From contig OY762897.2 of assembly GCA_963666515.2 (NCBI GenBank), forward strand, positions 320,001 through 384,000: a stretch of 64,000 bases of DNA, written 5' to 3'. Positions 1-64,000 of the stretch are shown piece by piece. Below the pieces are notes generated by a model. The model was not told where the DNA came from and ran no database searches. It worked only from the letters and a program-made list of their open reading frames with translations. Made by a program: the position numbers and the translations under genes. This stretch comes from Candidatus Binatia bacterium. GTDB taxonomy: Bacteria > Desulfobacterota > Binatia > UBA9968 > JAJDTQ01. Positions within the stretch are counted from its first letter, which is position 1. Every line of letters begins with the position of its first letter.

Positions 1-181
1 GCCCGGCCCGGCAGTCTTCGCCGGGAGCCACACACTCGAAGACGACGCCGTCAAGCGCCTCGTCCTGGAGCAGCAGCCCGCGAAGCGCGTCCGCGTCGAT
101 GTCGAGGGTGGCGCCGTCGAGCCGGGTGGAAGCGCCGAAGCGAAGGGCTTCCACCCGGTGGTACGCCAGCGTCAGGTTCAC
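1..181 (-). CDS. Glycine/sarcosine/betaine reductase component B subunit family protein (GrdE-like), N-terminal part; runs off the window edge
   Basis: Manual translation from GTG at 181 (GAGGTG RBS upstream): MNLTLAYHRVEALRFGASTRLDGATLDIDADALRGLLLQDEALDGVVFECVAPGEDCRAG resembles the GrdE/PrdA-type N-terminus. Not in the ORF track. Confidence 0.6.
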   Translation of the reverse strand, partial: MNLTLAYHRVEALRFGASTRLDGATLDIDADALRGLLLQDEALDGVVFECVAPGEDCRAG

Positions 182-261
182 GAGTTCACCTCAATCTCGC
201 CGAGTCGGGCACATGATTCCACATTCCCGTGCCGATGGCAAAGCCGCCCCGCCCTTCACCC

Positions 262-377
262 CTGGATTCCGGGTCAAGCCCGGAATGACGGAGGGGGCAC
301 ACCGTCTTTCCGTCACCCCGGACTTGATCCGGGGTCCAGAGGGGCCGCCCGTATTATGGGTCAAGCCCGGAATGACG
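262..377. repeat. REP/BIME-like composite palindrome, family A (CTGGATTCCGGGTCAAGCCCGGAATGAC and GTCACCCCGGACTTGATCCGGGGTCCAG units)
   Basis: Three alternating hairpin units in intergenic DNA; the same units recur at 51566-51674 and 56999-57142. Confidence 0.9.
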
Positions 378-403
378 TGTTGACGTGTGTGTGGGAGTTC
401 CGG

Positions 404-1912
404 TCAAGTCCGCGATGACCGAGAGCCGGCGCGCCCGGCGTACGCGGCCAGCGCCGTGCCGAACTCCGCGGCGTGGACTCCGTGGTCGGTGAAGTCTCCG
501 TGGTAGCACTTGAGCGCCCACAGGGCGGCGTCGAGGTGGTCCGGTTTCTCCGTCAGGTCGTGGAGCATGAGGAAGAAGCGCGCCGCGGCGCCGTTCTGGT
601 TGACCAGGGTCAACGGATAGCGGAGGAACGCGAGTCCTTTCTCGGCGATGTCGAAAAAACCTCCCGCCGGATTCTTGAGCTTCGCCCGGATGAATCCCGC
701 GAGCGCTTGGGCGCGTTCGAGAAAGACCGTTTCGCCGGTGGCTTCGAACCCGTCCGCCAAGGCGCGTCCCATGAGGACCTGGTCCGTTAGGAGCCCGCGC
801 AACCGGGGTGCGTCGTCGAAGTAGTGGGCCATGCCGCGGGAGCCGTTCCAGCAACGTTCCAGCAGAAACCGCAGCGTCTCCAGGGCGCGTTCGCCGCAGT
901 CGCTGCGCCCCAGGGTCCGGGCGGCCCGCAGGCAGGCGGAGACGGCGTGGGCGTTGGCGTCGGTGTACATCCAGGGATCGGTGATGGAGAACATGCCCCG
1001 GTTCCGGTGAAGCACGGAACCCGCCGGCAGGTCCCGGCCGGGCGTGATGCGGATGTAGTCCCGACAGCCGTGGAAGTAGGGCTCAGCGGAGTCGCGGAAA
1101 CCCTGGTCCAGGTAGGCCAGGATCTCCTCCGCCAGCTCCCGGAAAAAGGACTCTCCGGTCAGCTCGAAAACGTGCAGGGCGTTGTCCAGCAGGCTGGCGT
1201 GGTCGGACAGGAGCTTCTCGTGGTGGGGCTCGCTCCAGTCCGGTTTCGATGAGTAGCGGAAGAACCCTCCCTCCGGGTCATGGGTCTTGCTCTGGTGCAT
1301 GTTGTACAGCGTGAGCCGGACGTGGTTGAGGTAGCGCGCGTCGCCGGTGGCCGCGTGGCGTTGCAGCAGGAGTTCGTTGGCCTCGCAGTGGGGGAATTTG
1401 CGCTCCGTTTCGTAGCCGCCGTGCACGGGATCGGCGAGGGCCCAGACGATATCGGCGATCTCGCCTGCCGCGTCCGGCCGCACGGCGGGGTCGCCGGCCG
1501 GAGGGGCAGGCGTCTGCGGCGGAGCCGGCGCGCGCTCCTGGTAGCCGACGTGGACCCGCACCAGGATGTCGCTGAAGTCCTTGGGCGAAAGATAGTTCAC
1601 GCTCGCCAGGTAGTCGCCTTCGGCGCTCAGGAACACGATGGTGGGCCAGCCGTTGCGGTTGTAGCGCACGTCGATGTCCGGCCGCTGGGCGTCCTCCACC
1701 CGCACCGGGACGAAGTAGGCGTTCAGCAGCGCGATGATCTCGGTGTCGGAGAAGGTGGTCTCGTCCATGCGCTGGCAGATGCCGCACCAGAAGGCGCCGA
1801 GGAAGAGCATCACCGGCTTGCGTTCCTGGCGCGCGCGCTCGAACGCCTCGGCGCCCCAGTCGAGCCAGGGGACGCGATGGGCGCTGTTGGAGTTGGGGGA
1901 GAAGCGGAACAT
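404..1912 (-). CDS. Thioredoxin domain-containing protein, YyaL/SSP411 (DUF255) family
   Basis: VPWLDWGAEAFERARQERKPVML, WCGIC, NAYFVPVRV, GWPTIVFL, GGFFRYS, HHEKLLSD motifs. Start placed at MFRFSP. Confidence 0.85.
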   Translation of the reverse strand: MFRFSPNSNSAHRVPWLDWGAEAFERARQERKPVMLFLGAFWCGICQRMDETTFSDTEIIALLNAYFVPVRVEDAQRPDIDVRYNRNGWPTIVFLSAEGDYLASVNYLSPKDFSDILVRVHVGYQERAPAPPQTPAPPAGDPAVRPDAAGEIADIVWALADPVHGGYETERKFPHCEANELLLQRHAATGDARYLNHVRLTLYNMHQSKTHDPEGGFFRYSSKPDWSEPHHEKLLSDHASLLDNALHVFELTGESFFRELAEEILAYLDQGFRDSAEPYFHGCRDYIRITPGRDLPAGSVLHRNRGMFSITDPWMYTDANAHAVSACLRAARTLGRSDCGERALETLRFLLERCWNGSRGMAHYFDDAPRLRGLLTDQVLMGRALADGFEATGETVFLERAQALAGFIRAKLKNPAGGFFDIAEKGLAFLRYPLTLVNQNGAAARFFLMLHDLTEKPDHLDAALWALKCYHGDFTDHGVHAAEFGTALAAYAGRAGSRSSRT

Positions 1913-2075
1913 GGCGGCGTGTCCGGGACTGACGTTCGTGGACAAATATGCGCAGGATTTCCCGGCGTCGGCAAGACGCACATCGCAAGACGCACATCCT
2001 GTGGCGGCTGGTCAGTGTCTGTAGTACAGAGAGGGCCTGTATTACTTGGGAGTCTATCGGTTAGACGGCCTTTTT

Positions 2076-2128
2076 CCGTTCGTCCTGAGCCCTTCGACAG
2101 GCTCAGGACAGGCGAAGTCGAAGGACGG
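2076..2128. repeat. Nested REP-like palindrome (CCTTCGACAGGCTCAGGAC type)
   Basis: ccgttcgtcctgagc-ccttcgacaggctcaggacagg-cgaagtcgaaggacgg contains two interlocking inverted repeats; intergenic. Confidence 0.7.
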
Positions 2129-2162
2129 TCCGATCACCAGGAGACTAGCGAAAAGGAGTCCC

Positions 2163-3536
2163 ATGACTGGTTCACAGATCGAACTGCCCGCCACCGTGTC
2201 TCGCGAGCAGACCATCCGCGACTCCGAGGCAGTGCTGGCCATGCCCGACATCCCGTTGAGCGTCGAGGAGGACATCATCCGGATCGACGCCTTGGGCATG
2301 GAGTGGGACCTTGGCATGGCGGTCTACCAGCCGCGCGACGAAGCCCGGATCCCGTCCGGCGCCGACGGCAGGAAGGTGGGGATCTTCCTGCTCCACGGCG
2401 GCTCCGGCGACTACAAGACCATGGAGCGGGTGGCGCTGCTGGCCGCCGGCAAGTTCGGCTTCAAGGTGCTGAGCGGCACGTTTCCCGGCCGGTTCTACTT
2501 CCCGGACGCGAGCCGGGACTGGCCCGATGACACGATCCACGCGGACGGCAGCGTGCGGACGCCCATCTGGAAGCGGGGCGAGCCCATCGGGCGCGACGAG
2601 TACGAGGTCGCCCGGGACGTCACCATGCGGCCGCGCTACGGCACCCGCACCGTCGCCAGGGCCAAACCCGGCACCAACTTCTACTACCGCATGGCGGCAT
2701 GGCCCGTGGCCTTCGAGGAAGGCATGAAGGAGGCCATGCACCGGCACCTGCCCGACGGGACGTTCTCCATCTATGGTGAGGGCCACTCCACGGGCGGACC
2801 CTTCGTCTCCATGCTGTCCCAGCGCGTTCCCAACTTCGCCGGCGTGGTGGCTACCGAACACACGCCCTTCGGCCATGTGGGAGCCATGCGCGACAACTGG
2901 AGCGGCTCGCTGGGGAAAGTTTCGGGCTTCGAGCGCGTGAGCACCGACGACGCCGTGCGGAGCGACCCGTTCAACGAGCTGTACATCCGCACCTGGCGAG
3001 ACCTCGCGCGCTACGCCGGCCCCGAGGCCCTGGGGCAGCAGGGGCCGGTGGCCTTGATGCAACTGCCCATGCTCATGGAGGATATCCTCGACACTTGGGA
3101 CCGGGCCAGGGCGCGGCCCCAGTTCAAGGCCGAGTACGTCATCACCCACGACATCGCCGGGTCATTGACCGAGGCCGCCAGGGTCAGCGCCAAGCGCCTG
3201 GGCATGAACGCCGGCGAGACCGAGGCGCTGGCGGCCCGCTACCGCGGCTATCCGCGGGAGCTGTCGGGGCCGGACGCGCCGCCGCTGCCGCCGTTCCTGT
3301 TCGCCATCACCAAGGACAGCCGGGACCACAGCCCGGAGGTCTACAAGGAGGTGATCCTGCCCGCCTTCGCGGCCATGCGGCCCGCGCCCAAGACCCACTT
3401 GGCGCACTTCGGCGCCGGCGTGCACAGCTTCTGGAAGGCCGAGGACGGGCTGCCGCAGGGGATCGCGCCGGCCGCCATCAAGCTGTGGCACGACGCCATC
3501 ACGGGAGGTTATTTCGCGGCCGACAAGACGGCGTAA
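2163..3536 (+). CDS. Uncharacterised alpha/beta-hydrolase-fold protein
   Basis: AGGAG RBS; LLHGGSG oxyanion-type motif, GHSTGG nucleophile elbow, C-terminal GVH His. Confidence 0.6.
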   Translation: MTGSQIELPATVSREQTIRDSEAVLAMPDIPLSVEEDIIRIDALGMEWDLGMAVYQPRDEARIPSGADGRKVGIFLLHGGSGDYKTMERVALLAAGKFGFKVLSGTFPGRFYFPDASRDWPDDTIHADGSVRTPIWKRGEPIGRDEYEVARDVTMRPRYGTRTVARAKPGTNFYYRMAAWPVAFEEGMKEAMHRHLPDGTFSIYGEGHSTGGPFVSMLSQRVPNFAGVVATEHTPFGHVGAMRDNWSGSLGKVSGFERVSTDDAVRSDPFNELYIRTWRDLARYAGPEALGQQGPVALMQLPMLMEDILDTWDRARARPQFKAEYVITHDIAGSLTEAARVSAKRLGMNAGETEALAARYRGYPRELSGPDAPPLPPFLFAITKDSRDHSPEVYKEVILPAFAAMRPAPKTHLAHFGAGVHSFWKAEDGLPQGIAPAAIKLWHDAITGGYFAADKTA

Positions 3537-3590
3537 CCCTCTGACCCCGCACTCTCCTCGATAGAAGGGGCTACCAACCGAGGTACGACG

Positions 3591-4733
3591 ATGAAATTTT
3601 CCTTCTTCATGATGCCGATCCACGACCCGTCCGAGAACCCGGCGCTGGCCTTCGACCGGGACATCTCGCTCATCCACTACGCGGAGGAGCTGGACTTCGA
3701 CGAGTTCTTCATCGGCGAGCACCATTCCGGCGGCTGGGAGAACATGCCGGCGCCGGAGCTGGCGCTGGCCAAGGCCGCGGCCCACGCCAAGCGCATACGC
3801 CTGGGCACCTCGGTCATCAACACGCCGTTCCACCACCCGTTCCACGTGGCCGAGCGCATGGCCTTCCTTGACCACCTGACCCGCGGCCGCGCCATCCTGG
3901 GCGTGGGACCGAGCGCGCTGGTCACGGACAAGAAGCTCTTCGGCCTACCCAACGAGAAGCTCCATCCCATGCTGGCCGAGTCGGTGGACGTCATCGTGCG
4001 GCTGCTGGAGTCGCCCGAGCCCATCGACCACCACGGCGAGTTCTGGAGCTTCGAGGGCATGCGGCTGCAGCTCCGCTCTTACCAGCAGCCGCGCATGCCG
4101 CTGGCCGTGGCTTCCGGGGGAACCTCCGGGAGCCTCGACATGGCGGGCAAGCACGGCATGATGCTGCTGTCCCCCGCGGGCAAGAACCGCTGGCGCAATC
4201 CCGCCCACTCCGAGCAGTGGAAGACCGTGGAGGCCGCGGCCGCCAAGTACGGCAAGACCGCAAACCGGGACAACTGGCGCATCGCCACCAGCGTCTATCT
4301 CGCGGAAACCAGGGAGCAGGCGTGGGCCGACGTGGAGGCGGGCATCGCCCGGGACATGCAGTACTTCTTTGCCATCGGCCTCAAGAGGCCCTACGAGGCC
4401 TACCCCGACCAGCCGCAGTCGGAGATCACGCCCCGCTCGGGCGCCGACCGCCGCGACTGGATCATCGGCACCCCGGATGACGCCATCCGCCACATCGAGC
4501 GCATGCAGGAGGAGACCGGCGGCTTCGGCGGCCTGCTGCTCACCACCCACGAGTGGACCGGCAGCGAGAACCTGCGCCGCTCGTTGGAGTTGTTCGCCCG
4601 CTACGTAATGCCGCATTTCCGCGGCCACACGCTCGGTTTCAGGGACGAGTGGGACCGCCTGCGCAAACAGGCGGACGAGGGTGGCGTGCAACTCCGCGAG
4701 AACGGGCGTCCCAGCAACCTCACCAACGCCTGA
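3591..4733 (+). CDS. LLM-class flavin-dependent oxidoreductase (luciferase-like monooxygenase)
   Basis: AEELDFDEFFIGEHH, IRLGTSV, AFLDHLTRGRAILGVG, IIGTPDD, SLELFARYVMPHF. Confidence 0.92.
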   Translation: MKFSFFMMPIHDPSENPALAFDRDISLIHYAEELDFDEFFIGEHHSGGWENMPAPELALAKAAAHAKRIRLGTSVINTPFHHPFHVAERMAFLDHLTRGRAILGVGPSALVTDKKLFGLPNEKLHPMLAESVDVIVRLLESPEPIDHHGEFWSFEGMRLQLRSYQQPRMPLAVASGGTSGSLDMAGKHGMMLLSPAGKNRWRNPAHSEQWKTVEAAAAKYGKTANRDNWRIATSVYLAETREQAWADVEAGIARDMQYFFAIGLKRPYEAYPDQPQSEITPRSGADRRDWIIGTPDDAIRHIERMQEETGGFGGLLLTTHEWTGSENLRRSLELFARYVMPHFRGHTLGFRDEWDRLRKQADEGGVQLRENGRPSNLTNA

Positions 4734-4780
4734 CCGGAGAGTTCCGAAAACGTCCAGTAGCCCGCCGACGTCCGCCCCCC

Positions 4781-4871
4781 GTCATTCCGGCGAAAGCCGG
4801 AATCCAGAAGGGGTGCCAGACTCGGACGTTTCGCCCCTCCTCCCCTGGATTCCGGCTTCCGCCGGAATGAC
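4781..4871. repeat. Inverted pair of REP-like palindromes, family B (GTCATTCCGGCGAAAGCCGGAATCCAG), between convergent genes
   Basis: 4781-4807 and its near reverse complement at 4845-4871; an exact further copy lies at 17503-17529. Confidence 0.9.
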
Positions 4872-4897
4872 GGGGGCGGCGGATGGCGCGGGGTGAA

Positions 4898-5617
4898 CTA
4901 TGCCTCCGCCGGCCGCTCGGCGCGCCATGCGTGCAGGTACTGCACGATCTCGTCCAGCGGCAGCACGTCGGCGTACTTCTGGTTCATGTCGAACAGGTTG
5001 ATGGCGTGGCAGGCCTCGTGACGGTCGAATACGCACTCCTCTGCCACCACCATACGGAAACGGTAGGTGCAGCCGTCCACCACGCTGGCGCGGACGCAAC
5101 CGCTGGTGCTCTCTCCGCAGGCGATGACGGTGTCGATGCCGTGCTGGTTCAGGTGCGCTACCAAGGGCGTGCCCCAGAACGCGCTGGGCGAGAGCTTGCG
5201 CAGCACCGCCTCGCCGGGTTGCGGGGCCACCTCGTCGATGATGTCGAACTTGGTGCGACGCCGCTCCAGGGCTTCGGCCGACAGGTTGTCCGTTCCTCCG
5301 TCACGGCGGAAGGACCATTCGTCGACGCCGGCGCCGGGTAGGCCGGAGATGTGGATGACGGGGATACCGACCTCTCGCGCCGTCGCCAGCAGCTTCTGGA
5401 TGTGGGGGATGGCGTTCCATCCGGCCATGCCGCAGCTTCCGGGCCACTCCTTGATGGCCTCCAGCACGGACTCGGGCTTGTCGCCGAAGACCCACCGGTA
5501 GAGGTCGATGAGGACCAGGGCCGGCTTCTTGCCGAAGCCGATGGGCCGCGGCGGCTTCATCGCGACGTGGGCCTTGTCCTGTTCCGAAAGAAAACGGTCC
5601 CATACGCGTTCGCTCAT
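4898..5617 (-). CDS. Isochorismatase-family cysteine amidohydrolase (N-carbamoylsarcosine amidase/maleamate amidohydrolase-like)
   Basis: PALVLID, KLSPSAFWGT, GESTSGCVRASVVD give the Asp-Lys-Cys triad. Confidence 0.88.
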   Translation of the reverse strand: MSERVWDRFLSEQDKAHVAMKPPRPIGFGKKPALVLIDLYRWVFGDKPESVLEAIKEWPGSCGMAGWNAIPHIQKLLATAREVGIPVIHISGLPGAGVDEWSFRRDGGTDNLSAEALERRRTKFDIIDEVAPQPGEAVLRKLSPSAFWGTPLVAHLNQHGIDTVIACGESTSGCVRASVVDGCTYRFRMVVAEECVFDRHEACHAINLFDMNQKYADVLPLDEIVQYLHAWRAERPAEA

Positions 5618-5744
5618 GATCGGTCTCCTTGTATCGGTCGTTTAGTCGACGCCCGGCGGGCTCTTCGCGCGCCGGCCATGGTTGCTGCTGATCCGTTGCT
5701 GTCGTGGATGCCTTCTGTTGTTCATGACGCTCCGGGCGTGACAG

Positions 5745-6755
5745 TCAAACGGGAGCCAACTCGCGCCACCCTGCCGCCGGCAGTGCCTCGCGCCGGTGCG
5801 GCTCGTCCAGGTGATCCATTGGCGGTCCCAGCGGAACGATGCCTGTGGGGTTCACGTGGGATTGGCTGCCGTAGTAGCCGGCCTTGATCCTGTCGAGATC
5901 GCAGGTCTCCCGTACTCCCGGCCACTGGTACAGTTCGCGCAGATAGCCGCTCAGGTTGGGGTAGTCCTGGACGCGGCGGAGGTTGCACTTGAAGTGGCCG
6001 TGGTAGACAAAGTCGAAGCGCAGCAGGGTGGGGAACGCGCGCCAGTCGGCTTCGGTGATGCGCGTGCCGGTCAGGTAACGGCGTTCGGCCAGCCAACCCT
6101 CCATGGTGTCGAGGCCGTGGAAGACCTTCTTCACGGCCTCCTCGTACGCCTCCTGCGACTTGGCAAAGCCCGCGCGGTACACGCCGTTGTTTACGTGCTC
6201 GTATACGAAGTCGTTGATGCGGTCGATCTCCGCGCGCAGGTCGGCCGGGTAGTAGTCCTCCCCCGCGTCGGTCAGGCCGTCGAAGGCCGAGTTGAACATG
6301 CGGATGATCTCGGACGACTCGTTGTTGACGATGGTGCGGCGTTGGCGGTCCCACAACGTCGGCACCGTGACCTTGCCGCTGTAGTCGGCCTTGGCGGCGG
6401 TGTAGACTTGGTGCAGCCGGAAGACGCCGGCGTCGCCGGGCTCCAGGTCGTCAATCCCCCGCGAATAGGACCAGCCAGCGGTCTTGGGCCGGTCCGCGCT
6501 GGACATGGAGACCACGTCCTCCAGATGCTTCAGCTTGCGCAGGATCATGGCCCGGTGCGCCCACGGACAGGAGGGTGAGACGAACAGGTGGTAGCGCCCG
6601 GATTCCGCGTTGAACCCCCCCTCGCCGGTGGTTCCCGGAACTCCGTCCGCGGTCACCCAGTTGCGGAAAACGGAGTCGTCGCGCACGAAGCTGCCGCGGG
6701 AATCGGTCTGTACCTGCCCGTCCTCGTGCCACTTGCCGTCGATCAAGACGCCCAT
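5745..6755 (-). CDS. yqjG: Glutathionyl-hydroquinone reductase (YqjG/GST Xi class)
   Basis: AESGRYHLFVSPSCPWAHR, KVTVPTLWD, IVNNESSEIIRM, NNGVYRAGFA, NPTGIVP. Confidence 0.9.
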   Translation of the reverse strand: MGVLIDGKWHEDGQVQTDSRGSFVRDDSVFRNWVTADGVPGTTGEGGFNAESGRYHLFVSPSCPWAHRAMILRKLKHLEDVVSMSSADRPKTAGWSYSRGIDDLEPGDAGVFRLHQVYTAAKADYSGKVTVPTLWDRQRRTIVNNESSEIIRMFNSAFDGLTDAGEDYYPADLRAEIDRINDFVYEHVNNGVYRAGFAKSQEAYEEAVKKVFHGLDTMEGWLAERRYLTGTRITEADWRAFPTLLRFDFVYHGHFKCNLRRVQDYPNLSGYLRELYQWPGVRETCDLDRIKAGYYGSQSHVNPTGIVPLGPPMDHLDEPHRREALPAAGWRELAPV

Positions 6756-6940
6756 TCGTTCTCCTCCCGGCGCCGCTGCGGCTCTTCGCCGCCGCGTGCT
6801 TGGTCCCGTGCATCCATGCATACTCCCGACGGTGCGCGGTGGCAAGACGTGACATCTCTTCCCGAACCCTTGTGAGTTGACCGGGGCACGGCTATCCTTC
6901 GGGCTGTTTACACTCGGTTTCGGCGCTCCTTCTCGAGAAC

Positions 6941-8143
6941 ATGTACAGACCGTTTGGGCTTGCACTGCTCGCCGTCCACCTCCTGAGTTCGCTGACGTGC
7001 GCCGCCGAACCCCCGTTGCAGTCGCTGGCGCGGAAGGTGGTAGGCGCCGACCACGGCGTTTTCGTGAAGGCGGAGGACGGCAGGGTGCTGGCGGCGTTGA
7101 ACTCCAGGCGCGCTTACCACCCCGCCTCGGTCACGAAAGTGGCGACGACGCTGGCCTTTCTCTCGAAGCTTCCGCCGGATCGCCGTTTCCGAACGACGTT
7201 TCTCGCCGCGGGTCCCTTGGGCGACGGGACCCTTGAGGGGGACCTCGTGGTTCGATCGGAGGGCGACCCTTATTTCCTGTTCGAGAACGCGTTCCTGGTT
7301 CTGTTGAGGCTCCGGCAAGAGGGGATACGCCGGGTCAACGGCGCCATCCGGGTCGAAGGGTCGTTCTACTTTGACTGGACCCCTGACCCCGCGGGGCACC
7401 GGCTCAGGCGCACGTGGACGGGTCGGTTGGGCGCTCAACGCTGGCCAACCGTGACCGGCGCCCTGTTCCCGGGCAAGCGCCTGCCGCTGGGAGACTACAA
7501 GCTCCGGTTCGGGCGCCGGGTCGCCCGGGAACAGCGCCGGGTGCGCGCCTTGGTCGTGCACGCGTCGCCGCCCTTGCTGCGCCATCTCAAGGATTTCAAC
7601 AGTCACTCCAACGACATCTTTCATGAATTCTCGTACCGGATCGGCGGTCCGGAAACCGTGCAGCGAGTTCTTCGAGAGAACGTACGCGGCGTGCCCCGGG
7701 CCTCCATGGTGATCGACAACGCCGCGGGTGACGGCAGGAACAACCAACTGAGCCCGCGCGCCACGGTGGCCATGTTCGAAGCCCTGGAGAGGACTCTGGA
7801 CAAGCGTGGCCTGTCCTTCGCAGCCGTGCTCCCGGTGGCCGGCGTGGACCCGGGCACGCTTGAGGACAGGCTTGCGGAGTCTCGCTACCGTGGGGCGGTT
7901 GCCGGGAAGTCGGGGACGGTGCGCGTGCTTCGAATATCGACCCTGGCCGGCGTCGCGTACACCCGGAAGTTCGGGCGCACGCTCTTCGCGATCATGACCC
8001 GGGGCCTGCCGCTATGGGCCGCCAGAGAGCGTCAGAATGCCTTCCTGCGGGGACTCCTCGACGCGGGCGGCGCCCGGCCGTTGCGTGCCCGGGACCCGGC
8101 GCGCCCCGCTTTTCTGGAAGCGCGGCTGGAAGCGCCGCGTTAG
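6941..8143 (+). CDS. dacB: D-alanyl-D-alanine carboxypeptidase/endopeptidase, peptidase S13 (PBP4) family
   Basis: Signal peptide, PASVTK (SxxK), GTLEGDLVVRSEGDP, AGVDPGTL, GKSGT. Confidence 0.8.
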   Translation: MYRPFGLALLAVHLLSSLTCAAEPPLQSLARKVVGADHGVFVKAEDGRVLAALNSRRAYHPASVTKVATTLAFLSKLPPDRRFRTTFLAAGPLGDGTLEGDLVVRSEGDPYFLFENAFLVLLRLRQEGIRRVNGAIRVEGSFYFDWTPDPAGHRLRRTWTGRLGAQRWPTVTGALFPGKRLPLGDYKLRFGRRVAREQRRVRALVVHASPPLLRHLKDFNSHSNDIFHEFSYRIGGPETVQRVLRENVRGVPRASMVIDNAAGDGRNNQLSPRATVAMFEALERTLDKRGLSFAAVLPVAGVDPGTLEDRLAESRYRGAVAGKSGTVRVLRISTLAGVAYTRKFGRTLFAIMTRGLPLWAARERQNAFLRGLLDAGGARPLRARDPARPAFLEARLEAPR

Positions 8144-8261
8144 GGAACCGTCCTCCTGCCGCGGATTTGTATGTTGCAAGCCACCGGTGTAGGGTCCTTC
8201 GTGACGCGCGTGACGCGTGCGGTTCACTCTCGAAAGATCATGGAAGAGGAGGCATCCACTG

Positions 8262-9110
8262 ATGGCTGACAAACCCCTGGAAGGAAAAGTGGCGTTGGTG
8301 ACCGGGGCCGGCAGCCCCATCGGCTTCGGCCGGCGCATGACGTTCGCCCTGACCGCGGCGGGAGCGCGCGTGGCCATGATGGACGTCAGCGAGGAGTGGG
8401 TCAACCGGACCGCGGACGAGGTGCGCGCGGAGGCCGGCAAGGACAGCGTGCTGCCCATCGTGGAGAGCGTGAGCAGTTGGGAGAGCGCGGCAAGGGCGGT
8501 AGGGACCGCCATCTCCGACCTGGGCGGCCTGGACATACTCGTCAACAACGCCGGAACCAACCCGCGCAACGTCGGCCTGACCACCGAGTTCCGCGAGAAG
8601 TGCTGGGAGGTCTCGCCCGAGGCTTGGCTGCGGGTATTCGGCGTGAACTGCGCGGGCCCGTTCTACATGGTGCGCGCCGCCGTGGGGCACATGATCGAGA
8701 AGGGGTGGGGACGGATCATCGGCGTCACCACCAGCCTGGACACCATGTACCGGGCGTATGGCTCGCCCTACGGGCCGTCCAAGGCCGGCCACGAAGCCTT
8801 CATGGCCACCTTGTGCCAGGAGCTGGAAGGAACCGGGGTGACCGCCAACGTGCTGGTGCCGGGCGGTCCGGCCAACACCAACCTGATCCCCCAGGACGCC
8901 CCGTACCCACGGGATCAACTCATCCAGCCGCCGGTGATGGAGAAGCCCGTGGTATGGCTCGCCTCGGCGGCGTCCGACGGCATCAACGGCAGGCGCTTCA
9001 TCGCCTATCACTGGGACGAGAGCCTGCCGCTGGAAGAGCGCCTGTCCAAGGCCAGCGCGCCCTGCGCGTGGCCGCAGGCCGGTCAGGCCGCCATCGCGCC
9101 GGGTCGGTAA
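8262..9110 (+). CDS. Short-chain dehydrogenase/reductase
   Basis: VALVTGAG, DILVNNAG, YGPSK (YxxxK). Confidence 0.92.
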   Translation: MADKPLEGKVALVTGAGSPIGFGRRMTFALTAAGARVAMMDVSEEWVNRTADEVRAEAGKDSVLPIVESVSSWESAARAVGTAISDLGGLDILVNNAGTNPRNVGLTTEFREKCWEVSPEAWLRVFGVNCAGPFYMVRAAVGHMIEKGWGRIIGVTTSLDTMYRAYGSPYGPSKAGHEAFMATLCQELEGTGVTANVLVPGGPANTNLIPQDAPYPRDQLIQPPVMEKPVVWLASAASDGINGRRFIAYHWDESLPLEERLSKASAPCAWPQAGQAAIAPGR

Positions 9111-9150
9111 GGTCTGTGGGTGTCTGAAATCCTGCGCAGCAGTGGACCCT

Positions 9151-9174
9151 GTAGGGGCGACCCGCGGTCGCCCT
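9151..9174. repeat. GTAG-type REP-like palindrome
   Basis: GTAGGGGCGACCCGCGGTCGCCCT between convergent genes; related fragments near 48845-48862 and 59475-59520. Confidence 0.6.
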
Positions 9175-10363
9175 AGCCGTTGCCCCATATCGCCGCCGCC
9201 GTCTCTACAACCCGGCCGAGCTTGCGCCACTGGTCGTCTTCGCTCAGGGACTCGTGGTAGAGGCCGCTGGCGAAGCCGCATTGCGGGCTCAGGGCCAGTT
9301 GCTCCGGCGGGCAGTGCCGGCTCGCTTCATCCACGCGGTTCCGCAGCTCGTCGACGCTTTCGAGGCGGGCGCTCTTGGTGGTCACCAGTCCGAGAACGAC
9401 GGTCTTGCCGGCGGGCACGAAGCGCAGGGGCTCGAAGGAGCCCGCGCGCTCGCTGTCGTACTCCAGCAGGAAACGGTGGTGCTGCAGGCCGTTGAAGAGG
9501 CGCTCGGCGATGGCGTCGTAATGTCCTTCCCGATGCCACTGCGGCACCAGCTCGCCGGTCTTGGGGTCGTGGGTGCGGGCGTTGCCCCGGCACAGGTGGA
9601 TGCCGAAGGTCACCCCTGGGAAGCCTTCGATCAGGGCGTTGTCCGCGCGGATGGACCGCTCCAGGTTCTCGTCCGGGTCCTCGCCGCGGGAGCGCATGCG
9701 GTCCAATGACACCTGGTCCACATAGGCCGTGTAGCCCGGCGCGTCGATCTGGATGTAGCGGCAGCCCGCGGCCACCAGTTCGGCGATCATGCTCCGCTCG
9801 ATACGCACCACGTCGTCGGTGAACTCGTCCAGGCCGCCGGGGTAGACGGACCGGGAGTCTTCCCACTTGAACCGCTGCGCGATGCGGTCCGGGCCGATGA
9901 GGGTGGGCTTGACCAGATGGCCGGCCATGTCGCTGGCGAACCGGTACTCCTCCAGCGGCAGGTTGCGGACCAGCCGTAGTTTCTCCACCGCCTTGCGCCG
10001 TGTGACGATGGCCGGACCGGCGGCGTTGAAGTCCTGCTCCGCGCGTTCCAGGGGCGTCGTGTTGACGTTCTCGTGGACGTAGAAGCGGATGGATTCCCGC
10101 GGCACGTCGAAGCCGGAGACGCACGCGGAGAAGCTCTCCTGGAAGTTGCGCCGCCGCAACTCGCCGTCGCCCACGACTTGCAGCCCCACGGCTTCCTGCT
10201 TTCGGATGATTTCCTGAATGGCCTCATCCTGAGCCCGCTGCAACTCCTCGTCGTCGGCCTCGTACCGGTCGTGCCGGAGGAAGACCTCCAGGAGCGGGCC
10301 GGGGTGGACCAAGCTGCCGATGTGCTCCGCCCGCAATCCGTGCAAGTCGTTTTCAGTGCTCAT
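9173..10363 (-). CDS. Cobalamin-independent methionine synthase II family protein (catalytic domain only)
   Basis: AEHIGSL, GDGELRR, YIQIDAP; Zn ligands in HLCRGN, LEYD and PQCGF. Confidence 0.88.
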   Translation of the reverse strand: MSTENDLHGLRAEHIGSLVHPGPLLEVFLRHDRYEADDEELQRAQDEAIQEIIRKQEAVGLQVVGDGELRRRNFQESFSACVSGFDVPRESIRFYVHENVNTTPLERAEQDFNAAGPAIVTRRKAVEKLRLVRNLPLEEYRFASDMAGHLVKPTLIGPDRIAQRFKWEDSRSVYPGGLDEFTDDVVRIERSMIAELVAAGCRYIQIDAPGYTAYVDQVSLDRMRSRGEDPDENLERSIRADNALIEGFPGVTFGIHLCRGNARTHDPKTGELVPQWHREGHYDAIAERLFNGLQHHRFLLEYDSERAGSFEPLRFVPAGKTVVLGLVTTKSARLESVDELRNRVDEASRHCPPEQLALSPQCGFASGLYHESLSEDDQWRKLGRVVETAAAIWGNG

Positions 10364-10408
10364 GGTTTCCTTGGGCGGCGGTTGAGCCGCCGTCGTTACA
10401 AGCCGCCG

Positions 10409-11929
10409 TCAGTCTCCCTGGGCAGCTTCATCTCCCTTGAGTCTGGCGAACCCCGTGCGGATGGACGGCAGGAAGATCAGCACCACCGCGAACACCAGCA
10501 GCGCCAGGGTCATCGGCCGCTGCCATATGAAGCCGATGCCGTCGGTGAGGTTCATGGCGCGCGCGAAGTTGTTTTCCAGCAGCGGTCCGAGGATGAAGCC
10601 GATGAGCATCGGCGCCAGCGGGTAGCCGGCCATGCGCATGATGGTGGCCACGAGCCCCATGCCGGTGAGCAGCAGCAGCTCGGTGGCATTGTTCTGGCCG
10701 ATGTAGCTGCCCATCATGGTGAAGAACAGGATGAACGGGATCAGGTAGTTGCGCGGGATCTCCAGCAGCTTGGCGATGTACGGGATCAGCGGCAGGTTGA
10801 GGATCAGCAGCACCACGTTGCCGAGGTACATGGAGATGATCACCGCCCAGAAGATGGAGGGATTGTCCACCATCAGGCGCGGACCGGGCGCCACGTTCAA
10901 CGCGATCAGGGCGCCCAGCAGGATGGCGGTGGTGCCGGAGCCGGGAATGCCCAGGGTGAGCAGCGGCACGAACGAGCCGGTGCAGGCCGCGTTGTTGGCG
11001 GTTTCCGGCGCCGCAAGTCCCTTGATGGACCCTTTGCCGAACCTGGCCCGGTCCTCCCCCTTGGCGATGTTGCGTTCCACCGCGTAGCCGAGAAACGACG
11101 CGATGGTGGCGCCCGCGCCGGGCATGACCCCGATGAAGAAACCCTGGAGCGACTGGCGTCCGATGACCGGGGCGATCTCCCTGGCCTCCTCGCGCGTGAT
11201 GCGCAGGTTGGCGATCCTGCCGCCGTCGTCGCCCTCGCGTTCCGAACGCTTGGGGTTGAGCACCAGGTACAGCGCCTCGGGCAGGGCGAACAGAGCCATG
11301 GCCAGGGTGATGAAGCTGATGCCGCTCTGCAGGTCCTGGACGCCAAAGGTGAAGCGCGGAGCGTTGAACAGGGCGCTCTCGCCCACGGTCGCCAGCATCA
11401 CGCCCAGCACGGTCATCATCAGGGCCTTGGCCACCTGGCCCGAGCCCGCGAAGGCGGCGATGGCGGCAAGCCCCACGACCATCAGCGCGAAGTACTCGGC
11501 GGAGTGGAACAACAGGGCCACGGTGGCCAGTCCCGGCGCGAACCCCATCAGCAGGATGGCGCCGATGGTGCCGCCGGAGAAAGACCCGATGGCCGCAACG
11601 GTCAGCGCCTTGCCGGCCTGCCCCTGCCGCGCCATGGGGTAGCCGTCGAACGCCGTGGCGACGGTGCCGGCCACGCCGGGCGCGTTGATGAGGATGGACG
11701 AAGTGGAGCCGCCGAAGATGGCGCCGTAGTACACGCCCGCCAGCAGGATCAGCGCCGCGGCGGGGTCGCCGATCTGTATGGCCACGGGGATCATGATGGC
11801 GATGATCGACATGGGGCCGAGGCCCGGCAGCATGCCGATCAGGGTGCCGATGAGGCACCCGGCGACGACCATGAGGAGGTTCTGGATGCTGAAGGCGGTC
11901 GTCAGACCGGCGAGGATTCCTTCGATCAT
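10409..11929 (-). CDS. tctA: Tripartite tricarboxylate transporter large permease
   Basis: GTLIGMLPGLG, YGAIFGGS, APETANNA, LTLGIPGS. Confidence 0.95.
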   Translation of the reverse strand: MIEGILAGLTTAFSIQNLLMVVAGCLIGTLIGMLPGLGPMSIIAIMIPVAIQIGDPAAALILLAGVYYGAIFGGSTSSILINAPGVAGTVATAFDGYPMARQGQAGKALTVAAIGSFSGGTIGAILLMGFAPGLATVALLFHSAEYFALMVVGLAAIAAFAGSGQVAKALMMTVLGVMLATVGESALFNAPRFTFGVQDLQSGISFITLAMALFALPEALYLVLNPKRSEREGDDGGRIANLRITREEAREIAPVIGRQSLQGFFIGVMPGAGATIASFLGYAVERNIAKGEDRARFGKGSIKGLAAPETANNAACTGSFVPLLTLGIPGSGTTAILLGALIALNVAPGPRLMVDNPSIFWAVIISMYLGNVVLLILNLPLIPYIAKLLEIPRNYLIPFILFFTMMGSYIGQNNATELLLLTGMGLVATIMRMAGYPLAPMLIGFILGPLLENNFARAMNLTDGIGFIWQRPMTLALLVFAVVLIFLPSIRTGFARLKGDEAAQGD

Positions 11930-11952
11930 CGGGTCGTACCCCTAGAGGAACC

Positions 11953-12438
11953 CTAGAAGAACCAGGGCCACGGGCGGAGGAAGATGCCGAGCACTTCCTG
12001 CACCAGGTACCAGATCAGGAACGCCGAGAGCAGGGCGACCGGAACGAGCAGGAGGTAGCGCCGCTCGCCCAGTATCATCGCCCCGAGGATCAGAAAGAGC
12101 GTTGTCGTGGTCAGGAAGCCCACGGGTCTGAGCAGCAGGGCATAGGCGATCATGAGCACCAGCAGCAGCACCGCCGGCCCGAGCTTGTACTGCCGGAGGT
12201 TGCCGATGTCGATGTCGTCGTCGGCGGTCTGGCCGCCGGTTACGGAACCGGACTGGATCAGCACCGCAAGCCCCACCAGCACGCCGAGGACGCTCAACCA
12301 CTTGGGGAGCACGTTGGGCAGGAACGCCAGGTTGCGCTCGAAGGGAAGTATCGAGGCCTCCATGACCACGAAGGCCGTGTACCCGTAGATCAGGCAGATG
12401 AGGATGAAAACAAGGGCGATCGCGCGTTCGAGGGTCAT
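11953..12438 (-). CDS. tctB: Tripartite tricarboxylate transporter small subunit
   Basis: Small protein with about 4 hydrophobic segments, located between tctC and tctA; GAGGAG RBS. Confidence 0.88.
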   Translation of the reverse strand: MTLERAIALVFILICLIYGYTAFVVMEASILPFERNLAFLPNVLPKWLSVLGVLVGLAVLIQSGSVTGGQTADDDIDIGNLRQYKLGPAVLLLVLMIAYALLLRPVGFLTTTTLFLILGAMILGERRYLLLVPVALLSAFLIWYLVQEVLGIFLRPWPWFF

Positions 12439-12477
12439 GAAATCACTCCTCTTCGTCCCTCGCGCCACGGGGAGACA

Positions 12478-12509
12478 AGCCGGGGCGCCCTCCAACGGGC
12501 GCCCCGGCT
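12478..12509. terminator. GC-rich stem-loop between tctC and tctB
   Basis: agccggggcgccc-tccaac-gggcgccccggct, a perfect 13-bp stem. Confidence 0.7.
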
Positions 12510-12520
12510 GATTTGAGCGG

Positions 12521-13516
12521 TTACTTCAGGAAGCCGAGCTGCTGCATCAAGGTCTTGATCACCTTCTCCTGGTTCTCCAGGAACGCGACGAAATCCTTGC
12601 CCGAGTTGTGGATGTCCACCCAGCCGTTGCGGTCGCGTACGGCCTTCCACTCCGGCGTGGCGTACATGGCCGCGAGGGCCTTGCGGTACAGGTTCGCCTT
12701 GTCTTCCGGCAGCCCCGGGGCGGCGAAGAAGCCGCGCCAGTTGACGAACGTTACGTCGATTCCCTGTTCCTTGAGAGTCGGGGCATCCTTGAACGCCGCC
12801 ACGCGCTCCGGGGCGGTGACCGCCAGGATGCGCATCTCGCCGGCCTTCGCCAGCCCCACGGCCTCCGAGAAACCGGTGGAGCCCGCGGCCACTTCGCCGG
12901 ACAGGATGGCCGCGTTCAGCTTGCCGCCGGCGTCATAGGCAATGTACTTGACTTTTGTGGGGTCGGCCCCGGCGGCCTGGAAGGCCATGGCAATGGACAG
13001 ATGGTCCAGGGACCCGGGCACCGAACCGCCGCCCACCGATACCTGGCGTGGGTTTTTCTTGTAGGCCGCAACGACGTCCGCAAAGTTCTTGTAGGGGCTG
13101 TCCTTGCCGGTGATGATGGCCTGGTAGTCGCCGATGGTGCCGGCGATCATGGTCAGGTCGCGGAAGTTGTGGGGAAAGCGCCCCACCAGCGAGCGGATGA
13201 TGATGGGCGTCGAGTTGACCATCAGGGTGCCGTGGTTGGACGCCGCGTTCTCGATGAGAAAGCCGATGGCCTTGCCGCCGCCGCCGCCGGACATGTTCTC
13301 GTACGAGGCCGATCCGACGATGCCGGCCTTGGTCAGCGCCTCGCCGGTGCCGCGCGCGGTGCCGTCCCAGCCGCCGCCGGCGCCGCCGGGGATGAGGAAG
13401 TGGATCTTGTCGACGATCTGCTCCGCTGCGGGAGTGGGGTTCGCCGCGCTCAGCGCCAGCACGGTCGCGGTGGCGACGGCTACGCCCAGCCGCGTCAGAA
13501 AACGGGTACGTGTCAT
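12521..13516 (-). CDS. tctC: Tripartite tricarboxylate transporter substrate-binding protein
   Basis: Signal peptide, PGGAGGGWDGTAR, ENMSGGGG, PTLKEQG, NWRGFFAAPG. Confidence 0.93.
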   Translation of the reverse strand: MTRTRFLTRLGVAVATATVLALSAANPTPAAEQIVDKIHFLIPGGAGGGWDGTARGTGEALTKAGIVGSASYENMSGGGGGKAIGFLIENAASNHGTLMVNSTPIIIRSLVGRFPHNFRDLTMIAGTIGDYQAIITGKDSPYKNFADVVAAYKKNPRQVSVGGGSVPGSLDHLSIAMAFQAAGADPTKVKYIAYDAGGKLNAAILSGEVAAGSTGFSEAVGLAKAGEMRILAVTAPERVAAFKDAPTLKEQGIDVTFVNWRGFFAAPGLPEDKANLYRKALAAMYATPEWKAVRDRNGWVDIHNSGKDFVAFLENQEKVIKTLMQQLGFLK

Positions 13517-13700
13517 GGGATGGTTCCTCCTGTCTGAAAGTGTTAAACCATGGACTGATAACGCAATCGGGACCATTTGTCTAATATGAACGGGCGGGCA
13601 CGGAGTTGCCCCGGCGCGTCGCTCCGGCGAAACTTGTTGTTGATGTCGAGCGGCAAATGGGATAAACAGGCGCAATCGACAAACCCGAGGAGGTGTCTGA

Positions 13701-14702
13701 ATGAATCGGAAAACATTGTTTTCGACGCTGGTTCTGGCGGCCGTGTTGTCGCTGAGCGTCAGTGCGTTCGCGCAGTGGAACATCTCGGTGGTGGGCTCGC
13801 CGGCGGGCGGCACGCTCCAGGTGAAGTCCGAGGGGCTTGGCGAAGCCCTGCGCCGGGCCATCCCCAAGTCGAACGTCACGGTGCCGACCTCCAGTCCGGC
13901 GGCGGGGCTGGCGCTGACCGGCGAAGGCAAGGCGGCGGTGGGCGTGGGCGCTTCGGCGCGCATGGCCGTGAACGCAATTCGCGGGAACGCGCCGTTCAAG
14001 AAGAAGTACGACTTCAAGCTGCTGGCGTTCTGGGGCGCGGACCTCTTCATGTTCGTCGCCACGCCCAAGGCCAACCTGAGCACGTTCCGCGACTACGTGG
14101 CGCGCAAGGCCAAGGACGGCATCTCGGTGGGGCCCAAGGGCAGCGGCTCCTACATGGTGTTCGATGACGTGGCCAACGTGCACGGCACCAACTTCAAGCA
14201 GATGGAAGGGTGGGGCGCGAAGATTCACTATCAATACTCCGCCCCCTCGCTGGAACTGCTCCAGGACGGGCAGATCGAGGGGTTGGGAGGCCTCTGGGGA
14301 CAGCCGAGCGCCCGTATCGTCGACCTCACCAACAACCGGGAGATGGTTTGGGTAGGCCTGGACAAGGAGGCCATCGACAAGCTCGGCGCGGAGTTCGGGT
14401 ATGAGCACGTGAGGCTCGAAAGCCCGGGGGACTTCGGCTACGGCTACAAGTTCGTCAACAAGAAGCCTCTGGATACCGTGCGCATGGCGGACATCGTGGT
14501 CATCAACTCGAACCTGTCCGTGGATCAGGCCTACACCATTACCAAGGCCATCTACGGCAGCAAGGACTTCCTGGTCAACGTGCACGTTTCCTTCAAGGCC
14601 CTGAGCGCGGAGAACACCATCGCCCTGGACAAGGCGTCCAAGGCCTTGAACCTCCACGAGGGCACCATCAAGTATTTCCGCGAAGTGGGTGCCATGAAGT
14701 AG
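13701..14702 (+). CDS. TAXI-family TRAP transporter solute-binding subunit
   Basis: Signal peptide, GSPAGGT, SVGPKGSGS, LHEGTIKYFRE; lies upstream of a fused TRAP permease. Confidence 0.88.
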   Translation: MNRKTLFSTLVLAAVLSLSVSAFAQWNISVVGSPAGGTLQVKSEGLGEALRRAIPKSNVTVPTSSPAAGLALTGEGKAAVGVGASARMAVNAIRGNAPFKKKYDFKLLAFWGADLFMFVATPKANLSTFRDYVARKAKDGISVGPKGSGSYMVFDDVANVHGTNFKQMEGWGAKIHYQYSAPSLELLQDGQIEGLGGLWGQPSARIVDLTNNREMVWVGLDKEAIDKLGAEFGYEHVRLESPGDFGYGYKFVNKKPLDTVRMADIVVINSNLSVDQAYTITKAIYGSKDFLVNVHVSFKALSAENTIALDKASKALNLHEGTIKYFREVGAMK

Positions 14703-14714
14703 CGGCGCCCGGCG

Positions 14715-14745
14715 GCATGCGCGGGACCGGTTGTCCCGCGCATGC
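14715..14745. terminator. Stem-loop between the TAXI binding-protein gene and the permease gene
   Basis: gcatgcgcgggac-cggtt-gtcccgcgcatgc. Confidence 0.7.
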
Positions 14746-14823
14746 TCCGCGCCGGCGGTGGCGCAGCGCCCGTCGCGGCGCCGTCCCGCACCTCCGACCT
14801 CCGACAACTTTCCTCTCCCGCCC

Positions 14824-16764
14824 ATGTCTTTCCTGACGACCCTCGGCCGAGTGTACGAGGACTACGCGGAAGGCAGCCGACGGCAGTTCACCGGCGTCGC
14901 CGGCAAGCTCGTCAGCGGCTTTGCCATCCTGTACTCCCTCTACCACATCTACGTCTTCATCATCGGCGTCGGCAAGCTGAACGTGTTCCAGCACCGCTCG
15001 ACGCACCTGCTGTGGCTCCTGGCGTTTTCTTTCATCGTCTTCGGCCCGGCGGTCAGGAAGACGCGGGTGGGGCTGTGGGACTGGATCCCGGCGGTCCTGT
15101 CCATCGCCATCTGGGTCTACATGATGTTCAACCTCGAGCGCATCACCTTGTGGTTGAGCCTCATCGACGAACCGCCGCTGCTGGATCTGATCTTCGGCGG
15201 CCTGTTGATCCTGCTGGTGCTCGAGGGCGTGCGGCGCGTATCGCGAATGCCGCTCGTGATCGTCACCGTGATCTTCCTGCTCTACATGTTCTGGGGAAAT
15301 CTGCTGGGCGGGATCTGGTGGCACGCGGGCATGAACTATGACGTGGTCATCGATCATCTGTTCCTGAGCCCCCAGGGCATGTGGGGCTCGCTCATGAACA
15401 TCTCCGCCACCTACATCATCCTGTTCGTGCTCTTCGGTCAGTTGCTGCTGCACCTCGGCGGAGCCGCGTTCTTCGTGGATCTTGCCGATGCCGTGGCCGG
15501 GCGCGCCCGCGGCGGGCCTGCCAAGGTGGCGGTGGTGGGGAGCGGCCTCTTCGGGACCATCTCGGGCAGCCAGATCGCCAACGTCGCCACCAGCGGCTCC
15601 TTTACCATCCCGATGATGAAGCGTGTCGGCTTCCGGCCGGAGTTCGCCGGCGCGGTGGAGCTGTCGGCGTCCATGGGGGGGATGTTCATGCCGCCGGTGA
15701 TGGCGTCCACCGTGTTCCTGATGAGCGACATCAGCGGCATCCCGTACGTGGAGATCATCGTGGCGGCGTTCATACCCGCTTGCCTCTATTTCTACACGGT
15801 CTTCTGGCAGGTGCACATGGAGAGCGTGAAGATGGGGATCACCTCCCCAACCGAGGGCAGGCGCTCGGCGTGGGACGTGCTCAAGGAGGACGGCCACTTC
15901 ATCGTGCCCCTGGTGGTGATCGTCTGGGTGTTGCTGGAAGGTTATACCCCCATCCGGGCCGCGCTGGTGGCCATCGCGACGTTGCTGTTGGTCACGGTGG
16001 TGAGGAAGAAGGGACGCAAGGACTTCATCAGGAACGTGCTCAAGGGGCTCGAAACCGGCGCCACCACCACCATCATCGTGGGGCTTCCCATCGCCGCCGG
16101 CGCCATCATGGTCACGGCCATCTCCGCCACCGGCCTCGGCGGCAAGTTCGGCTCCATGGTCATGCTCTTCTCCGGCGGCTACCTGTTCCCCGCCCTGTTC
16201 ATCGCCATGATCGCCTCCCTGGTGCTGGGGGCGCCGCTGTCGGTGGCGGCCACCTATATTCTGACGGCGATCATGATCGTGCCCGTGACCGTGCAACTGG
16301 GCGTGCCGCCCCTGGCCGCGCACTTGTTCGCGGTGTACTTCGCGGTCATCGCGCCCATGTCTCCGCCCGCGGGCCCAGCCATGTTCCTTGCCGGAGGACT
16401 GGCCGGGGCCAACCCCATGATCGTGGGGCTTCTAGGGATGCGTATGGCGGTCGGCGCGTTCGTGCTCCCGTTCCTGTTCGTTTTCAACACCGGCCTGCTG
16501 ATGGAGGGGAGCCTCGCCGAGATCCTGTTGGCCACCGGCGTCGCCGCGCTGGCGTTGTTCGCCCTGGCCGCGGGCTTCGAGGGCTGGATCGCCGGGGCGA
16601 CCGCCGTGTGGGAGCGGGTTCTCCTGGTGGGGGGAGGTTTCATCATGATCTTCCCGGGCACCCTGACCCTCAGCCTGGGCGCCGCCGCGGTGATCCTGGC
16701 CATCGTGGCCCACATGGTCCGGGTCAGGGTGGTGAAGCCTGCGAGCGAGCCGGCGTCTCCCTGA
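14824..16764 (+). CDS. TRAP transporter fused (4TM/12TM) permease
   Basis: RGGPAKVAVVGS, GTISGS, SGSFTIPMMK, MPPVM; many transmembrane segments. Confidence 0.93.
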   Translation: MSFLTTLGRVYEDYAEGSRRQFTGVAGKLVSGFAILYSLYHIYVFIIGVGKLNVFQHRSTHLLWLLAFSFIVFGPAVRKTRVGLWDWIPAVLSIAIWVYMMFNLERITLWLSLIDEPPLLDLIFGGLLILLVLEGVRRVSRMPLVIVTVIFLLYMFWGNLLGGIWWHAGMNYDVVIDHLFLSPQGMWGSLMNISATYIILFVLFGQLLLHLGGAAFFVDLADAVAGRARGGPAKVAVVGSGLFGTISGSQIANVATSGSFTIPMMKRVGFRPEFAGAVELSASMGGMFMPPVMASTVFLMSDISGIPYVEIIVAAFIPACLYFYTVFWQVHMESVKMGITSPTEGRRSAWDVLKEDGHFIVPLVVIVWVLLEGYTPIRAALVAIATLLLVTVVRKKGRKDFIRNVLKGLETGATTTIIVGLPIAAGAIMVTAISATGLGGKFGSMVMLFSGGYLFPALFIAMIASLVLGAPLSVAATYILTAIMIVPVTVQLGVPPLAAHLFAVYFAVIAPMSPPAGPAMFLAGGLAGANPMIVGLLGMRMAVGAFVLPFLFVFNTGLLMEGSLAEILLATGVAALALFALAAGFEGWIAGATAVWERVLLVGGGFIMIFPGTLTLSLGAAAVILAIVAHMVRVRVVKPASEPASP

Positions 16765-16832
16765 CGCGCAAGTGGGGCGTGGATGCCCGACATGGACGGC
16801 AACGGCTGGGCGCCGGTGCAGTTGCCTTCAAC

Positions 16833-17480
16833 GTGACGAGTCATAGCGCGTTGGTTTTCGTTCGGACAGTGCTGCTCGTGCTCGTGCTCGCGCTCGTGTG
16901 GGTGTCGGGCTGCAGCTACTCGCCGCCGCCGCAACGCCAGCGGGACATCTGCCAAGTCTTTGCCCAGTATCCCGACTGGTACGACTACGCCCGGAAGTCC
17001 CAGCAGAAGTGGGGCACGCCGGTGAACGTCCTCATGGCCTTCGTGCACCACGAATCGAGCTACCGTAGCCACGCCAAGCCGCCTCGGCGGTGGTTCCTGT
17101 TCATACCGCTGGGGCGCCCGTCGTCGGCCAGGGGTTACGCCCAGGCCCAGAACCCGGTCTGGAGCGAATACCAGGCCGAGCGGGGCCGGCTCTTCCGTAG
17201 CCGCTCGGACATGGAGGACGCCCTCGACTTCATCGGCTGGTACAACTACAAGACCTGGCGCGAGCTCGGCATCTCCCGCGCCAACGCCGAAAGACTCTAT
17301 CTCGCCTACCACGAGGGCCGCGGCGGCTATCGCCGCGGCACCTGGAAGAAGAAGCCCTGGTTGCAGCGTGTCGCCAGACGCGTCGCCGGCACCGCCGGCC
17401 AGTATCGCTCGCAGCTTGCCCGGTGCGAGTCGCGTTTCCGTTGCGACTCGTGGTACCAGGTCTGGCCGTTGTGCCGTTGA
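16833..17480 (+). CDS. Lipoprotein with SLT-like lytic transglycosylase domain
   Basis: Lipobox VSGC, FVHHESSY, SSARGYAQA, YLAYHEGRGGY. Start uncertain. Confidence 0.8.
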   Translation: MTSHSALVFVRTVLLVLVLALVWVSGCSYSPPPQRQRDICQVFAQYPDWYDYARKSQQKWGTPVNVLMAFVHHESSYRSHAKPPRRWFLFIPLGRPSSARGYAQAQNPVWSEYQAERGRLFRSRSDMEDALDFIGWYNYKTWRELGISRANAERLYLAYHEGRGGYRRGTWKKKPWLQRVARRVAGTAGQYRSQLARCESRFRCDSWYQVWPLCR

Positions 17481-17502
17481 CCGGCCCGCTAGCGGCGCCC
17501 CC

Positions 17503-17529
17503 GTCATTCCGGCGAAAGCCGGAATCCAG
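17503..17529. repeat. REP-like palindrome, family B
   Basis: GTCATTCCGGCGAAAGCCGGAATCCAG, identical to 4781-4807. Confidence 0.9.
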
Positions 17530-17642
17530 GCGGGGCAGGGCTGGGGCCATCTCGACAACCCGCTTGCAAACCCGAACCACTCTGTCATAGAGTGCGGTCG
17601 CTCATCGGCTTGCGATGAAGAAAACAACAAGGAGTCACGAAA

Positions 17643-18668
17643 ATGAAACAATTCACGAACAAATGGACGGCTCCGGCGGCACTATTGGCCTTCGGCATCG
17701 CGACCCTCGCGGCCACGGCCGCAAGCGCCGCGGACCTCACGCCCATCAGCGTGGGCCGGACGACCTCGGCGAGCGGATTCCACATCCCCTCCTACATCGC
17801 CATGGACGCGGGCATCTTCAAGAAGTACGGGCTGGACGCCAAGTACCGCAGCATGAGCGGCAAGGCGCTGCTCAACGCCGGCATCGCCAAGCAGATCGAC
17901 TTCGTGCCGATCCCCGGCGGCGGCTCCCAGGCCGCGCTCAAGGGCGCGCCCATCACCTACCTGGTAGGCCAGTCGCTGATCTCCCAGTGGACCGTCACCG
18001 CCCACGCGAGCATCAAGACGGTGCAGGACCTCAAGGGCAAGATCATCGGCCTGGGGCGGCCCGGCAGCGCCGACTACGATGAGGCCGACATCGTGCTGTC
18101 CAAGAACTTCGGCATGGAGCCCGGACGCGACTACAAGGTCATCAGCTTCCGGGGCGAGGCCGAGCGCATCGCCGCCATGATCAACGGCGACATCCACGCC
18201 GGCCTGCTCACGTTCCCCCACGCCGCCAAGGCGAAGCTCGCCGGTTTCAAGGTCGTCCTGAAGACCGGCAAGTACCTGCCCCGCATCGGCGGCAGCTTCT
18301 GGGTCCACAACGACTACCTCAAGGCCAACCGCAAGACCGCCAAGGCCTTCATCCACGCCATGGCCGAGGCCGCCGAGTACATGGAGAACAACAAGGAAGG
18401 GTCCATCGACGTCATCCAGAAGTACTTCGCCATGAAGGACCGCAGGGAAGCCGAAGGCGTCTGGGAGGAAGTGTTCGACCAGTACGGCCCGGACATGCCC
18501 GAAGCCCTGGTCCTGAGCCTGTTCGAGTCCCGCGTCAAGCGCATGATCTCGAAGAACCTCTGGCCCAAGGACAAGCCCCTCCCCGACGTCGAGAAGTTCG
18601 TCGCCAGGGACCTGCTGAACGAGACCCTGAGAGAGCGGGGCTACTACCTGCAGGCGAAGCCGCTGTAG
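17643..18668 (+). CDS. ABC transporter substrate-binding protein, NitT/TauT (SsuA/NMT1-like)
   Basis: Signal peptide, GIFKKYGLD, DLKGKIIG, ERIAAMINGDIHA. Confidence 0.88.
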   Translation: MKQFTNKWTAPAALLAFGIATLAATAASAADLTPISVGRTTSASGFHIPSYIAMDAGIFKKYGLDAKYRSMSGKALLNAGIAKQIDFVPIPGGGSQAALKGAPITYLVGQSLISQWTVTAHASIKTVQDLKGKIIGLGRPGSADYDEADIVLSKNFGMEPGRDYKVISFRGEAERIAAMINGDIHAGLLTFPHAAKAKLAGFKVVLKTGKYLPRIGGSFWVHNDYLKANRKTAKAFIHAMAEAAEYMENNKEGSIDVIQKYFAMKDRREAEGVWEEVFDQYGPDMPEALVLSLFESRVKRMISKNLWPKDKPLPDVEKFVARDLLNETLRERGYYLQAKPL

Positions 18669-18689
18669 GCCGGCCCCTTCACTCCTGCC

Positions 18690-18728
18690 GTTTCGGGGCA
18701 CGCGGCGCCGGTCCGTGTGCCCCGAAAC
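18690..18728 (+). terminator. Stem-loop after the binding-protein gene; left edge of the defence island
   Basis: gtttcggggcacgcgg...ccgtgtgccccgaaac, a 16-bp stem with one G-U pair. Confidence 0.75.
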
Positions 18729-18774
18729 AAGCATACTTGTGCATCTGCAAACTTTCTTGTAGTTCTGTAGGTGC

Positions 18775-20286
<1,512 letters not shown>

Positions 20287-20301
20287 TGGCACGGTGCTTG
20301 C
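20287..20301 (+). promoter_or_regulatory. Sigma-54 (-24/-12) promoter upstream of hsdR
   Basis: TGGCACGGTGCTTGC matches TGGCACG-N4-TTGC exactly; it begins 1 nt after the activator stop and precedes the GAGGAGG RBS. Confidence 0.88.
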
Positions 20302-20335
20302 CTCTAACAATGGTACTGTGGACGAGGAGGATCGG

Positions 20336-23062
20336 GTGAGCCCGCGTGAGAGCGAGGCGGATGCGCGAATCGTCATCGACGAGTTGCTGAGGCAGGCAGG
20401 CTGGGACCCCGCGGACAAGTCGATGGTGGGCACCGAGGTGCCGTCGTCGCAATCGTCCGAGGCCATCGAGCTTGTGGACCGCTCCCGTGCACGGCCTTTC
20501 GAGATGCATGCCCCTGTCTACAATCTCGTGGCGGCGGCCGGGGAGTTCGGCCCGGACATGACCGTGGGAACGACCGCGGAGGAAATCGGCTGGAAAACCG
20601 TCCCCAGCCACGTCCGGCTCACCCGCGACCATTTCGTGGCGCGCGTGGACGGACAGTCCATGGAGCCCACCATCCCCGACCGTTCGTACTGTCTCTTCCG
20701 CACGGACCGGGGAGGGAGCCGCGAAGGCAAGCTCGTCCTCGTCTGGCATCGCGGCTGCTCCGATCCGGGTCTCGGCGGGGAGTTCTCGGTCAAGAAGTAC
20801 ACCAGCGCCAAGGCCGTGGCGCCGGACGGCGACACCTGGAGCCACCGTGAAATCCGGCTGAAGCCGCTCAACCCCGATCCGGCCTACCGCGACCTGGTCT
20901 TCGACCCGGCCGCCGAGGGCGACCTCCGCGTCATCGGCGAGTTCGTCTGCGTCCTGGACACGGCGGAAGGCGCGGAACCCAGACGCGGAAGGGCCGACTA
21001 CGTCCTCTATGACCAGCGCGGACGCCCCTTGGCCGTCATTGAGGCCAAGAAGAACGCCATCAACCCCTACGTCGCCAAGCAACAGGCGCTGCCGTATGCC
21101 AAGGCCCTGGGCGCGCCCTTCATCTTCTTGACCAACGGCGAACTGACCTACTTTTGGGACTACCAGAACGACGACGCCCGCCCCATCGCCGGCTTCTTCT
21201 CCCGCCGCGACCTGGAGCGGATCGTGGAGATGCGGGAACAGCGCAAGCCGCTGGCCACGGTCGATATCCCGGAACACTACATCCGCCAGGGGGAGACCCG
21301 CACGGTGCGGCCGTACCAGGCCGACGCCATGCGCGCCCTCGATCATGCCTTCGAGCTGGGCAAGCGCCGCTTCCTGATCGAGCTTCCGACCGGCACCGGC
21401 AAGACCGACCTCATGTGCCTGTACCTCAAGCGGCTGCTGGACGCCGGCTGGGCCGAGCGAGTCCTCTTCCTGGTAGACCGGGAACAGCTTGCCAAGCAGG
21501 CCATCGAGGCCATCCAGGACATCCTGTCCGCACACTCCAGCTATTGGCTGCGGCCGGGCTCGGCCCGCCAGGAACAGCAGATCACCGTCGCGCTGCTCCA
21601 GACCATGATCGGGCGAGTGGACGAATACACCGCCGGCTACTTCGACGTCGTTATCGCCGACGAGTGCCATCGCTCCATCTACGGCTCCTGGCAGACGGCA
21701 TTGACCCGGTTCGACGCGCTCCACATCGGCCTCACCGCCACGCCGGCGAGCTACATCGAGCGCAACACCTACGACTTCTACCAGTGCGAGCCCGGCAAGC
21801 CCGACGTGTCCTATCCGCTGAAGGAGGCCTTCCGCGACAAGTACCTGGTGCCGTACCGGTTCGCGACGGGCATCACCGAGATCGTGGCGGAAGGGGCCGA
21901 CGTGGACGACGAACACTACGACCCCGCCGAGTTCGAGCGCCGCTGGACCAACGCGGAGACGAACCGCCTGATGATGGAGGAGTTCGATCACCTCGCGTGG
22001 GAAAACTTCAAGGAGCTAGCGCCCGGCCAGGACCCCGGACCCGGCAAGGCCATCGTCTTCGCCATCACCAAGCACCATGCCGCGCGCCTGGCCCAGTACC
22101 TGAACGAGCTTCACCCCGAACACAAGGGCCGGTACGCGGAAGTCATCACCTCCGACGTGGCCGATCCGGACGCCTTGATACGGAAGTTCAAGAGGGAGAC
22201 CTATCCCATGGTGGCGGTCAGCGTTGGCATGCTCGACACTGGCTTCGACTGCCGGGAGGTGCTGCATCTGGTCCTGTGCCGCCGCGTACGGAGCCCCATT
22301 CTCTACCAGCAGATGCGCGGCCGCGGCACCCGCACCGCGCCGCACATCGGCAAGCAGCAGTTCGTGATCTACGACTTCTTCAAGAACCACGAGTACTTCA
22401 ACGACAGCGACGGCGGCGGGGTCACCGGCACGGGAGGCGGACACGCGCCGGACGGCCCCACGACGCCGCCGGAGCCGCCTCCTGCCCTTGTCGAGCTTGG
22501 CCTCGAAGACGAATGGCTCGAAGCCGTCACCTACATCGAGGTCGGTCCCGAGGGCGAGCGCGTCGACAAGAAAGAGTACGTGACCCACTGGGTGGAGACC
22601 ATCCGCTCCCAGGCAGCGGATGATCCGCTGCTCCGCAAGGTGCGGGACGAAGAGCCGCTGGAGCCGGACGAGGAAGAGGAACTCGCGCGGCGCCTCAACC
22701 GGCCCGAGCGCTACTTCAACGAGGACAACCTCCGGCGCGCCTACCGCGACCCGGGAGGCAGCCTCGTGGACTTCATCCGCGCGGCCCTCGGGCGGCTGCA
22801 CATCAAGAGCCGAGAGGAAAAACTGGAAGAGACCTTCCGCGCGTGGCTCGTCGCGCGTTCCCTCACGCCGCAGCAGGCCGAGTACCTCTGTCTGCTGAAG
22901 AACCGCGGCATCGCCACCGGGCGGGTCAGCCTCAGCGACCTCTTCGAGCCGCCGCTGTCGATTCTCGATGCCGCCGGCAAGGGTGTAGAATTGTTCGGGG
23001 AAGAGGGTCTAAAGGAAGTGGTCGCGCGGCTCAATGAAGATGTCTTCAGGGCCGCCGGTTGA
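20336..23062 (+). CDS. hsdR: Type I restriction endonuclease subunit R (EcoEI/EcoAI-like) with an inserted S24 LexA-like peptidase domain
   Basis: GTG start after GAGGAGG; ADYVL...IEAKK nuclease motif; RPYQ, PTGTGKT, DECHRS, GLTATP, MLDTGFD, QMRGRGTR helicase motifs; S24 motifs at about 20507-20956. Confidence 0.92.
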   Translation: MSPRESEADARIVIDELLRQAGWDPADKSMVGTEVPSSQSSEAIELVDRSRARPFEMHAPVYNLVAAAGEFGPDMTVGTTAEEIGWKTVPSHVRLTRDHFVARVDGQSMEPTIPDRSYCLFRTDRGGSREGKLVLVWHRGCSDPGLGGEFSVKKYTSAKAVAPDGDTWSHREIRLKPLNPDPAYRDLVFDPAAEGDLRVIGEFVCVLDTAEGAEPRRGRADYVLYDQRGRPLAVIEAKKNAINPYVAKQQALPYAKALGAPFIFLTNGELTYFWDYQNDDARPIAGFFSRRDLERIVEMREQRKPLATVDIPEHYIRQGETRTVRPYQADAMRALDHAFELGKRRFLIELPTGTGKTDLMCLYLKRLLDAGWAERVLFLVDREQLAKQAIEAIQDILSAHSSYWLRPGSARQEQQITVALLQTMIGRVDEYTAGYFDVVIADECHRSIYGSWQTALTRFDALHIGLTATPASYIERNTYDFYQCEPGKPDVSYPLKEAFRDKYLVPYRFATGITEIVAEGADVDDEHYDPAEFERRWTNAETNRLMMEEFDHLAWENFKELAPGQDPGPGKAIVFAITKHHAARLAQYLNELHPEHKGRYAEVITSDVADPDALIRKFKRETYPMVAVSVGMLDTGFDCREVLHLVLCRRVRSPILYQQMRGRGTRTAPHIGKQQFVIYDFFKNHEYFNDSDGGGVTGTGGGHAPDGPTTPPEPPPALVELGLEDEWLEAVTYIEVGPEGERVDKKEYVTHWVETIRSQAADDPLLRKVRDEEPLEPDEEEELARRLNRPERYFNEDNLRRAYRDPGGSLVDFIRAALGRLHIKSREEKLEETFRAWLVARSLTPQQAEYLCLLKNRGIATGRVSLSDLFEPPLSILDAAGKGVELFGEEGLKEVVARLNEDVFRAAG

Positions 23063-23072
23063 AGAGGAGTCC

Positions 23073-24722
23073 ATGGACCAGACACTGCGACGCAAGCTCG
23101 ATCACATCACCGACGTTCTGTGGGCTGGGGGTGTGACCAACCCGGTCACCTACATCGAGCAGATTTCCTACCTCATCTACCTGAAGCTCCTGGACGAGGA
23201 GGAGTCCGAGCGCGAGCTTAGAGGCCGCCTCGGAGTCGGCAACGGCGCCAGCCTCTTCCCTCGTCAAGCCGCCCGTTTCCGCTGGTCCAAGTGGCGTTTC
23301 CAGAGCGGCGAGGGGCTCCGCAACTTCGTTCGGGACGAGGTCTTCCCCTACATGGCCTCCCTGGTGAAAGACGAACCCCATGTGGCCGACTATTTCCGCG
23401 ACGCCGTACTCGAAATCGTCGATCCCAACGTGCTGAAGCAGGTCATCGACGAACTGGACTCCATCGATTTCCGCAAGCTCGGTCCCGACATCAAGGGCGA
23501 CATCTTCGAGTACCTGCTCACGCATCTCGGCCAGTCGGCACTCAACGGCCAGTTCCGGACGCCACGCCAGATCCGCGCCTTCATGGTCCAGATGGTCGAT
23601 CCGGATCTGGGCGATACAGTCTATGATCCGGCCTGCGGGACGGCCGGCTTCCTCATTGATGTGGTGGATCACATTCTCGCTCGCTACAGCGAGGAGCCCA
23701 AGGAAACCCCCATCTATGGCGAGGACTGGCTGGAGAAGCGCGAGCAGACACTGGATGAGGCGAAGAAGGAGATTCCAAACCTTCAGACTTATAGAAAGGG
23801 AGCAGGGGAGAAGATACCAGACTGGCGTCGCCTTGAGGCATCCATCTACGGCACCGACGTGTCACGCCAGATGATGCGGATCGCCTCGATGAACCTCGTG
23901 CTCCATGGCATCCGCCGCGCCAACCTCAAACGCGGCAATGTCCTTTCCGAGATGGGCGGCCTCACCGAAGACGACCTGAACCGCCGGTACTCGGTGATTC
24001 TTTCCAACCCTCCCTTCGCTGGGCAAATTCCGGCGGGATCCATTCGTCAGGACTTGCCGTCGAAGTCCAAGAAGAGCGAGCTTTTGTTCCTCGCCCTCAT
24101 GTTGCGGTCACTTGCCCCAGGCGGGCGTTGTGCCGTGGTGGTGCCCGAGGGGGCGCTCTTCGGCTCGACCAAGGCGCATAAGGAACTTCGCGGGAAGTTG
24201 CTACGAGAATATGAGGTGCAGGCAGTGGTTTCGCTGCCTTCCGGCGTGTTCAAGCCCTACGCCGGTGTCAAGACTTCTGTCCTTGTGATTCGCCGTCCTA
24301 CAATGGGGCCGGACGAGGGGCAGATCGGCACCAAACAGGTCTGGTTCTATGAGGTAGGTAACGACGGCTACGACCCGGACAAAATCCAAGGCGGCGGTCG
24401 CCCTGAGACGCCGGACAAAAACGACATCCCCGGCATGTTGGCAGCATGGGCTGACTACAAGGCGTCACGCTTCCAGGAGCCGCCGGGTGTGGAGACTGGT
24501 GTTTTTCTTGACGCCGGATGTGTGGAGCCACGCTGCTGGTGGGCGCCCTTCGAGACTATCGTGGACAGCGACTTCGATTTGGCCGCCTCTCGCTACAAGC
24601 CGCGCATCGGCCAAGAGTTTCCAGAGGAGGACCCCGTTGAATTGATCCGTGAGGTTCTCGCAATTGAGGAAGAGATTACGAGCGGGCTGGAAGCGCTGCT
24701 GAGTGAGGTTGAAGGCACGTGA
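23073..24722 (+). CDS. hsdM: Type I RM N6-adenine methyltransferase subunit M
   Basis: GDIFEYLL, GQFRTPR, DPACGTAGFL, NPPF, GVFKPYAGVKT. Confidence 0.95.
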   Translation: MDQTLRRKLDHITDVLWAGGVTNPVTYIEQISYLIYLKLLDEEESERELRGRLGVGNGASLFPRQAARFRWSKWRFQSGEGLRNFVRDEVFPYMASLVKDEPHVADYFRDAVLEIVDPNVLKQVIDELDSIDFRKLGPDIKGDIFEYLLTHLGQSALNGQFRTPRQIRAFMVQMVDPDLGDTVYDPACGTAGFLIDVVDHILARYSEEPKETPIYGEDWLEKREQTLDEAKKEIPNLQTYRKGAGEKIPDWRRLEASIYGTDVSRQMMRIASMNLVLHGIRRANLKRGNVLSEMGGLTEDDLNRRYSVILSNPPFAGQIPAGSIRQDLPSKSKKSELLFLALMLRSLAPGGRCAVVVPEGALFGSTKAHKELRGKLLREYEVQAVVSLPSGVFKPYAGVKTSVLVIRRPTMGPDEGQIGTKQVWFYEVGNDGYDPDKIQGGGRPETPDKNDIPGMLAAWADYKASRFQEPPGVETGVFLDAGCVEPRCWWAPFETIVDSDFDLAASRYKPRIGQEFPEEDPVELIREVLAIEEEITSGLEALLSEVEGT

Positions 24723-25954
24723 ACCCCTGGCATACCCAGCCAATCGGAGCTGTCTGTACACCGACCGAGCAGCGTGATCCTCGGGACGGTTCCGCGGGGG
24801 AGTTTCGATATGTCGACATCACCGGGATCGACCGCGTTCGCAAGAGGATCGCAGAATCCCGCACCATCCCTTGTGCAGATGCTCCGGGTCGGGCACGCAA
24901 GGTCATCCGGAAAGACGATGTACTTGTATCTACCGTTCGTCCAAACCTCAACGCGGTCGCGATGGTACCTGAGGAATTGGATGGCGAGATCGCCTCGACG
25001 GGATTCTGCGTTCTGCGTGCGAATAGAGAACTGCTTGATCCTCGATATCTGTTCTACCGCGTCATCTCTACCGATTTCGTTAAAGAGCTAACCTCGAAGG
25101 TAAGAGGCGCCAACTATCCAGCAGTATCTGATGCAGAAGTAAATAGAGTGGACATCCCGGTCCCCACCCTCTCCGAACAGCATCGCATCGTCGAGATCCT
25201 CGACCAAGCCGATCACCTCCGCCGGCTTCGCGCTGAAGTCGACGCCAAAGCCGATGGAATCCTCCCCGCAATCTTCCTCAGGATGTTCGGCGACCCTGCC
25301 ACGAACCCGATGAAGTGGCAGAAGTGTGCGCTTCATGAATTGGCGACCATTACGACTGGCAACACCCCCTCACGTAGGAGACCCGAGTACTACGGAGAGT
25401 TCATTGAATGGGTCAAGTCAGACAATCTCAATACCGCATCTCATTACGTTACTACAGCCGCAGAGGGCCTCTCGAACCTTGGGGCAAAAGTCGCCCGGAC
25501 GGTGCCTGCGGGGTCCACGCTCGTGACGTGTATCGCAGGTAGTCCAGGTGCCATTGGTAATTCGGCCTTGGCTGACCGAGAGGTTGCGTTTAATCAGCAA
25601 ATCAATGCCGCGACACCTAAGCTTGGCGTAGATAGCTGGTTTCTCTACGGGCAGTTCCTTGCCGGAAAGCGCCTTGTCCAGGATGCCTCGACAGGCGGGA
25701 TGAAGGGACTAGTATCGAAGCATCGCTTCAGCAGAATCGAGTTCATGGTGCCACCACTTGACTTGCAGAGGGACTTCGGACGGCACTGCAACCGCCTTTG
25801 CAATCAAAAGCAGGTACGCTTGAGAGAAGTTAGGCGGTTCAACAGACTGTTCGATATCCTGGTGGTTCGCGCCTTTTCAGGTAAGCTAACAGAGTCCTGG
25901 CGGGAAAGGAGTTTTTCAGGAGTTGGGGCAAAAAAAGCTAGCTCGACAAGGTGA
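24719..25954 (+). CDS. hsdS: Type I RM specificity subunit S
   Basis: Two TRDs, PTLSEQHRIVEILD, FGDPATNPMKW, PPLDLQRDF, AFSGKL; GTGA overlap with hsdM. Confidence 0.93.
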   Translation: MNPWHTQPIGAVCTPTEQRDPRDGSAGEFRYVDITGIDRVRKRIAESRTIPCADAPGRARKVIRKDDVLVSTVRPNLNAVAMVPEELDGEIASTGFCVLRANRELLDPRYLFYRVISTDFVKELTSKVRGANYPAVSDAEVNRVDIPVPTLSEQHRIVEILDQADHLRRLRAEVDAKADGILPAIFLRMFGDPATNPMKWQKCALHELATITTGNTPSRRRPEYYGEFIEWVKSDNLNTASHYVTTAAEGLSNLGAKVARTVPAGSTLVTCIAGSPGAIGNSALADREVAFNQQINAATPKLGVDSWFLYGQFLAGKRLVQDASTGGMKGLVSKHRFSRIEFMVPPLDLQRDFGRHCNRLCNQKQVRLREVRRFNRLFDILVVRAFSGKLTESWRERSFSGVGAKKASSTR

Positions 25955-26038
25955 GTTTCTCATGAGTTCGCAACTTGCGAAAACAACGCAGATTGTACGG
26001 CACGATCCGGTGAGATCCCGTCCCTCAGACTTCAAGCC

Positions 26039-29000
26039 ATGACACTTCCAGGTGGATCCGCAAATAAGCTTGGCAACCGCTATGAGGAGTTATGGACCGT
26101 ATGGGTATTGGTCCGTATGCTCCACGATGATGCCGAATCGATTCGGATCGAGGACCCGGGGACTGAGAAAGCCGAATTCGTAGTGACGTTGGCCTCCCAT
26201 CGAGAGCTGCATCAGGTGAAACGTGGCCACCGAGACGGTAAGTGGAGCCTCAAGGATCTCGGGGCGACCGATGGCGGACTACTTCATGTAATCGGGCAAC
26301 AACTAGCAGGCAATAGCGACCGATTTGTTTTTGCGTCAAGCAGTGACGCCGCGGTGTTGCGCAATTTGTGCGAGGAGGCGAGTGCCGCAGAATCGATTGA
26401 GGAGTTCAAGCGATGGTTTCTCGAGGCTGGAGATAAGAAGGAAGGATTCAAGACGCTTCAGGAGTGTTGGGGGTGTGATGTCTCCACCGCATTTGATCTC
26501 CTGCGGCGGATAGATGTCCAAACTATCGACGAGGCTGCACTCAAAGAGAAGTTGCTGTTGGGGGTTGAGGCCCTGTTCTTGGCGGATCCTCAGAAGGTCC
26601 TTGTCGAATTACGTGCCATAGTAAGGGATTCAGTACATCAGACGATTATCCGCGAAGGACTCGTCGACGCTCTCAAACAGCGCGGTTATCAGCTACGTCG
26701 GTTAACCAGCAGTCAACGGGCACGGGACGCTGTCAAGGCTGCGACCGATCAGTACCTGCACGGTGCGAAGATACAACTCATTCAGCATAGGCTCCTTCCG
26801 CGGCCGTCGACGACAATGCTGCTGGCGGGCCTGGAGGGACCTGCGACGGACCATGTCCTGACCGGTGGTGCAGGCTCAGGGAAGACAGCTTGCGTCGTCG
26901 AGGTTGTGGAGGCGGTGCGAGAGAGGGGACTGCCTGTGTTGGCGTTCCGGCTCGACCGCCTTCCCGCGCTATCAACGACGGAAGCTCTTGGACGCCAACT
27001 CGATCTTGAGGAGTCGCCGGTCCTTGTACTTGCGGCAGCGGCACAGACCGCCGGAGTCCCTGGCCTATTGATTGTGGATCAGTTGGATGCCGTCAGCACC
27101 ATGTCGGGCAGGAGTTCTGGTGCCTTCGATCTGGTCGAGCGGTTGCTTCACGAGGCGCGAGGTACTCGCACACGGGCCACTATCCACACCGTCGTCGTTT
27201 GCCGAGCCTTCGACTGGAGAAATGATTCACGGCTGCGGCGGCTCCTGCCTGACGAACACGGACAAGTCGACGTTACCGAGTTCACGGATGAGGAGGTCAG
27301 GGAGTTTCTGACTAATGCGGGTTTTGACACGGCGTGGTTCCGGTCAGGTCAACTGGAGTTGCTCCGGCTTCCGCAAAACCTCTCGCTTTTTCTTGAGGCT
27401 GGTTTTGACACGCGTCTCGCGCCAGCTTTCCGGACGGCGACGGATCTATTTAGTCGATACTGGGATGAAAAGCGACGGTCGGTCGCCGATCGAGTCGTAC
27501 CATCCGCTGACCAGTGGATGGAGGTTATGGAAATTCTATGCGAAGAGATGACCTCCACTCAGCAGCTATCAGTAGCCAAAGAGAGACTTGACACGATTCC
27601 GATCAGCTACTTGGACCAACTGGCGTCGGAGGGCGTGGTTACGTTTGACGGGCGCCGTTACGGGTTCGGTCACGAGAGCTTCTTCGACTATTGCTTCGCC
27701 CGAGTGTTCTTCAATCGGTCGGATTCGCTCGTGTCCTTCCTCAAGGGGCCAGACCAGCATCTGTTCCGTCGCGCTCAGGTTCGGCAGGTGCTGGCCTATC
27801 TACGTGACGCAGATTCTGTGCGTTACATTCAGGAACTTCACAGCCTGCTCTCGGATGAGGGAATACGGGTCCATCTCAAGGATCTAGCTTTTGCGCTTCT
27901 TGCCGCAGTCGTGGATCCGACCGAGGAAGAGTGGACCATCTGGCAAGAATGGCTTGCACCGGCGCTCAGCGCCATCGAGGGTGGGCTTCGCAACGCGAAC
28001 AAACTGTCTGAATTGGCGTGGCGGCGGTTTTTTGGCGCACCCTCGTGGTTTGATGTCGCCGATCACCGCGGCTTGGTCGAGGCTTGGCTGGCCTCAGATA
28101 ACGGTGAACTTGCAAACACTGCATTGAACTACTTGAGGTTGCATCAAGGCAATTCGCCGGATCGCGTTGCAGCCTTGCTCGAACCATATGCCGACTGTGG
28201 TGGTCAGTGGAAGGTGAGGCTTCGATTCTTTATGGAATCGGCCGACCATCACACGAGTCGTCGCGTGTTTGACCTGTTTCTCCGTCTCGTGGACAACGGT
28301 ACACTCGACGAAGCCCGCGGGTCGAGGGCGGTGAACGGTACATTCTGGGACATGCTCCATGATCTCGGCGAAAACCGTCCAGAGTGGGTTCCGGAGGTGC
28401 TAGCCCATGTGCTCCGGCGGCGCCTTGCGATAGTCCGGGCCGCCGGGGAAGATCTACGCAAACCGGATCTCCTTGGTTACGACGCCTCTGCCGCAGAGAT
28501 GTTAGGGAAGTCCGCGAAATCCGCTCCCGCCGTGTTCGTGAAGCACGTGCTGCCTTTGGTTCTCGATATTTCGGAGGCAACCGTCCTTCCCGGTGGAGAA
28601 CCACCAAAACACGATGTTGTGTGGTCGTATCTTATCAAGACGGAGCATCCCAGGGGCGAGGATGCGTGTCTTTCGGGATTGGTCGCAGCGATCGGTGCAC
28701 TGGCGCGTGATGGTACAGCAAATTTACGCGACATTGTCGCTGACCTGCGCAGTCGCGACACACACATCGCAAACCACTTGTTGCTTGCCCTTTACGCTGG
28801 CGGTGCCGCACACTACGCGGACGAAGCGATTTCGTTGCTTTGTGATCAACCATGGCGGTTCCAATGTGGGTTTTCTGACAGCCCGGTTTGGTGCGCGATG
28901 GAACTCATCAAGGTAGTGCTTCCGCACTGCACCGTCGAGAGTCGCGAAAGGCTCGAAGATGTGCTCCTTCGTTACGCCGCACCTTTCGAGCGCAGTAGTG

Positions 29001-30565
29001 CCGGTTACAAATTCGCTGGAGAGACGCGATTTAACCTGCTCTCGGCTTTCCCCGTAAAGCAACGCAGCGCTCGGGTGAACAAGCACTTGCAGGAGTTGTT
29101 TCGAAAATTCGGTGAACCGCAAGGCGTGCCAACACTGCCTGTCGCGGGTTGGGTGGGTTCGCCGATCGCGAAGAGCGCCGTGTATAGAATGACCGACGAG
29201 CAGTGGTTGCGGGCCATCGCCAAGTACCGCTCTGAGTACCCGACACACTTCGGGCCGGGTGATCTCAGAGGCGGTGCTACGCAATTGGCACAAGAACTCG
29301 AAACCAGGGTCAAGGAGGAACCAGATCGGTTTGCTCGCCTCAGTCTGAGGTTTCCTCCAGGAACTAACCCTGTATATCTGGAATTGACGCTCTCCGCATT
29401 GAAGGGCGCCGAGGTGGCAAGCACTCTCAAACTTGAGGTCTGTCGCAAGGCCTTTGCGGATTCACGCGGGTCATGCGGCAGGTCGATTGTCGCTTTACTT
29501 GGATCCATTGAAGGCCCGCTTCCGAATGATGCTGTCGAAATGCTCGGTTGGCTAGCGATCGATCACGAAGACCCTGTCGAAGAGTTATGGCAAAAGGATG
29601 CTGGTGGTGGTCACCCCGACTATAATGGCGATGTCCAAATGGACGGCATTAACACTACACGGGGGAGAGCAGCCGACGCTATTCGGGCTCTCATCCTTGC
29701 CGACGTGACCTATGTCGAACGGTTTCGTCCAGCTCTCGAACGAATGATCAGGGACCGGAGTGCGGCTGTTCTTTCCCGTATTGCAGGTACGCTACAGGCC
29801 GTAGCGTACCATGATTCTGCACTTGCTCTGTCGCTTTTCCTTTGCATGGATCTATCCGAGGAACGACTGCTTGCAACACGGTACGTCTACGGGTTTATTC
29901 ATGGCAACCTGCGAGACAGCTTTGGTCAACTGCGGCCAATTGTCGAACGGATGCTCCGATCGTCCGAACCGAAGGTCGCTACGGCGGGCGCACGACTGGC
30001 AAGCCTTGCGGCGGTGGATCACGATGGTGCCGGGATCCTCGCCGTAGAGGCCGTCTCTGGGAGCCCGGATCAACGTCTCGGAGTTGCTCAAGTTGCAGCC
30101 GCAAATATTGGCGTCCCTCGGTGTCGCTCCTGGTGCGAAGAGACGCTTCGTGCACTGTTTGACGACTCCCACGTCGACGTGAGGGTCGAAGCGGCGGCAT
30201 GTTTCAGCAATCTGCCCGACGACACACTCGATACCTTTGGTAATCTGATTGAGGCATTCAGCGTCAGCGCCGCCTTTCGGGAGGACTCGTTCTCGATCTT
30301 TCATGCACTGGAGGCTTCACTGGGCCGCTTGCCGGGGATGACGTGTGCGGTCTGCGAGAAGTTCCTGGATCGCTTTGCAAAAGAGGCCAGAGACATGCGA
30401 ACGTGTCAGGCCGGGGACACCTTTACTCTCACGAAGTTGATTTTCAGGATCTACCAGCAACACCAGAACGATGAATGGACGTCACGTTCGCTGGACCTTA
30501 TAGATCGCCTTTGCCTGGAAGGAATTGGCGACACAGCACAACAGTTTGAGGAGTTCGAGCGCTAA
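26039..30565 (+). CDS. Avs/AVAST-like STAND NTPase with N-terminal Cap4-like PD-(D/E)xK nuclease and long helical C-terminal region
   Basis: GNRYEELW...EFVV...HQVK N-terminus; GGAGSGKT Walker A; LIVDQLD Walker B; VVCR; LRLPQNL; FGHESFFDY winged-helix motif; 1508 aa. Confidence 0.78.
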   Translation: MTLPGGSANKLGNRYEELWTVWVLVRMLHDDAESIRIEDPGTEKAEFVVTLASHRELHQVKRGHRDGKWSLKDLGATDGGLLHVIGQQLAGNSDRFVFASSSDAAVLRNLCEEASAAESIEEFKRWFLEAGDKKEGFKTLQECWGCDVSTAFDLLRRIDVQTIDEAALKEKLLLGVEALFLADPQKVLVELRAIVRDSVHQTIIREGLVDALKQRGYQLRRLTSSQRARDAVKAATDQYLHGAKIQLIQHRLLPRPSTTMLLAGLEGPATDHVLTGGAGSGKTACVVEVVEAVRERGLPVLAFRLDRLPALSTTEALGRQLDLEESPVLVLAAAAQTAGVPGLLIVDQLDAVSTMSGRSSGAFDLVERLLHEARGTRTRATIHTVVVCRAFDWRNDSRLRRLLPDEHGQVDVTEFTDEEVREFLTNAGFDTAWFRSGQLELLRLPQNLSLFLEAGFDTRLAPAFRTATDLFSRYWDEKRRSVADRVVPSADQWMEVMEILCEEMTSTQQLSVAKERLDTIPISYLDQLASEGVVTFDGRRYGFGHESFFDYCFARVFFNRSDSLVSFLKGPDQHLFRRAQVRQVLAYLRDADSVRYIQELHSLLSDEGIRVHLKDLAFALLAAVVDPTEEEWTIWQEWLAPALSAIEGGLRNANKLSELAWRRFFGAPSWFDVADHRGLVEAWLASDNGELANTALNYLRLHQGNSPDRVAALLEPYADCGGQWKVRLRFFMESADHHTSRRVFDLFLRLVDNGTLDEARGSRAVNGTFWDMLHDLGENRPEWVPEVLAHVLRRRLAIVRAAGEDLRKPDLLGYDASAAEMLGKSAKSAPAVFVKHVLPLVLDISEATVLPGGEPPKHDVVWSYLIKTEHPRGEDACLSGLVAAIGALARDGTANLRDIVADLRSRDTHIANHLLLALYAGGAAHYADEAISLLCDQPWRFQCGFSDSPVWCAMELIKVVLPHCTVESRERLEDVLLRYAAPFERSSAGYKFAGETRFNLLSAFPVKQRSARVNKHLQELFRKFGEPQGVPTLPVAGWVGSPIAKSAVYRMTDEQWLRAIAKYRSEYPTHFGPGDLRGGATQLAQELETRVKEEPDRFARLSLRFPPGTNPVYLELTLSALKGAEVASTLKLEVCRKAFADSRGSCGRSIVALLGSIEGPLPNDAVEMLGWLAIDHEDPVEELWQKDAGGGHPDYNGDVQMDGINTTRGRAADAIRALILADVTYVERFRPALERMIRDRSAAVLSRIAGTLQAVAYHDSALALSLFLCMDLSEERLLATRYVYGFIHGNLRDSFGQLRPIVERMLRSSEPKVATAGARLASLAAVDHDGAGILAVEAVSGSPDQRLGVAQVAAANIGVPRCRSWCEETLRALFDDSHVDVRVEAAACFSNLPDDTLDTFGNLIEAFSVSAAFREDSFSIFHALEASLGRLPGMTCAVCEKFLDRFAKEARDMRTCQAGDTFTLTKLIFRIYQQHQNDEWTSRSLDLIDRLCLEGIGDTAQQFEEFER

Positions 30566-30614
30566 GGAAGGACGCGATGATGTCGTACCGTAGTGGTGAG
30601 AATGGCGCTGTCGT

Positions 30615-32357
30615 ATGCTGACCAAACTCACCATCCGCAACTTCAAACTTTTTGGCGAAGTCGAGATCGAGCTAGGGAGCCCTGTCGTTTTCATCGGGCC
30701 GAACAACTCCGGCAAGACTTCGGCCATGCAGGCGCTCGCCCTGTGGGACATCGGGCTCAGGCGCTGGAACGAGAAGCGCTATGGGAAGAGCACGCCGGAG
30801 AAGCGTCCTGGGGTCACCATCAGTCGTCGGGACTTGGTGGCAATCCCGATTCCTGACGGCAATCTCCTGTGGCGTGACCTTCACGTTCGGGACGTCCAGA
30901 AGGTCGATGGGAAGCCGCGTACCAGCAATGTCCGTATCGAGATCGTGGTCGAGGGAATGAGCAACGACCATTCATGGGTCTGTGGACTGGAGTTTGACTA
31001 CGCGAACGAAGAATCCTTCTATTGCCGGCCTCTTCGCCAGTTTGACGACAAGACGCCCGAGCGGATGCCAGTTCCTGAAGAAGCGGGTCATGCACGGATC
31101 GTGTTCCTGCCCCCGATATCGGGGCTCGCGGCCACGGAGACACGGCTTGATACAGGTGCTGTGGATGTGCGGATTGGGGAAGGGCGTACCGCAGAGGTGC
31201 TGCGCAACCTCTGTTTCCAGGTTCATGGGGCGCAGACGAAGCAGTGGGACCGGCTGGTGAAGCAGATCGAGAGTCTTTTCGGGACGGTGGTGGAGCCGCC
31301 CCGCTACGTGCCGGAACGCGGCGAGATCGTGATGAGTTACCACGAGCGTGGAACGAGGCTCGATCTGTCTTCCGCTGGATGTGGTCTTCAGCAGACTCTG
31401 TTTCTTTTGGCGTACATGTACGCCAACCCCGGATCGGTCCTGCTTCTGGACGAGCCCGACGCACATCTGGAGATACTTCGCCAACGTCAGACCTACCGCC
31501 TGCTGACCGACGTGGCTCGTGAAAGTGGCAGTCAGATCATCGCTGCGAGCCACTCGGAGGTGTTGCTAAACGAGGCCGCCGACCGGGATCTGGTCGTGGC
31601 CTTCGTGGGCCGACCGCACCGTATCGACGGCCGCGGAAGCCAAGTGCTGAAGGCGCTCAAGGAGATCGGTTTCGAGCAGTACTACCAGGCAGAGCAGAAC
31701 GGGTGGGTGCTCTACCTGGAGGGCTCGACGGACCTCTCGATTCTTCACGCTTTTGCCCGACGACTGGGGCACGAACGGGCGTTGCAGGTGCTTGAGCGGC
31801 CGTTCGTTAAATACGTCGGGAACAATGCCAGCGCGGTCAAGAACCATTACCACGGGTTGCGGGAGGCGGTCCCGGGGCTTCAGGGAGTCGTCCTGTTTGA
31901 TCGCTTGGAGTCGGAACCGCGGGACATGGCCCCGGTCGAGTGTCTCATGTGGAAGCGCCGTGGGATCGAGAACTACTTGTGCTCGAAGGCTACGTTGGAG
32001 GCATATGCGACCGCCTCAGCGACTGAAACCGTGGCGGGGCCGCTGTTTACACGAGCCGAAGCCGACAAGCGTATGAACGCAATGCGGCAATCCATCGAAC
32101 CGGTGGAGTCGGCGCTGAGGACCTCGGGCAAGGGCTCTCCTTGGAACGCGGGCATCAAGGCTAGCGGCGATTTCCTGGAACCCGTCTTCAAAGCCTATTT
32201 CGAGAAGCTGGGGCTGCCGAACCTCATGGCCAAGAAGAACTGCCACGAATTGGTGGAGTACGTTCCAGACCACGAGATCGACCTGGAGATTCGCGAGAAG
32301 CTCGACGGCATTGTGCGGGTCGCGGAAAGGGCCGAGCCGGTCGGAGAACTGTCGTGA
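30615..32357 (+). CDS. ABC-type (AAA_15/AAA_21) ATPase fused to a TOPRIM-like domain (OLD/PARIS-like)
   Basis: IRNFK, GPNNSGKT, LSSAGCGLQQ, LLDEPDAHL, ASHS; C-terminal YLEGSTD, LFDR, IENYL. Confidence 0.75.
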   Translation: MLTKLTIRNFKLFGEVEIELGSPVVFIGPNNSGKTSAMQALALWDIGLRRWNEKRYGKSTPEKRPGVTISRRDLVAIPIPDGNLLWRDLHVRDVQKVDGKPRTSNVRIEIVVEGMSNDHSWVCGLEFDYANEESFYCRPLRQFDDKTPERMPVPEEAGHARIVFLPPISGLAATETRLDTGAVDVRIGEGRTAEVLRNLCFQVHGAQTKQWDRLVKQIESLFGTVVEPPRYVPERGEIVMSYHERGTRLDLSSAGCGLQQTLFLLAYMYANPGSVLLLDEPDAHLEILRQRQTYRLLTDVARESGSQIIAASHSEVLLNEAADRDLVVAFVGRPHRIDGRGSQVLKALKEIGFEQYYQAEQNGWVLYLEGSTDLSILHAFARRLGHERALQVLERPFVKYVGNNASAVKNHYHGLREAVPGLQGVVLFDRLESEPRDMAPVECLMWKRRGIENYLCSKATLEAYATASATETVAGPLFTRAEADKRMNAMRQSIEPVESALRTSGKGSPWNAGIKASGDFLEPVFKAYFEKLGLPNLMAKKNCHELVEYVPDHEIDLEIREKLDGIVRVAERAEPVGELS

Positions 32358-34090
32358 ACCTTTTCGGCTTCCGTGTTGCCAACTTCAAGGCCTTCGCTGC
32401 CGCACAGCGAGTGCCGCTACGACCGATCACGCTCATCTATGGCGCCAACAGCGCTGGAAAATCGAGTGTCCTGCACACACTGGCCTTGGTCCACCATGCC
32501 ATTGAGACCGGGGACCTGGACACACAACGGACTCAGATTGGCGGCGAGTCCATAGATCTCGGCGGGTTCCGGCAGTACGTGCACCGGCACCAGCGAGATC
32601 AGCAAGTCCAACTCGGTTTCGAGCTTGATCCCGGTCGGCTTTCCGGGCGCGTGGCAGCGCTGTTGCGCTCGGCACGCAGTATCGTCGTGGAGTTGTCGAT
32701 CGGCGAAGGGATTACGAGCAATCAACCCGACCTCTTCGGGGACTACATGCGGGAGTTGGATGGGAAGGGGGTTCGCCTCGAACGCTTCGGTCTTGAGGTG
32801 GACGACGCGTCCCTGTTATCCATGAGCGCACGGCCGGGAGGGCTGTTGCGTCTCGATAGTCTCGACCATGCGCATCCGGTTTTCCGCGAGTTGTTTCGTG
32901 GACTCTTGACGTTGGCTACGACGACCGAAGAAATCCGCGAGGAGGATTTCGCTGCCCTTGGTGACGTGCTCGACACGTTGGTCCCATCCATAACGGCCAG
33001 ACGGCGCGGTTTGTTCCTTCGGGTCGAGGACGAAGTCGAGGTCAGTGAGGGGGAGGGAGAAGGCTGGGAGGCGTTGATGCCGGTCAGTCGCGGGCGTCGC
33101 CGGGAGGACTTGGGGCGAGCGGGTCGCCTCTTTCTTCCCCGGGCCTTGCGCGAACTGGTGGAGGGTCTCGGAGCGGCAATCGAAGAAGACATCCGACGAC
33201 TTCGCTACCTCGGACCACTGAGATCCTATCCGCCGCGTCACCTTGCCTTTGCACAACATCACGATCCCAACTGGTTCGCGGGCGGCGGCTACGCTTGGGA
33301 TGTAGTCCGCACGCGCGCCGATGTCCGACAGCGTGTGAACACTTGGCTCAGCGACACTGATCGCCTCAAGACACCCTATGAGCTTGAAGTACGAGACCTG
33401 CTGCCCGCGACGACAGTGTCCAGGGAGCTTCCAGACAAACTTGGCGAGGCGTTTTTCGATTTCGCGACGACGCTTGCTTCGGATGGCGCCGACCGGCTCG
33501 CTGAACTCGGCCGCAAATATGAAGAAGACGTCCTGCCCGACATAGCAGAACTCGTGGCATCGGTCAGTGAAGTGGAGGCGTTGTCGGAGGACTGGGCTGA
33601 CGAGATGGTCAAGGCGTCCCCTGACGTACTTCAGGACTTGGTTCTCATCGACAAGCGGACCGGCACCCCCGTGAGCCACCGCGACGTGGGCATCGGTGTC
33701 AGCCAAGTGCTGCCCGTCCTCGTCTCGGCCTTCGCGTCGGAGAACCGGCTGGTTGCCATCGAGCAGCCCGAGATACACCTTCATCCGGCCCTTCAGGCGG
33801 AATTGGGTGATGTGTTCGTGGAATCGGCGCTTGAAGGCGGCAACACTTTCCTGATCGAGACTCACAGCGAGCATCTGCTGCTTCGCATCATGCGTCGCAT
33901 CAGGCAGACGAGCAGTGGCGACCTGCCGGACGGAGCGCCTGCGGTTCGTCCGGAGGACGTGATGGTGCTTTTCGTGGAACCCGACGGACCGAGGAGCATC
34001 GTCCGCGAGATGCCTCTCAACGAGCGCGGTGAACTGGTGAAGGCATGGCCCGGCGGCTTCTTCGAGGAAGGACTGCGGGAGATCTTCTGA
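32354..34090 (+). CDS. ABC-type ATPase with DUF3696-like C-terminus
   Basis: ANFKAF, GANSAGKS, YLGPLR, DVGIGVSQVLPV, IEQPEIHLHP, ETHSEH, WPGGFF. Confidence 0.85.
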   Translation: MNLFGFRVANFKAFAAAQRVPLRPITLIYGANSAGKSSVLHTLALVHHAIETGDLDTQRTQIGGESIDLGGFRQYVHRHQRDQQVQLGFELDPGRLSGRVAALLRSARSIVVELSIGEGITSNQPDLFGDYMRELDGKGVRLERFGLEVDDASLLSMSARPGGLLRLDSLDHAHPVFRELFRGLLTLATTTEEIREEDFAALGDVLDTLVPSITARRRGLFLRVEDEVEVSEGEGEGWEALMPVSRGRRREDLGRAGRLFLPRALRELVEGLGAAIEEDIRRLRYLGPLRSYPPRHLAFAQHHDPNWFAGGGYAWDVVRTRADVRQRVNTWLSDTDRLKTPYELEVRDLLPATTVSRELPDKLGEAFFDFATTLASDGADRLAELGRKYEEDVLPDIAELVASVSEVEALSEDWADEMVKASPDVLQDLVLIDKRTGTPVSHRDVGIGVSQVLPVLVSAFASENRLVAIEQPEIHLHPALQAELGDVFVESALEGGNTFLIETHSEHLLLRIMRRIRQTSSGDLPDGAPAVRPEDVMVLFVEPDGPRSIVREMPLNERGELVKAWPGGFFEEGLREIF

Positions 34091-35032
34091 ATGTCTCTGA
34101 TCGCGGACTACGCCATCACGCCCGACGTGCTCGACTCGGCCTCCTATACCAGCGAGGAGGTTTGCGGTCTGCACTTGCGGGAAATCAGTCAGGTCATGAG
34201 GAGCGAGGGGCTGGTTCGCGACCTCCGTGCCGGAGAGTGGCGAGGGCTATTCGCTGGGGGCGAACGCTCATGGCATCGCTTGGGCAAGGAAATGGTGCGG
34301 AAGCTGGCAACGGAGGGGCGATTGATCAGCTTCCCGCCCCGGCTTTCCAGGGCTCCTTCCGATGATCAGGACTGGTGCGAAGAGGCAGTCCGGTCCGACG
34401 TGACGGAACCATTCTCGGGCGGAGTCGTTGTGACGGAGTCGATCAAGGCGGCGTATGCAACGGACAGCCGCGTGGAGCGCGTCGACCGGCTCAGCAGGGC
34501 GGCTTGGTGGAGCCGCCGGAGTCCATCGGTTCGTTTGTCCCGGACTCTGGACGATTACAAGGAACACCTGGGTCCGATTCTGCGTTGCGCGAACTCGTTG
34601 CAGTTCATCGATCCTCACCTCAATCCAACGATTCGTCGATATCAACAGTTCAAGGAGCTGCTGTCCGTTGCCGGCAGGCGTAGCCCGCGGCCAACGATCG
34701 AAGTCCACCGCGTGTGCTACGAGGGATCCGGGCCAGGCCGCCGGATACTTGACGTCCGGAGCCTTGAACAGGATTTTCGCACTGCGCTTGCCGCTGGTTT
34801 GGCCGAAGCGGGTTCGCAGATTGAAGTGTTCGTTTGGGACGACTTCCACGACCGTTATCTGATCAGCAACCTGATCGGGGTGTCGCTGCCGAACGGCTTC
34901 GATACCACGAGCAACGTCAACGAGAAGACGACCTGGAGCCGCTTGGGGCGGGATGAACGCGACGATGTGCAACGCGAGTTCGACCCGGCCGTCGGGCGAC
35001 ACCGTCTGCACGGACGATTCAGCATTCCGTAG
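34091..35032 (+). CDS. Hypothetical protein with C-terminal PLD-like (HDR) motif, putative effector
   Basis: ATG directly follows the ATPase TGA; LQFIDPHL and FHDRYLISNLIGVSLPNGFD motifs. Confidence 0.6.
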   Translation: MSLIADYAITPDVLDSASYTSEEVCGLHLREISQVMRSEGLVRDLRAGEWRGLFAGGERSWHRLGKEMVRKLATEGRLISFPPRLSRAPSDDQDWCEEAVRSDVTEPFSGGVVVTESIKAAYATDSRVERVDRLSRAAWWSRRSPSVRLSRTLDDYKEHLGPILRCANSLQFIDPHLNPTIRRYQQFKELLSVAGRRSPRPTIEVHRVCYEGSGPGRRILDVRSLEQDFRTALAAGLAEAGSQIEVFVWDDFHDRYLISNLIGVSLPNGFDTTSNVNEKTTWSRLGRDERDDVQREFDPAVGRHRLHGRFSIP

Positions 35033-35064
35033 GGTTGGGTGATGCGCTTGGCCGAGGTGAACTC

Positions 35065-35400
35065 ATGATTCCCGTCACCGACGACCTTCTCCAGAACATG
35101 GTTCGGGCCATCGTAGATGAGGTGGATCCCGAGCAGGTGATCCTCTTCGGCTCCCGCGGCCGCGGCGACCATCGGGAGAAATCGGACATCGACCTCATTG
35201 TGATCGAAGCCGAGCCCTTTGGCCCCGAAAGGAGCCGCCACAGGGAAATGCTTCGCCTCAACAGAGCGGTTCGGGGGGCACCCGTCCCTGTGGATATCCT
35301 GGTCTACTCCAAAGACGACGTCGACTACTGGCGCGATTCCCTCAATTACGTCTTGGCTCGCGCGCTACGCGAAGGCAGGGTGCTTTATGAGCGACGTTAA
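35065..35400 (+). CDS. Minimal nucleotidyltransferase (MNT), copy 1
   Basis: ILFGSRGRGD, SDIDLIVI, PVDILV. Confidence 0.9.
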   Translation: MIPVTDDLLQNMVRAIVDEVDPEQVILFGSRGRGDHREKSDIDLIVIEAEPFGPERSRHREMLRLNRAVRGAPVPVDILVYSKDDVDYWRDSLNYVLARALREGRVLYERR

Positions 35401-35785
35401 GTGTGCCCGTGTGCTCCTGGAGGCGGCCGAGCGGGATCTTGTCGCGGTTCGGGTTTTCGTTCGCTCAGGGGAGGTGTCCGATGAAGTGTTCGGTTTTCAC
35501 GTGCAGCAGGGAGCCGAGAAGGCGCTCAAGGCATGGATTGCGGTGCTGGGCGAGTTATACCCGTTGACGCATGATCTTGAAGAACTGTTCGAGATGTTGG
35601 CCGCCTTGGGTGTCGATGCCGCCCCTTTCGAGCAACTGGTCGGCTATTCATCCTACGCAGTCGAGTTCCGTTATGCGGGCGTTCCGCTTGGCACTGACCC
35701 GATCGACAGGGAGCGCGCACTGTCGGTCGCCGAACAGTTGCTGGAAACGGTACGGCATGAGCTGGCAGCGGCTGAGGATGGGTGA
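35387..35785 (+). CDS. HEPN domain protein, copy 1
   Basis: GFHVQQGAEKALKA, THDLEEL, YAVEFRY; overlaps the MNT gene. Confidence 0.88.
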   Translation: MSDVKCARVLLEAAERDLVAVRVFVRSGEVSDEVFGFHVQQGAEKALKAWIAVLGELYPLTHDLEELFEMLAALGVDAAPFEQLVGYSSYAVEFRYAGVPLGTDPIDRERALSVAEQLLETVRHELAAAEDG

Positions 35786-35908
35786 TGGAGTGTCCTAAGG
35801 TGAGATTGGGCGCCATCTTGTCGCTAAAGCCCTTCATGGTACTTGGTGCGAGAAAACTTGAGGGCAAGAGGCGTTAATCACGTGAGACGCTTGACCAGGA
35901 CGAAAGCC

Positions 35909-36250
35909 ATGCCCCCCGTCACCGACGACCTTCTCCAGAGCATGGTCCAGGCCATCGTAGACGAGGTGGATCCGGAACAGGTTATCCTCTTCGGCTCCCG
36001 CGCTCGCGGCGACTACCGGGAGAACTCCGACATCGATCTGCTCGTGCTCGAAGCCGAACCCTTCGGTCCAGGGCGCAGTCAGCACAAGGAGTTGGTCCGG
36101 CTCTACCGCGTACTGAGAACCTTTCACGTGCCCGCTGACGTCCTGGTTTTTTCCCAGAAGGATGTGGACTACTGGCGAGATTCCCTCAACCATGTCCTGG
36201 CGCGGGCTCTGCGGGAGGGAAAGACGCTCTACGAAAAGGGCGCGTCATGA
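35909..36250 (+). CDS. Minimal nucleotidyltransferase (MNT), copy 2
   Basis: ILFGSRARGD, SDIDLLVL; DNA clearly similar to copy 1. Confidence 0.9.
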   Translation: MPPVTDDLLQSMVQAIVDEVDPEQVILFGSRARGDYRENSDIDLLVLEAEPFGPGRSQHKELVRLYRVLRTFHVPADVLVFSQKDVDYWRDSLNHVLARALREGKTLYEKGAS

Positions 36251-36633
36251 GCGACGTGAAATGCGCGCGGATGTTGCTGAAAGCGGCGGAGCGGGACTTG
36301 GCGACACTTCGGAGCATGACCGCCGAGGCGCCGGAGGAGTCCTTTGGCTTCCATGTGCAGCAGGCGGCGGAGAAGGCCCTCAAGGCGTGGATCGCGATGC
36401 GGGGCGAAACATACCCGTTGAGCCACAATATCGGCGTCCTGCTGGATCTGCTCGTTGACACCGGCGCCGATCTGGAGCCCTTTCACGGTCTGATGGGGTA
36501 CACGCCCTACGCCGTCGAATTTCGTTATCAGGGCGTCCCTTCGGGCATCAAGGCCATCGACCGCGAGGGCGCCATGGAACTGATTGAAGCCCTGCTCGGC
36601 GAGGTTCGGGGGAAGTTGGCGGAGTCGGAGTAG
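36247..36633 (+). CDS. HEPN domain protein, copy 2
   Basis: GFHVQQAAEKALKA, SHNIGVL, YAVEFRY; ATGA overlap with MNT copy 2. Confidence 0.88.
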   Translation: MSDVKCARMLLKAAERDLATLRSMTAEAPEESFGFHVQQAAEKALKAWIAMRGETYPLSHNIGVLLDLLVDTGADLEPFHGLMGYTPYAVEFRYQGVPSGIKAIDREGAMELIEALLGEVRGKLAESE

Positions 36634-36636
36634 GAT

Positions 36637-36676
36637 TCACGACTCCGCGACCTCGCCCGTGGCAAATTCCCGCACC
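36637..36676. repeat. 40-bp imperfect direct repeat, copy 1
   Basis: tcacgactccgcgacctcgcccgtggcaaattcccgcacc; 37/40 identical to 38879-38918. Confidence 0.85.
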
Positions 36677-37662
36677 ACCCGGCAGCGGGTGAACTTGGGC
36701 GAGACGTCGACAATCCGGGGCACTTCGGTCGTTTCGTTCTCGGGCAGGGGCTTCTCGCCTTTCGCCTCGCCGGTTTGCGCTACGCTCTTGAGGGAACCAA
36801 GCTTCTCGGCGCCGTCGATGGCCGCGGCGTCGCCGCCATACCACGCGAACCAGGGAAGGCCGGCGTCTGTGTAGTCCTTCGCCGTGGGAGGGAGGGTCGG
36901 CGGCCGCTCGCCCGTGATCGTCAACCACAGGACCGAATTGGCCAGGGAAATGAAGCAGCGGCTTGCATGGCGTTGGTCCCAGGCGTCCAGACCGTAGGGG
37001 TCGTCGTATATCTCCTGTTTCATCCGGCCGCCGGGCGCCAAGCCCATGTCCCAAGGTGGTGGAAAACCTCCGAGCTCCGTGTCGGGGGACTCCACGACGC
37101 AAGCCCACTGATCCTTCGCCCGCTCGTATCGCTCATGCTTCATCGGATACACCAGAACCTGAAGGCCGCCGTGTCGTGCGTCGCCCGTAAGCTGTTCCTC
37201 GACGCTGTAGCCTTCCCACAAGGCCAGGGGCATGGCGACGAACTGGCGGATCATGCCCTTTTCGACGCAGTAACCGTCGAGCCACGGTTGTTCCGGCAGC
37301 ACGACATAGTCCTGCGGATCGCGGTTCAGGTGATTCACCCAACTGTCGCCGGTGAGTGCGCAGAGCTTGCCGGTCGCGACCTTCACCGCGAAAGGATAGC
37401 GCGACGCGTTGAATCTGATCCACAGAGCCTCGGCCTGGTGAATTGGCGCGATCACACCGCCGCGCCGTTGCCATTCCTCGGGCAGACGCTTCGCATAGTC
37501 GTCCAGATGCCTCAGAGGAAAGCGGCCAAGGCCCGGCGGCAGCGGGTAGTCCCTGCCGTCATCCGGGATGCGCAGGGTGCGCTGGAACCCGATGGCGCAA
37601 GTCGCCTCGTCGTGGACTTCGGGAAACCTGAACACCAGTTGGTCTTTTTCAAGCGTGATCAT
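36637..37662 (-). CDS. Conserved hypothetical protein (FQRTLRIPDDG-YPLPPGLGRFPL family)
   Basis: 341-aa ORF with GGAGG RBS directly downstream of the XRE gene; QPWLDG, IRQFVAMP, MGLAPGG motifs. Confidence 0.75.
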   Translation of the reverse strand: MITLEKDQLVFRFPEVHDEATCAIGFQRTLRIPDDGRDYPLPPGLGRFPLRHLDDYAKRLPEEWQRRGGVIAPIHQAEALWIRFNASRYPFAVKVATGKLCALTGDSWVNHLNRDPQDYVVLPEQPWLDGYCVEKGMIRQFVAMPLALWEGYSVEEQLTGDARHGGLQVLVYPMKHERYERAKDQWACVVESPDTELGGFPPPWDMGLAPGGRMKQEIYDDPYGLDAWDQRHASRCFISLANSVLWLTITGERPPTLPPTAKDYTDAGLPWFAWYGGDAAAIDGAEKLGSLKSVAQTGEAKGEKPLPENETTEVPRIVDVSPKFTRCRVVREFATGEVAES

Positions 37663-37675
37663 CGTCGGTCCTCCT

Positions 37676-38029
37676 TTACCATTCGCCGTCCCGCACCTCT
37701 CGCACCACGCGAAGAATGGCGTGGTCCGGTGCTTCCTTCAGTTGTCGGATCAAGTCCGCGAACAGCCTGGGCCGCTTGCGGATGATCTCCTGGAGATCGC
37801 TTGATACCTTGCCCGCCACGGCCAAGAGCACGTCGGGGTCCTCGCCGAGTTCCTGCGCCAGACGCACGGCCGTTGCCTCCGAAGGCGGGGGGACGTCGCC
37901 GCGTTCGATCTTGCTCAGGTACGCTGGTTCGATGCCGATGCGCTGGGCCGTCTGGCGCACCGAGAAGCGCCGGTCCTTCAGCCGCAAGGCCTCCCGCCGC
38001 TCTCTGATCATATGGCCAAAGTGCGTCAT
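37676..38029 (-). CDS. XRE-family HTH transcriptional regulator
   Basis: FGHMIRERR, SVRQTAQRIGIEPAYLSKIERG. Confidence 0.9.
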   Translation of the reverse strand: MTHFGHMIRERREALRLKDRRFSVRQTAQRIGIEPAYLSKIERGDVPPPSEATAVRLAQELGEDPDVLLAVAGKVSSDLQEIIRKRPRLFADLIRQLKEAPDHAILRVVREVRDGEW

Positions 38030-38065
38030 GTGTCATAAACATAACACATTAATTCACCAAGTCAA
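38030..38065 (-). promoter_or_regulatory. Sigma-70-like promoter with overlapping palindrome; probably leaderless transcript for the XRE gene
   Basis: Minus strand reads TTGACT-16 nt-TATGTT (with TG extension)-8 nt-ATG; inverted repeat gtgtcat-aaac-ataacac at 38030-38047. Confidence 0.6.
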
Positions 38066-38166
38066 GCCCCCCTGACTTCCCGAAGGCATGAAATTCCACT
38101 TGTCCAGGAAAACTGGCCTGCCCAGCGTTCGAGGGTGTCATTCATTGCCACCCTGTGTTAGGCTTT

Positions 38167-38208
38167 GCCGTACCCAAAGGTCAGCCGGCCGTACCCAAAG
38201 GTCAGCCG
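38167..38208 (+). repeat. Exact 21-bp tandem duplication upstream of the antitoxin gene
   Basis: gccgtacccaaaggtcagccg occurs twice in tandem. Confidence 0.9.
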
Positions 38209-38224
38209 GAAACGGAGGTCGGAC

Positions 38225-38509
38225 ATGCCTGCAACTCACGCCCGAAACGTTGCACTCACACCCCAGCTCGCGGAGTTCGTCGACGATCTTGTCGCTGCAG
38301 GAGCCTATAACAACGCTAGCGAGGTGGTCCGGGACGGTCTTCGTGAATTGCAGCGTCGGAAATTCTTGGATCAGTTGACCGAGATTCGAGCTCGGATCAG
38401 TGTCGGCCTTGATCAACTCGACCGGGGAGAAGGTCGGAGCGGCGATCCCGCGGGCGTCATCGGAGGCATTCTCCGGGAGGCGAAACGAACGCGGCACCGC
38501 AATACATGA
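38225..38509 (+). CDS. parD: ParD-like RHH antitoxin
   Basis: RNVALTPQLAEFVDDLVAAGAYNNASEVVRDGLREL; GGAGG RBS. Confidence 0.88.
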   Translation: MPATHARNVALTPQLAEFVDDLVAAGAYNNASEVVRDGLRELQRRKFLDQLTEIRARISVGLDQLDRGEGRSGDPAGVIGGILREAKRTRHRNT

Positions 38510-38844
38510 AGACGGTTGTCTACGCGCCAGTTGCGCTTGCCCGGCTGGCCGACATATTCGATTACACCATTGAGCGGTTCGGTCCTGCACAGGCTGACGC
38601 CTACGCGGCGCGGTTGGCCGGACGGCTTACCGACTTGGCTCTGGGACGAGGCTTGGCGGCACGGCCCTGCGAGCGCCTCATGCGCGATACGCGGGAGGCC
38701 TCTGGACTGACCTACATCCACGAGGGGTCCCACTACCTCATCCTCAGGGAAAGGCCCGAGACGCTCGAAGTCGTTGAAGTCTTCCACGAGCGAATGAATA
38801 TCGAAGCGCATCTGTCACAACTGCTTGACGAGGGCTCGCTGTGA
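38506..38844 (+). CDS. parE: ParE/RelE-family toxin
   Basis: LADIFDYTIERFGPAQADAY, HYLIL, VVEVFHERM; ATGA overlap with parD. Confidence 0.88.
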   Translation: MKTVVYAPVALARLADIFDYTIERFGPAQADAYAARLAGRLTDLALGRGLAARPCERLMRDTREASGLTYIHEGSHYLILRERPETLEVVEVFHERMNIEAHLSQLLDEGSL

Positions 38845-38878
38845 TCCACAAGACACGCGGCGTGAAAGGGCAGTAACC

Positions 38879-38918
38879 TCACGACCCCGTAACCTCGCCC
38901 GTGGCAAATTCCCGCACC
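38879..38918. repeat. 40-bp imperfect direct repeat, copy 2 (right edge of island)
   Basis: tcacgaccccgtaacctcgcccgtggcaaattcccgcacc. Confidence 0.85.
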
Positions 38919-38930
38919 CGGCGGGCGGCC

Positions 38931-39731
38931 TCAGAACGTCTTCACCTGCTCCGGCCGCCAACGGCTCAGGCGGTCTTCCAGCTTCTTGACCGCCATGGTC
39001 ATCACCAGCGAGATGCCCATGAACAGGATGAGGCCGGCGAAGACCACGTCCACGATATAGTTGCCGGCGGCCGCGGCCATGAGGTAGCCGACGCCCTGGT
39101 CGGAGCCGAAGAACTCTCCCACCACCACGCCCAGGATGGCGCGGCCGATGGCGAGCCTCAGGCCGGCGATGATGTAGGGCAGGGAGTTGGGCAGCACCAC
39201 GATCTTCATGAGCTGCCACTCGTTGGCGCCGAAGGAGCGCACCACGTTGATGAGCACGCGGTCCACGTTCCTGACGCCCTCGTAGGTGTTGATCAGGAGC
39301 GGGAACAGCGCGCCGATGAAGACGATGACCACCGTGGACCAGATGCCGAAGCCGAGCCAGAGCACCACCAGCGGCAGGAACACCAGCCGGGGGGTGGCGT
39401 TGAAGGCGGTGACGAAGGGGTCGAACATGGCGTTCATGGTGTTGAAGCGCCCCATGACGAGCCCCACGGGCAGCGCCACGACGATGGAGAGCCCCAGGCC
39501 GATGATGAACTCGCTGCCGCTGACGTAGAAGTGGAACGCCACCTCGCCCGAGGTGATCATCTCGAAGAGCTTGAGGGCGATGTGGTACGGGGTGGTGAAG
39601 AAGAGCGCCAGGCCCTTGGGCAGGGTCACCACGTGGGGGATGAACTCCCAGACGAGCAGGAACAGCACGATGAAGCCCCATCCCAGGATGGGCTCCTCGT
39701 TCTCGCGGTACTGGGACAGGTAGCGGTTCAT
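38931..39731 (-). CDS. NitT/TauT ABC transporter permease
   Basis: TPRLVFLPL, RSFGAN, LPYIIAGLRLA, VVGEFF. Start placed at MNRYLS. Confidence 0.92.
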   Translation of the reverse strand: MNRYLSQYRENEEPILGWGFIVLFLLVWEFIPHVVTLPKGLALFFTTPYHIALKLFEMITSGEVAFHFYVSGSEFIIGLGLSIVVALPVGLVMGRFNTMNAMFDPFVTAFNATPRLVFLPLVVLWLGFGIWSTVVIVFIGALFPLLINTYEGVRNVDRVLINVVRSFGANEWQLMKIVVLPNSLPYIIAGLRLAIGRAILGVVVGEFFGSDQGVGYLMAAAAGNYIVDVVFAGLILFMGISLVMTMAVKKLEDRLSRWRPEQVKTF

Positions 39732-40513
39732 CGGGTTTCCTGGGTGCGCCAGGGCGCGATGGCCAGCTCGGCCTTGCGCAGGCCCACCGTGAAGATCACG
39801 GCGATGATCATCAGCACCAGGATGCACACGAACATGTGCGCGAGCTGGTACATGTCGCCGTACCAGATCAGCGCGTGGCCGATGCCCTCGGAGGCCGCGT
39901 AGAACTCGCCGACGATGATGCCGACGATGCCCCGGCCGATGGCGATCCGCGCCCCCGCCACGATGTAGGGGAGGGTGCTCGGCAGGATGACCTTGAAGTA
40001 GAGGTCGCGTTCCTTCCCGCCCAGGGACCGGACCACGTTGATGAGCAGCGTGTCCACCGAGCGGACGCCGGCAAAGGCGTTGAAGATGAACGGGAACACC
40101 GCCAGCAGGAAGATCAGGATGGTCTTGCCCTTGATCCCCACGCCGAACATGACGATGAGCAGCGGCGCCAGCGCCACCAGCGGGCTCGCGTACAGGGCGG
40201 TGAGGAACGGGTCCAGGGCGAACGCCACCCGCCGCCGCCAGCCCATCACCACGCCCACCGGGATGCCGATAAGCACCGCGGCGGCGAACCCGAACACGAA
40301 GGGAGTGCCGCTGACGTAGATGTCCTTCCACAGCTCGCCGCTGAGGATCAGGTCGCCGGTGGCCCCCCACATCAGCGACGGCTTGGTGATGAAGAACGGG
40401 TTGAAGGTGAAGACGAAGGTCAGCAGGAACTCCCACACGAGGAAGAAGCCCAGCACCGCTCCCGCCCCCAGCAGGAACCTCACGCTGCGTTCCGACATCG
40501 TCTTGAACCCCAT
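39728..40513 (-). CDS. NitT/TauT ABC transporter permease
   Basis: PLVALAPL, RSLGG, LPYIVAGARIA, IVGEFY. Confidence 0.92.
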   Translation of the reverse strand: MGFKTMSERSVRFLLGAGAVLGFFLVWEFLLTFVFTFNPFFITKPSLMWGATGDLILSGELWKDIYVSGTPFVFGFAAAVLIGIPVGVVMGWRRRVAFALDPFLTALYASPLVALAPLLIVMFGVGIKGKTILIFLLAVFPFIFNAFAGVRSVDTLLINVVRSLGGKERDLYFKVILPSTLPYIVAGARIAIGRGIVGIIVGEFYAASEGIGHALIWYGDMYQLAHMFVCILVLMIIAVIFTVGLRKAELAIAPWRTQETR

Positions 40514-40514
40514 G

Positions 40515-41291
40515 TCACTCCCGCGCGGTCAGCTCGTCCTTGAGGGTGTTCCAGATGTCGAGCTTGATGTCGTTGAACTCCGGCGACAGGCGCATCTCGT
40601 AGCCCCGCGGCCGCGGCAGGTTGATCTTGATGATCTTCTTGGTCTTTCCGGGCCTCTTGGTCATCACGATGACGCGGTCCGACAGGTAGGCCGCCTCCTC
40701 GATGCTGTGGGTGACGAACAGCACGGTCTTCTTGTGCTTGTCCCAGATCTGCAGCAGCTCCGCCTGCATGAGGTCCCGGGTCTGCGCGTCCAGCGCGGCG
40801 AAGGGCTCGTCCATGAGCAGCACCTCGGGATCCGTGGCCAGCGCCCGGGCCAGCCCCACCCGCTGCTTCATGCCCCCCGACAGCTCGTGCGGAAAGTGCC
40901 CCTCGAAACCCGTGAGCCCCACCAGGTTGATCAGCTCCTGGGCGCGCGGGCGCCGCGAGGAGACCGATTCTCCCTTCAGCTCCGGCCCCAGCTCCACGTT
41001 GCCGAGCACCGTCCGCCAGGGCAGCAGCCCGAACTCCTGGAACACCATGGCGCGCTCGACGCCGGGACCGGTGATCTTCTTGCCGCCGATCTCCATCTCG
41101 CCCGCGTCCGGCTTCAGCAGCCCCAGCAGCACGTTCAGGAAGGTGCTCTTGCCGCACCCCGACGGCCCCACGATGGAGACGAACTCGCCGCTGTTCAGCT
41201 CGATGCGGAAATCCTTGAGGGCCGTGACCGCATCCCTGTTCTTGGGCGTGAACGTCAGCGTGATATCGGTGGATCGGATGTAGGGTTCCAT
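40515..41291 (-). CDS. NitT/TauT ABC transporter ATP-binding protein
   Basis: GPSGCGKST, LSGGMKQR, LMDEPF, FVTHS. Confidence 0.95.
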   Translation of the reverse strand: MEPYIRSTDITLTFTPKNRDAVTALKDFRIELNSGEFVSIVGPSGCGKSTFLNVLLGLLKPDAGEMEIGGKKITGPGVERAMVFQEFGLLPWRTVLGNVELGPELKGESVSSRRPRAQELINLVGLTGFEGHFPHELSGGMKQRVGLARALATDPEVLLMDEPFAALDAQTRDLMQAELLQIWDKHKKTVLFVTHSIEEAAYLSDRVIVMTKRPGKTKKIIKINLPRPRGYEMRLSPEFNDIKLDIWNTLKDELTARE

Positions 41292-41445
41292 CGGCCTCGA
41301 AACTACTACAACGAGGGTGGGGTGACAAGCGGCGCGCCCAACGCGGCGGGTTCATTTCACAGCAGGCCGTAGCCTTGCGCCAGCGGGCGGCGCGGCTGCT
41401 TGACGGGCTCCGCCGGAACGCATACGTTTCCAGGCCGGTAGCGCG

Positions 41446-42231
41446 ATGCGTATCGTCCTGATCAATCTCGAGCGGGCTTCGGAGCGACGGGCGCGCATGG
41501 AAGAGCAGTTCGCCGAGGTCGGCCTGCCTTTCGAGATCCAGAAAGCCGTGGATGGGCGGTTGCTTTCGGCGGATGATCTCGCCTGCGTGGACTGGGAGGG
41601 CCAGCGGCGCCTGGGTATCCCTCCGCAGACCGATGGGGCCATCGCCCTCTGGCTGACGCAACGTACCTTGTTTCAGGACCTTGTGGAGAACGGGCCTGAA
41701 ATGATGGCGGTCTTCGAAGACGACGCTTTGTTGAATCCCGGGCTCCCGGATGTCCTGCGGGCGCTGGAGCGGAAGCCGTTCGGCTTCGACGTCGTGGCAT
41801 TGAACAGGAGACACCCTCGACGGCGCTTCTATCCCTGCGTCTCACTGACGGCCCGGCACACGGTTGGGAGAGTACGCTTTTCGGACAGTGGATCAGAGGG
41901 CTACGTCATCACGCGGTGTGCAGCCCGGCGCTTCCTGGAGACCACGCCGAAGATGGTCTGGCCGGTCGACCACGCGATCTTGCGTTTCTGGGTCAATGCG
42001 CTCGACGTGTTCTACGTCAACCCGCCGGTGGTCGGACATGCCGGATACGAGGGTTCCATGATGGAAGGCAATCCGGTCTCCACCCGCCTGCGGGCCGAGG
42101 CGGGCGATGCCATTGGTTTCTGGCGACAAACCCTGACGACCGTTTCCCGTGGCGTGCAGAAGTACGTCGCCTTCCGCAAGCTTCTGCACGATGATCGGCG
42201 AAACATCTCGTTGCCGCTTATCCAACCCTGA
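41446..42231 (+). CDS. Glycosyltransferase family 25
   Basis: LINLERASERR, AVDG, VFEDD, GYVIT, PVDH. Confidence 0.88.
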   Translation: MRIVLINLERASERRARMEEQFAEVGLPFEIQKAVDGRLLSADDLACVDWEGQRRLGIPPQTDGAIALWLTQRTLFQDLVENGPEMMAVFEDDALLNPGLPDVLRALERKPFGFDVVALNRRHPRRRFYPCVSLTARHTVGRVRFSDSGSEGYVITRCAARRFLETTPKMVWPVDHAILRFWVNALDVFYVNPPVVGHAGYEGSMMEGNPVSTRLRAEAGDAIGFWRQTLTTVSRGVQKYVAFRKLLHDDRRNISLPLIQP

Positions 42232-42328
42232 ATAGCCCTTTGAACCGTAGCGGATCACAGCCTTGTTGACGAACGAAGTCCGCCTGGGCGAGGTCTGAAT
42301 GCCCGAACTACGCTCAAGGAACGGCTGC

Positions 42329-43564
42329 GTGCATGTCGCTTTCATCATTAGCCACCTTGGCGGCGGCGGCGCCGAACAAGTCGTACTCAATCTGGCCGGT
42401 GGGTTGCTTGATCGCGGCCACAAGGTTGATATCGTCTTGTTGAGGGAGCGGGTCAATTATCAGGTTCCTGAGGGCGTTCGGCTGTTCACGATTGAGGGCA
42501 GGCCGGGTAAAAATGCAGTAGAAGGTGCCGCGGGCGTGTCCGGTCGGCGAATCCAGCTTCGTGGCCGGTTCACGCCGTTGGATTGGGCACGCATGGCATG
42601 CGCCGTCGGTTGGAATCCGTTTTGCCTGCCCGAGCCGCGCCACGTTCGACAGGCGCGCGCCTTGGCATTCTACATGGGGCGCTACAAGCCGGATTGTGTG
42701 CTGTCAAATATTCCCGCCGCGGACATTGCGACGCTCTGGGCAACCCGGTTCGTAGCCGAACCACCGCCGATCATACCCGTTCTTCACGGCGTCGTTGGAC
42801 GGGAGAATTGGCGCCATTTGCGCAGGTTCCGGTATCTGCTTGCGAGGGCGGCTCGTTTCGTGGGTGTGTCCCGGGGGGTTTCCGCCAGTCTGTCCGCGAA
42901 CATGGGGGTTCCAGGCGACGGCATCACAACCATTTACAATCCCGCGGTCACTCCCGACCTTCAGGTCCGGATGGCGGAGCGCCCCGACCACCCCTGGCTC
43001 CAGGGACGCGAAACGCCGGTTATTCTGGCGGCGGGACGCTTGGCGCATGAGAAGGATCATTTCACCCTCATCAAGGCCTTTGCCCGTCTCGCTACGCGGC
43101 GCTCGTGCCGCCTGATCATCCTTGGGGAGGGAGGACTCAGGAAGGAGCTTGAAGGACTTGTTGCAGATTTGAAGCTCACCGATCGGGTGTCGTTGCCGGG
43201 GTGGGTGGAGAATCCTTTCGCGTTCATGTCCCGCGCGTCTCTTTTTGTATTGTCCTCGATCTACGAAGGGTTGGGAATGGTTCTGATAGAGGCGCTGGCG
43301 TGCGGCTGTCCGTGCGTGAGCACCGACTGTCCGGCGGGTCCTGCGGAAATACTCGAGGACGGTCGAGTCGGGCCGCTCGTTCCCGTTGGCGACGAGACGG
43401 CGTTGGCGGAGACGATGGGCCGCGTCCTCGATCAACCACCTGACAGGCAGGTGTTGAAGCGGCGAGCCGCGTGCTTTTCTGCGGATCGGGCCATTGCCGC
43501 CTACGAGAACCTGCTGTCAACCGTCGTGTCGGCCGGCCATCGCTCCCGGCGCGACGCCCGGTAA
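42329..43564 (+). CDS. Glycosyltransferase family 4, paralog 1
   Basis: LGGGGAE, GRLAHEKD, EGLGMVLIEALACG. GTG start after AAGGA; alternative ATG at 42299. Confidence 0.9.
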   Translation: MHVAFIISHLGGGGAEQVVLNLAGGLLDRGHKVDIVLLRERVNYQVPEGVRLFTIEGRPGKNAVEGAAGVSGRRIQLRGRFTPLDWARMACAVGWNPFCLPEPRHVRQARALAFYMGRYKPDCVLSNIPAADIATLWATRFVAEPPPIIPVLHGVVGRENWRHLRRFRYLLARAARFVGVSRGVSASLSANMGVPGDGITTIYNPAVTPDLQVRMAERPDHPWLQGRETPVILAAGRLAHEKDHFTLIKAFARLATRRSCRLIILGEGGLRKELEGLVADLKLTDRVSLPGWVENPFAFMSRASLFVLSSIYEGLGMVLIEALACGCPCVSTDCPAGPAEILEDGRVGPLVPVGDETALAETMGRVLDQPPDRQVLKRRAACFSADRAIAAYENLLSTVVSAGHRSRRDAR

Positions 43565-43577
43565 AAAGGACGGCCGG

Positions 43578-44834
43578 GTGCACATCGCTCTCATCGTTTC
43601 CGACCTTGGCGGCGGCGGAGTTGAACGAGTGGTGCTCAATCTCGCCGGCGGTTTGATTGAGCGCGGGCACAGGATTGATATCGTCTTGTTCAGGACGAGA
43701 GTCCACTACACGGTGCCTGAAAAGGCGCGATTGTTCGTCATGGACAACGAGCGCGGCAAACCCGCGAAAACGATCGATCCAGAGGTTCTCACGCGCCGCA
43801 TTCCGCTCATCGCACCTTCCAACCCGTCGGATTGGGCGATCATGGCAGGTGTTCTGAATTGGGACCGGCTGTGTCTGTTCAACGCAAGACTGCTTCGGCA
43901 AGCCCGCGCACTGGCGTCTTACCTGGAGAGTGAGACGCCGGATTGTGTCTTGCCGAGTGCCGCCAGTCCTAAAGAGGTCATTCCGGCGATTCTCCTGGCC
44001 TGCCGCTTGTCAGCCCCGCATCCTCCGGTCATACCGATCATTCACAGTTTCGTGAAGTATCGCCGCTACCGCTACCGGCGAAGGTATCGGCGTCTTTTCG
44101 AGACGGCGGCTCGTCTCGTAGGCGTGTCGCAGGGAGTTGCCGACAGCCTGGCCGCCATCATCGGCGTTTCGGGCGAGAGCATAACGACACTGTGCAATCC
44201 CGTCATCGCGCCGGACCTCCGCGTCCGCATGACGGAGCTTCCGGACCACCCGTGGCTGCTGGACGACGGCGCTCCGGTCATCCTGTCGGCCGGGCGGTTG
44301 ACCCGGTCCAAAGACTTTTCCACTCTTGTCAGGGCCTTTGCCCGTCTCACATCCTCCCGCCCGTGCCGTCTCATCATCCTCGGGGAAGGAAAGGACAGGG
44401 TCCGTCTGGAGCGGCTTGTTCGCAGGCTCGGGCTGTCAGGCCGGGTCTCGCTGCCCGGGTGGGTGGAGAATCCCTGGGCGTTCATGTCTCGCGCGTCCCT
44501 GTTTGCGCTTGCCTCAAGACGTGAAGGTTTCCCGACCGTGCTCGTCGAGGCATTGGCATGCGGCTGTCCCTGCGTCAGCACGGACTGTCCGGCCGGTCCG
44601 GCAGAGATACTTCAGAACGGAAAATTCGGACCGCTTGTGCCCGTTGGCGACGAGGCGGCATTGGCGGAGGCGATGGGCCGGGTCCTCGATCAGCCGCCGA
44701 ATAGACGAATGTTGCAGCAACGTGCCGCCGCTTCTTCGGTCGAACGTGCAGTCGCGGACTACGAGAGGTTGATCGAAAACTATGCGTCAGATCATGGGGA
44801 ACCCTCCATGCCGCATCTTGCAACCATCCCTTGA
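43578..44834 (+). CDS. Glycosyltransferase family 4, paralog 2
   Basis: LGGGGVE, GRLTRSKD, EGFPTVLVEALACG. Confidence 0.9.
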   Translation: MHIALIVSDLGGGGVERVVLNLAGGLIERGHRIDIVLFRTRVHYTVPEKARLFVMDNERGKPAKTIDPEVLTRRIPLIAPSNPSDWAIMAGVLNWDRLCLFNARLLRQARALASYLESETPDCVLPSAASPKEVIPAILLACRLSAPHPPVIPIIHSFVKYRRYRYRRRYRRLFETAARLVGVSQGVADSLAAIIGVSGESITTLCNPVIAPDLRVRMTELPDHPWLLDDGAPVILSAGRLTRSKDFSTLVRAFARLTSSRPCRLIILGEGKDRVRLERLVRRLGLSGRVSLPGWVENPWAFMSRASLFALASRREGFPTVLVEALACGCPCVSTDCPAGPAEILQNGKFGPLVPVGDEAALAEAMGRVLDQPPNRRMLQQRAAASSVERAVADYERLIENYASDHGEPSMPHLATIP

Positions 44835-44842
44835 AGACGGCC

Positions 44843-46120
44843 ATGCACATCACCCTGGTCATTCCGAACCTCAAGGGCGGCGGCGCGGAACGGATGGTTC
44901 TCAATCTGGCTCAAGGTCTGATCGACCGCGGCCACCGTGTGGATATCGTGTTGATCCGGCCTCTGTTTCACTACGTCAACGAAATTTCCGTGAACGCCCG
45001 GCTCTTCGCCGTGGACAACGTCCCGGCCCGGTTCCCGAAAGAAGACGGGGCTCGTCTGCCCGCTCGGCTGGCGCACCTCCCCGCGCCTTCGGAGGCACTC
45101 GACTGGTTGCACGCAGCGCGCGCTTTCGACTGGGACCTGCTTCGTTGCCGGCCCGATCCGAAGCTGCTGCGGCGGGCCCGCGCCATAGCGTCGTACATGG
45201 CGCGCGAGCGTCCCGACTGTGTTCTGCCGAGCCTTCCCCGCGCGAAGGCGGCGACTCTGCTGGCCGGTCGCATGCTCGCCGAACCACCGCCGATCATACC
45301 CATCGTCCACAACAACTACGAACGCCGGCGCGCAAGAGACAGGCACCGGTTGCGGCATCTGGCAGGGAACGCGGCTCACTTCGTCGGCGTATCGCAAGGG
45401 ACCTCGGAACGCTTGTCCGCGGTTGTCGGCGTGCCGCGCGAAAGCGTCACGACCATAGGCAACCCGGTGATTACGCCGGCCCTGAGTGACGGAATGGCGG
45501 AGCGTCCGGCCCATCCCTGGTTCCTCGACGGCGGCGTGCCCGTGGTGCTGGCGGTCGGACGGCTGGAAAAGCCCAAGGATTTCCCGACCCTGATCTGGGC
45601 ATTTGCCCGACTTGCGGCGCGGCGTCCGTGCCGCTTGGTCATTCTCGGCGAGGGGAAGGAGCGGGCGAAGCTCGAACGACTCGTCACGAGGCTCAATCTC
45701 GACGATCGCGTCTCGCTCCCCGGGTGGGTGGACAATCCCTTCGCGTACATGTCCCGCGCGTCCCTGTTCGTTCTTTCGTCGGTTTACGAAGGTCTCTCGA
45801 TGGTCCTTGTGGAGGCGTTGGCGTGCGGCTGTCCCTGCGTCAGCACGGATTGCCCGTCCGGTCCGTCGGAGATACTGCAGGACGGCAAGCTCGGGCCTCT
45901 GGTTGCGGTGGGTGATGAGGCGGGATTGGCCGAGGCCATGGAACGGGTCCTCGATCGGCCGCCCGACAAACGGAAATTGCAGCAACGGGCAGCGGACTTC
46001 TCGGTGAACGCCGCGGCCTCGGCCTACGAGGGACTGATCCGGGACGTTGTGTCCGGCGGTGAGCGCGGGGCGAATCCGCCGGCGCGCAAAAATGCGCATC
46101 GGGCCGGAGGGAGCCGGTAG
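44843..46120 (+). CDS. Glycosyltransferase family 4, paralog 3
   Basis: LKGGGAE, GRLEKPKD, EGLSMVLVEALACG. Confidence 0.9.
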   Translation: MHITLVIPNLKGGGAERMVLNLAQGLIDRGHRVDIVLIRPLFHYVNEISVNARLFAVDNVPARFPKEDGARLPARLAHLPAPSEALDWLHAARAFDWDLLRCRPDPKLLRRARAIASYMARERPDCVLPSLPRAKAATLLAGRMLAEPPPIIPIVHNNYERRRARDRHRLRHLAGNAAHFVGVSQGTSERLSAVVGVPRESVTTIGNPVITPALSDGMAERPAHPWFLDGGVPVVLAVGRLEKPKDFPTLIWAFARLAARRPCRLVILGEGKERAKLERLVTRLNLDDRVSLPGWVDNPFAYMSRASLFVLSSVYEGLSMVLVEALACGCPCVSTDCPSGPSEILQDGKLGPLVAVGDEAGLAEAMERVLDRPPDKRKLQQRAADFSVNAAASAYEGLIRDVVSGGERGANPPARKNAHRAGGSR

Positions 46121-47010
46121 TGTCCGAGTTCGTGGACACGGCATCGGGGCTGTTCTACCGTTTTGCCGCGAGCGGAGCGTTGCCGGCCTCATGGTTCCGG
46201 GATACGGACCCGGCCGGCGTGGCGAGAGTCGGACGCACCGGAAGGCTCTCCCTCGAGATCGTCACCCATTGCTGGCGTTACGGCCACTTCCTGACCTACC
46301 AGCTCAGCTCCCTCGTGAACCATCGCACCGACAAGCTCGACGTCACCATGACCGTGTACCATGCGCCCGAAGACGAAGCGGTCGTACGGGTGCTGCGCTT
46401 CTTCGAGGGCATCGAAGTCCCCGGGGTCTCCTGGTGTTGGCGGCCGCTGCCGAGGGAACGGCTCTTTCGCCGCGGCATCGGCCGCAATCTTGCCGCCCGC
46501 GCCACCCGCGCCGACTGGATCTGGTTCACCGACGCCGACATCGTGTTTTACGGGAGCTGCCTCGGCTCGCTGGCGGAGGCGTTGCAGGGAAGAGAGGACG
46601 CGCTCGTGCATCCCAGAACGATCCTCGGCACGTCGTTGCTGCCGGACGATCACGATATCCTGCGGCAAGGCCGCACTGGCCCTGCGGTCCGCGAGATCCC
46701 CGTCGAGGAGTTCCGTCCTTACGGCGGAGTCCACGACAAGGCCAAGGGACCTTTCCAGATCGTCCACGGCGACGTGGCGCGGGCGGTAGGCTACTGCGAG
46801 ACCATCGGCCTCTACCAGCGGCCGGCGCCGCGCTGGCGCAAGACCTATGAGGACCGAGCCTTCCGCTGGCTCCTGGGCACGGACGGCACCGCCCTGGACG
46901 TTCCGGGGGTCTGCCAGATCCGCCACGCCGTCAAGGGACGATACCGCGAAGACTCGGCCACGGGCAGGTTGCGCTCGTTCATACGGAAGAGCCAGGACCG
47001 GCGCGCGTGA
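46120..47010 (+). CDS. GT-A fold glycosyltransferase (family 2-like)
   Basis: GRNLAA, WIWFTDAD (DxD), YED motif. Confidence 0.78.
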   Translation: MSEFVDTASGLFYRFAASGALPASWFRDTDPAGVARVGRTGRLSLEIVTHCWRYGHFLTYQLSSLVNHRTDKLDVTMTVYHAPEDEAVVRVLRFFEGIEVPGVSWCWRPLPRERLFRRGIGRNLAARATRADWIWFTDADIVFYGSCLGSLAEALQGREDALVHPRTILGTSLLPDDHDILRQGRTGPAVREIPVEEFRPYGGVHDKAKGPFQIVHGDVARAVGYCETIGLYQRPAPRWRKTYEDRAFRWLLGTDGTALDVPGVCQIRHAVKGRYREDSATGRLRSFIRKSQDRRA

Positions 47011-47060
47011 CCTCGACTCCGCGACTCCGGTCGCGCAGTATTCCGATGGCTCGTGCCCGG

Positions 47061-48068
47061 TTACGGTAGGGAGCGCTCCCACGCCACCGCCGAGCAAACC
47101 ATCTCGTCCAACTGGTTGTGCGAGGGCGTCCAACCCAGTCTCTTTCGGATCTTCTGCGTGTCGGCGATGAGCACGGGCGGGTCGCCGGCGCGCCGGCTCG
47201 ACGGCACACGGCGAAGCTCTCGCCCGGCCAACCGTTCCACCGTGTCCAATACCTCCAGGACCGAGTAACCCCGTCCGTAACCGCAGTTGAACACCTCCGT
47301 ATCGGCGCCCCCGAAGAGGTTTTCCAGCGCGAGAAGGTGCGCCGTGATCAGGTCATCGACGTGAATGTAGTCGCGGATACACGTGCCGTCGCGGGTGGGG
47401 TAATCGGTCCCGTAGATAGGGATGCAGTCGCGCTTGCCCGCCGCCCACTCGGCTGCGACCTTGATGAGATGGGTGGCGTTCGGGGTGGACTGTCCCGCGC
47501 GGCCGTCGGGGTCGGCTCCCGCCACGTTGAAGTAACGCAGGATGGCGGCGGTGATGCCATGGGCGCGCCCGAGGTCGCGGATGATGCGTTCGCTCATCAG
47601 TTTGGATGCGCCGTAGGGACTCACGGGATGCAACCGGCCGTTCTCGCGCAAGGGTCGGTCATCCGGCCCGGGTGCACCGTAGACCGCGGCCGTCGACGAG
47701 AAGACGAGATGAGGGATGCCGAAGGCGGTCATCTGTCGGACCAGGGTCAGGGTGTTGACCGTATTGTTGGCATAGTAGCGGCCGGGATCGGAAAACGACT
47801 CCGAGACCACGATGCTGCCCGCGAAGTGCATGACCGCCTCTATCCGATACCGGCCAAAGACGTCTGCCAGCAAGCCTTCGTCGCCCACGTCGCCCTGGAT
47901 AAGGGAAACTCCATCGGGCAGATTCGCCGGACAACCGACGGACAGGTCGTCCAGGACCACGGGACGATGACCTGCGTCGAGCAGGCGATGCACCGCATGT
48001 GCCCCAATGTAGCCGGCGCCGCCGGTGACGAGTACGGTCTTTTCCCTGAATGTTGATCGCGGGTCCAT
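47061..48068 (-). CDS. galE: UDP-glucose 4-epimerase
   Basis: TGGAGYIG, HFAG, SSTAAVYG, YGASK, RYFNVAGA, DGTCIRDYIHV. Confidence 0.95.
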   Translation of the reverse strand: MDPRSTFREKTVLVTGGAGYIGAHAVHRLLDAGHRPVVLDDLSVGCPANLPDGVSLIQGDVGDEGLLADVFGRYRIEAVMHFAGSIVVSESFSDPGRYYANNTVNTLTLVRQMTAFGIPHLVFSSTAAVYGAPGPDDRPLRENGRLHPVSPYGASKLMSERIIRDLGRAHGITAAILRYFNVAGADPDGRAGQSTPNATHLIKVAAEWAAGKRDCIPIYGTDYPTRDGTCIRDYIHVDDLITAHLLALENLFGGADTEVFNCGYGRGYSVLEVLDTVERLAGRELRRVPSSRRAGDPPVLIADTQKIRKRLGWTPSHNQLDEMVCSAVAWERSLP

Positions 48069-48072
48069 GTTC

Positions 48073-48786
48073 CTACACTCCCAGGTACCGGTGCCTCACG
48101 TCCTCCGCCGCGGCCAGTTCGGCGGAGTCGCCGGTCCAGGTGATGCGGCCCTTCTCCATGATGTAGTGGCGGTCGGCGATCTGCATGAGCGCGCCGTGGT
48201 TGCTGTCGATGAGGAGGATGGCCTGCCCCGCGGACTTGAGCCGCTTCAGGCAGCGCCAGATCTCGGCGCACACCAGCGGCGCCAGCCCCTCGGTGGCCTC
48301 GTCCAGCAGGATCAGGCGGGCGTTGGTCATGAGCGCCCGGCCGATGGCGAGCATCTGCTGCTCGCCGCCCGACAGGTTGCGGCCATACAGGTTGCCGCGC
48401 GACTCCAGCGCGGGAAACATTTCGAAGATGCGCTCCACCGTCCACGGGTCCGTGGCGGGCGCCTGGGAACCGGAGCCGTATCCCGCGGCCACCAGCAGGT
48501 TCTCCCGCACGGTCAGGTTCGGAAACACCTGCCTGCCCTCCGGCACCAGCCCGATGCCGGCCCGGGCCACGGCGTAGCTCGGCCAACCCTGGATCTCGGC
48601 GTCCTGGAACCGGATCGTCCCGGCCCGTGGCCGCACCAGCCCCATGATCGACTTCACCGTGGTGGTCTTGCCCATGCCGTTGCGGCCCATGAGGGTCACC
48701 ATCTCGCCGGCGTCTACCCGGAGGGTTACGTCGAAGAGTATCTGGCTCGGACCGTAAAAAGTTTGGACGCCTTCAAGCTCCAGCAT
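48073..48786 (-). CDS. livF: Branched-chain amino acid-type ABC ATP-binding protein (LivF-like)
   Basis: GRNGMGKTT, VPEGRQVF, LSGGEQQMLAIGRAL. Confidence 0.92.
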   Translation of the reverse strand: MLELEGVQTFYGPSQILFDVTLRVDAGEMVTLMGRNGMGKTTTVKSIMGLVRPRAGTIRFQDAEIQGWPSYAVARAGIGLVPEGRQVFPNLTVRENLLVAAGYGSGSQAPATDPWTVERIFEMFPALESRGNLYGRNLSGGEQQMLAIGRALMTNARLILLDEATEGLAPLVCAEIWRCLKRLKSAGQAILLIDSNHGALMQIADRHYIMEKGRITWTGDSAELAAAEDVRHRYLGV

Positions 48787-48859
48787 CGGTATCTGTCCTT
48801 GGCGCCTTTCGTTCCTTCTCGCGTGGAACCGTCAGGCGGACGGGGTCCGCAACCTGCCC

Positions 48860-49609
48860 CTACGCGTCCTCCCCGAGATACGCCTCCCGCACCACCGGGT
48901 CGGCGCGGATCGCGTCCGGCGGGCCGGTGGCCACCTCGCGTCCGGACACCAGCACGGTGACCCGGTCGGCCAGCGCGAACACGGCGTCCATGTCGTGCTC
49001 CACCAGCAGGATGGCCACGTGTCCCTTGAGCCCGTCCAGCAGCGCCACCATGCGGTTGGCCTCGTCGGGACCCATGCCGGCCATGGGCTCGTCCAGCAAC
49101 AACAGGGCGGGGTCGGTGGCCAGCGCCATGGCGATCTCGAGCTGGCGCTGCTCGCCGTGGGCCAGGTTGCGGGCGATGACGCCGCCGCGTCCGCCGAGGC
49201 CCACCTGCTCCAGGGTGCGGCGCGCGGCACCGCGCAACGACCGGTCCGACCGCGCCGGGCGCCAGAAGCGGAAGGAGTGGCCGTCGTGGGCCTGCACGGC
49301 CATGGCGACGTTGTCCTCGGCGCTGAAGCCGCCGAACACCGAAGTGATCTGGAACGAGCGCGCCAGCCCCAGGCGGGCGCGCTCGTGCACCGGTCTGCGG
49401 GTGATGTCCCGTCCGCCGAGGCGGATGGCGCCCTCGTCCGGCGCCACCTCGCCGGAAAGCTGCTTGATGGCCGTGGTCTTGCCCGCGCCGTTGGGGCCGA
49501 TGACCGCGTGGATCTCGCCGTGGACCACGTCCAGGGACAGGGAATCCGTGGCCTTGAGGGCGCCGTACGTCTTGGTGAGCCCGCGGGCGGTGAGCAGCGG
49601 TTCAGCCAT
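48860..49609 (-). CDS. livG: Branched-chain amino acid-type ABC ATP-binding protein (LivG-like)
   Basis: GPNGAGKTT, RSFQI, LLDEPMAG, VEHDM, VREAYLG. Confidence 0.92.
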   Translation of the reverse strand: MAEPLLTARGLTKTYGALKATDSLSLDVVHGEIHAVIGPNGAGKTTAIKQLSGEVAPDEGAIRLGGRDITRRPVHERARLGLARSFQITSVFGGFSAEDNVAMAVQAHDGHSFRFWRPARSDRSLRGAARRTLEQVGLGGRGGVIARNLAHGEQRQLEIAMALATDPALLLLDEPMAGMGPDEANRMVALLDGLKGHVAILLVEHDMDAVFALADRVTVLVSGREVATGPPDAIRADPVVREAYLGEDA

Positions 49610-50606
49610 CGGCGCCGTCCCCTCGCTCGAACCAGCCCCAGATGCCGCGGCGGGCGAACAGCACCACCAGCACCAGCACCGGCCCCAGGATGATCATCCA
49701 GTGCTCCATGTACGCGGACAGGACCTCCTCCAGGAGCAGCAGCACCGCGGCGCCGATGACCGGACCCGCCAGCGTGCCCATGCCGCCCAGGATCACCATG
49801 ACCATGATCTCGCCCGAGACGGTCCAGTGCATCAGGGCGGGGTCGACGAAAGCCATGTAGTTGGCCATGAGCGCGCCCGCGAGGCCCGCGGCCGCGCCCG
49901 CCGCGACGAAGGCCGTGAGCTTGTAGCGGTAGATCGGGAAGCCGAGCGCCAGCATCCGTTCCTCGTTCTCCTTGCAGCCTTGCAGCACCATGCCGAAGCG
50001 GGAGCGCACCAGCCGCCGGCCCAGCAGCAGGAACCCCGCCAGGACGATCAGGCAGACGTAGTAGAAGGCGGCCTCGTTTTCGAGGTCGAGACCGGGGAGG
50101 CTGTTCCTCTGGGCGACGCTCAATCCGTCGTCGCCCCCGTACACCTCCAGGGATACGAAGAAATAGTAGAGCATCTGCGCGAACGCCAGCGTGATCATGA
50201 TGAAGTACATGCCGCTGGTGCGCAGGCAGACGGCGCCGATGAGAAGCGCAAGGAGCGCCGCCGCCCCCACCGCCAGCGGCCACGCAGCCATGCCGCTCTC
50301 CAGCCACGGAAGGGAGAACGGCCATGCCGGGGCCTCTCCGCCGGCGCCGTGAAACGAGAGGATCGCCACCACGTAGGCGCCGGCGCCGAAATAGGCCGAG
50401 TGGCCGAAGCTCACCATGCCGCCGAATCCCAGGATGAGGTCCAGGCTGACCGCGGCAAGCGCGAAGATGAAGATCCGAGTGAAGAGCCCGATGAGAAAGG
50501 ATTCGTCCAGCGCCTCGGCCACGGGCGGCAGCGCCGCCAGCGCGGCCGCGATGATCGCCGCCAGCACGGCTCTACGCCCACCGGCGATTTGTGCGATGCG
50601 GATCAC
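49602..50606 (-). CDS. livM: Branched-chain amino acid-type ABC permease (LivM-like)
   Basis: GMVSFGHSAYFG, YFIMITLAF, ILGGMGT. Confidence 0.92.
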   Translation of the reverse strand: MIRIAQIAGGRRAVLAAIIAAALAALPPVAEALDESFLIGLFTRIFIFALAAVSLDLILGFGGMVSFGHSAYFGAGAYVVAILSFHGAGGEAPAWPFSLPWLESGMAAWPLAVGAAALLALLIGAVCLRTSGMYFIMITLAFAQMLYYFFVSLEVYGGDDGLSVAQRNSLPGLDLENEAAFYYVCLIVLAGFLLLGRRLVRSRFGMVLQGCKENEERMLALGFPIYRYKLTAFVAAGAAAGLAGALMANYMAFVDPALMHWTVSGEIMVMVILGGMGTLAGPVIGAAVLLLLEEVLSAYMEHWMIILGPVLVLVVLFARRGIWGWFERGDGADG

Positions 50607-51532
50607 TGGTATCTGCTATGCACCGGGAGCAGTCCTTGCGGCCGCCACACCAGGATCGCCGCCATGAAGATGTAGATGGACATGGAGGCCAGGGAGGCGC
50701 CGACGCCGTTGGCGGTGGCGGGGTCGAGGAACAGCCCCAGGGAGACCGGCAGGAACGCCCGCCCCATGGTGTCGATGAAACCCACCAGGATGGAGCCCAC
50801 GAGCGCCCCGCGAACCGAGCCGATGCCGCCGATGACGATCACCACGAAGGTCAGGATCAGGATGTTCTCGCCCATCCCCACCTCCACCGACCATACCGGC
50901 CCGGCCATGGCGCCGGCGAGACCGGCCAGCAGTGCGCCCAGCCCGAACACCAGGGTGTAGAGCAGCGGCACGTTCACCCCCAGCGCCCCGATGATCTCCC
51001 GGTTGCTGGCGCTGGCCCGGATCATCATGCCCGCGCGGGTGCGGATGATGAGCCAGTAGAGCGAGAACGCCACCAGGCCGCCCACCGCGATGATGGCGAG
51101 CCGGTACACCGGGTAGTCCACCCCCGGGATGATCTGCACCGATCCAGAGAGCGCCGCCGGAACGTCGAGGAACAGCGCGCGCGGCCCCCAGATGATTTTG
51201 GTCAGCTCGTTGAAGAAAAGGATCAGGCCGAAGGTGGCCAGGACCTGGTCGAGGTGGTCGCGGCTGTAGAGGGTCCGCAGCGCCACCCGTTCCACCGCCA
51301 TCCCCACCAGCGCCGAAGCGCACAGCGTGGCGGCCAGCGCCAGCCAGAACGAGCCGGTGACCTGGTACACGGTGGCGCACACGTAGGCCCCCACCATGTA
51401 AAGGGAGCCGTGGGCGAGATTGATCATCCCCATGATGCCGAACACCAGCGTGAGGCCGGCCGCCATGAGGAAAAGCATCACCCCGAACTGCAGGCCGTTC
51501 AGAACCTGCTCGAGGACCAGCAGCGTGGACAT
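50603..51532 (-). CDS. livH: Branched-chain amino acid-type ABC permease (LivH-like)
   Basis: GLTLVFG, INLAHG, VVIVIGGIGS, RPQGL. Confidence 0.92.
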   Translation of the reverse strand: MSTLLVLEQVLNGLQFGVMLFLMAAGLTLVFGIMGMINLAHGSLYMVGAYVCATVYQVTGSFWLALAATLCASALVGMAVERVALRTLYSRDHLDQVLATFGLILFFNELTKIIWGPRALFLDVPAALSGSVQIIPGVDYPVYRLAIIAVGGLVAFSLYWLIIRTRAGMMIRASASNREIIGALGVNVPLLYTLVFGLGALLAGLAGAMAGPVWSVEVGMGENILILTFVVIVIGGIGSVRGALVGSILVGFIDTMGRAFLPVSLGLFLDPATANGVGASLASMSIYIFMAAILVWRPQGLLPVHSRYQ

Positions 51533-51565
51533 GGTTCGTGGGCTCGGTCTCGCCCCGCCTCCCTC

Positions 51566-51674
51566 CTGGATTCCGGGTCAAGCCCGGAATGACGGAAAGC
51601 GTCACCCCGGACTTGATCCGGGGTCCAGAGGCGGGGGCGGCACCCCTGGTTTCCGGGTCATGCCCGGAGTGACG
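51566..51674. repeat. REP/BIME-like composite palindrome, family A
   Basis: 51565-51631 is identical over 67 bp to 57076-57142. Confidence 0.9.
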
Positions 51675-51704
51675 GGGTCGGGTTCCGGTAGCAGGACCGT
51701 CGGC

Positions 51705-51734
51705 GTCCCGTCTCACCGGTCCGTGAGACGGGAC
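51705..51734. terminator. Stem-loop downstream of the Liv binding-protein gene
   Basis: gtcccgtctcac-cggtcc-gtgagacgggac. Confidence 0.7.
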
Positions 51735-51754
51735 ATCCGTTCAAAGGCGGGTCG

Positions 51755-52915
51755 CTACATCTTGCACTGGCCGGCGTAGGCGTCCGCGTGGTTCGAGAAG
51801 GCCTTGCCGATGATCCTGTTGGTCAGCACCTTGCCCTCGCGTACCACCTCTCGGACGTAGACGTCCTGAATCGGATGGTGGTTCGGGCCGAACTTGAAGC
51901 TGCCGCGCACCGACTCGAAGTCGGCCTTGCGCAGGGCCGCGCGGAACGCGGCCTTGTCGGACACCTTGCCGCCGGTGCTCTTGAGCGCGGATCCGATCAG
52001 GAGCGCCGCGTCGTAGCCCTGGCTGGCGTACAGCGACGGCAGCCGCTTGTACGCTTTCTGGAAACCGGCGACAAAGGCCTTGTTGGCCGGGTTGTCGATG
52101 TCCTTGTTCCACTGGGAGGAGTTGATCACTCCCAGCGCGGCGTCGCCCACCGCCCCCAGGATGGTCTGGTCGAACGAGAACGCCGGTCCGAACAGCGGGA
52201 TCTTCCCGGTCAGGCCCGCCTGGTGGTACTGCTTGATGAAGCTGATGCCCATGCCGCCGGGCAGGAAGAAGAACACCGCGTCCGGGTTGGCGCCGCGTAG
52301 CGCGGCGATCTCGGCCGCGTAGTCCTTCTGCCCCAGCTTGGTGTAGACTTCGCCGGCCACCTTGCCCTTGTAGAAGCGCTTGAAGCCCCGCAGCGCATCC
52401 TTCCCAGCGGGGTAGTTGGGCGCCAGGATGTACGCGTTCTTGTATCCCTTCTGCGCCACGTGCTGGCCCATGGCCTCGTGCAGGTTGTCGTTCTGCCATG
52501 CGACGTTGAAGTAGTTCTCATGGCAGCCCTTTCCGGCCAGCTTCGACGGACCCGCGTTGGGGCTGATGTAGAACACTCCGGCCTCCACCACCTTCGGCAC
52601 CACCGCGATGGCCAGGTTCGACCAGATGATGCCGGTCATGATGTCCACCTTGTCGCGCTTCACGAACCGGTTGGCCACCTGCAGCGCCTTCCCCGACTTG
52701 CGCGCGTCGTCCTCCACCAGGAACTCCACCGCGGTCCCGCCGAGCTTGCCGCCCTCCTGGTCCACGGCCAGCTTGAAGCCGTCCCGCACCGCCACGCCGA
52801 GCGCGCTGCCGCCGCCCGACAGGGTCGTGATCATGCCGACCTTCACCTGGGCCGCCAGCGTCGCCGGCGCCCCGGCCAGGACAATCGTAATCAGGGCAAT
52901 CATCCATTTTCTCAC
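51755..52915 (-). CDS. ABC transporter substrate-binding protein (LivK/HAAT family, aromatic-binding type)
   Basis: Signal peptide, VKVGMITTLSG, GIIWSN, QGYDAA; AGGAGG RBS. Confidence 0.9.
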   Translation of the reverse strand: MRKWMIALITIVLAGAPATLAAQVKVGMITTLSGGGSALGVAVRDGFKLAVDQEGGKLGGTAVEFLVEDDARKSGKALQVANRFVKRDKVDIMTGIIWSNLAIAVVPKVVEAGVFYISPNAGPSKLAGKGCHENYFNVAWQNDNLHEAMGQHVAQKGYKNAYILAPNYPAGKDALRGFKRFYKGKVAGEVYTKLGQKDYAAEIAALRGANPDAVFFFLPGGMGISFIKQYHQAGLTGKIPLFGPAFSFDQTILGAVGDAALGVINSSQWNKDIDNPANKAFVAGFQKAYKRLPSLYASQGYDAALLIGSALKSTGGKVSDKAAFRAALRKADFESVRGSFKFGPNHHPIQDVYVREVVREGKVLTNRIIGKAFSNHADAYAGQCKM

Positions 52916-53025
52916 GGGGAGAAACCTCCTTTTTTTCCAGTGAATCCGGCGATCTTACCTTTTGCCGCGATGCGCCGTCAATGCCATGCTGTTGATGAAT
53001 GTCGGACTACAGCGAAATGAAAAAG

Positions 53026-53355
53026 TTATTCGAGAACCCGGTAAAACCGCTTCTCCAAGCCCTCTCCTGCAACTAGGTCCACGACTTTGTCGACAAGCAA
53101 TCGCAGTTCCTGAACACGTGTTCGTTGCGCAATCATTGCCACGACAGGAACCGGCAGTCTGTCAATGTTCTGCTGGTGCTCCATGCTCTGGTCGGCGGTG
53201 ATCAGCGCATCGAATCCGTGAGAACCGGCCAGTCTCAAGAGGTCGCCATTCTTGCTGCCTGCCCACCCCATCCGTTGGACCGTGTGGATCTCGAACTCGT
53301 CAGGGAAATGGTCCGCAAGTTGTCTTGGAAGGGATTCGTCAAAAAGGAGCTTCAT
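53026..53355 (-). CDS. DUF5615 PIN-like toxin
   Basis: MKLLFDESLP, GWAGSKNGDLL, LITAD. Confidence 0.85.
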   Translation of the reverse strand: MKLLFDESLPRQLADHFPDEFEIHTVQRMGWAGSKNGDLLRLAGSHGFDALITADQSMEHQQNIDRLPVPVVAMIAQRTRVQELRLLVDKVVDLVAGEGLEKRFYRVLE

Positions 53356-53563
53356 TCAGGTTGTTCGTGAGCGCTGTCTTTGCCCGCTTAAGCACTTCGA
53401 TCGCCTGGGTGCGGGAGACGGTAGGGTGGTTGTCCAGGAAGTCATCAAGCCGGTCGCCCGCTTCCAGATACTCGATCAGGATACGTACCGGCACACGGGT
53501 CCCCGCAAACACAGGAGTTCCCCCGAGGATATCCACGTTTGTGTCGATCAAGCGATCCTTCAT
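53339..53563 (-). CDS. DUF433 antitoxin
   Basis: ILGGTPVFAGTRVPV; overlaps the PIN-like gene. Confidence 0.9.
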   Translation of the reverse strand: MKDRLIDTNVDILGGTPVFAGTRVPVRILIEYLEAGDRLDDFLDNHPTVSRTQAIEVLKRAKTALTNNLNEAPF

Positions 53564-53576
53564 GGTTCCATCCTCC

Positions 53577-54608
53577 TCAGCTCGCCTCGCGGTACAGGTC
53601 CAGGGCCTTCATCACCGGAGCGTCGCTCATGGACAGGAGGATGGCGTCGGTGTCCGGGGAGTGGTTGGCGTGGGCGTGCTGGTTCCACAGCGGCACCACG
53701 AAGGAGTCGCCCTGCCGCCACTCGAAGACCCTGCCGCCGACGATGGAAGTGCCGGAGCCCCGGTACACGTGGTAGATGACGGTGCTGGTGTGCCGGTGGG
53801 GCTGGGTCTCCTGGCCCGGCTCCAGGAGTTGGACCGCGCACTGGATGGTGGGCATGGTGGGTCCGCCGTTGACGGGGTTCAGGAATTCGAGCAGGTAGCC
53901 GTCGTACGGATCCCGGCCCGACCCGTTGCGCCGGAGCCGTTCCAGGCTGCGCTCGGTATCGGCCCACTTGTAGTGGAAGAACTGCTTGGGTGGCTCCAGC
54001 GCCGGGCGGGCGTGGCTGTAGAACCCGGCCACCTCCTCGCTGGTGGCCTCCAGCGCCTGCTGCTCTTGGTGATAGGGCTCGAAGAAGAGCTGGTGCAACG
54101 CCTGTGTGAGCGGGATGTCCAGGCCGTCGAGCCAGATGATGGGCTTGCCCGAGTCGTTGACGTGGTCGTGCCACGTGAGCTGGGGCGTGAGGATGAGATC
54201 ACCCTCTTCCATTACGCACTGCTGTCCGTTGACCATGGTGTAGGCGCCCCGCCCTTGCAGCACGAAGCGGAAGGCCGCGGCCGTGTGCCGGTGGGCGCGC
54301 GCGTACTCGCCGTGCTTCACGTACTGGAACGAGAAGTGGATGGTGTGGGTGGTGCCGTGGCCGCCGGGAATGCCGGGGTTCAGGAGCCGGATGGTCCGCC
54401 GCTCCGCGTCTTGCTCCAGGTTCACCACCTCCCCGGCCCGTATCATGCTTTCGTGCACGTCTTCCCAGCGCCACAGGCAGGGCTGCACGCTGCTGACGGG
54501 GTAGGGCGGCAGGTCCTCCAGCCCCAGGTTCCAATGCCCTTCGAGGCTCTTCTCGCTCATGTCCCGGTTGAGCTGATCGATGGAATCGCGGATGCGTTCC
54601 TGCTTCAT
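53577..54608 (-). CDS. Bicupin ring-cleavage dioxygenase (gentisate 1,2-dioxygenase family)
   Basis: PCLWRW, AERRTIRLLNPG, AHRH, WHDH, WLDGLDIP, NPVNGGPTMPT, PHRH. Confidence 0.88.
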   Translation of the reverse strand: MKQERIRDSIDQLNRDMSEKSLEGHWNLGLEDLPPYPVSSVQPCLWRWEDVHESMIRAGEVVNLEQDAERRTIRLLNPGIPGGHGTTHTIHFSFQYVKHGEYARAHRHTAAAFRFVLQGRGAYTMVNGQQCVMEEGDLILTPQLTWHDHVNDSGKPIIWLDGLDIPLTQALHQLFFEPYHQEQQALEATSEEVAGFYSHARPALEPPKQFFHYKWADTERSLERLRRNGSGRDPYDGYLLEFLNPVNGGPTMPTIQCAVQLLEPGQETQPHRHTSTVIYHVYRGSGTSIVGGRVFEWRQGDSFVVPLWNQHAHANHSPDTDAILLSMSDAPVMKALDLYREAS

Positions 54609-54794
54609 TTCGGTCTCCTTCCGCCCGTCACGGTCGATCCACGGCACAGAATACACCACCGGCGAAACAAGTGAAACGATCCGGCCGGGGCTGACTGTCG
54701 GCAACGGACGGCCGCCGCACGCATCGTTGCAATTGCCCGCGTTGCCCGATATGTCATCCCTTCTGCCGGTAAATCCCAAGCACAAGGAAGTCGC

Positions 54795-55772
54795 ATGCTG
54801 GTCATCTCGGAAGCACAGGTAAGGGAACTGTTGGATCTCGATGAGTTGATCGCCGCGCTGGAGCAGGCGCACGTCCAGTTCTCCGCGGGCAGGGTGGTGA
54901 TGCCGGTGCGCCTGGTGGTGCCGTTGCCGGAGATCCAGGGCCGCATCACCAGCATGCCGGCGTACATGAGCGAGGAAAAGGCGCTGGGGATCAAGATCAT
55001 CTCCTATTTCCGCGACAACCCGAAACAGAGCCTACCGCCGATCCTGGCCACCATCTCGCTCTACAGCGCCGAGACCGGAGGACTGGAGGTGTTGATGGAC
55101 GGTGTCTACGTCACCGCCATCCGCACCGCATGCGCGTCGGCCATGGCCACCAAGGCGCTGGCGCGGCCGGAGACGCCGGTGCTGGGCGTCCTGGGCGCCG
55201 GCACCCAGGCGCGCACCCACATCCGCGCGCTGAGTCGGGTCCGCTCCATCGAGCGGGTGCTCATCTGGAGTCCGTCGCGCCTCAATGCGATCTACGTGAA
55301 GGAAGAACTGGAGGACGAGTTGGGTTTCCCGATCCAGCCGCAGGAATCCGCCGAGGCAGTGGTGCGCGAGTCGGACATCCTGACCGCGGTGACGGATTCG
55401 GCCGAGCCCATCCTCGAAGCCGGTTGGCTCAAGCCCGGCGTCCACATCAACGCCGTCGGCTCGCACCGGCCCGAGGCCCGGGAGATGGGCGGCGACACGG
55501 TCAAGCGGTCTACCGTGATCGTGGACTCGCTGGACGCCATCAATACCGAGTGCGGCGACATCCTGCTGGCCGTCAAGGAGGGCGCCATCACGCCGGACCA
55601 CGTGCGCGGCGAGATCGGCGAGGTGCTGGCGGGCGCCAAGCCCGGACGCACGAGCGACGACGAGATCACCATGTACAAGTCGGTGGGCATTGCGGCCCAG
55701 GACGTGGCCGCAGCCAGCCTGGTGTACCGGCGGGCGCGGGAGCAAGGCGTCGGCACTGAGGTGGAGATGTAG
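54795..55772 (+). CDS. Ornithine cyclodeaminase/mu-crystallin family protein
   Basis: TAIRTA, LGAGTQA, PGVHINAVG, YKSVGIAAQD. Confidence 0.92.
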   Translation: MLVISEAQVRELLDLDELIAALEQAHVQFSAGRVVMPVRLVVPLPEIQGRITSMPAYMSEEKALGIKIISYFRDNPKQSLPPILATISLYSAETGGLEVLMDGVYVTAIRTACASAMATKALARPETPVLGVLGAGTQARTHIRALSRVRSIERVLIWSPSRLNAIYVKEELEDELGFPIQPQESAEAVVRESDILTAVTDSAEPILEAGWLKPGVHINAVGSHRPEAREMGGDTVKRSTVIVDSLDAINTECGDILLAVKEGAITPDHVRGEIGEVLAGAKPGRTSDDEITMYKSVGIAAQDVAAASLVYRRAREQGVGTEVEM

Positions 55773-55796
55773 GGCGCTCGACTCGGAACATACATC

Positions 55797-56984
55797 ATGG
55801 ACGCCAACGAAGCTCGAAAACGCATAGAGGAAGGCCTGGACGAGGAAGAGGTCCGGCGCCTCCTGGTCAAGTTGCTGCAAACCCCCAGCCCCCAGACCGA
55901 GCTGCTCGAGAGGGAGCCGCAGGTGCTGGCGCTGATCCGCGACGTGGTGCGGCCGGAGCTGGAGGCAGAGGGCATCGACGCCGCCATCGACGACATGGGC
56001 AACCTCACGGCGAGGTTGCCCGGCAGCGGCGCCGCGCCCGGCCTGGTGCTGGTGTCGTACGCCATGAACGCGGCCCCCAGCACCATGCCCAACCCCTACT
56101 CCGGCGAGATCGTGGACGGCGCGCCCTACGGCCTGGAGGGGCCGTGCGGCTGGGGCCGCGGCGCGTGCGAGCAGAAGGGCAGTCTGGCGGCCATGCTGAG
56201 CGCGGTGAAGCTCCTCGCCCGGAACGGCTGGGAGCTTCCGGGAGACCTCTACTTCGTCACCAGCACCGCGGGCGAGAGCGGCAAGCACGAGTCCCTCGAC
56301 CACGTGCTTTCGAGCGGCGCCATCGACGCCGGCTGGGGCCTCATCGACGGCCCGCCCGAGATCCAGTTGGGCAACAAGGGCCGCATCGACGTGCGCATCG
56401 TGGTGCGCGGCCGCCAGGCCCACAGCAGCCGTCCGTGGGACGGCGTCAACGCCGTGGACGGCGCCGTGAAGGTTCTGGAGAAGCTGGCGCCGCTGATGCC
56501 GTATCCCGAGGACAAGAGCCATCCCGAACTGGGCCGGGTTTCCCTGACTCCCACCGCCATCGAGAGCTTTCCCAAGTCGACCCACACCATTCCCAGCGAG
56601 TGCCACATCAAGATGGACCGCCGGCTGTTGCCGGGCGACGACGCCGACCGGGCGGTGGTCCAGCTCGCCGACGCCATCGGCAGCATCGAGCCCTGCGAGG
56701 TGGCGCTGGAGAAGGAAGAGTTCATGTATCCCTGCGAGGTGGGAAAGGACGCCGGCGTGGTGGTGGCACTGGGCGACGCCATCCGCACCATGCTGGGACG
56801 GGAGCCGGAATACAGCTTCTCCACCGCGGCCAACGACACCGGCCTCCTCAACGTGAGGGGCATCGAGACCGTCAACTACGGCTCCCGCGCCGTCCGGTTC
56901 CAGCACACCGACAACGACCTGGTGCCGCTCAAGAGCGTCGTCGAGGCTGCCAAGGTGTTCATGTACATGGCGCTGCACCGCTGA
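55797..56984 (+). CDS. M20 family (ArgE/DapE-like) protein with atypical metal ligands
   Basis: WGRGACEQKG, GRQAHSSRPWDGVNAV, TIPSEC, DRRLLPG, QHTDND. Confidence 0.8.
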   Translation: MDANEARKRIEEGLDEEEVRRLLVKLLQTPSPQTELLEREPQVLALIRDVVRPELEAEGIDAAIDDMGNLTARLPGSGAAPGLVLVSYAMNAAPSTMPNPYSGEIVDGAPYGLEGPCGWGRGACEQKGSLAAMLSAVKLLARNGWELPGDLYFVTSTAGESGKHESLDHVLSSGAIDAGWGLIDGPPEIQLGNKGRIDVRIVVRGRQAHSSRPWDGVNAVDGAVKVLEKLAPLMPYPEDKSHPELGRVSLTPTAIESFPKSTHTIPSECHIKMDRRLLPGDDADRAVVQLADAIGSIEPCEVALEKEEFMYPCEVGKDAGVVVALGDAIRTMLGREPEYSFSTAANDTGLLNVRGIETVNYGSRAVRFQHTDNDLVPLKSVVEAAKVFMYMALHR

Positions 56985-56998
56985 CGCGCCCAAGTCTG

Positions 56999-57142
56999 CC
57001 CGGACTTGATCCGGGAAACCCCGGACCCCGGGTCAAGCCCGGGGCAGGCTCGATCCGGGGTCCAGAGGGGAGCCGCCTGGATTCCGGGTCAAGCCCGGAA
57101 TGACGGAAAGCGTCACCCCGGACTTGATCCGGGGTCCAGAGG
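56999..57142. repeat. REP/BIME-like composite palindrome, family A (extended array)
   Basis: Several GGACTTGATCC and GGGTCAAGCCC hairpin units in intergenic DNA. Confidence 0.9.
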
Positions 57143-57219
57143 GGGGTTGAGCCGGGGCAACCTCCATCCGCCGTGCAAGCTTCTCAAAAATGCCGCAACA
57201 ATCTCCGGGAGGTACCATC

Positions 57220-58092
57220 ATGCCAATGACCGACGCACAGTTCATCGACGTGGACGGGGTCCGTACGCGCTACTTCGAGAAAGGGACCGGCGAGCCGCTG
57301 GTGCTGTGGCACGGCAGCCACTTCGGCACCACCGACGCCTGCGACAGCGCCCTGGACTGGGAGCTGAACTTCGACGCGCTCGCCGAGTCGTTTCGGGTGA
57401 TCGCGGTGGACAAGCTCGGCCAGGGACACACCGGCAACCCCAAGACCGACGAGGACTACACGCCCGCCGCGGTAGTAGAGCACGCCTACGGATTCCTCAA
57501 GGCCATGGGACTGAAGGACGTCCACCTGTGCGGCCACTCCCGGGGCGGCTACCTGGTGGCGCGGCTCACGCTGCTCCATCCGGAGATCGTCAAGTCCTGC
57601 ATCATCGTCGACAGCGGCACCCTGTCACCCGGACCTTCGCTCACCGAGTTGGTGATGGCGGCGAGGCCTGAGCCGTATCTTAGCCGGGAGAGCCAGCGGT
57701 GGGTGGTGGAGCACTACTCCTACGGCGCCGGGCACATCACGGAAGGCTGGATCGACGCGGCGGTGGAGATATCCGAGTTGCCCAAGTACCAGGATTCCGT
57801 GCGGGCGATGAACGGCGGGGGCTTGAGGCTGTTCATGCGCAACCTCGTGCTCGACAAGGAGGAGTGCCTCCAGTGGATGCAGGAGGGGCGGCTCAAGACC
57901 CCCACCCTGGTGGTGTGGGGCTACAACGACCCGACGGCACGGTACCAGCGGGGCCTCACGCTGTTCGACTACGTCGCCGGCAGCACCGAGAACGCGCAGT
58001 TGCACGTCATCAACAAGGCGGGCCACTTCTGCTACCGGGAACAGCCGGAGCAGTTCAATCAGGCAGTGACGGGTTTTATCAAGAGCCTCTGA
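57220..58092 (+). CDS. Alpha/beta hydrolase (meta-cleavage product C-C hydrolase-like)
   Basis: VLWHG, DKLGQG, GHSRGG, VWGYND, AGH. Confidence 0.85.
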   Translation: MPMTDAQFIDVDGVRTRYFEKGTGEPLVLWHGSHFGTTDACDSALDWELNFDALAESFRVIAVDKLGQGHTGNPKTDEDYTPAAVVEHAYGFLKAMGLKDVHLCGHSRGGYLVARLTLLHPEIVKSCIIVDSGTLSPGPSLTELVMAARPEPYLSRESQRWVVEHYSYGAGHITEGWIDAAVEISELPKYQDSVRAMNGGGLRLFMRNLVLDKEECLQWMQEGRLKTPTLVVWGYNDPTARYQRGLTLFDYVAGSTENAQLHVINKAGHFCYREQPEQFNQAVTGFIKSL

Positions 58093-58149
58093 CGGTGCCG
58101 GTGGCGTCCATGGGTCTCCCACGTAAGCGCGGAAACGGTCGGCGTCTTC

Positions 58150-58845
58150 TCAGAGGTGCAACGGAACAGGGTCCTTGAGGGAGATGGCCCGGTTGGTGAC
58201 CCGGGCGGCGTAGGGATAGACCTCGACGCCGGCCTTGAACGCCCGCCGCAGCCAGCGCCCGTACTCCGGGTCAATCTCGTCCGCGGGCCTGCACGTAGCG
58301 CCGTCACGGCGCTGGATCACGAACAGCAGCACGGCCCGGTGCCCCTTTCGCCGCAGCCGCATCAGTTCCTTCAGGTGCTTGGTGCCCCGCTCGCTGACGG
58401 CGTCGGGAAACGCGGCCGCCCGGTCCACCACCAGCGTGACGTTCTTGACCTCCACGTAGCACTGCTCCCCGGGGCCTTCCAGCAGGAAGTCGAGGCGCGA
58501 GCCCGGGCGCGTCGGCACCTCCGCGCGCAGGTGCTCGTAACCTTGCAGCTCCCGGATCACTCCGCCCTCGATCCCTTCCCGCGCCAGCCGGTTAGCCGCC
58601 AGCGTATTGATCCCCACCAGCGTCCGCCCCACCCGGATCAACTCCCAGGTGTAGTCGAGCTTCCGGCCCCTGCCGCTCTGGTCCGAGAGGTAGACCCGGC
58701 TGCCGGGCGCGTTGCAGCCCAGCATGCTGCCCGTGTTGGTGCAGTGCGCGGTCACCACCGTGCCGTCGTCGAGACGGACGTCAGCCAGAAAGCGCTTGTA
58801 GCGCTGGATCAGGGTCCCGGCTATCAGCGGGGCGGCAAACCGCAT
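58150..58845 (-). CDS. sfsA: DNA/RNA nuclease SfsA
   Basis: RYKRFLADV, HCTNTGSM, SRLDF, YVEVKNVT, FPDAVSERGTKHL. Confidence 0.95.
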   Translation of the reverse strand: MRFAAPLIAGTLIQRYKRFLADVRLDDGTVVTAHCTNTGSMLGCNAPGSRVYLSDQSGRGRKLDYTWELIRVGRTLVGINTLAANRLAREGIEGGVIRELQGYEHLRAEVPTRPGSRLDFLLEGPGEQCYVEVKNVTLVVDRAAAFPDAVSERGTKHLKELMRLRRKGHRAVLLFVIQRRDGATCRPADEIDPEYGRWLRRAFKAGVEVYPYAARVTNRAISLKDPVPLHL

Positions 58846-58873
58846 GACGGCGAGCTATTGCAGCACCAGGGCC

Positions 58874-59425
58874 TTATCCGAACAGCTTTTCCAGAGGGAT
58901 CGCGAGTCCCGGGAGCAGCGGGGAGGTGAGGGTGTCAGCCGGGCCGAGATGACCGGTGGCGATGAACCGGCCGTCCTCCAGTCTCAGGGTTTCGATGGCT
59001 TTGGCCGAGGGGTCCACGAGCCAGTATTCGGCCACCCCGTAGCGGGCGTAGATGTCCAGCTTGACGCCATGATCCCGGCGTTGCGTGGATGGCGAGGCGA
59101 CCTCGACGACGAGGTCAGGCGGTCCATGGACATCGCGCTCGGTGATGATTCCGGCGCGTGCGGCCGAGACGACCAGAAGGTCCGGCTGCACGACGTTGGT
59201 GTCGGACAGGTAGACGTCGGTGGGCGCAAACAATGCCTCGCCCAGCCGGTTGTCCTCGACGAAAGGGGCAATCAGCGTGACGAGCTTGCGCAACACGCGC
59301 TGGTGCGGGACGGTCGGCGCTGGCTCGCGCACCAGCGCTCCCTCGATGAGCTGGTAGCGGACGTCGTCCGGCGTGTTGAGATAATCCTGGTAGGTGAATA
59401 CGGTTTGGCGTTCCTGTATGACCAT
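58874..59425 (-). CDS. Uma2-family endonuclease
   Basis: YQLIEG, HQ, VQPDL, PDLVVEVASPS, K..Y..YGVAEYWLVDP. Confidence 0.92.
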   Translation of the reverse strand: MVIQERQTVFTYQDYLNTPDDVRYQLIEGALVREPAPTVPHQRVLRKLVTLIAPFVEDNRLGEALFAPTDVYLSDTNVVQPDLLVVSAARAGIITERDVHGPPDLVVEVASPSTQRRDHGVKLDIYARYGVAEYWLVDPSAKAIETLRLEDGRFIATGHLGPADTLTSPLLPGLAIPLEKLFG

Positions 59426-59540
59426 TTTGCGTCCCCCCGATGCTTCACGCCATGTGTCTGCCTCCGCGCCAGCCTCGCCCCTACATGGGTTCATCGCTGG
59501 TGCATGTGTAGGAGCGACCGTGAATTGAGAGAGTCGACGT

Positions 59541-59774
59541 TCAACGCCTCAGGCGCGCGCGAACCCGCAAGAACGTCTCCTCGGCGGTGCCGGACGAAAT
59601 GTCTCCACGCTGATATGATTCGTATCGTCGCGCCGCTTCGTCAAGCCAGAGTTGCTCGACATTCTCATCAAGGTCTTTGTCCAGGGAATCAATCAGTGTA
59701 CGCGCCAATTCGGCTCTCTGTCTTGTGGAAAGCCTGTCAATCTCCTCTCGGAGCTCGGAAATTTCTCGCGCCAT
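59541..59774 (-). CDS. Addiction-module antitoxin (TIGR02574-like)
   Basis: RAELARTLIDSLD, WLDEAARRY. Confidence 0.82.
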   Translation of the reverse strand: MAREISELREEIDRLSTRQRAELARTLIDSLDKDLDENVEQLWLDEAARRYESYQRGDISSGTAEETFLRVRARLRR

Positions 59775-59868
59775 CTTCGCCTCCCGCAAGAGATTTTACA
59801 GGGTGAGGACCAGGTAGTCGAACAAGAACTTCATTACTCTTCCTCCTCGGGATGTCGTGGCGGCGGTC

Positions 59869-60153
59869 TTATCTCCCCATCCAGTATCCCGGACGTCTTC
59901 TGTGATGTGAAACGGCCACAACTACGAGGTCATTGCCTTCGATCGTGTAGATCAGTGTGAAGGGGAACTTACGAAGCGGGAACCGGCGAAATCGTCCGAC
60001 TGGTCTCCCGATGTGAGGTCGATGGAGTAGCAGCTCCACACAGCCCTCCACCTCGTCCAAAAATCGCTCTCCAAGTCCGGCCGCTTGGTCTTCGTAGAAC
60101 TGAGCCGACTCCAGCATTTCCCCTTCGGCTGGGTCAAGAAAACGGATATTCAT
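59869..60153 (-). CDS. RelE/ParE-family toxin
   Basis: FYEDQAAGLGERF, KFPFTLIY, VAVSHHRRRPGYW. Confidence 0.88.
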   Translation of the reverse strand: MNIRFLDPAEGEMLESAQFYEDQAAGLGERFLDEVEGCVELLLHRPHIGRPVGRFRRFPLRKFPFTLIYTIEGNDLVVVAVSHHRRRPGYWMGR

Positions 60154-60199
60154 CGCCTCATCGAGCCCGAGCGGCTCCGAGTTCAGACCGTTGAGTTGT

Positions 60200-61069
60200 T
60201 CACCCGTCGCCGTTGAGGCATTTCTTCGCGGCGCGGCGCAGCAGCACGCTGATGAGGTGGCGTTTGTACTCCGCGCTGCCTTCGCGGTCGTCGGTCAGGG
60301 TGGCTTCGTCGGCGAGGGCGTCGGCGGCTTCCTGAAGCCGCCCATCGAGCGAGTCCGCGGGGCCTGCAATGAGGCTTTCGGCGGCTGCCGACCGGCAAGG
60401 GGTGGGGCTCACGCAGCCTACGGCGCAACGGGCCTCGCGGATCTCTCCGCCGTCATCATCCAGCTCGACGGTCAGCGCCAGTCCGAGCAAGGGCCGCTCG
60501 TGGACCTGGAACTTGAGGTAGGCGGAACGCTGTGACGGCGCCGGCAGCGGCACGTCCACGCCGGTCAGGACCTCGTCCTGGGCCAGGGAGTTCTCGTAGG
60601 CTCCGGCCAGCAACTCGTCCATAGCGAGCGTCCGCTCGCCCGACTTTCCCTGTGCCCGGGCGGTGCCGCCCAGCGCCAGCAACAGGGTGGCCGGATCGGA
60701 GTGGGGCTCGGCGAAGCACAGGTTTCCGCCCAGCGTGCCGGTGGCGCGCACGCGCACGTTGGCGACGTTGGCCGCCATTTCGGCCATCACCGGCAACAGA
60801 TCGCGAACCACGGCGGAACATTCGATGGTCCGGTGAGTGGCGCCGGCGCCGATGTGCAGGTGCCCGTCCCGGCGTTCGATGCCGTCGAGTCCGGCCACGG
60901 CCTTGATGTCGATCAGGTGCTCGTAGCGCAGCAGGTCGTGGCGCATGGCCAGCAGCAGCTCGGTGCCGCCGGCGTACAGGGTGCCGTTGTCACCATAGTG
61001 GTCGAGCATCTCCGCAGCCTCGCCGAGATCGGCCGGCCGGTGGATGGCGAAACGTCGCAACGGCATCAT
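60200..61069 (-). CDS. Xanthine dehydrogenase family FAD-binding (medium) subunit
   Basis: AGGTEL, RVRATGTLGGNL, EYKRHL. Confidence 0.9.
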   Translation of the reverse strand: MMPLRRFAIHRPADLGEAAEMLDHYGDNGTLYAGGTELLLAMRHDLLRYEHLIDIKAVAGLDGIERRDGHLHIGAGATHRTIECSAVVRDLLPVMAEMAANVANVRVRATGTLGGNLCFAEPHSDPATLLLALGGTARAQGKSGERTLAMDELLAGAYENSLAQDEVLTGVDVPLPAPSQRSAYLKFQVHERPLLGLALTVELDDDGGEIREARCAVGCVSPTPCRSAAAESLIAGPADSLDGRLQEAADALADEATLTDDREGSAEYKRHLISVLLRRAAKKCLNGDG

Positions 61070-63366
61070 GACTTGTTCTCTCCCCGGGCGGCGCGCGCTT
61101 CACGGATGGCGCGCCAGACCTTTTCCGGCGTGAGCGGCGCCCGGCGGATGCGCGCGCCGGTGGCGGCGTAGACCGCATTGGCGATGTTGGCGGGCAGCGA
61201 GTTCAGAGAGGCCTCGCCGCCGCCCTTGGCGCCGTAGGGGCCCACTCCGTCGCGGTTCTGCACCAGCTCCAGTTTCACCGTGCGCGGCATGTCGGAGAAG
61301 CGCGGCAGGCGGTACTCCAGCAGGTTGCCGTTGAGGAGTTGGTTGCGGTCGAACTCCAGCTCCTCGAACATGCCGATGCCCATGCCGGTGGTGGCGGCGC
61401 CGATGTCCTGGCCCTCGGCCAGGGCCGGGTTGATGGCCAGCCCCACGTCGCCGGCGGTGCCGAGCTTCTCCATGGTGACCTTGCCGGTCTCCTCGTCCAC
61501 AGACACCTCGATGCCGGTGGAGGCGGCCTCCCAGAAGACCGGCAATTGGGCGAAGTCGCCGTCCTTGCGGATGTAGGCGCGGCCGATGACCTCGCCGTCG
61601 GGCAGGCGGTAGTAGCGCGTGAGCACCTCGGACCAGGTGAGACGCGCCTCGCCGCAGGTGATGCCGCCGCGGACCGTTTGAATCTCGGATTCCTGCACCC
61701 CCAGCACGTCCGCGGCCATGCGCACCATCTGCTCCATGGCCTCCCGACTGGCCTCCTGTACCGCCCGCCCCATGAGGGTGGTGGTGCGGCTGGCGCCGGT
61801 GGAACGGTCGTAGGGGGTGATGGCGGTGTCCGAGGAAACCACCCGGACCAGGTCGAAGGGGACACCGAGCTCCTCGGCGACGATCTGCGGCAGCACCGTG
61901 TGGCTGCCCTGGCCCAGCTCGGTGCTGCCGACCATCAGCGAGGCCGAGCCGTCGGCGTGCACGCGCACGGCAGTGGAGGTGAGAGGATAGGCGCCGGCGT
62001 CGCTGGCGGAGCAGCCGATGCTGCGGCCGTGGCCGCTGGGCAGCGGGTCCTTCCAGCCGAGGTTGTCGGCGACGATCTTGAGGTCTTCCGTGAGGGTGCC
62101 GTCGAACGGACGCATGCCGGGGAAGAACTCCTGCTTCGGCTTCGCCGCGTTGTGCACGCGGAACTCGTACGGATCCATGCCGATCTTGGCCGCCAGCTCG
62201 TCGATCTGGGACTCGCCGGCCATGGTCACTTGGGCGCAGCCGAAGCCCCGGAAGGAGCTGGCCGGCACGGTGTTGGTGTAGACCATCTGGTTGTCGATCT
62301 GCACGTTGGGGATGGCGTAGGGGCCGACGCAGCGGTTGGACGACTTCTCGCACACCAGCGGGCTGTTCTCCGCGTAGGCGCCGGTGTTCATGTAGATCTT
62401 CGCTTGGCGCGCGATGATCTTGCCGTCGGCGTCCACCGCGGTGCGCATCCAGGTGAGGGCGTCGTCGCCGCGGGTGGTGAGCATGGCCTCTTCCACGCTG
62501 AGCTGCAGCTTCACCGGGCGCCGCGCTTTCCACGCGCACGCCGACACCAGCGGCTCGATCTTGGTGTAGGACTTGCTGCCGTAGCCGCCGCCCACGAACG
62601 GCACGATCAGGCGGATCTGGCTCACCGGCATGTCGAAGATGGTCTTGAGGTCGTGGCGCACCATGAACGGGTGCTGGGCCGACGAGTAGATGGTGACGCC
62701 CTGGTCGCCCACCTCGGCGATGGCCACGTAGGGCTCCATGGCGTAGGCGTAGGCCATGGGGAAGTAGTACTCGCCCTCCACCACCGCGGCGGCCTTGGCG
62801 AACGCCTCGTCCACGTCGCCCCACTTGACGTGGTGCTCCTGGCACAGGTTGGTGCCGCGGCCCGCGGTGACCTCGCCCTCGAAGCCGCGCAGGGCGCCGG
62901 CCTCGAACTCGCGCTGGTGCAGCAGCGGCGCGGACGGGTCCAGCGCCTCCTGGGGCTCCATCACCGCCGACAACTCCTCGTACTCGACGTGGATGAACTC
63001 CAGCGCCTCGTAGGCAGTAAGCTCGTCCTCGGCGATGACCGCGGCCACGGGCTCGCCGGCGTAGCGCACCTTGTCGATGGCCACCAGCGGGTGGTCCTTG
63101 ACGGCGTGGCCGAAGTAGGGATTCAGCCCCTCCAGGTCGTCGCCCCGCAGCACGTTGTAGACGCCGGGGTGGGCCTCGGCCTTCGACGTGTCCATGGAGA
63201 CGATGCGGGCGTGGGCGTAGGGGCTCCGCAGCACCTTGGCGTAGGCCATGCCCGGGAGCTTGACGTCGCTCACGTAGAGCGCCCGGCCGGACACCTTGGC
63301 GCGGCCGTCGCGGCGCGGCACCGAGCGGTTGACCACCTCGAAGTCGCGGCTCCTGTCGTCGCTCAT
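61066..63366 (-). CDS. Xanthine dehydrogenase family molybdopterin-binding (large) subunit
   Basis: RSPYAHARI, GGGYGSK, SFRGFG, ELGQG, ASRTT, GAKGGGE. Start placed at MSDDRS. Confidence 0.92.
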   Translation of the reverse strand: MSDDRSRDFEVVNRSVPRRDGRAKVSGRALYVSDVKLPGMAYAKVLRSPYAHARIVSMDTSKAEAHPGVYNVLRGDDLEGLNPYFGHAVKDHPLVAIDKVRYAGEPVAAVIAEDELTAYEALEFIHVEYEELSAVMEPQEALDPSAPLLHQREFEAGALRGFEGEVTAGRGTNLCQEHHVKWGDVDEAFAKAAAVVEGEYYFPMAYAYAMEPYVAIAEVGDQGVTIYSSAQHPFMVRHDLKTIFDMPVSQIRLIVPFVGGGYGSKSYTKIEPLVSACAWKARRPVKLQLSVEEAMLTTRGDDALTWMRTAVDADGKIIARQAKIYMNTGAYAENSPLVCEKSSNRCVGPYAIPNVQIDNQMVYTNTVPASSFRGFGCAQVTMAGESQIDELAAKIGMDPYEFRVHNAAKPKQEFFPGMRPFDGTLTEDLKIVADNLGWKDPLPSGHGRSIGCSASDAGAYPLTSTAVRVHADGSASLMVGSTELGQGSHTVLPQIVAEELGVPFDLVRVVSSDTAITPYDRSTGASRTTTLMGRAVQEASREAMEQMVRMAADVLGVQESEIQTVRGGITCGEARLTWSEVLTRYYRLPDGEVIGRAYIRKDGDFAQLPVFWEAASTGIEVSVDEETGKVTMEKLGTAGDVGLAINPALAEGQDIGAATTGMGIGMFEELEFDRNQLLNGNLLEYRLPRFSDMPRTVKLELVQNRDGVGPYGAKGGGEASLNSLPANIANAVYAATGARIRRAPLTPEKVWRAIREARAARGENKS

Positions 63367-63863
63367 CCGCGCGCCTCCTTCATCACCGTTGCCGCCTTGC
63401 GGATGGCCTTCAGGATCGGCACGTATCCGGTGCAGCGGCAGAGGTTGCCGTCCATGTGGTGGATGATCTCGTCGTCGCTGGGGTCGGGGTTGTCGTCGAG
63501 CAGCGCCTTGGCGGACAGGATCATGCCCGGCGTGCAGAAACCGCACTGGAACGCGAACTCGTCGATGAAGCACTGCTGGATGGGATGCAGCGTGCGGTCG
63601 GGGCTCTCGAGCCCCTCGATGGTGGTGACGCGGTGCCCCTGAGCCTCGTAGGCCAGATAGGTGCAGGAACTGACCGGCAGGCCGTCCACCAGCACCGTGC
63701 ACGCGCCGCACACCTGCACCTCGCACGAGATCTTGGCGCCGGTCAGGTTCAGGCGGCCCCGGAGCACCTCCGACAGGGTCTGCTGCGGCTCGCACTCCAC
63801 GGCCACGTCCTTGCCGTTGAGCTCGAAGCGCAGCTCCACGGGAGCTGGTCTGTCGCTAGACAT
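63363..63863 (-). CDS. Xanthine dehydrogenase family (2Fe-2S) small subunit
   Basis: CEVQVCGACTV, QCGFCTPG, NLCRCTGY. Confidence 0.95.
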   Translation of the reverse strand: MSSDRPAPVELRFELNGKDVAVECEPQQTLSEVLRGRLNLTGAKISCEVQVCGACTVLVDGLPVSSCTYLAYEAQGHRVTTIEGLESPDRTLHPIQQCFIDEFAFQCGFCTPGMILSAKALLDDNPDPSDDEIIHHMDGNLCRCTGYVPILKAIRKAATVMKEARG

Positions 63864-64000
63864 AATGCGGTATGATCTCCTCGGACCAGAGCAGCATCTC
63901 CTTGTACATGGTGTCCATGTCCGGGTAGATGAGCTTCAGTTCGAAGTGCTCCACGCCGGCCTCGATGAACTCGTCGATGCGCCGGCGGACGTCGTCCACC
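63856..64000 (-). CDS. C-terminal part of a probable LLM-class oxidoreductase; runs off the window edge
   Basis: Manual translation: VDDVRRRIDEFIEAGVEHFELKLIYPDMDTMYKEMLLWSEEIIPHYV*. Confidence 0.6.
   Translation of the reverse strand, partial: VDDVRRRIDEFIEAGVEHFELKLIYPDMDTMYKEMLLWSEEIIPHYV

What the first reader, a model, noticed from the sequence alone, without database searches (positions are those of the whole stretch)
20336..21050. LexA-like S24 autopeptidase inserted inside the nuclease domain of HsdR
Seen: HsdR begins normally (SEADARIVIDELLRQAGW). About 150 aa then intervene before the ADYVL...IEAKK catalytic motif (D221, E236, K238). The insert carries all LexA/cI/UmuD hallmarks: PVYNLVAAAG with an Ala68-Gly69 site (20537-20542), VDGQSMEP with Ser108 (20657), FSVKK with Lys153 (20792), LKPLNP and VIGEFV. 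Known: S24 domains self-cleave at Ala-Gly on RecA*-ssDNA filaments, and some type I systems reduce restriction after DNA damage through ClpXP proteolysis of HsdR. Inference: this is a built-in SOS switch that clips off the first helix of the nuclease, either disarming it (self-contained restriction alleviation) or arming it. I know of no characterised example.
Basis: partly seen in the sequence, partly recalled or inferred. Interest (0 to 1): 0.92.

Follow-up and report, generated by a model that had tools for sequence, protein, structure and literature searches.

The report
Self-cleaving LexA-like module inside HsdR
The DNA-cutting subunit of a type I restriction enzyme carries an intact LexA-type self-cutting protease module spliced into a loop of its nuclease domain, which probably lets a DNA-damage signal switch the nuclease by proteolysis, a form of control not described for restriction enzymes.

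Summary
hsdR (20336-23062, 908 aa) has a Peptidase_S24 module (about residues 46-208) inserted between helix 1/strand 1 and the D221..E236-x-K238 core of its nuclease. Pfam scores it above its cut-off. An AlphaFold model of residues 1-300 matches LexA, lambda cI and UmuD' structures.

Ser108 and Lys153 are present in 121 of 121 close homologues. In 152 aligned stretches from distant relatives, 142 keep Ser and 137 keep Lys. Ala68-Gly69 is nearly as constant.

It is not an assembly artefact. Thirty-nine genome loci from more than ten phyla carry the same insert.

The same S24 subfamily sits at the extreme C-terminus of many other restriction and defence enzymes, including Nhi-like helicases, Type ISP enzymes, McrC, HNH and UvrD-like proteins.

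New here: near-identical insert-free HsdRs are nested among insert-bearing ones, with at least 5 state changes on the tree, so the module is an optional accessory. The operon usually follows an RtcR-like CARF activator and a sigma-54 promoter.

Self-cleavage, a RecA trigger and the direction of the switch (off is favoured) are inferred, not shown. This scan has noted the same architecture before on other DNA (28 notes). I found no publication on it.

The parts
20336..23062 (+). hsdR, 908 aa: nuclease with S24 insert, SF2 motor and EcoEI_R_C tail
   Evidence: ORF and translation. Pfam finds HSDR_N 214-280, ResIII 323-471, Helicase_C 569-666 and EcoEI_R_C 746-901. PADLOC finds REase_I at 6e-87.
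20336..20443 (+). N-terminal piece of the PD-(D/E)xK nuclease: helix 1 (residues 7-20, with E7, D9, R11) and strand 1 (31-36, with E34)
   Evidence: AF2 model of residues 1-300 gives H7-20 and E31-36. E7, R11 and E34 are invariant in alignment A1, which includes the insert-free relatives.
20444..20470 (+). variable linker before the S24 module (residues 37-45)
   Evidence: These are the most variable columns among 121 homologues. pLDDT is below 50 for residues 36-43 in the full-length model.
20471..20959 (+). LexA-type S24 module (residues about 46-208), including the cleavage-site strand
   Evidence: PF00717 scores 28.5 bits against a cut-off of 23.3. Foldseek of the model hits LexA, lambda cI and UmuD' with target TM 0.67-0.73. 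All 19 PDB hits of the subfamily profile are LexA, cI or UmuD.
20537..20542 (+). predicted scissile bond Ala68-Gly69 in PVYNLVAAA|GEFG
   Evidence: A68 is present in 117/121 and G69 in 120/121 close homologues. Among 152 distant stretches, position 68 is A in 129 and C in 12, and position 69 is G in 129. The site lies at the end of strand 58-67 before a flexible loop (67-73, pLDDT below 50).
20657..20659 (+). Ser108 codon (nucleophile, motif G-x-S-M-E-P)
   Evidence: Present in 121/121, 40/40 loci plus window, and 142 of 152 distant stretches with 7 gaps.
20792..20794 (+). Lys153 codon (general base, motif F-S-V-K-K-Y)
   Evidence: Present in 121/121, 40/40, and 137 of 152 distant stretches with 10 gaps.
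20960..20986 (+). short variable linker back into the nuclease (residues 209-217)
   Evidence: Variable columns 209-217. pLDDT is below 50 for residues 211-215.
20996..21049 (+). catalytic core of the nuclease, D221 ... E236-A-K238
   Evidence: D221, E236 and K238 are invariant in A1. Strands 219-225 and 231-237 appear in the model. Foldseek hits HsdR structure 3h1t.
20287..20301 (+). sigma-54 type -24/-12 element TGGCAC-N5-TTGC, directly after the stop codon of the activator gene and 35 nt before the hsdR start
   Evidence: Read from the sequence. A like element lies within 120 nt upstream of hsdR in 25 of 39 related loci. rpoN is present in the genome.
18775..20286 (+). RtcR-like enhancer-binding protein (CARF-like N-terminus, sigma-54 AAA+ domain, HTH)
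   Evidence: PADLOC RtcR_PspF2--CARF_AAA_HTH at 1.4e-191. Pfam Sigma54_activat at 2.2e-66 and HTH_8. Found upstream of hsdR in 21 of 39 S24-bearing loci.
23034..24722 (+). hsdM, overlapping the end of hsdR by 29 nt
   Evidence: PADLOC MTase_I at 3.7e-132.
24719..25954 (+). hsdS
   Evidence: PADLOC Specificity_I at 3.5e-58.

Best explanation
hsdR encodes a complete type I (IB-like) restriction subunit. Its PD-(D/E)xK nuclease domain carries a functional LexA-type S24 autopeptidase as a domain insertion in the loop between helix 1/strand 1 and the D..ExK strands.

I propose the following mechanism. As in LexA, UmuD and lambda cI, a RecA-ssDNA filament formed after DNA damage stabilises the cleavable conformation. 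Such damage includes breaks that the enzyme itself makes at unmodified chromosomal sites. Ser108/Lys153 then cut the Ala68-Gly69 bond. This severs the 68-residue piece that holds helix 1 (E7) and strand 1 (E34) from the rest of the nuclease and leaves it with a new ...L-V-A-A-A carboxyl end. The nuclease is thereby disabled, either directly or after the loose piece is extracted by an unfoldase such as ClpXP. The motor and the methyltransferase stay intact. The result would be a self-contained restriction alleviation, that is, an autoimmunity brake.

Shown here: the domain identity, the fold, the conserved dyad and site, the insertion point, spread across phyla, optional presence, and the host having RecA and LexA. 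Inferred: cleavage, the trigger, the off direction and the ClpXP step.
For: 1. S24 identity. Pfam is above its cut-off. The AF2 model of residues 1-300 has mean pLDDT 81.1. Its best Foldseek hits are LexA, the cleavable lambda cI fragment and UmuD' (target TM 0.67-0.73), plus HsdR 3h1t for the flanks.

2. The catalytic apparatus is under selection. S108 and K153 are present in 121/121, A68 in 117/121 and G69 in 120/121, while linker columns vary freely. In 152 stretches from representatives of 50%-identity clusters, S is present in 142, K in 137, A or C at P1 in 141, and G at P1' in 129. Cys-Gly is the UmuD site (recalled).

3. The insert is about as conserved as the enzyme. Examples are 66-90% identity for the N-terminal 240 residues against 70-94% for the rest across the loci.

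4. The nuclease residues are intact: E7, E34, D221, E236 and K238 are invariant. The protein is therefore a working enzyme, not a relic.

5. The module is optional. The tree of the conserved part has 105 rows, 32 of them insert-free. It needs 8 state changes, of which at least 5 are forced by starred branches. That fits a regulatory accessory.

6. The same subfamily is a C-terminal tail in 120 of the 131 representatives whose S24 match is complete. Of 30 scanned, 22 have helicase, nuclease or methylase domains of restriction/defence enzymes and none has an HTH.

7. There is precedent for the off direction. Damage-induced restriction alleviation of types IA and IB works by ClpXP proteolysis of HsdR (passages of PMC12707154; abstract of PMC4231737). 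LexA cleavage uncovers latent ClpX signals (passage of PMC10584840).

8. The host has recA and a lexA-like gene.
Against: No experiment or expression data were examined, so cleavage is not shown for any member of this subfamily.

Sequence similarity to characterised S24 proteins is weak. BLASTP against the genome's own LexA gives E 0.57. Profile-to-PDB E-values are only 0.004-0.05.

A strand cut in a loop often stays in place, so cleavage alone need not inactivate the nuclease.

In the C-terminal fusions, cleavage would merely release the S24 core. An off switch there needs an extra assumption, either a degron or loss of dimerisation.

The conserved Ala-Ala-Ala before the site may reflect only the protease's own substrate groove, not a ClpX signal.

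Sixteen insert-free 735-aa forms sit next to the window's clade, so the enzyme does well without the module.

One related locus is labelled as an archaeon, which would lack RecA. It is a 5.5-kb contig of a metagenome bin, so the label is weak.
Confidence: 0.45

Rival explanations
1. Arming switch. The S24 module holds the nuclease in an inactive state, for example by blocking DNA access or straining the loop. Self-cleavage at Ala68-Gly69 is triggered by RecA filaments on phage or damaged DNA. It frees one end of the module, while helix 1/strand 1 stays bound non-covalently, and this turns the nuclease on.
For: The topology is coherent with the C-terminal fusions, where cleavage simply releases the S24 core from an otherwise intact enzyme. 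The operon is behind a sigma-54 promoter and a CARF-type activator, which suggests a system kept silent until a signal arrives. The cleavage loop is flexible in the models.
Against: Insert-free forms are common and near-identical elsewhere, so the enzyme needs no activation step. The known effect of DNA damage on type I enzymes is alleviation, not stimulation (PMC12707154 passages). A restriction enzyme that is activated by host DNA damage would add breaks to a damaged chromosome.
Confidence: 0.2
2. The module self-cleaves, but the trigger is not RecA*. Cleavage could be a constitutive maturation step, or it could respond to another cue such as a phage protein, the stalled or translocating state of HsdR, or pH.
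For: RecA-independent LexA-like proteins exist (IrvR, abstract of PMC7101444 in the listing). This subfamily is distant from LexA and has extra conserved residues of its own: W86, R129, Y155, S157, K159, W168 and H170. These could form a different docking surface.
Against: All well-studied self-cleaving S24 proteins with an Ala/Cys-Gly site use RecA* (established knowledge; abstract of PMC9926225). recA is present in the host. A constitutive cut would make the long conserved insert pointless.
Confidence: 0.15
3. Non-proteolytic role. The S24 fold serves as a dimerisation module, as in LexA, cI and UmuD, or as a RecA-filament docking module that brings two nuclease domains together or targets HsdR. 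No regulatory cleavage takes place.
For: S24 domains of LexA, cI and UmuD are dimerisation domains (established knowledge). Type I enzymes need two nuclease domains for a double-strand cut.
Against: The near-total conservation of Ser, Lys and the small-residue pair at the scissile site across very distant members is hard to explain without catalysis.
Confidence: 0.1
4. Artefact or decaying gene: a chimeric assembly or a pseudogene with no function.
For: Some related loci do hold broken copies: L030, L033, L038, L040 and L043.
Against: The window's ORF is uninterrupted. The same architecture occurs in 39 loci of different assemblies, several of them on complete chromosomes of 4-7 Mb, and in 96 of the 120 closest HsdR clusters. 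All catalytic residues are intact.
Confidence: 0.01

Closest known systems
LexA, UmuD and lambda cI (MEROPS family S24, Pfam PF00717)
   Same: Same fold (Foldseek target TM 0.67-0.73). Same Ser-Lys dyad in G-x-S-M and V-K-[KR] motifs. Same Ala/Cys-Gly site on a strand just before the core. Same order of parts, with the cargo N-terminal of the site and the protease core C-terminal.
   Different: There is no DNA-binding domain. The cargo is part of a nuclease fold, and the polypeptide continues after the S24 core into the rest of HsdR, so this is an internal insertion and not a C-terminal domain. It is a separate subfamily with a longer hairpin after the Lys (Y155-S157-K159...W168-H170) and only weak sequence similarity. 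Cleavage and the RecA response are untested.
ClpXP-dependent restriction alleviation of type IA/IB enzymes (EcoKI, EcoAI)
   Same: The target is the same subunit (HsdR). The proposed outcome is the same: temporary loss of cutting while modification persists, after DNA damage or when unmodified host sites appear (PMC12707154 passages; PMC4231737 abstract). This HsdR is IB-like, with an EcoEI_R_C tail and EcoAI as its best NCBIfam family.
   Different: In that system an external protease recognises translocating HsdR. Here a protease is built into HsdR and would read the RecA signal directly. No S24 domain is mentioned in the review: 0 hits for S24, LexA or peptidase.
Type IB HsdR (EcoAI/EcoEI family)
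   Same: N-terminal SEADAR..GW helix, D..ExK nuclease, ResIII/Helicase_C motor, EcoEI_R_C tail, and adjacent hsdM and hsdS.
   Different: It scores below the NCBIfam equivalog cut-off (258.7 against 550). It carries the roughly 163-residue insert. It is usually preceded by a sigma-54 promoter and an RtcR-like activator.
S24-tailed restriction and defence enzymes noted earlier in this scan (HsdR with a C-terminal S24, and others)
   Same: The same S24 subfamily, 40-56% identical to the insert here, is attached to Nhi-like DUF2075 helicases, Type ISP enzymes, McrC, HNH/methylase, UvrD-like and SNF2-like proteins.
   Different: There the module is the last domain: 120 of the 131 representatives with a complete S24 match. 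Here it is spliced into the nuclease fold, so cleavage would cut the catalytic domain itself.

Membership tests
Peptidase S24 (LexA-like autopeptidases, PF00717) | Match to the family profile above the curated cut-off | tested here: met
   28.5 bits against a cut-off of 23.3, residues 89-203. Relatives of the subfamily score 23.5-48.9 bits.
Peptidase S24 (LexA-like autopeptidases, PF00717) | Ser nucleophile and Lys general base in the G-x-S-M and V-K motifs | tested here: met
   S108 and K153 are present in 121/121 and 40/40. In 152 distant stretches, 142 keep Ser and 137 keep Lys.
Peptidase S24 (LexA-like autopeptidases, PF00717) | Ala-Gly (or Cys-Gly) scissile pair on the strand N-terminal of the core | tested here: met
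   A68-G69 in VAAA|GEFG. A is present in 117/121 and G in 120/121. In 152 distant stretches, position 68 is A in 129 and C in 12, and position 69 is G in 129.
Peptidase S24 (LexA-like autopeptidases, PF00717) | LexA C-terminal domain fold | tested here: met
   Predicted model only (pLDDT 81.1). Foldseek hits 1jhc, 7b5g, 2ho0, 1umu and 8trg with target TM 0.67-0.73.
Peptidase S24 (LexA-like autopeptidases, PF00717) | Self-cleavage, stimulated by RecA-ssDNA filaments or alkaline pH | not testable with these tools
   Needs purified protein or in vivo assays.
LexA/cI-type repressors | N-terminal DNA-binding (winged-helix or HTH) domain | tested here: not met
   No such domain is found in P0001 or in any of the 30 scanned relatives. 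It is an S24 domain but not a LexA/cI repressor.
Type I restriction subunit HsdR | PD-(D/E)xK nuclease motif and SF2 motor domains | tested here: met
   D221, E236 and K238 are invariant. ResIII 7.3e-31 and Helicase_C 1.9e-6. Foldseek hits 3h1t and EcoR124I HsdR.
Type I restriction subunit HsdR | Adjacent hsdM and hsdS genes | tested here: met
   MTase_I 3.7e-132 and Specificity_I 3.5e-58, immediately downstream.
EcoAI/FtnUII family (type IB) HsdR, NCBIfam NF046051 | Score above the equivalog cut-off | tested here: not met
   258.7 bits against a cut-off of 550. It is the best-scoring family, and the EcoEI_R_C tail is present. It is therefore a relative of type IB, not an equivalog.

The most novel reading that the evidence does not exclude
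The S24 module is a portable, RecA-reading proteolytic governor that bacteria bolt onto DNA-cutting immune enzymes (type I, Type ISP, McrBC, Nhi-like, HNH and UvrD-like enzymes). Host DNA damage would then directly and irreversibly switch these nucleases at the protein level. In this HsdR family it has been moved into the nuclease fold itself, so one cut splits the catalytic domain and exposes an Ala-Ala-Ala end for an unfoldase. Together with the CARF/sigma-54 control of transcription, this would be a restriction system with two separate signal inputs: induction by a nucleotide or RNA-damage signal, and shut-off by the SOS signal.
Probability: 0.4. Interest if true: 0.88.

Novelty: new variant of a known kind. 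Interest (0 to 1): 0.78.

Why it matters
Restriction enzymes threaten their own chromosome whenever unmodified sites appear. The only known protein-level safeguard for type I enzymes is degradation of HsdR by the external protease ClpXP.

A self-cleaving, SOS-type module built into HsdR, and attached to many unrelated defence nucleases, would be a second, autonomous and widespread way of coupling immunity to DNA damage. It would also extend the LexA/UmuD/cI self-cleavage principle from transcription factors and a polymerase subunit to nucleases.

The idea is directly testable with one purified protein and three point mutants. The natural insert-free alleles, 86-91% identical over residues 216-700, provide ready-made controls.

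Tried and rejected
Single-sequence phmmer of residues 1-220 against PDB sequences gave only three spurious hits at E about 0.8-0.9. A subfamily profile was needed.

BLASTP of the insert against the genome's own LexA was not significant, E 0.57.

The full-length AF2 model was only moderate (pLDDT 69.7). Its Foldseek hits were dominated by the motor, so I modelled residues 1-300 separately.

Complex prediction with two copies of the insert (alignment A2) returned 'no answer' with score 0.00 and no controls run. It says nothing either way about dimerisation.

I studied gene neighbourhoods instead through the search for related loci on genome contigs.

The plasmid collection held one 45%-identical S24 module on a Halomonas 1.8-Mb replicon with no annotation. 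It is a 159-aa ORF directly after a 686-aa ORF. I did not pursue it.

My first sigma-54 regex was too strict and missed sites ending in G. I corrected it after reading the sequences.

Eight literature searches found no description of an S24 domain in HsdR or other restriction/defence enzymes. The 'S24' hits in the Millman et al. preprint are table numbers. The one in PMC5714182 concerns signal peptidases. The 2025 review PMC12707154 has 0 hits for S24, LexA, peptidase or self-cleav. I did not open supplementary files, and domain tables there could mention the fusion.

Neher et al. 2003 (PMC196044) is not held. The detail that the LexA N-fragment ends in Val-Ala-Ala and resembles the ssrA tag is recalled. 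Only the general statement about latent ClpX signals was read (PMC10584840).

I considered and rejected a gene fusion of two ORFs, because the helix-1 segment precedes the insert and the D..ExK segment follows it in one frame. I also rejected an intein or mobile-element insertion, because the insert has no such domains and is a plain S24 fold.
Full report
**Observation**

The window holds a co-oriented gene row. It runs from an enhancer-binding protein gene (18775-20286) through hsdR (20336-23062), hsdM (23034-24722) and hsdS (24719-25954) to further defence-type genes.

hsdR starts at GTG 20336 behind a GAGGAGGA ribosome-binding site. Homologues begin at the same residue.
- Ala68-Gly69 at 20537-20542
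- Ser108 at 20657-20659
- Lys153 at 20792-20794
- D221/E236/K238 at 20996-21049

Pfam places Peptidase_S24 at residues 89-203 (28.5 bits, cut-off 23.3). It places HSDR_N only from residue 214, matching profile positions 122-196. ResIII, Helicase_C and EcoEI_R_C follow. NCBIfam ranks the type IB EcoAI family first, but below its equivalog cut-off.

**Is the insert a real S24 domain?**

Single-sequence comparisons are weak. A profile of the subfamily (A2, 34 rows) finds only LexA, lambda cI and UmuD among PDB sequences: 19 of 19 hits, E 0.004-0.05.

An AlphaFold model of residues 1-300 was built on 59 aligned sequences and has mean pLDDT 81.1. It has these parts in order:
- helix 7-20 and strand 31-36
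- an all-beta module from 58 to 206
- strands 219-225 and 231-237 carrying D221 and E236/K238, followed by helix 244-258

Foldseek against the PDB returns LexA from four species, the hyper-cleavable lambda cI fragment and UmuD' (target TM 0.67-0.73). It returns the Vibrio HsdR fragment 3h1t for the flanks. The stretch around the scissile pair (67-73) is the least confident part, as expected for a mobile cleavage loop. The full-length model (pLDDT 69.7) matches HsdR structures.

**Conservation**

Among 121 clusters at least 69% identical over the first 240 residues, the counts are:
- Ser108: 121/121
- Lys153: 121/121
- Ala68: 117/121 (the other four are Gly)
- Gly69: 120/121

Over the same sequences, the linkers 36-45 and 209-217 vary freely.

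Of the 120 listed hits, 115 carry a precomputed PF00717 hit. The other five (P0009, P0022, P0061, P0076, P0078) still align over 98-100% of the query.

In 39 genome loci plus the window, Ser and Lys are present in 40/40 and Ala-Gly in 39/40. The exception, L038, is a broken gene.

The best 150 representatives of 50%-identity clusters gave 152 aligned stretches:
- Ser in 142 (7 gaps)
- Lys in 137 (10 gaps)
- P1: Ala in 129 or Cys in 12
- P1': Gly in 129

The subfamily also has its own conserved residues: W86, F100, R129, Y155, S157, K159, W168, H170 and N179.

**Not an artefact, and widely spread**

A scan of one genome per species found 53 loci, which divide as follows:
- 39 carry the insert at 65-90% identity. 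Their records are labelled Binatia, Latescibacterota, Acidobacteriota, Planctomycetota, Gemmatimonadota, Spirochaetia, Gammaproteobacteria and others. Several lie on complete 4-7 Mb chromosomes.
- 1 is a 5'-truncated remnant (L040).
- 9 are insert-free relatives (L041-L049).
- 4 matched only at the N-terminal helix.

The high identity across phyla points to horizontal spread.

**The insert is optional**

Insert-free relatives have, at the same spot, a 12-50 residue low-complexity linker.

I searched with residues 216-700. Of the 120 best clusters, all but one at 86-100% identity, 24 are insert-free and 96 have the insert. Six of those 96 are gene calls that start inside the S24 part.

I built a tree of the part after the ADYVL motif:
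- It has 105 rows: the 75 of alignment A1, plus 24 insert-free and 6 insert-bearing new ones. The six truncated calls were left out.
- It used the quick IQ-TREE method with LG+G4 and SH-aLRT support only.
- It needs 8 changes of the insert state, at least 5 of them forced by starred branches.
- A clade of sixteen 735-aa insert-free forms sits beside the window's own clade.

A smaller tree gave 3 changes.

Because the insert is orthologous and always at the same place, one gain followed by several precise losses, or allele exchange, is the simplest history. The tree is unrooted, so this is an inference.

**A portable module**

Outside HsdR, the same subfamily (40-56% identical) is almost always the last domain. 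Of 150 representatives, 131 have a complete S24 match. In 120 of those it ends within 15 residues of the C-terminus.

I scanned 30 of these representatives against Pfam:

| Partner domain | Count |
|---|---|
| Schlafen-group-3/DUF2075 helicase (some with NERD or GIY-YIG; the Nhi-like layout, per a passage of the Millman preprint) | 9 |
| Type_ISP_C | 5 |
| ResIII-type helicase | 2 |
| McrBC | 1 |
| UvrD-like | 1 |
| DEAD+MZB+REase_MTES_1575 | 1 |
| MmeI/N6_Mtase-like | 1 |
| Methylase plus HNH | 1 |
| HNH | 1 |
| No second domain | 8 |

None has an HTH.

**Context**

The upstream gene is an RtcR-like CARF-AAA+-HTH activator (PADLOC 1.4e-191; Pfam). A TGGCAC-N5-TTGC element at 20287-20301 abuts its stop codon.

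The activator is found upstream in 21 of 39 insert-bearing loci. Three further loci have too little upstream sequence to judge. A like -24/-12 element lies within 120 nt of hsdR in 25 of 39 loci. It is also present in several insert-free relatives, so it belongs to the HsdR family rather than to the insert.

The host genome has rpoN, recA, a lexA-like gene and three other S24 genes.

Downstream lie a weak STAND-like NTPase, two AAA_15/AAA_21 ATPases and a HEPN protein.

**Mechanism**

What is shown: an intact nuclease, an intact S24 catalytic apparatus with its site, purifying selection on both, and optional presence.

What follows from the S24 family's known chemistry: intramolecular cleavage at Ala68-Gly69, most likely promoted by RecA-ssDNA filaments.

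The product would be a 68-residue piece holding helix 1 and strand 1 of the nuclease, ending in Ala-Ala-Ala, plus the remaining 840 residues.

I favour an off switch, that is, built-in restriction alleviation, for these reasons:
- DNA damage is known to alleviate type IA/IB restriction through proteolysis of HsdR (PMC12707154 passages; PMC4231737 abstract).
- LexA cleavage exposes latent ClpX signals (PMC10584840 passage).
- A sigma-54-induced R-M system would meet an under-methylated chromosome at each induction, which is the situation in which alleviation is needed.

This is inference. An arming switch, a non-RecA trigger and a purely structural role remain open (see the rival explanations).

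**Comparison and novelty**

The insert works like LexA, UmuD and cI, and it meets every sequence and fold criterion of family S24 that can be tested here. It lacks a DNA-binding domain, so it is not a repressor.

The protein is a type I HsdR related to type IB.

Eight full-text searches and one recent review gave no description of S24 domains in restriction or defence enzymes.

The scan itself has noted the architecture before: 28 notes in at least 25 genomes. One of them describes the same internal insertion.

This report adds four things:
- the repeated loss of the insert among near-identical HsdRs
- the exact insertion point in the fold
- the link to the sigma-54/CARF context
- the Ala-Ala-Ala end as a possible unfoldase signal

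**Verdict**

This is a real and well-conserved domain insertion. It is a new variant of known kinds. The function is plausible but untested.

Noticed in passing
window 18775-20301: An RtcR-like CARF/AAA+/HTH enhancer-binding protein ends at 20286. A consensus sigma-54 -24/-12 element (TGGCAC-N5-TTGC, 20287-20301) follows at once, 35 nt before hsdR. The pairing recurs in related loci: the activator in 21 of 39 and the promoter-like element in 25 of 39. A type I R-M operon under a signal-dependent sigma-54 activator is unusual in itself.
   Followed up: partly
window 26039-35785: Downstream of hsdS lie a 1508-aa protein with weak AAA_16/NACHT and PADLOC PDC-M54A matches, two AAA_15/AAA_21 ATPases (30615-32357 and 32354-34090), a 313-aa protein with no Pfam hit, and a HEPN protein (35219-35785). 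All are on the + strand, so this looks like a defence island. The 1508-aa protein recurs after hsdS in L002, L006, L007 and L016 at 66-74% identity.
   Followed up: partly
L040:2793-4681; also L030, L033, L038, L043: Several related loci hold decayed copies of this HsdR. L040 keeps only the last third of the S24 insert (from residue 166) with no upstream part. The others have frameshifts or internal deletions.
   Followed up: partly
P0117: An 890-aa protein has the HsdR N-terminus with the S24 insert (71% identity) and an EcoEI_R_C tail. It has an N6_Mtase hit and no helicase domains, so it is either a deletion fusion with hsdM or a mis-assembly.
   Followed up: no
P0234 and P0244: In two non-HsdR relatives the S24 module is not terminal: a Type ISP C-terminal fragment with 196 residues after the module, and a 458-aa protein with 72 after it. 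Internal placement may therefore not be unique to HsdR.
   Followed up: no
L054:1228-2548 (own genome): The genome's LexA-like gene (212 aa, site VQA|GG) is followed directly by a 223-aa ORF. I did not identify that ORF.
   Followed up: no
L061:3998-6468 (Halomonas 1.8-Mb replicon): A 45%-identical S24 module lies in a 159-aa ORF directly after a 686-aa ORF. No annotation is listed for this region. It may be a split or frameshifted S24-tailed enzyme.
   Followed up: no
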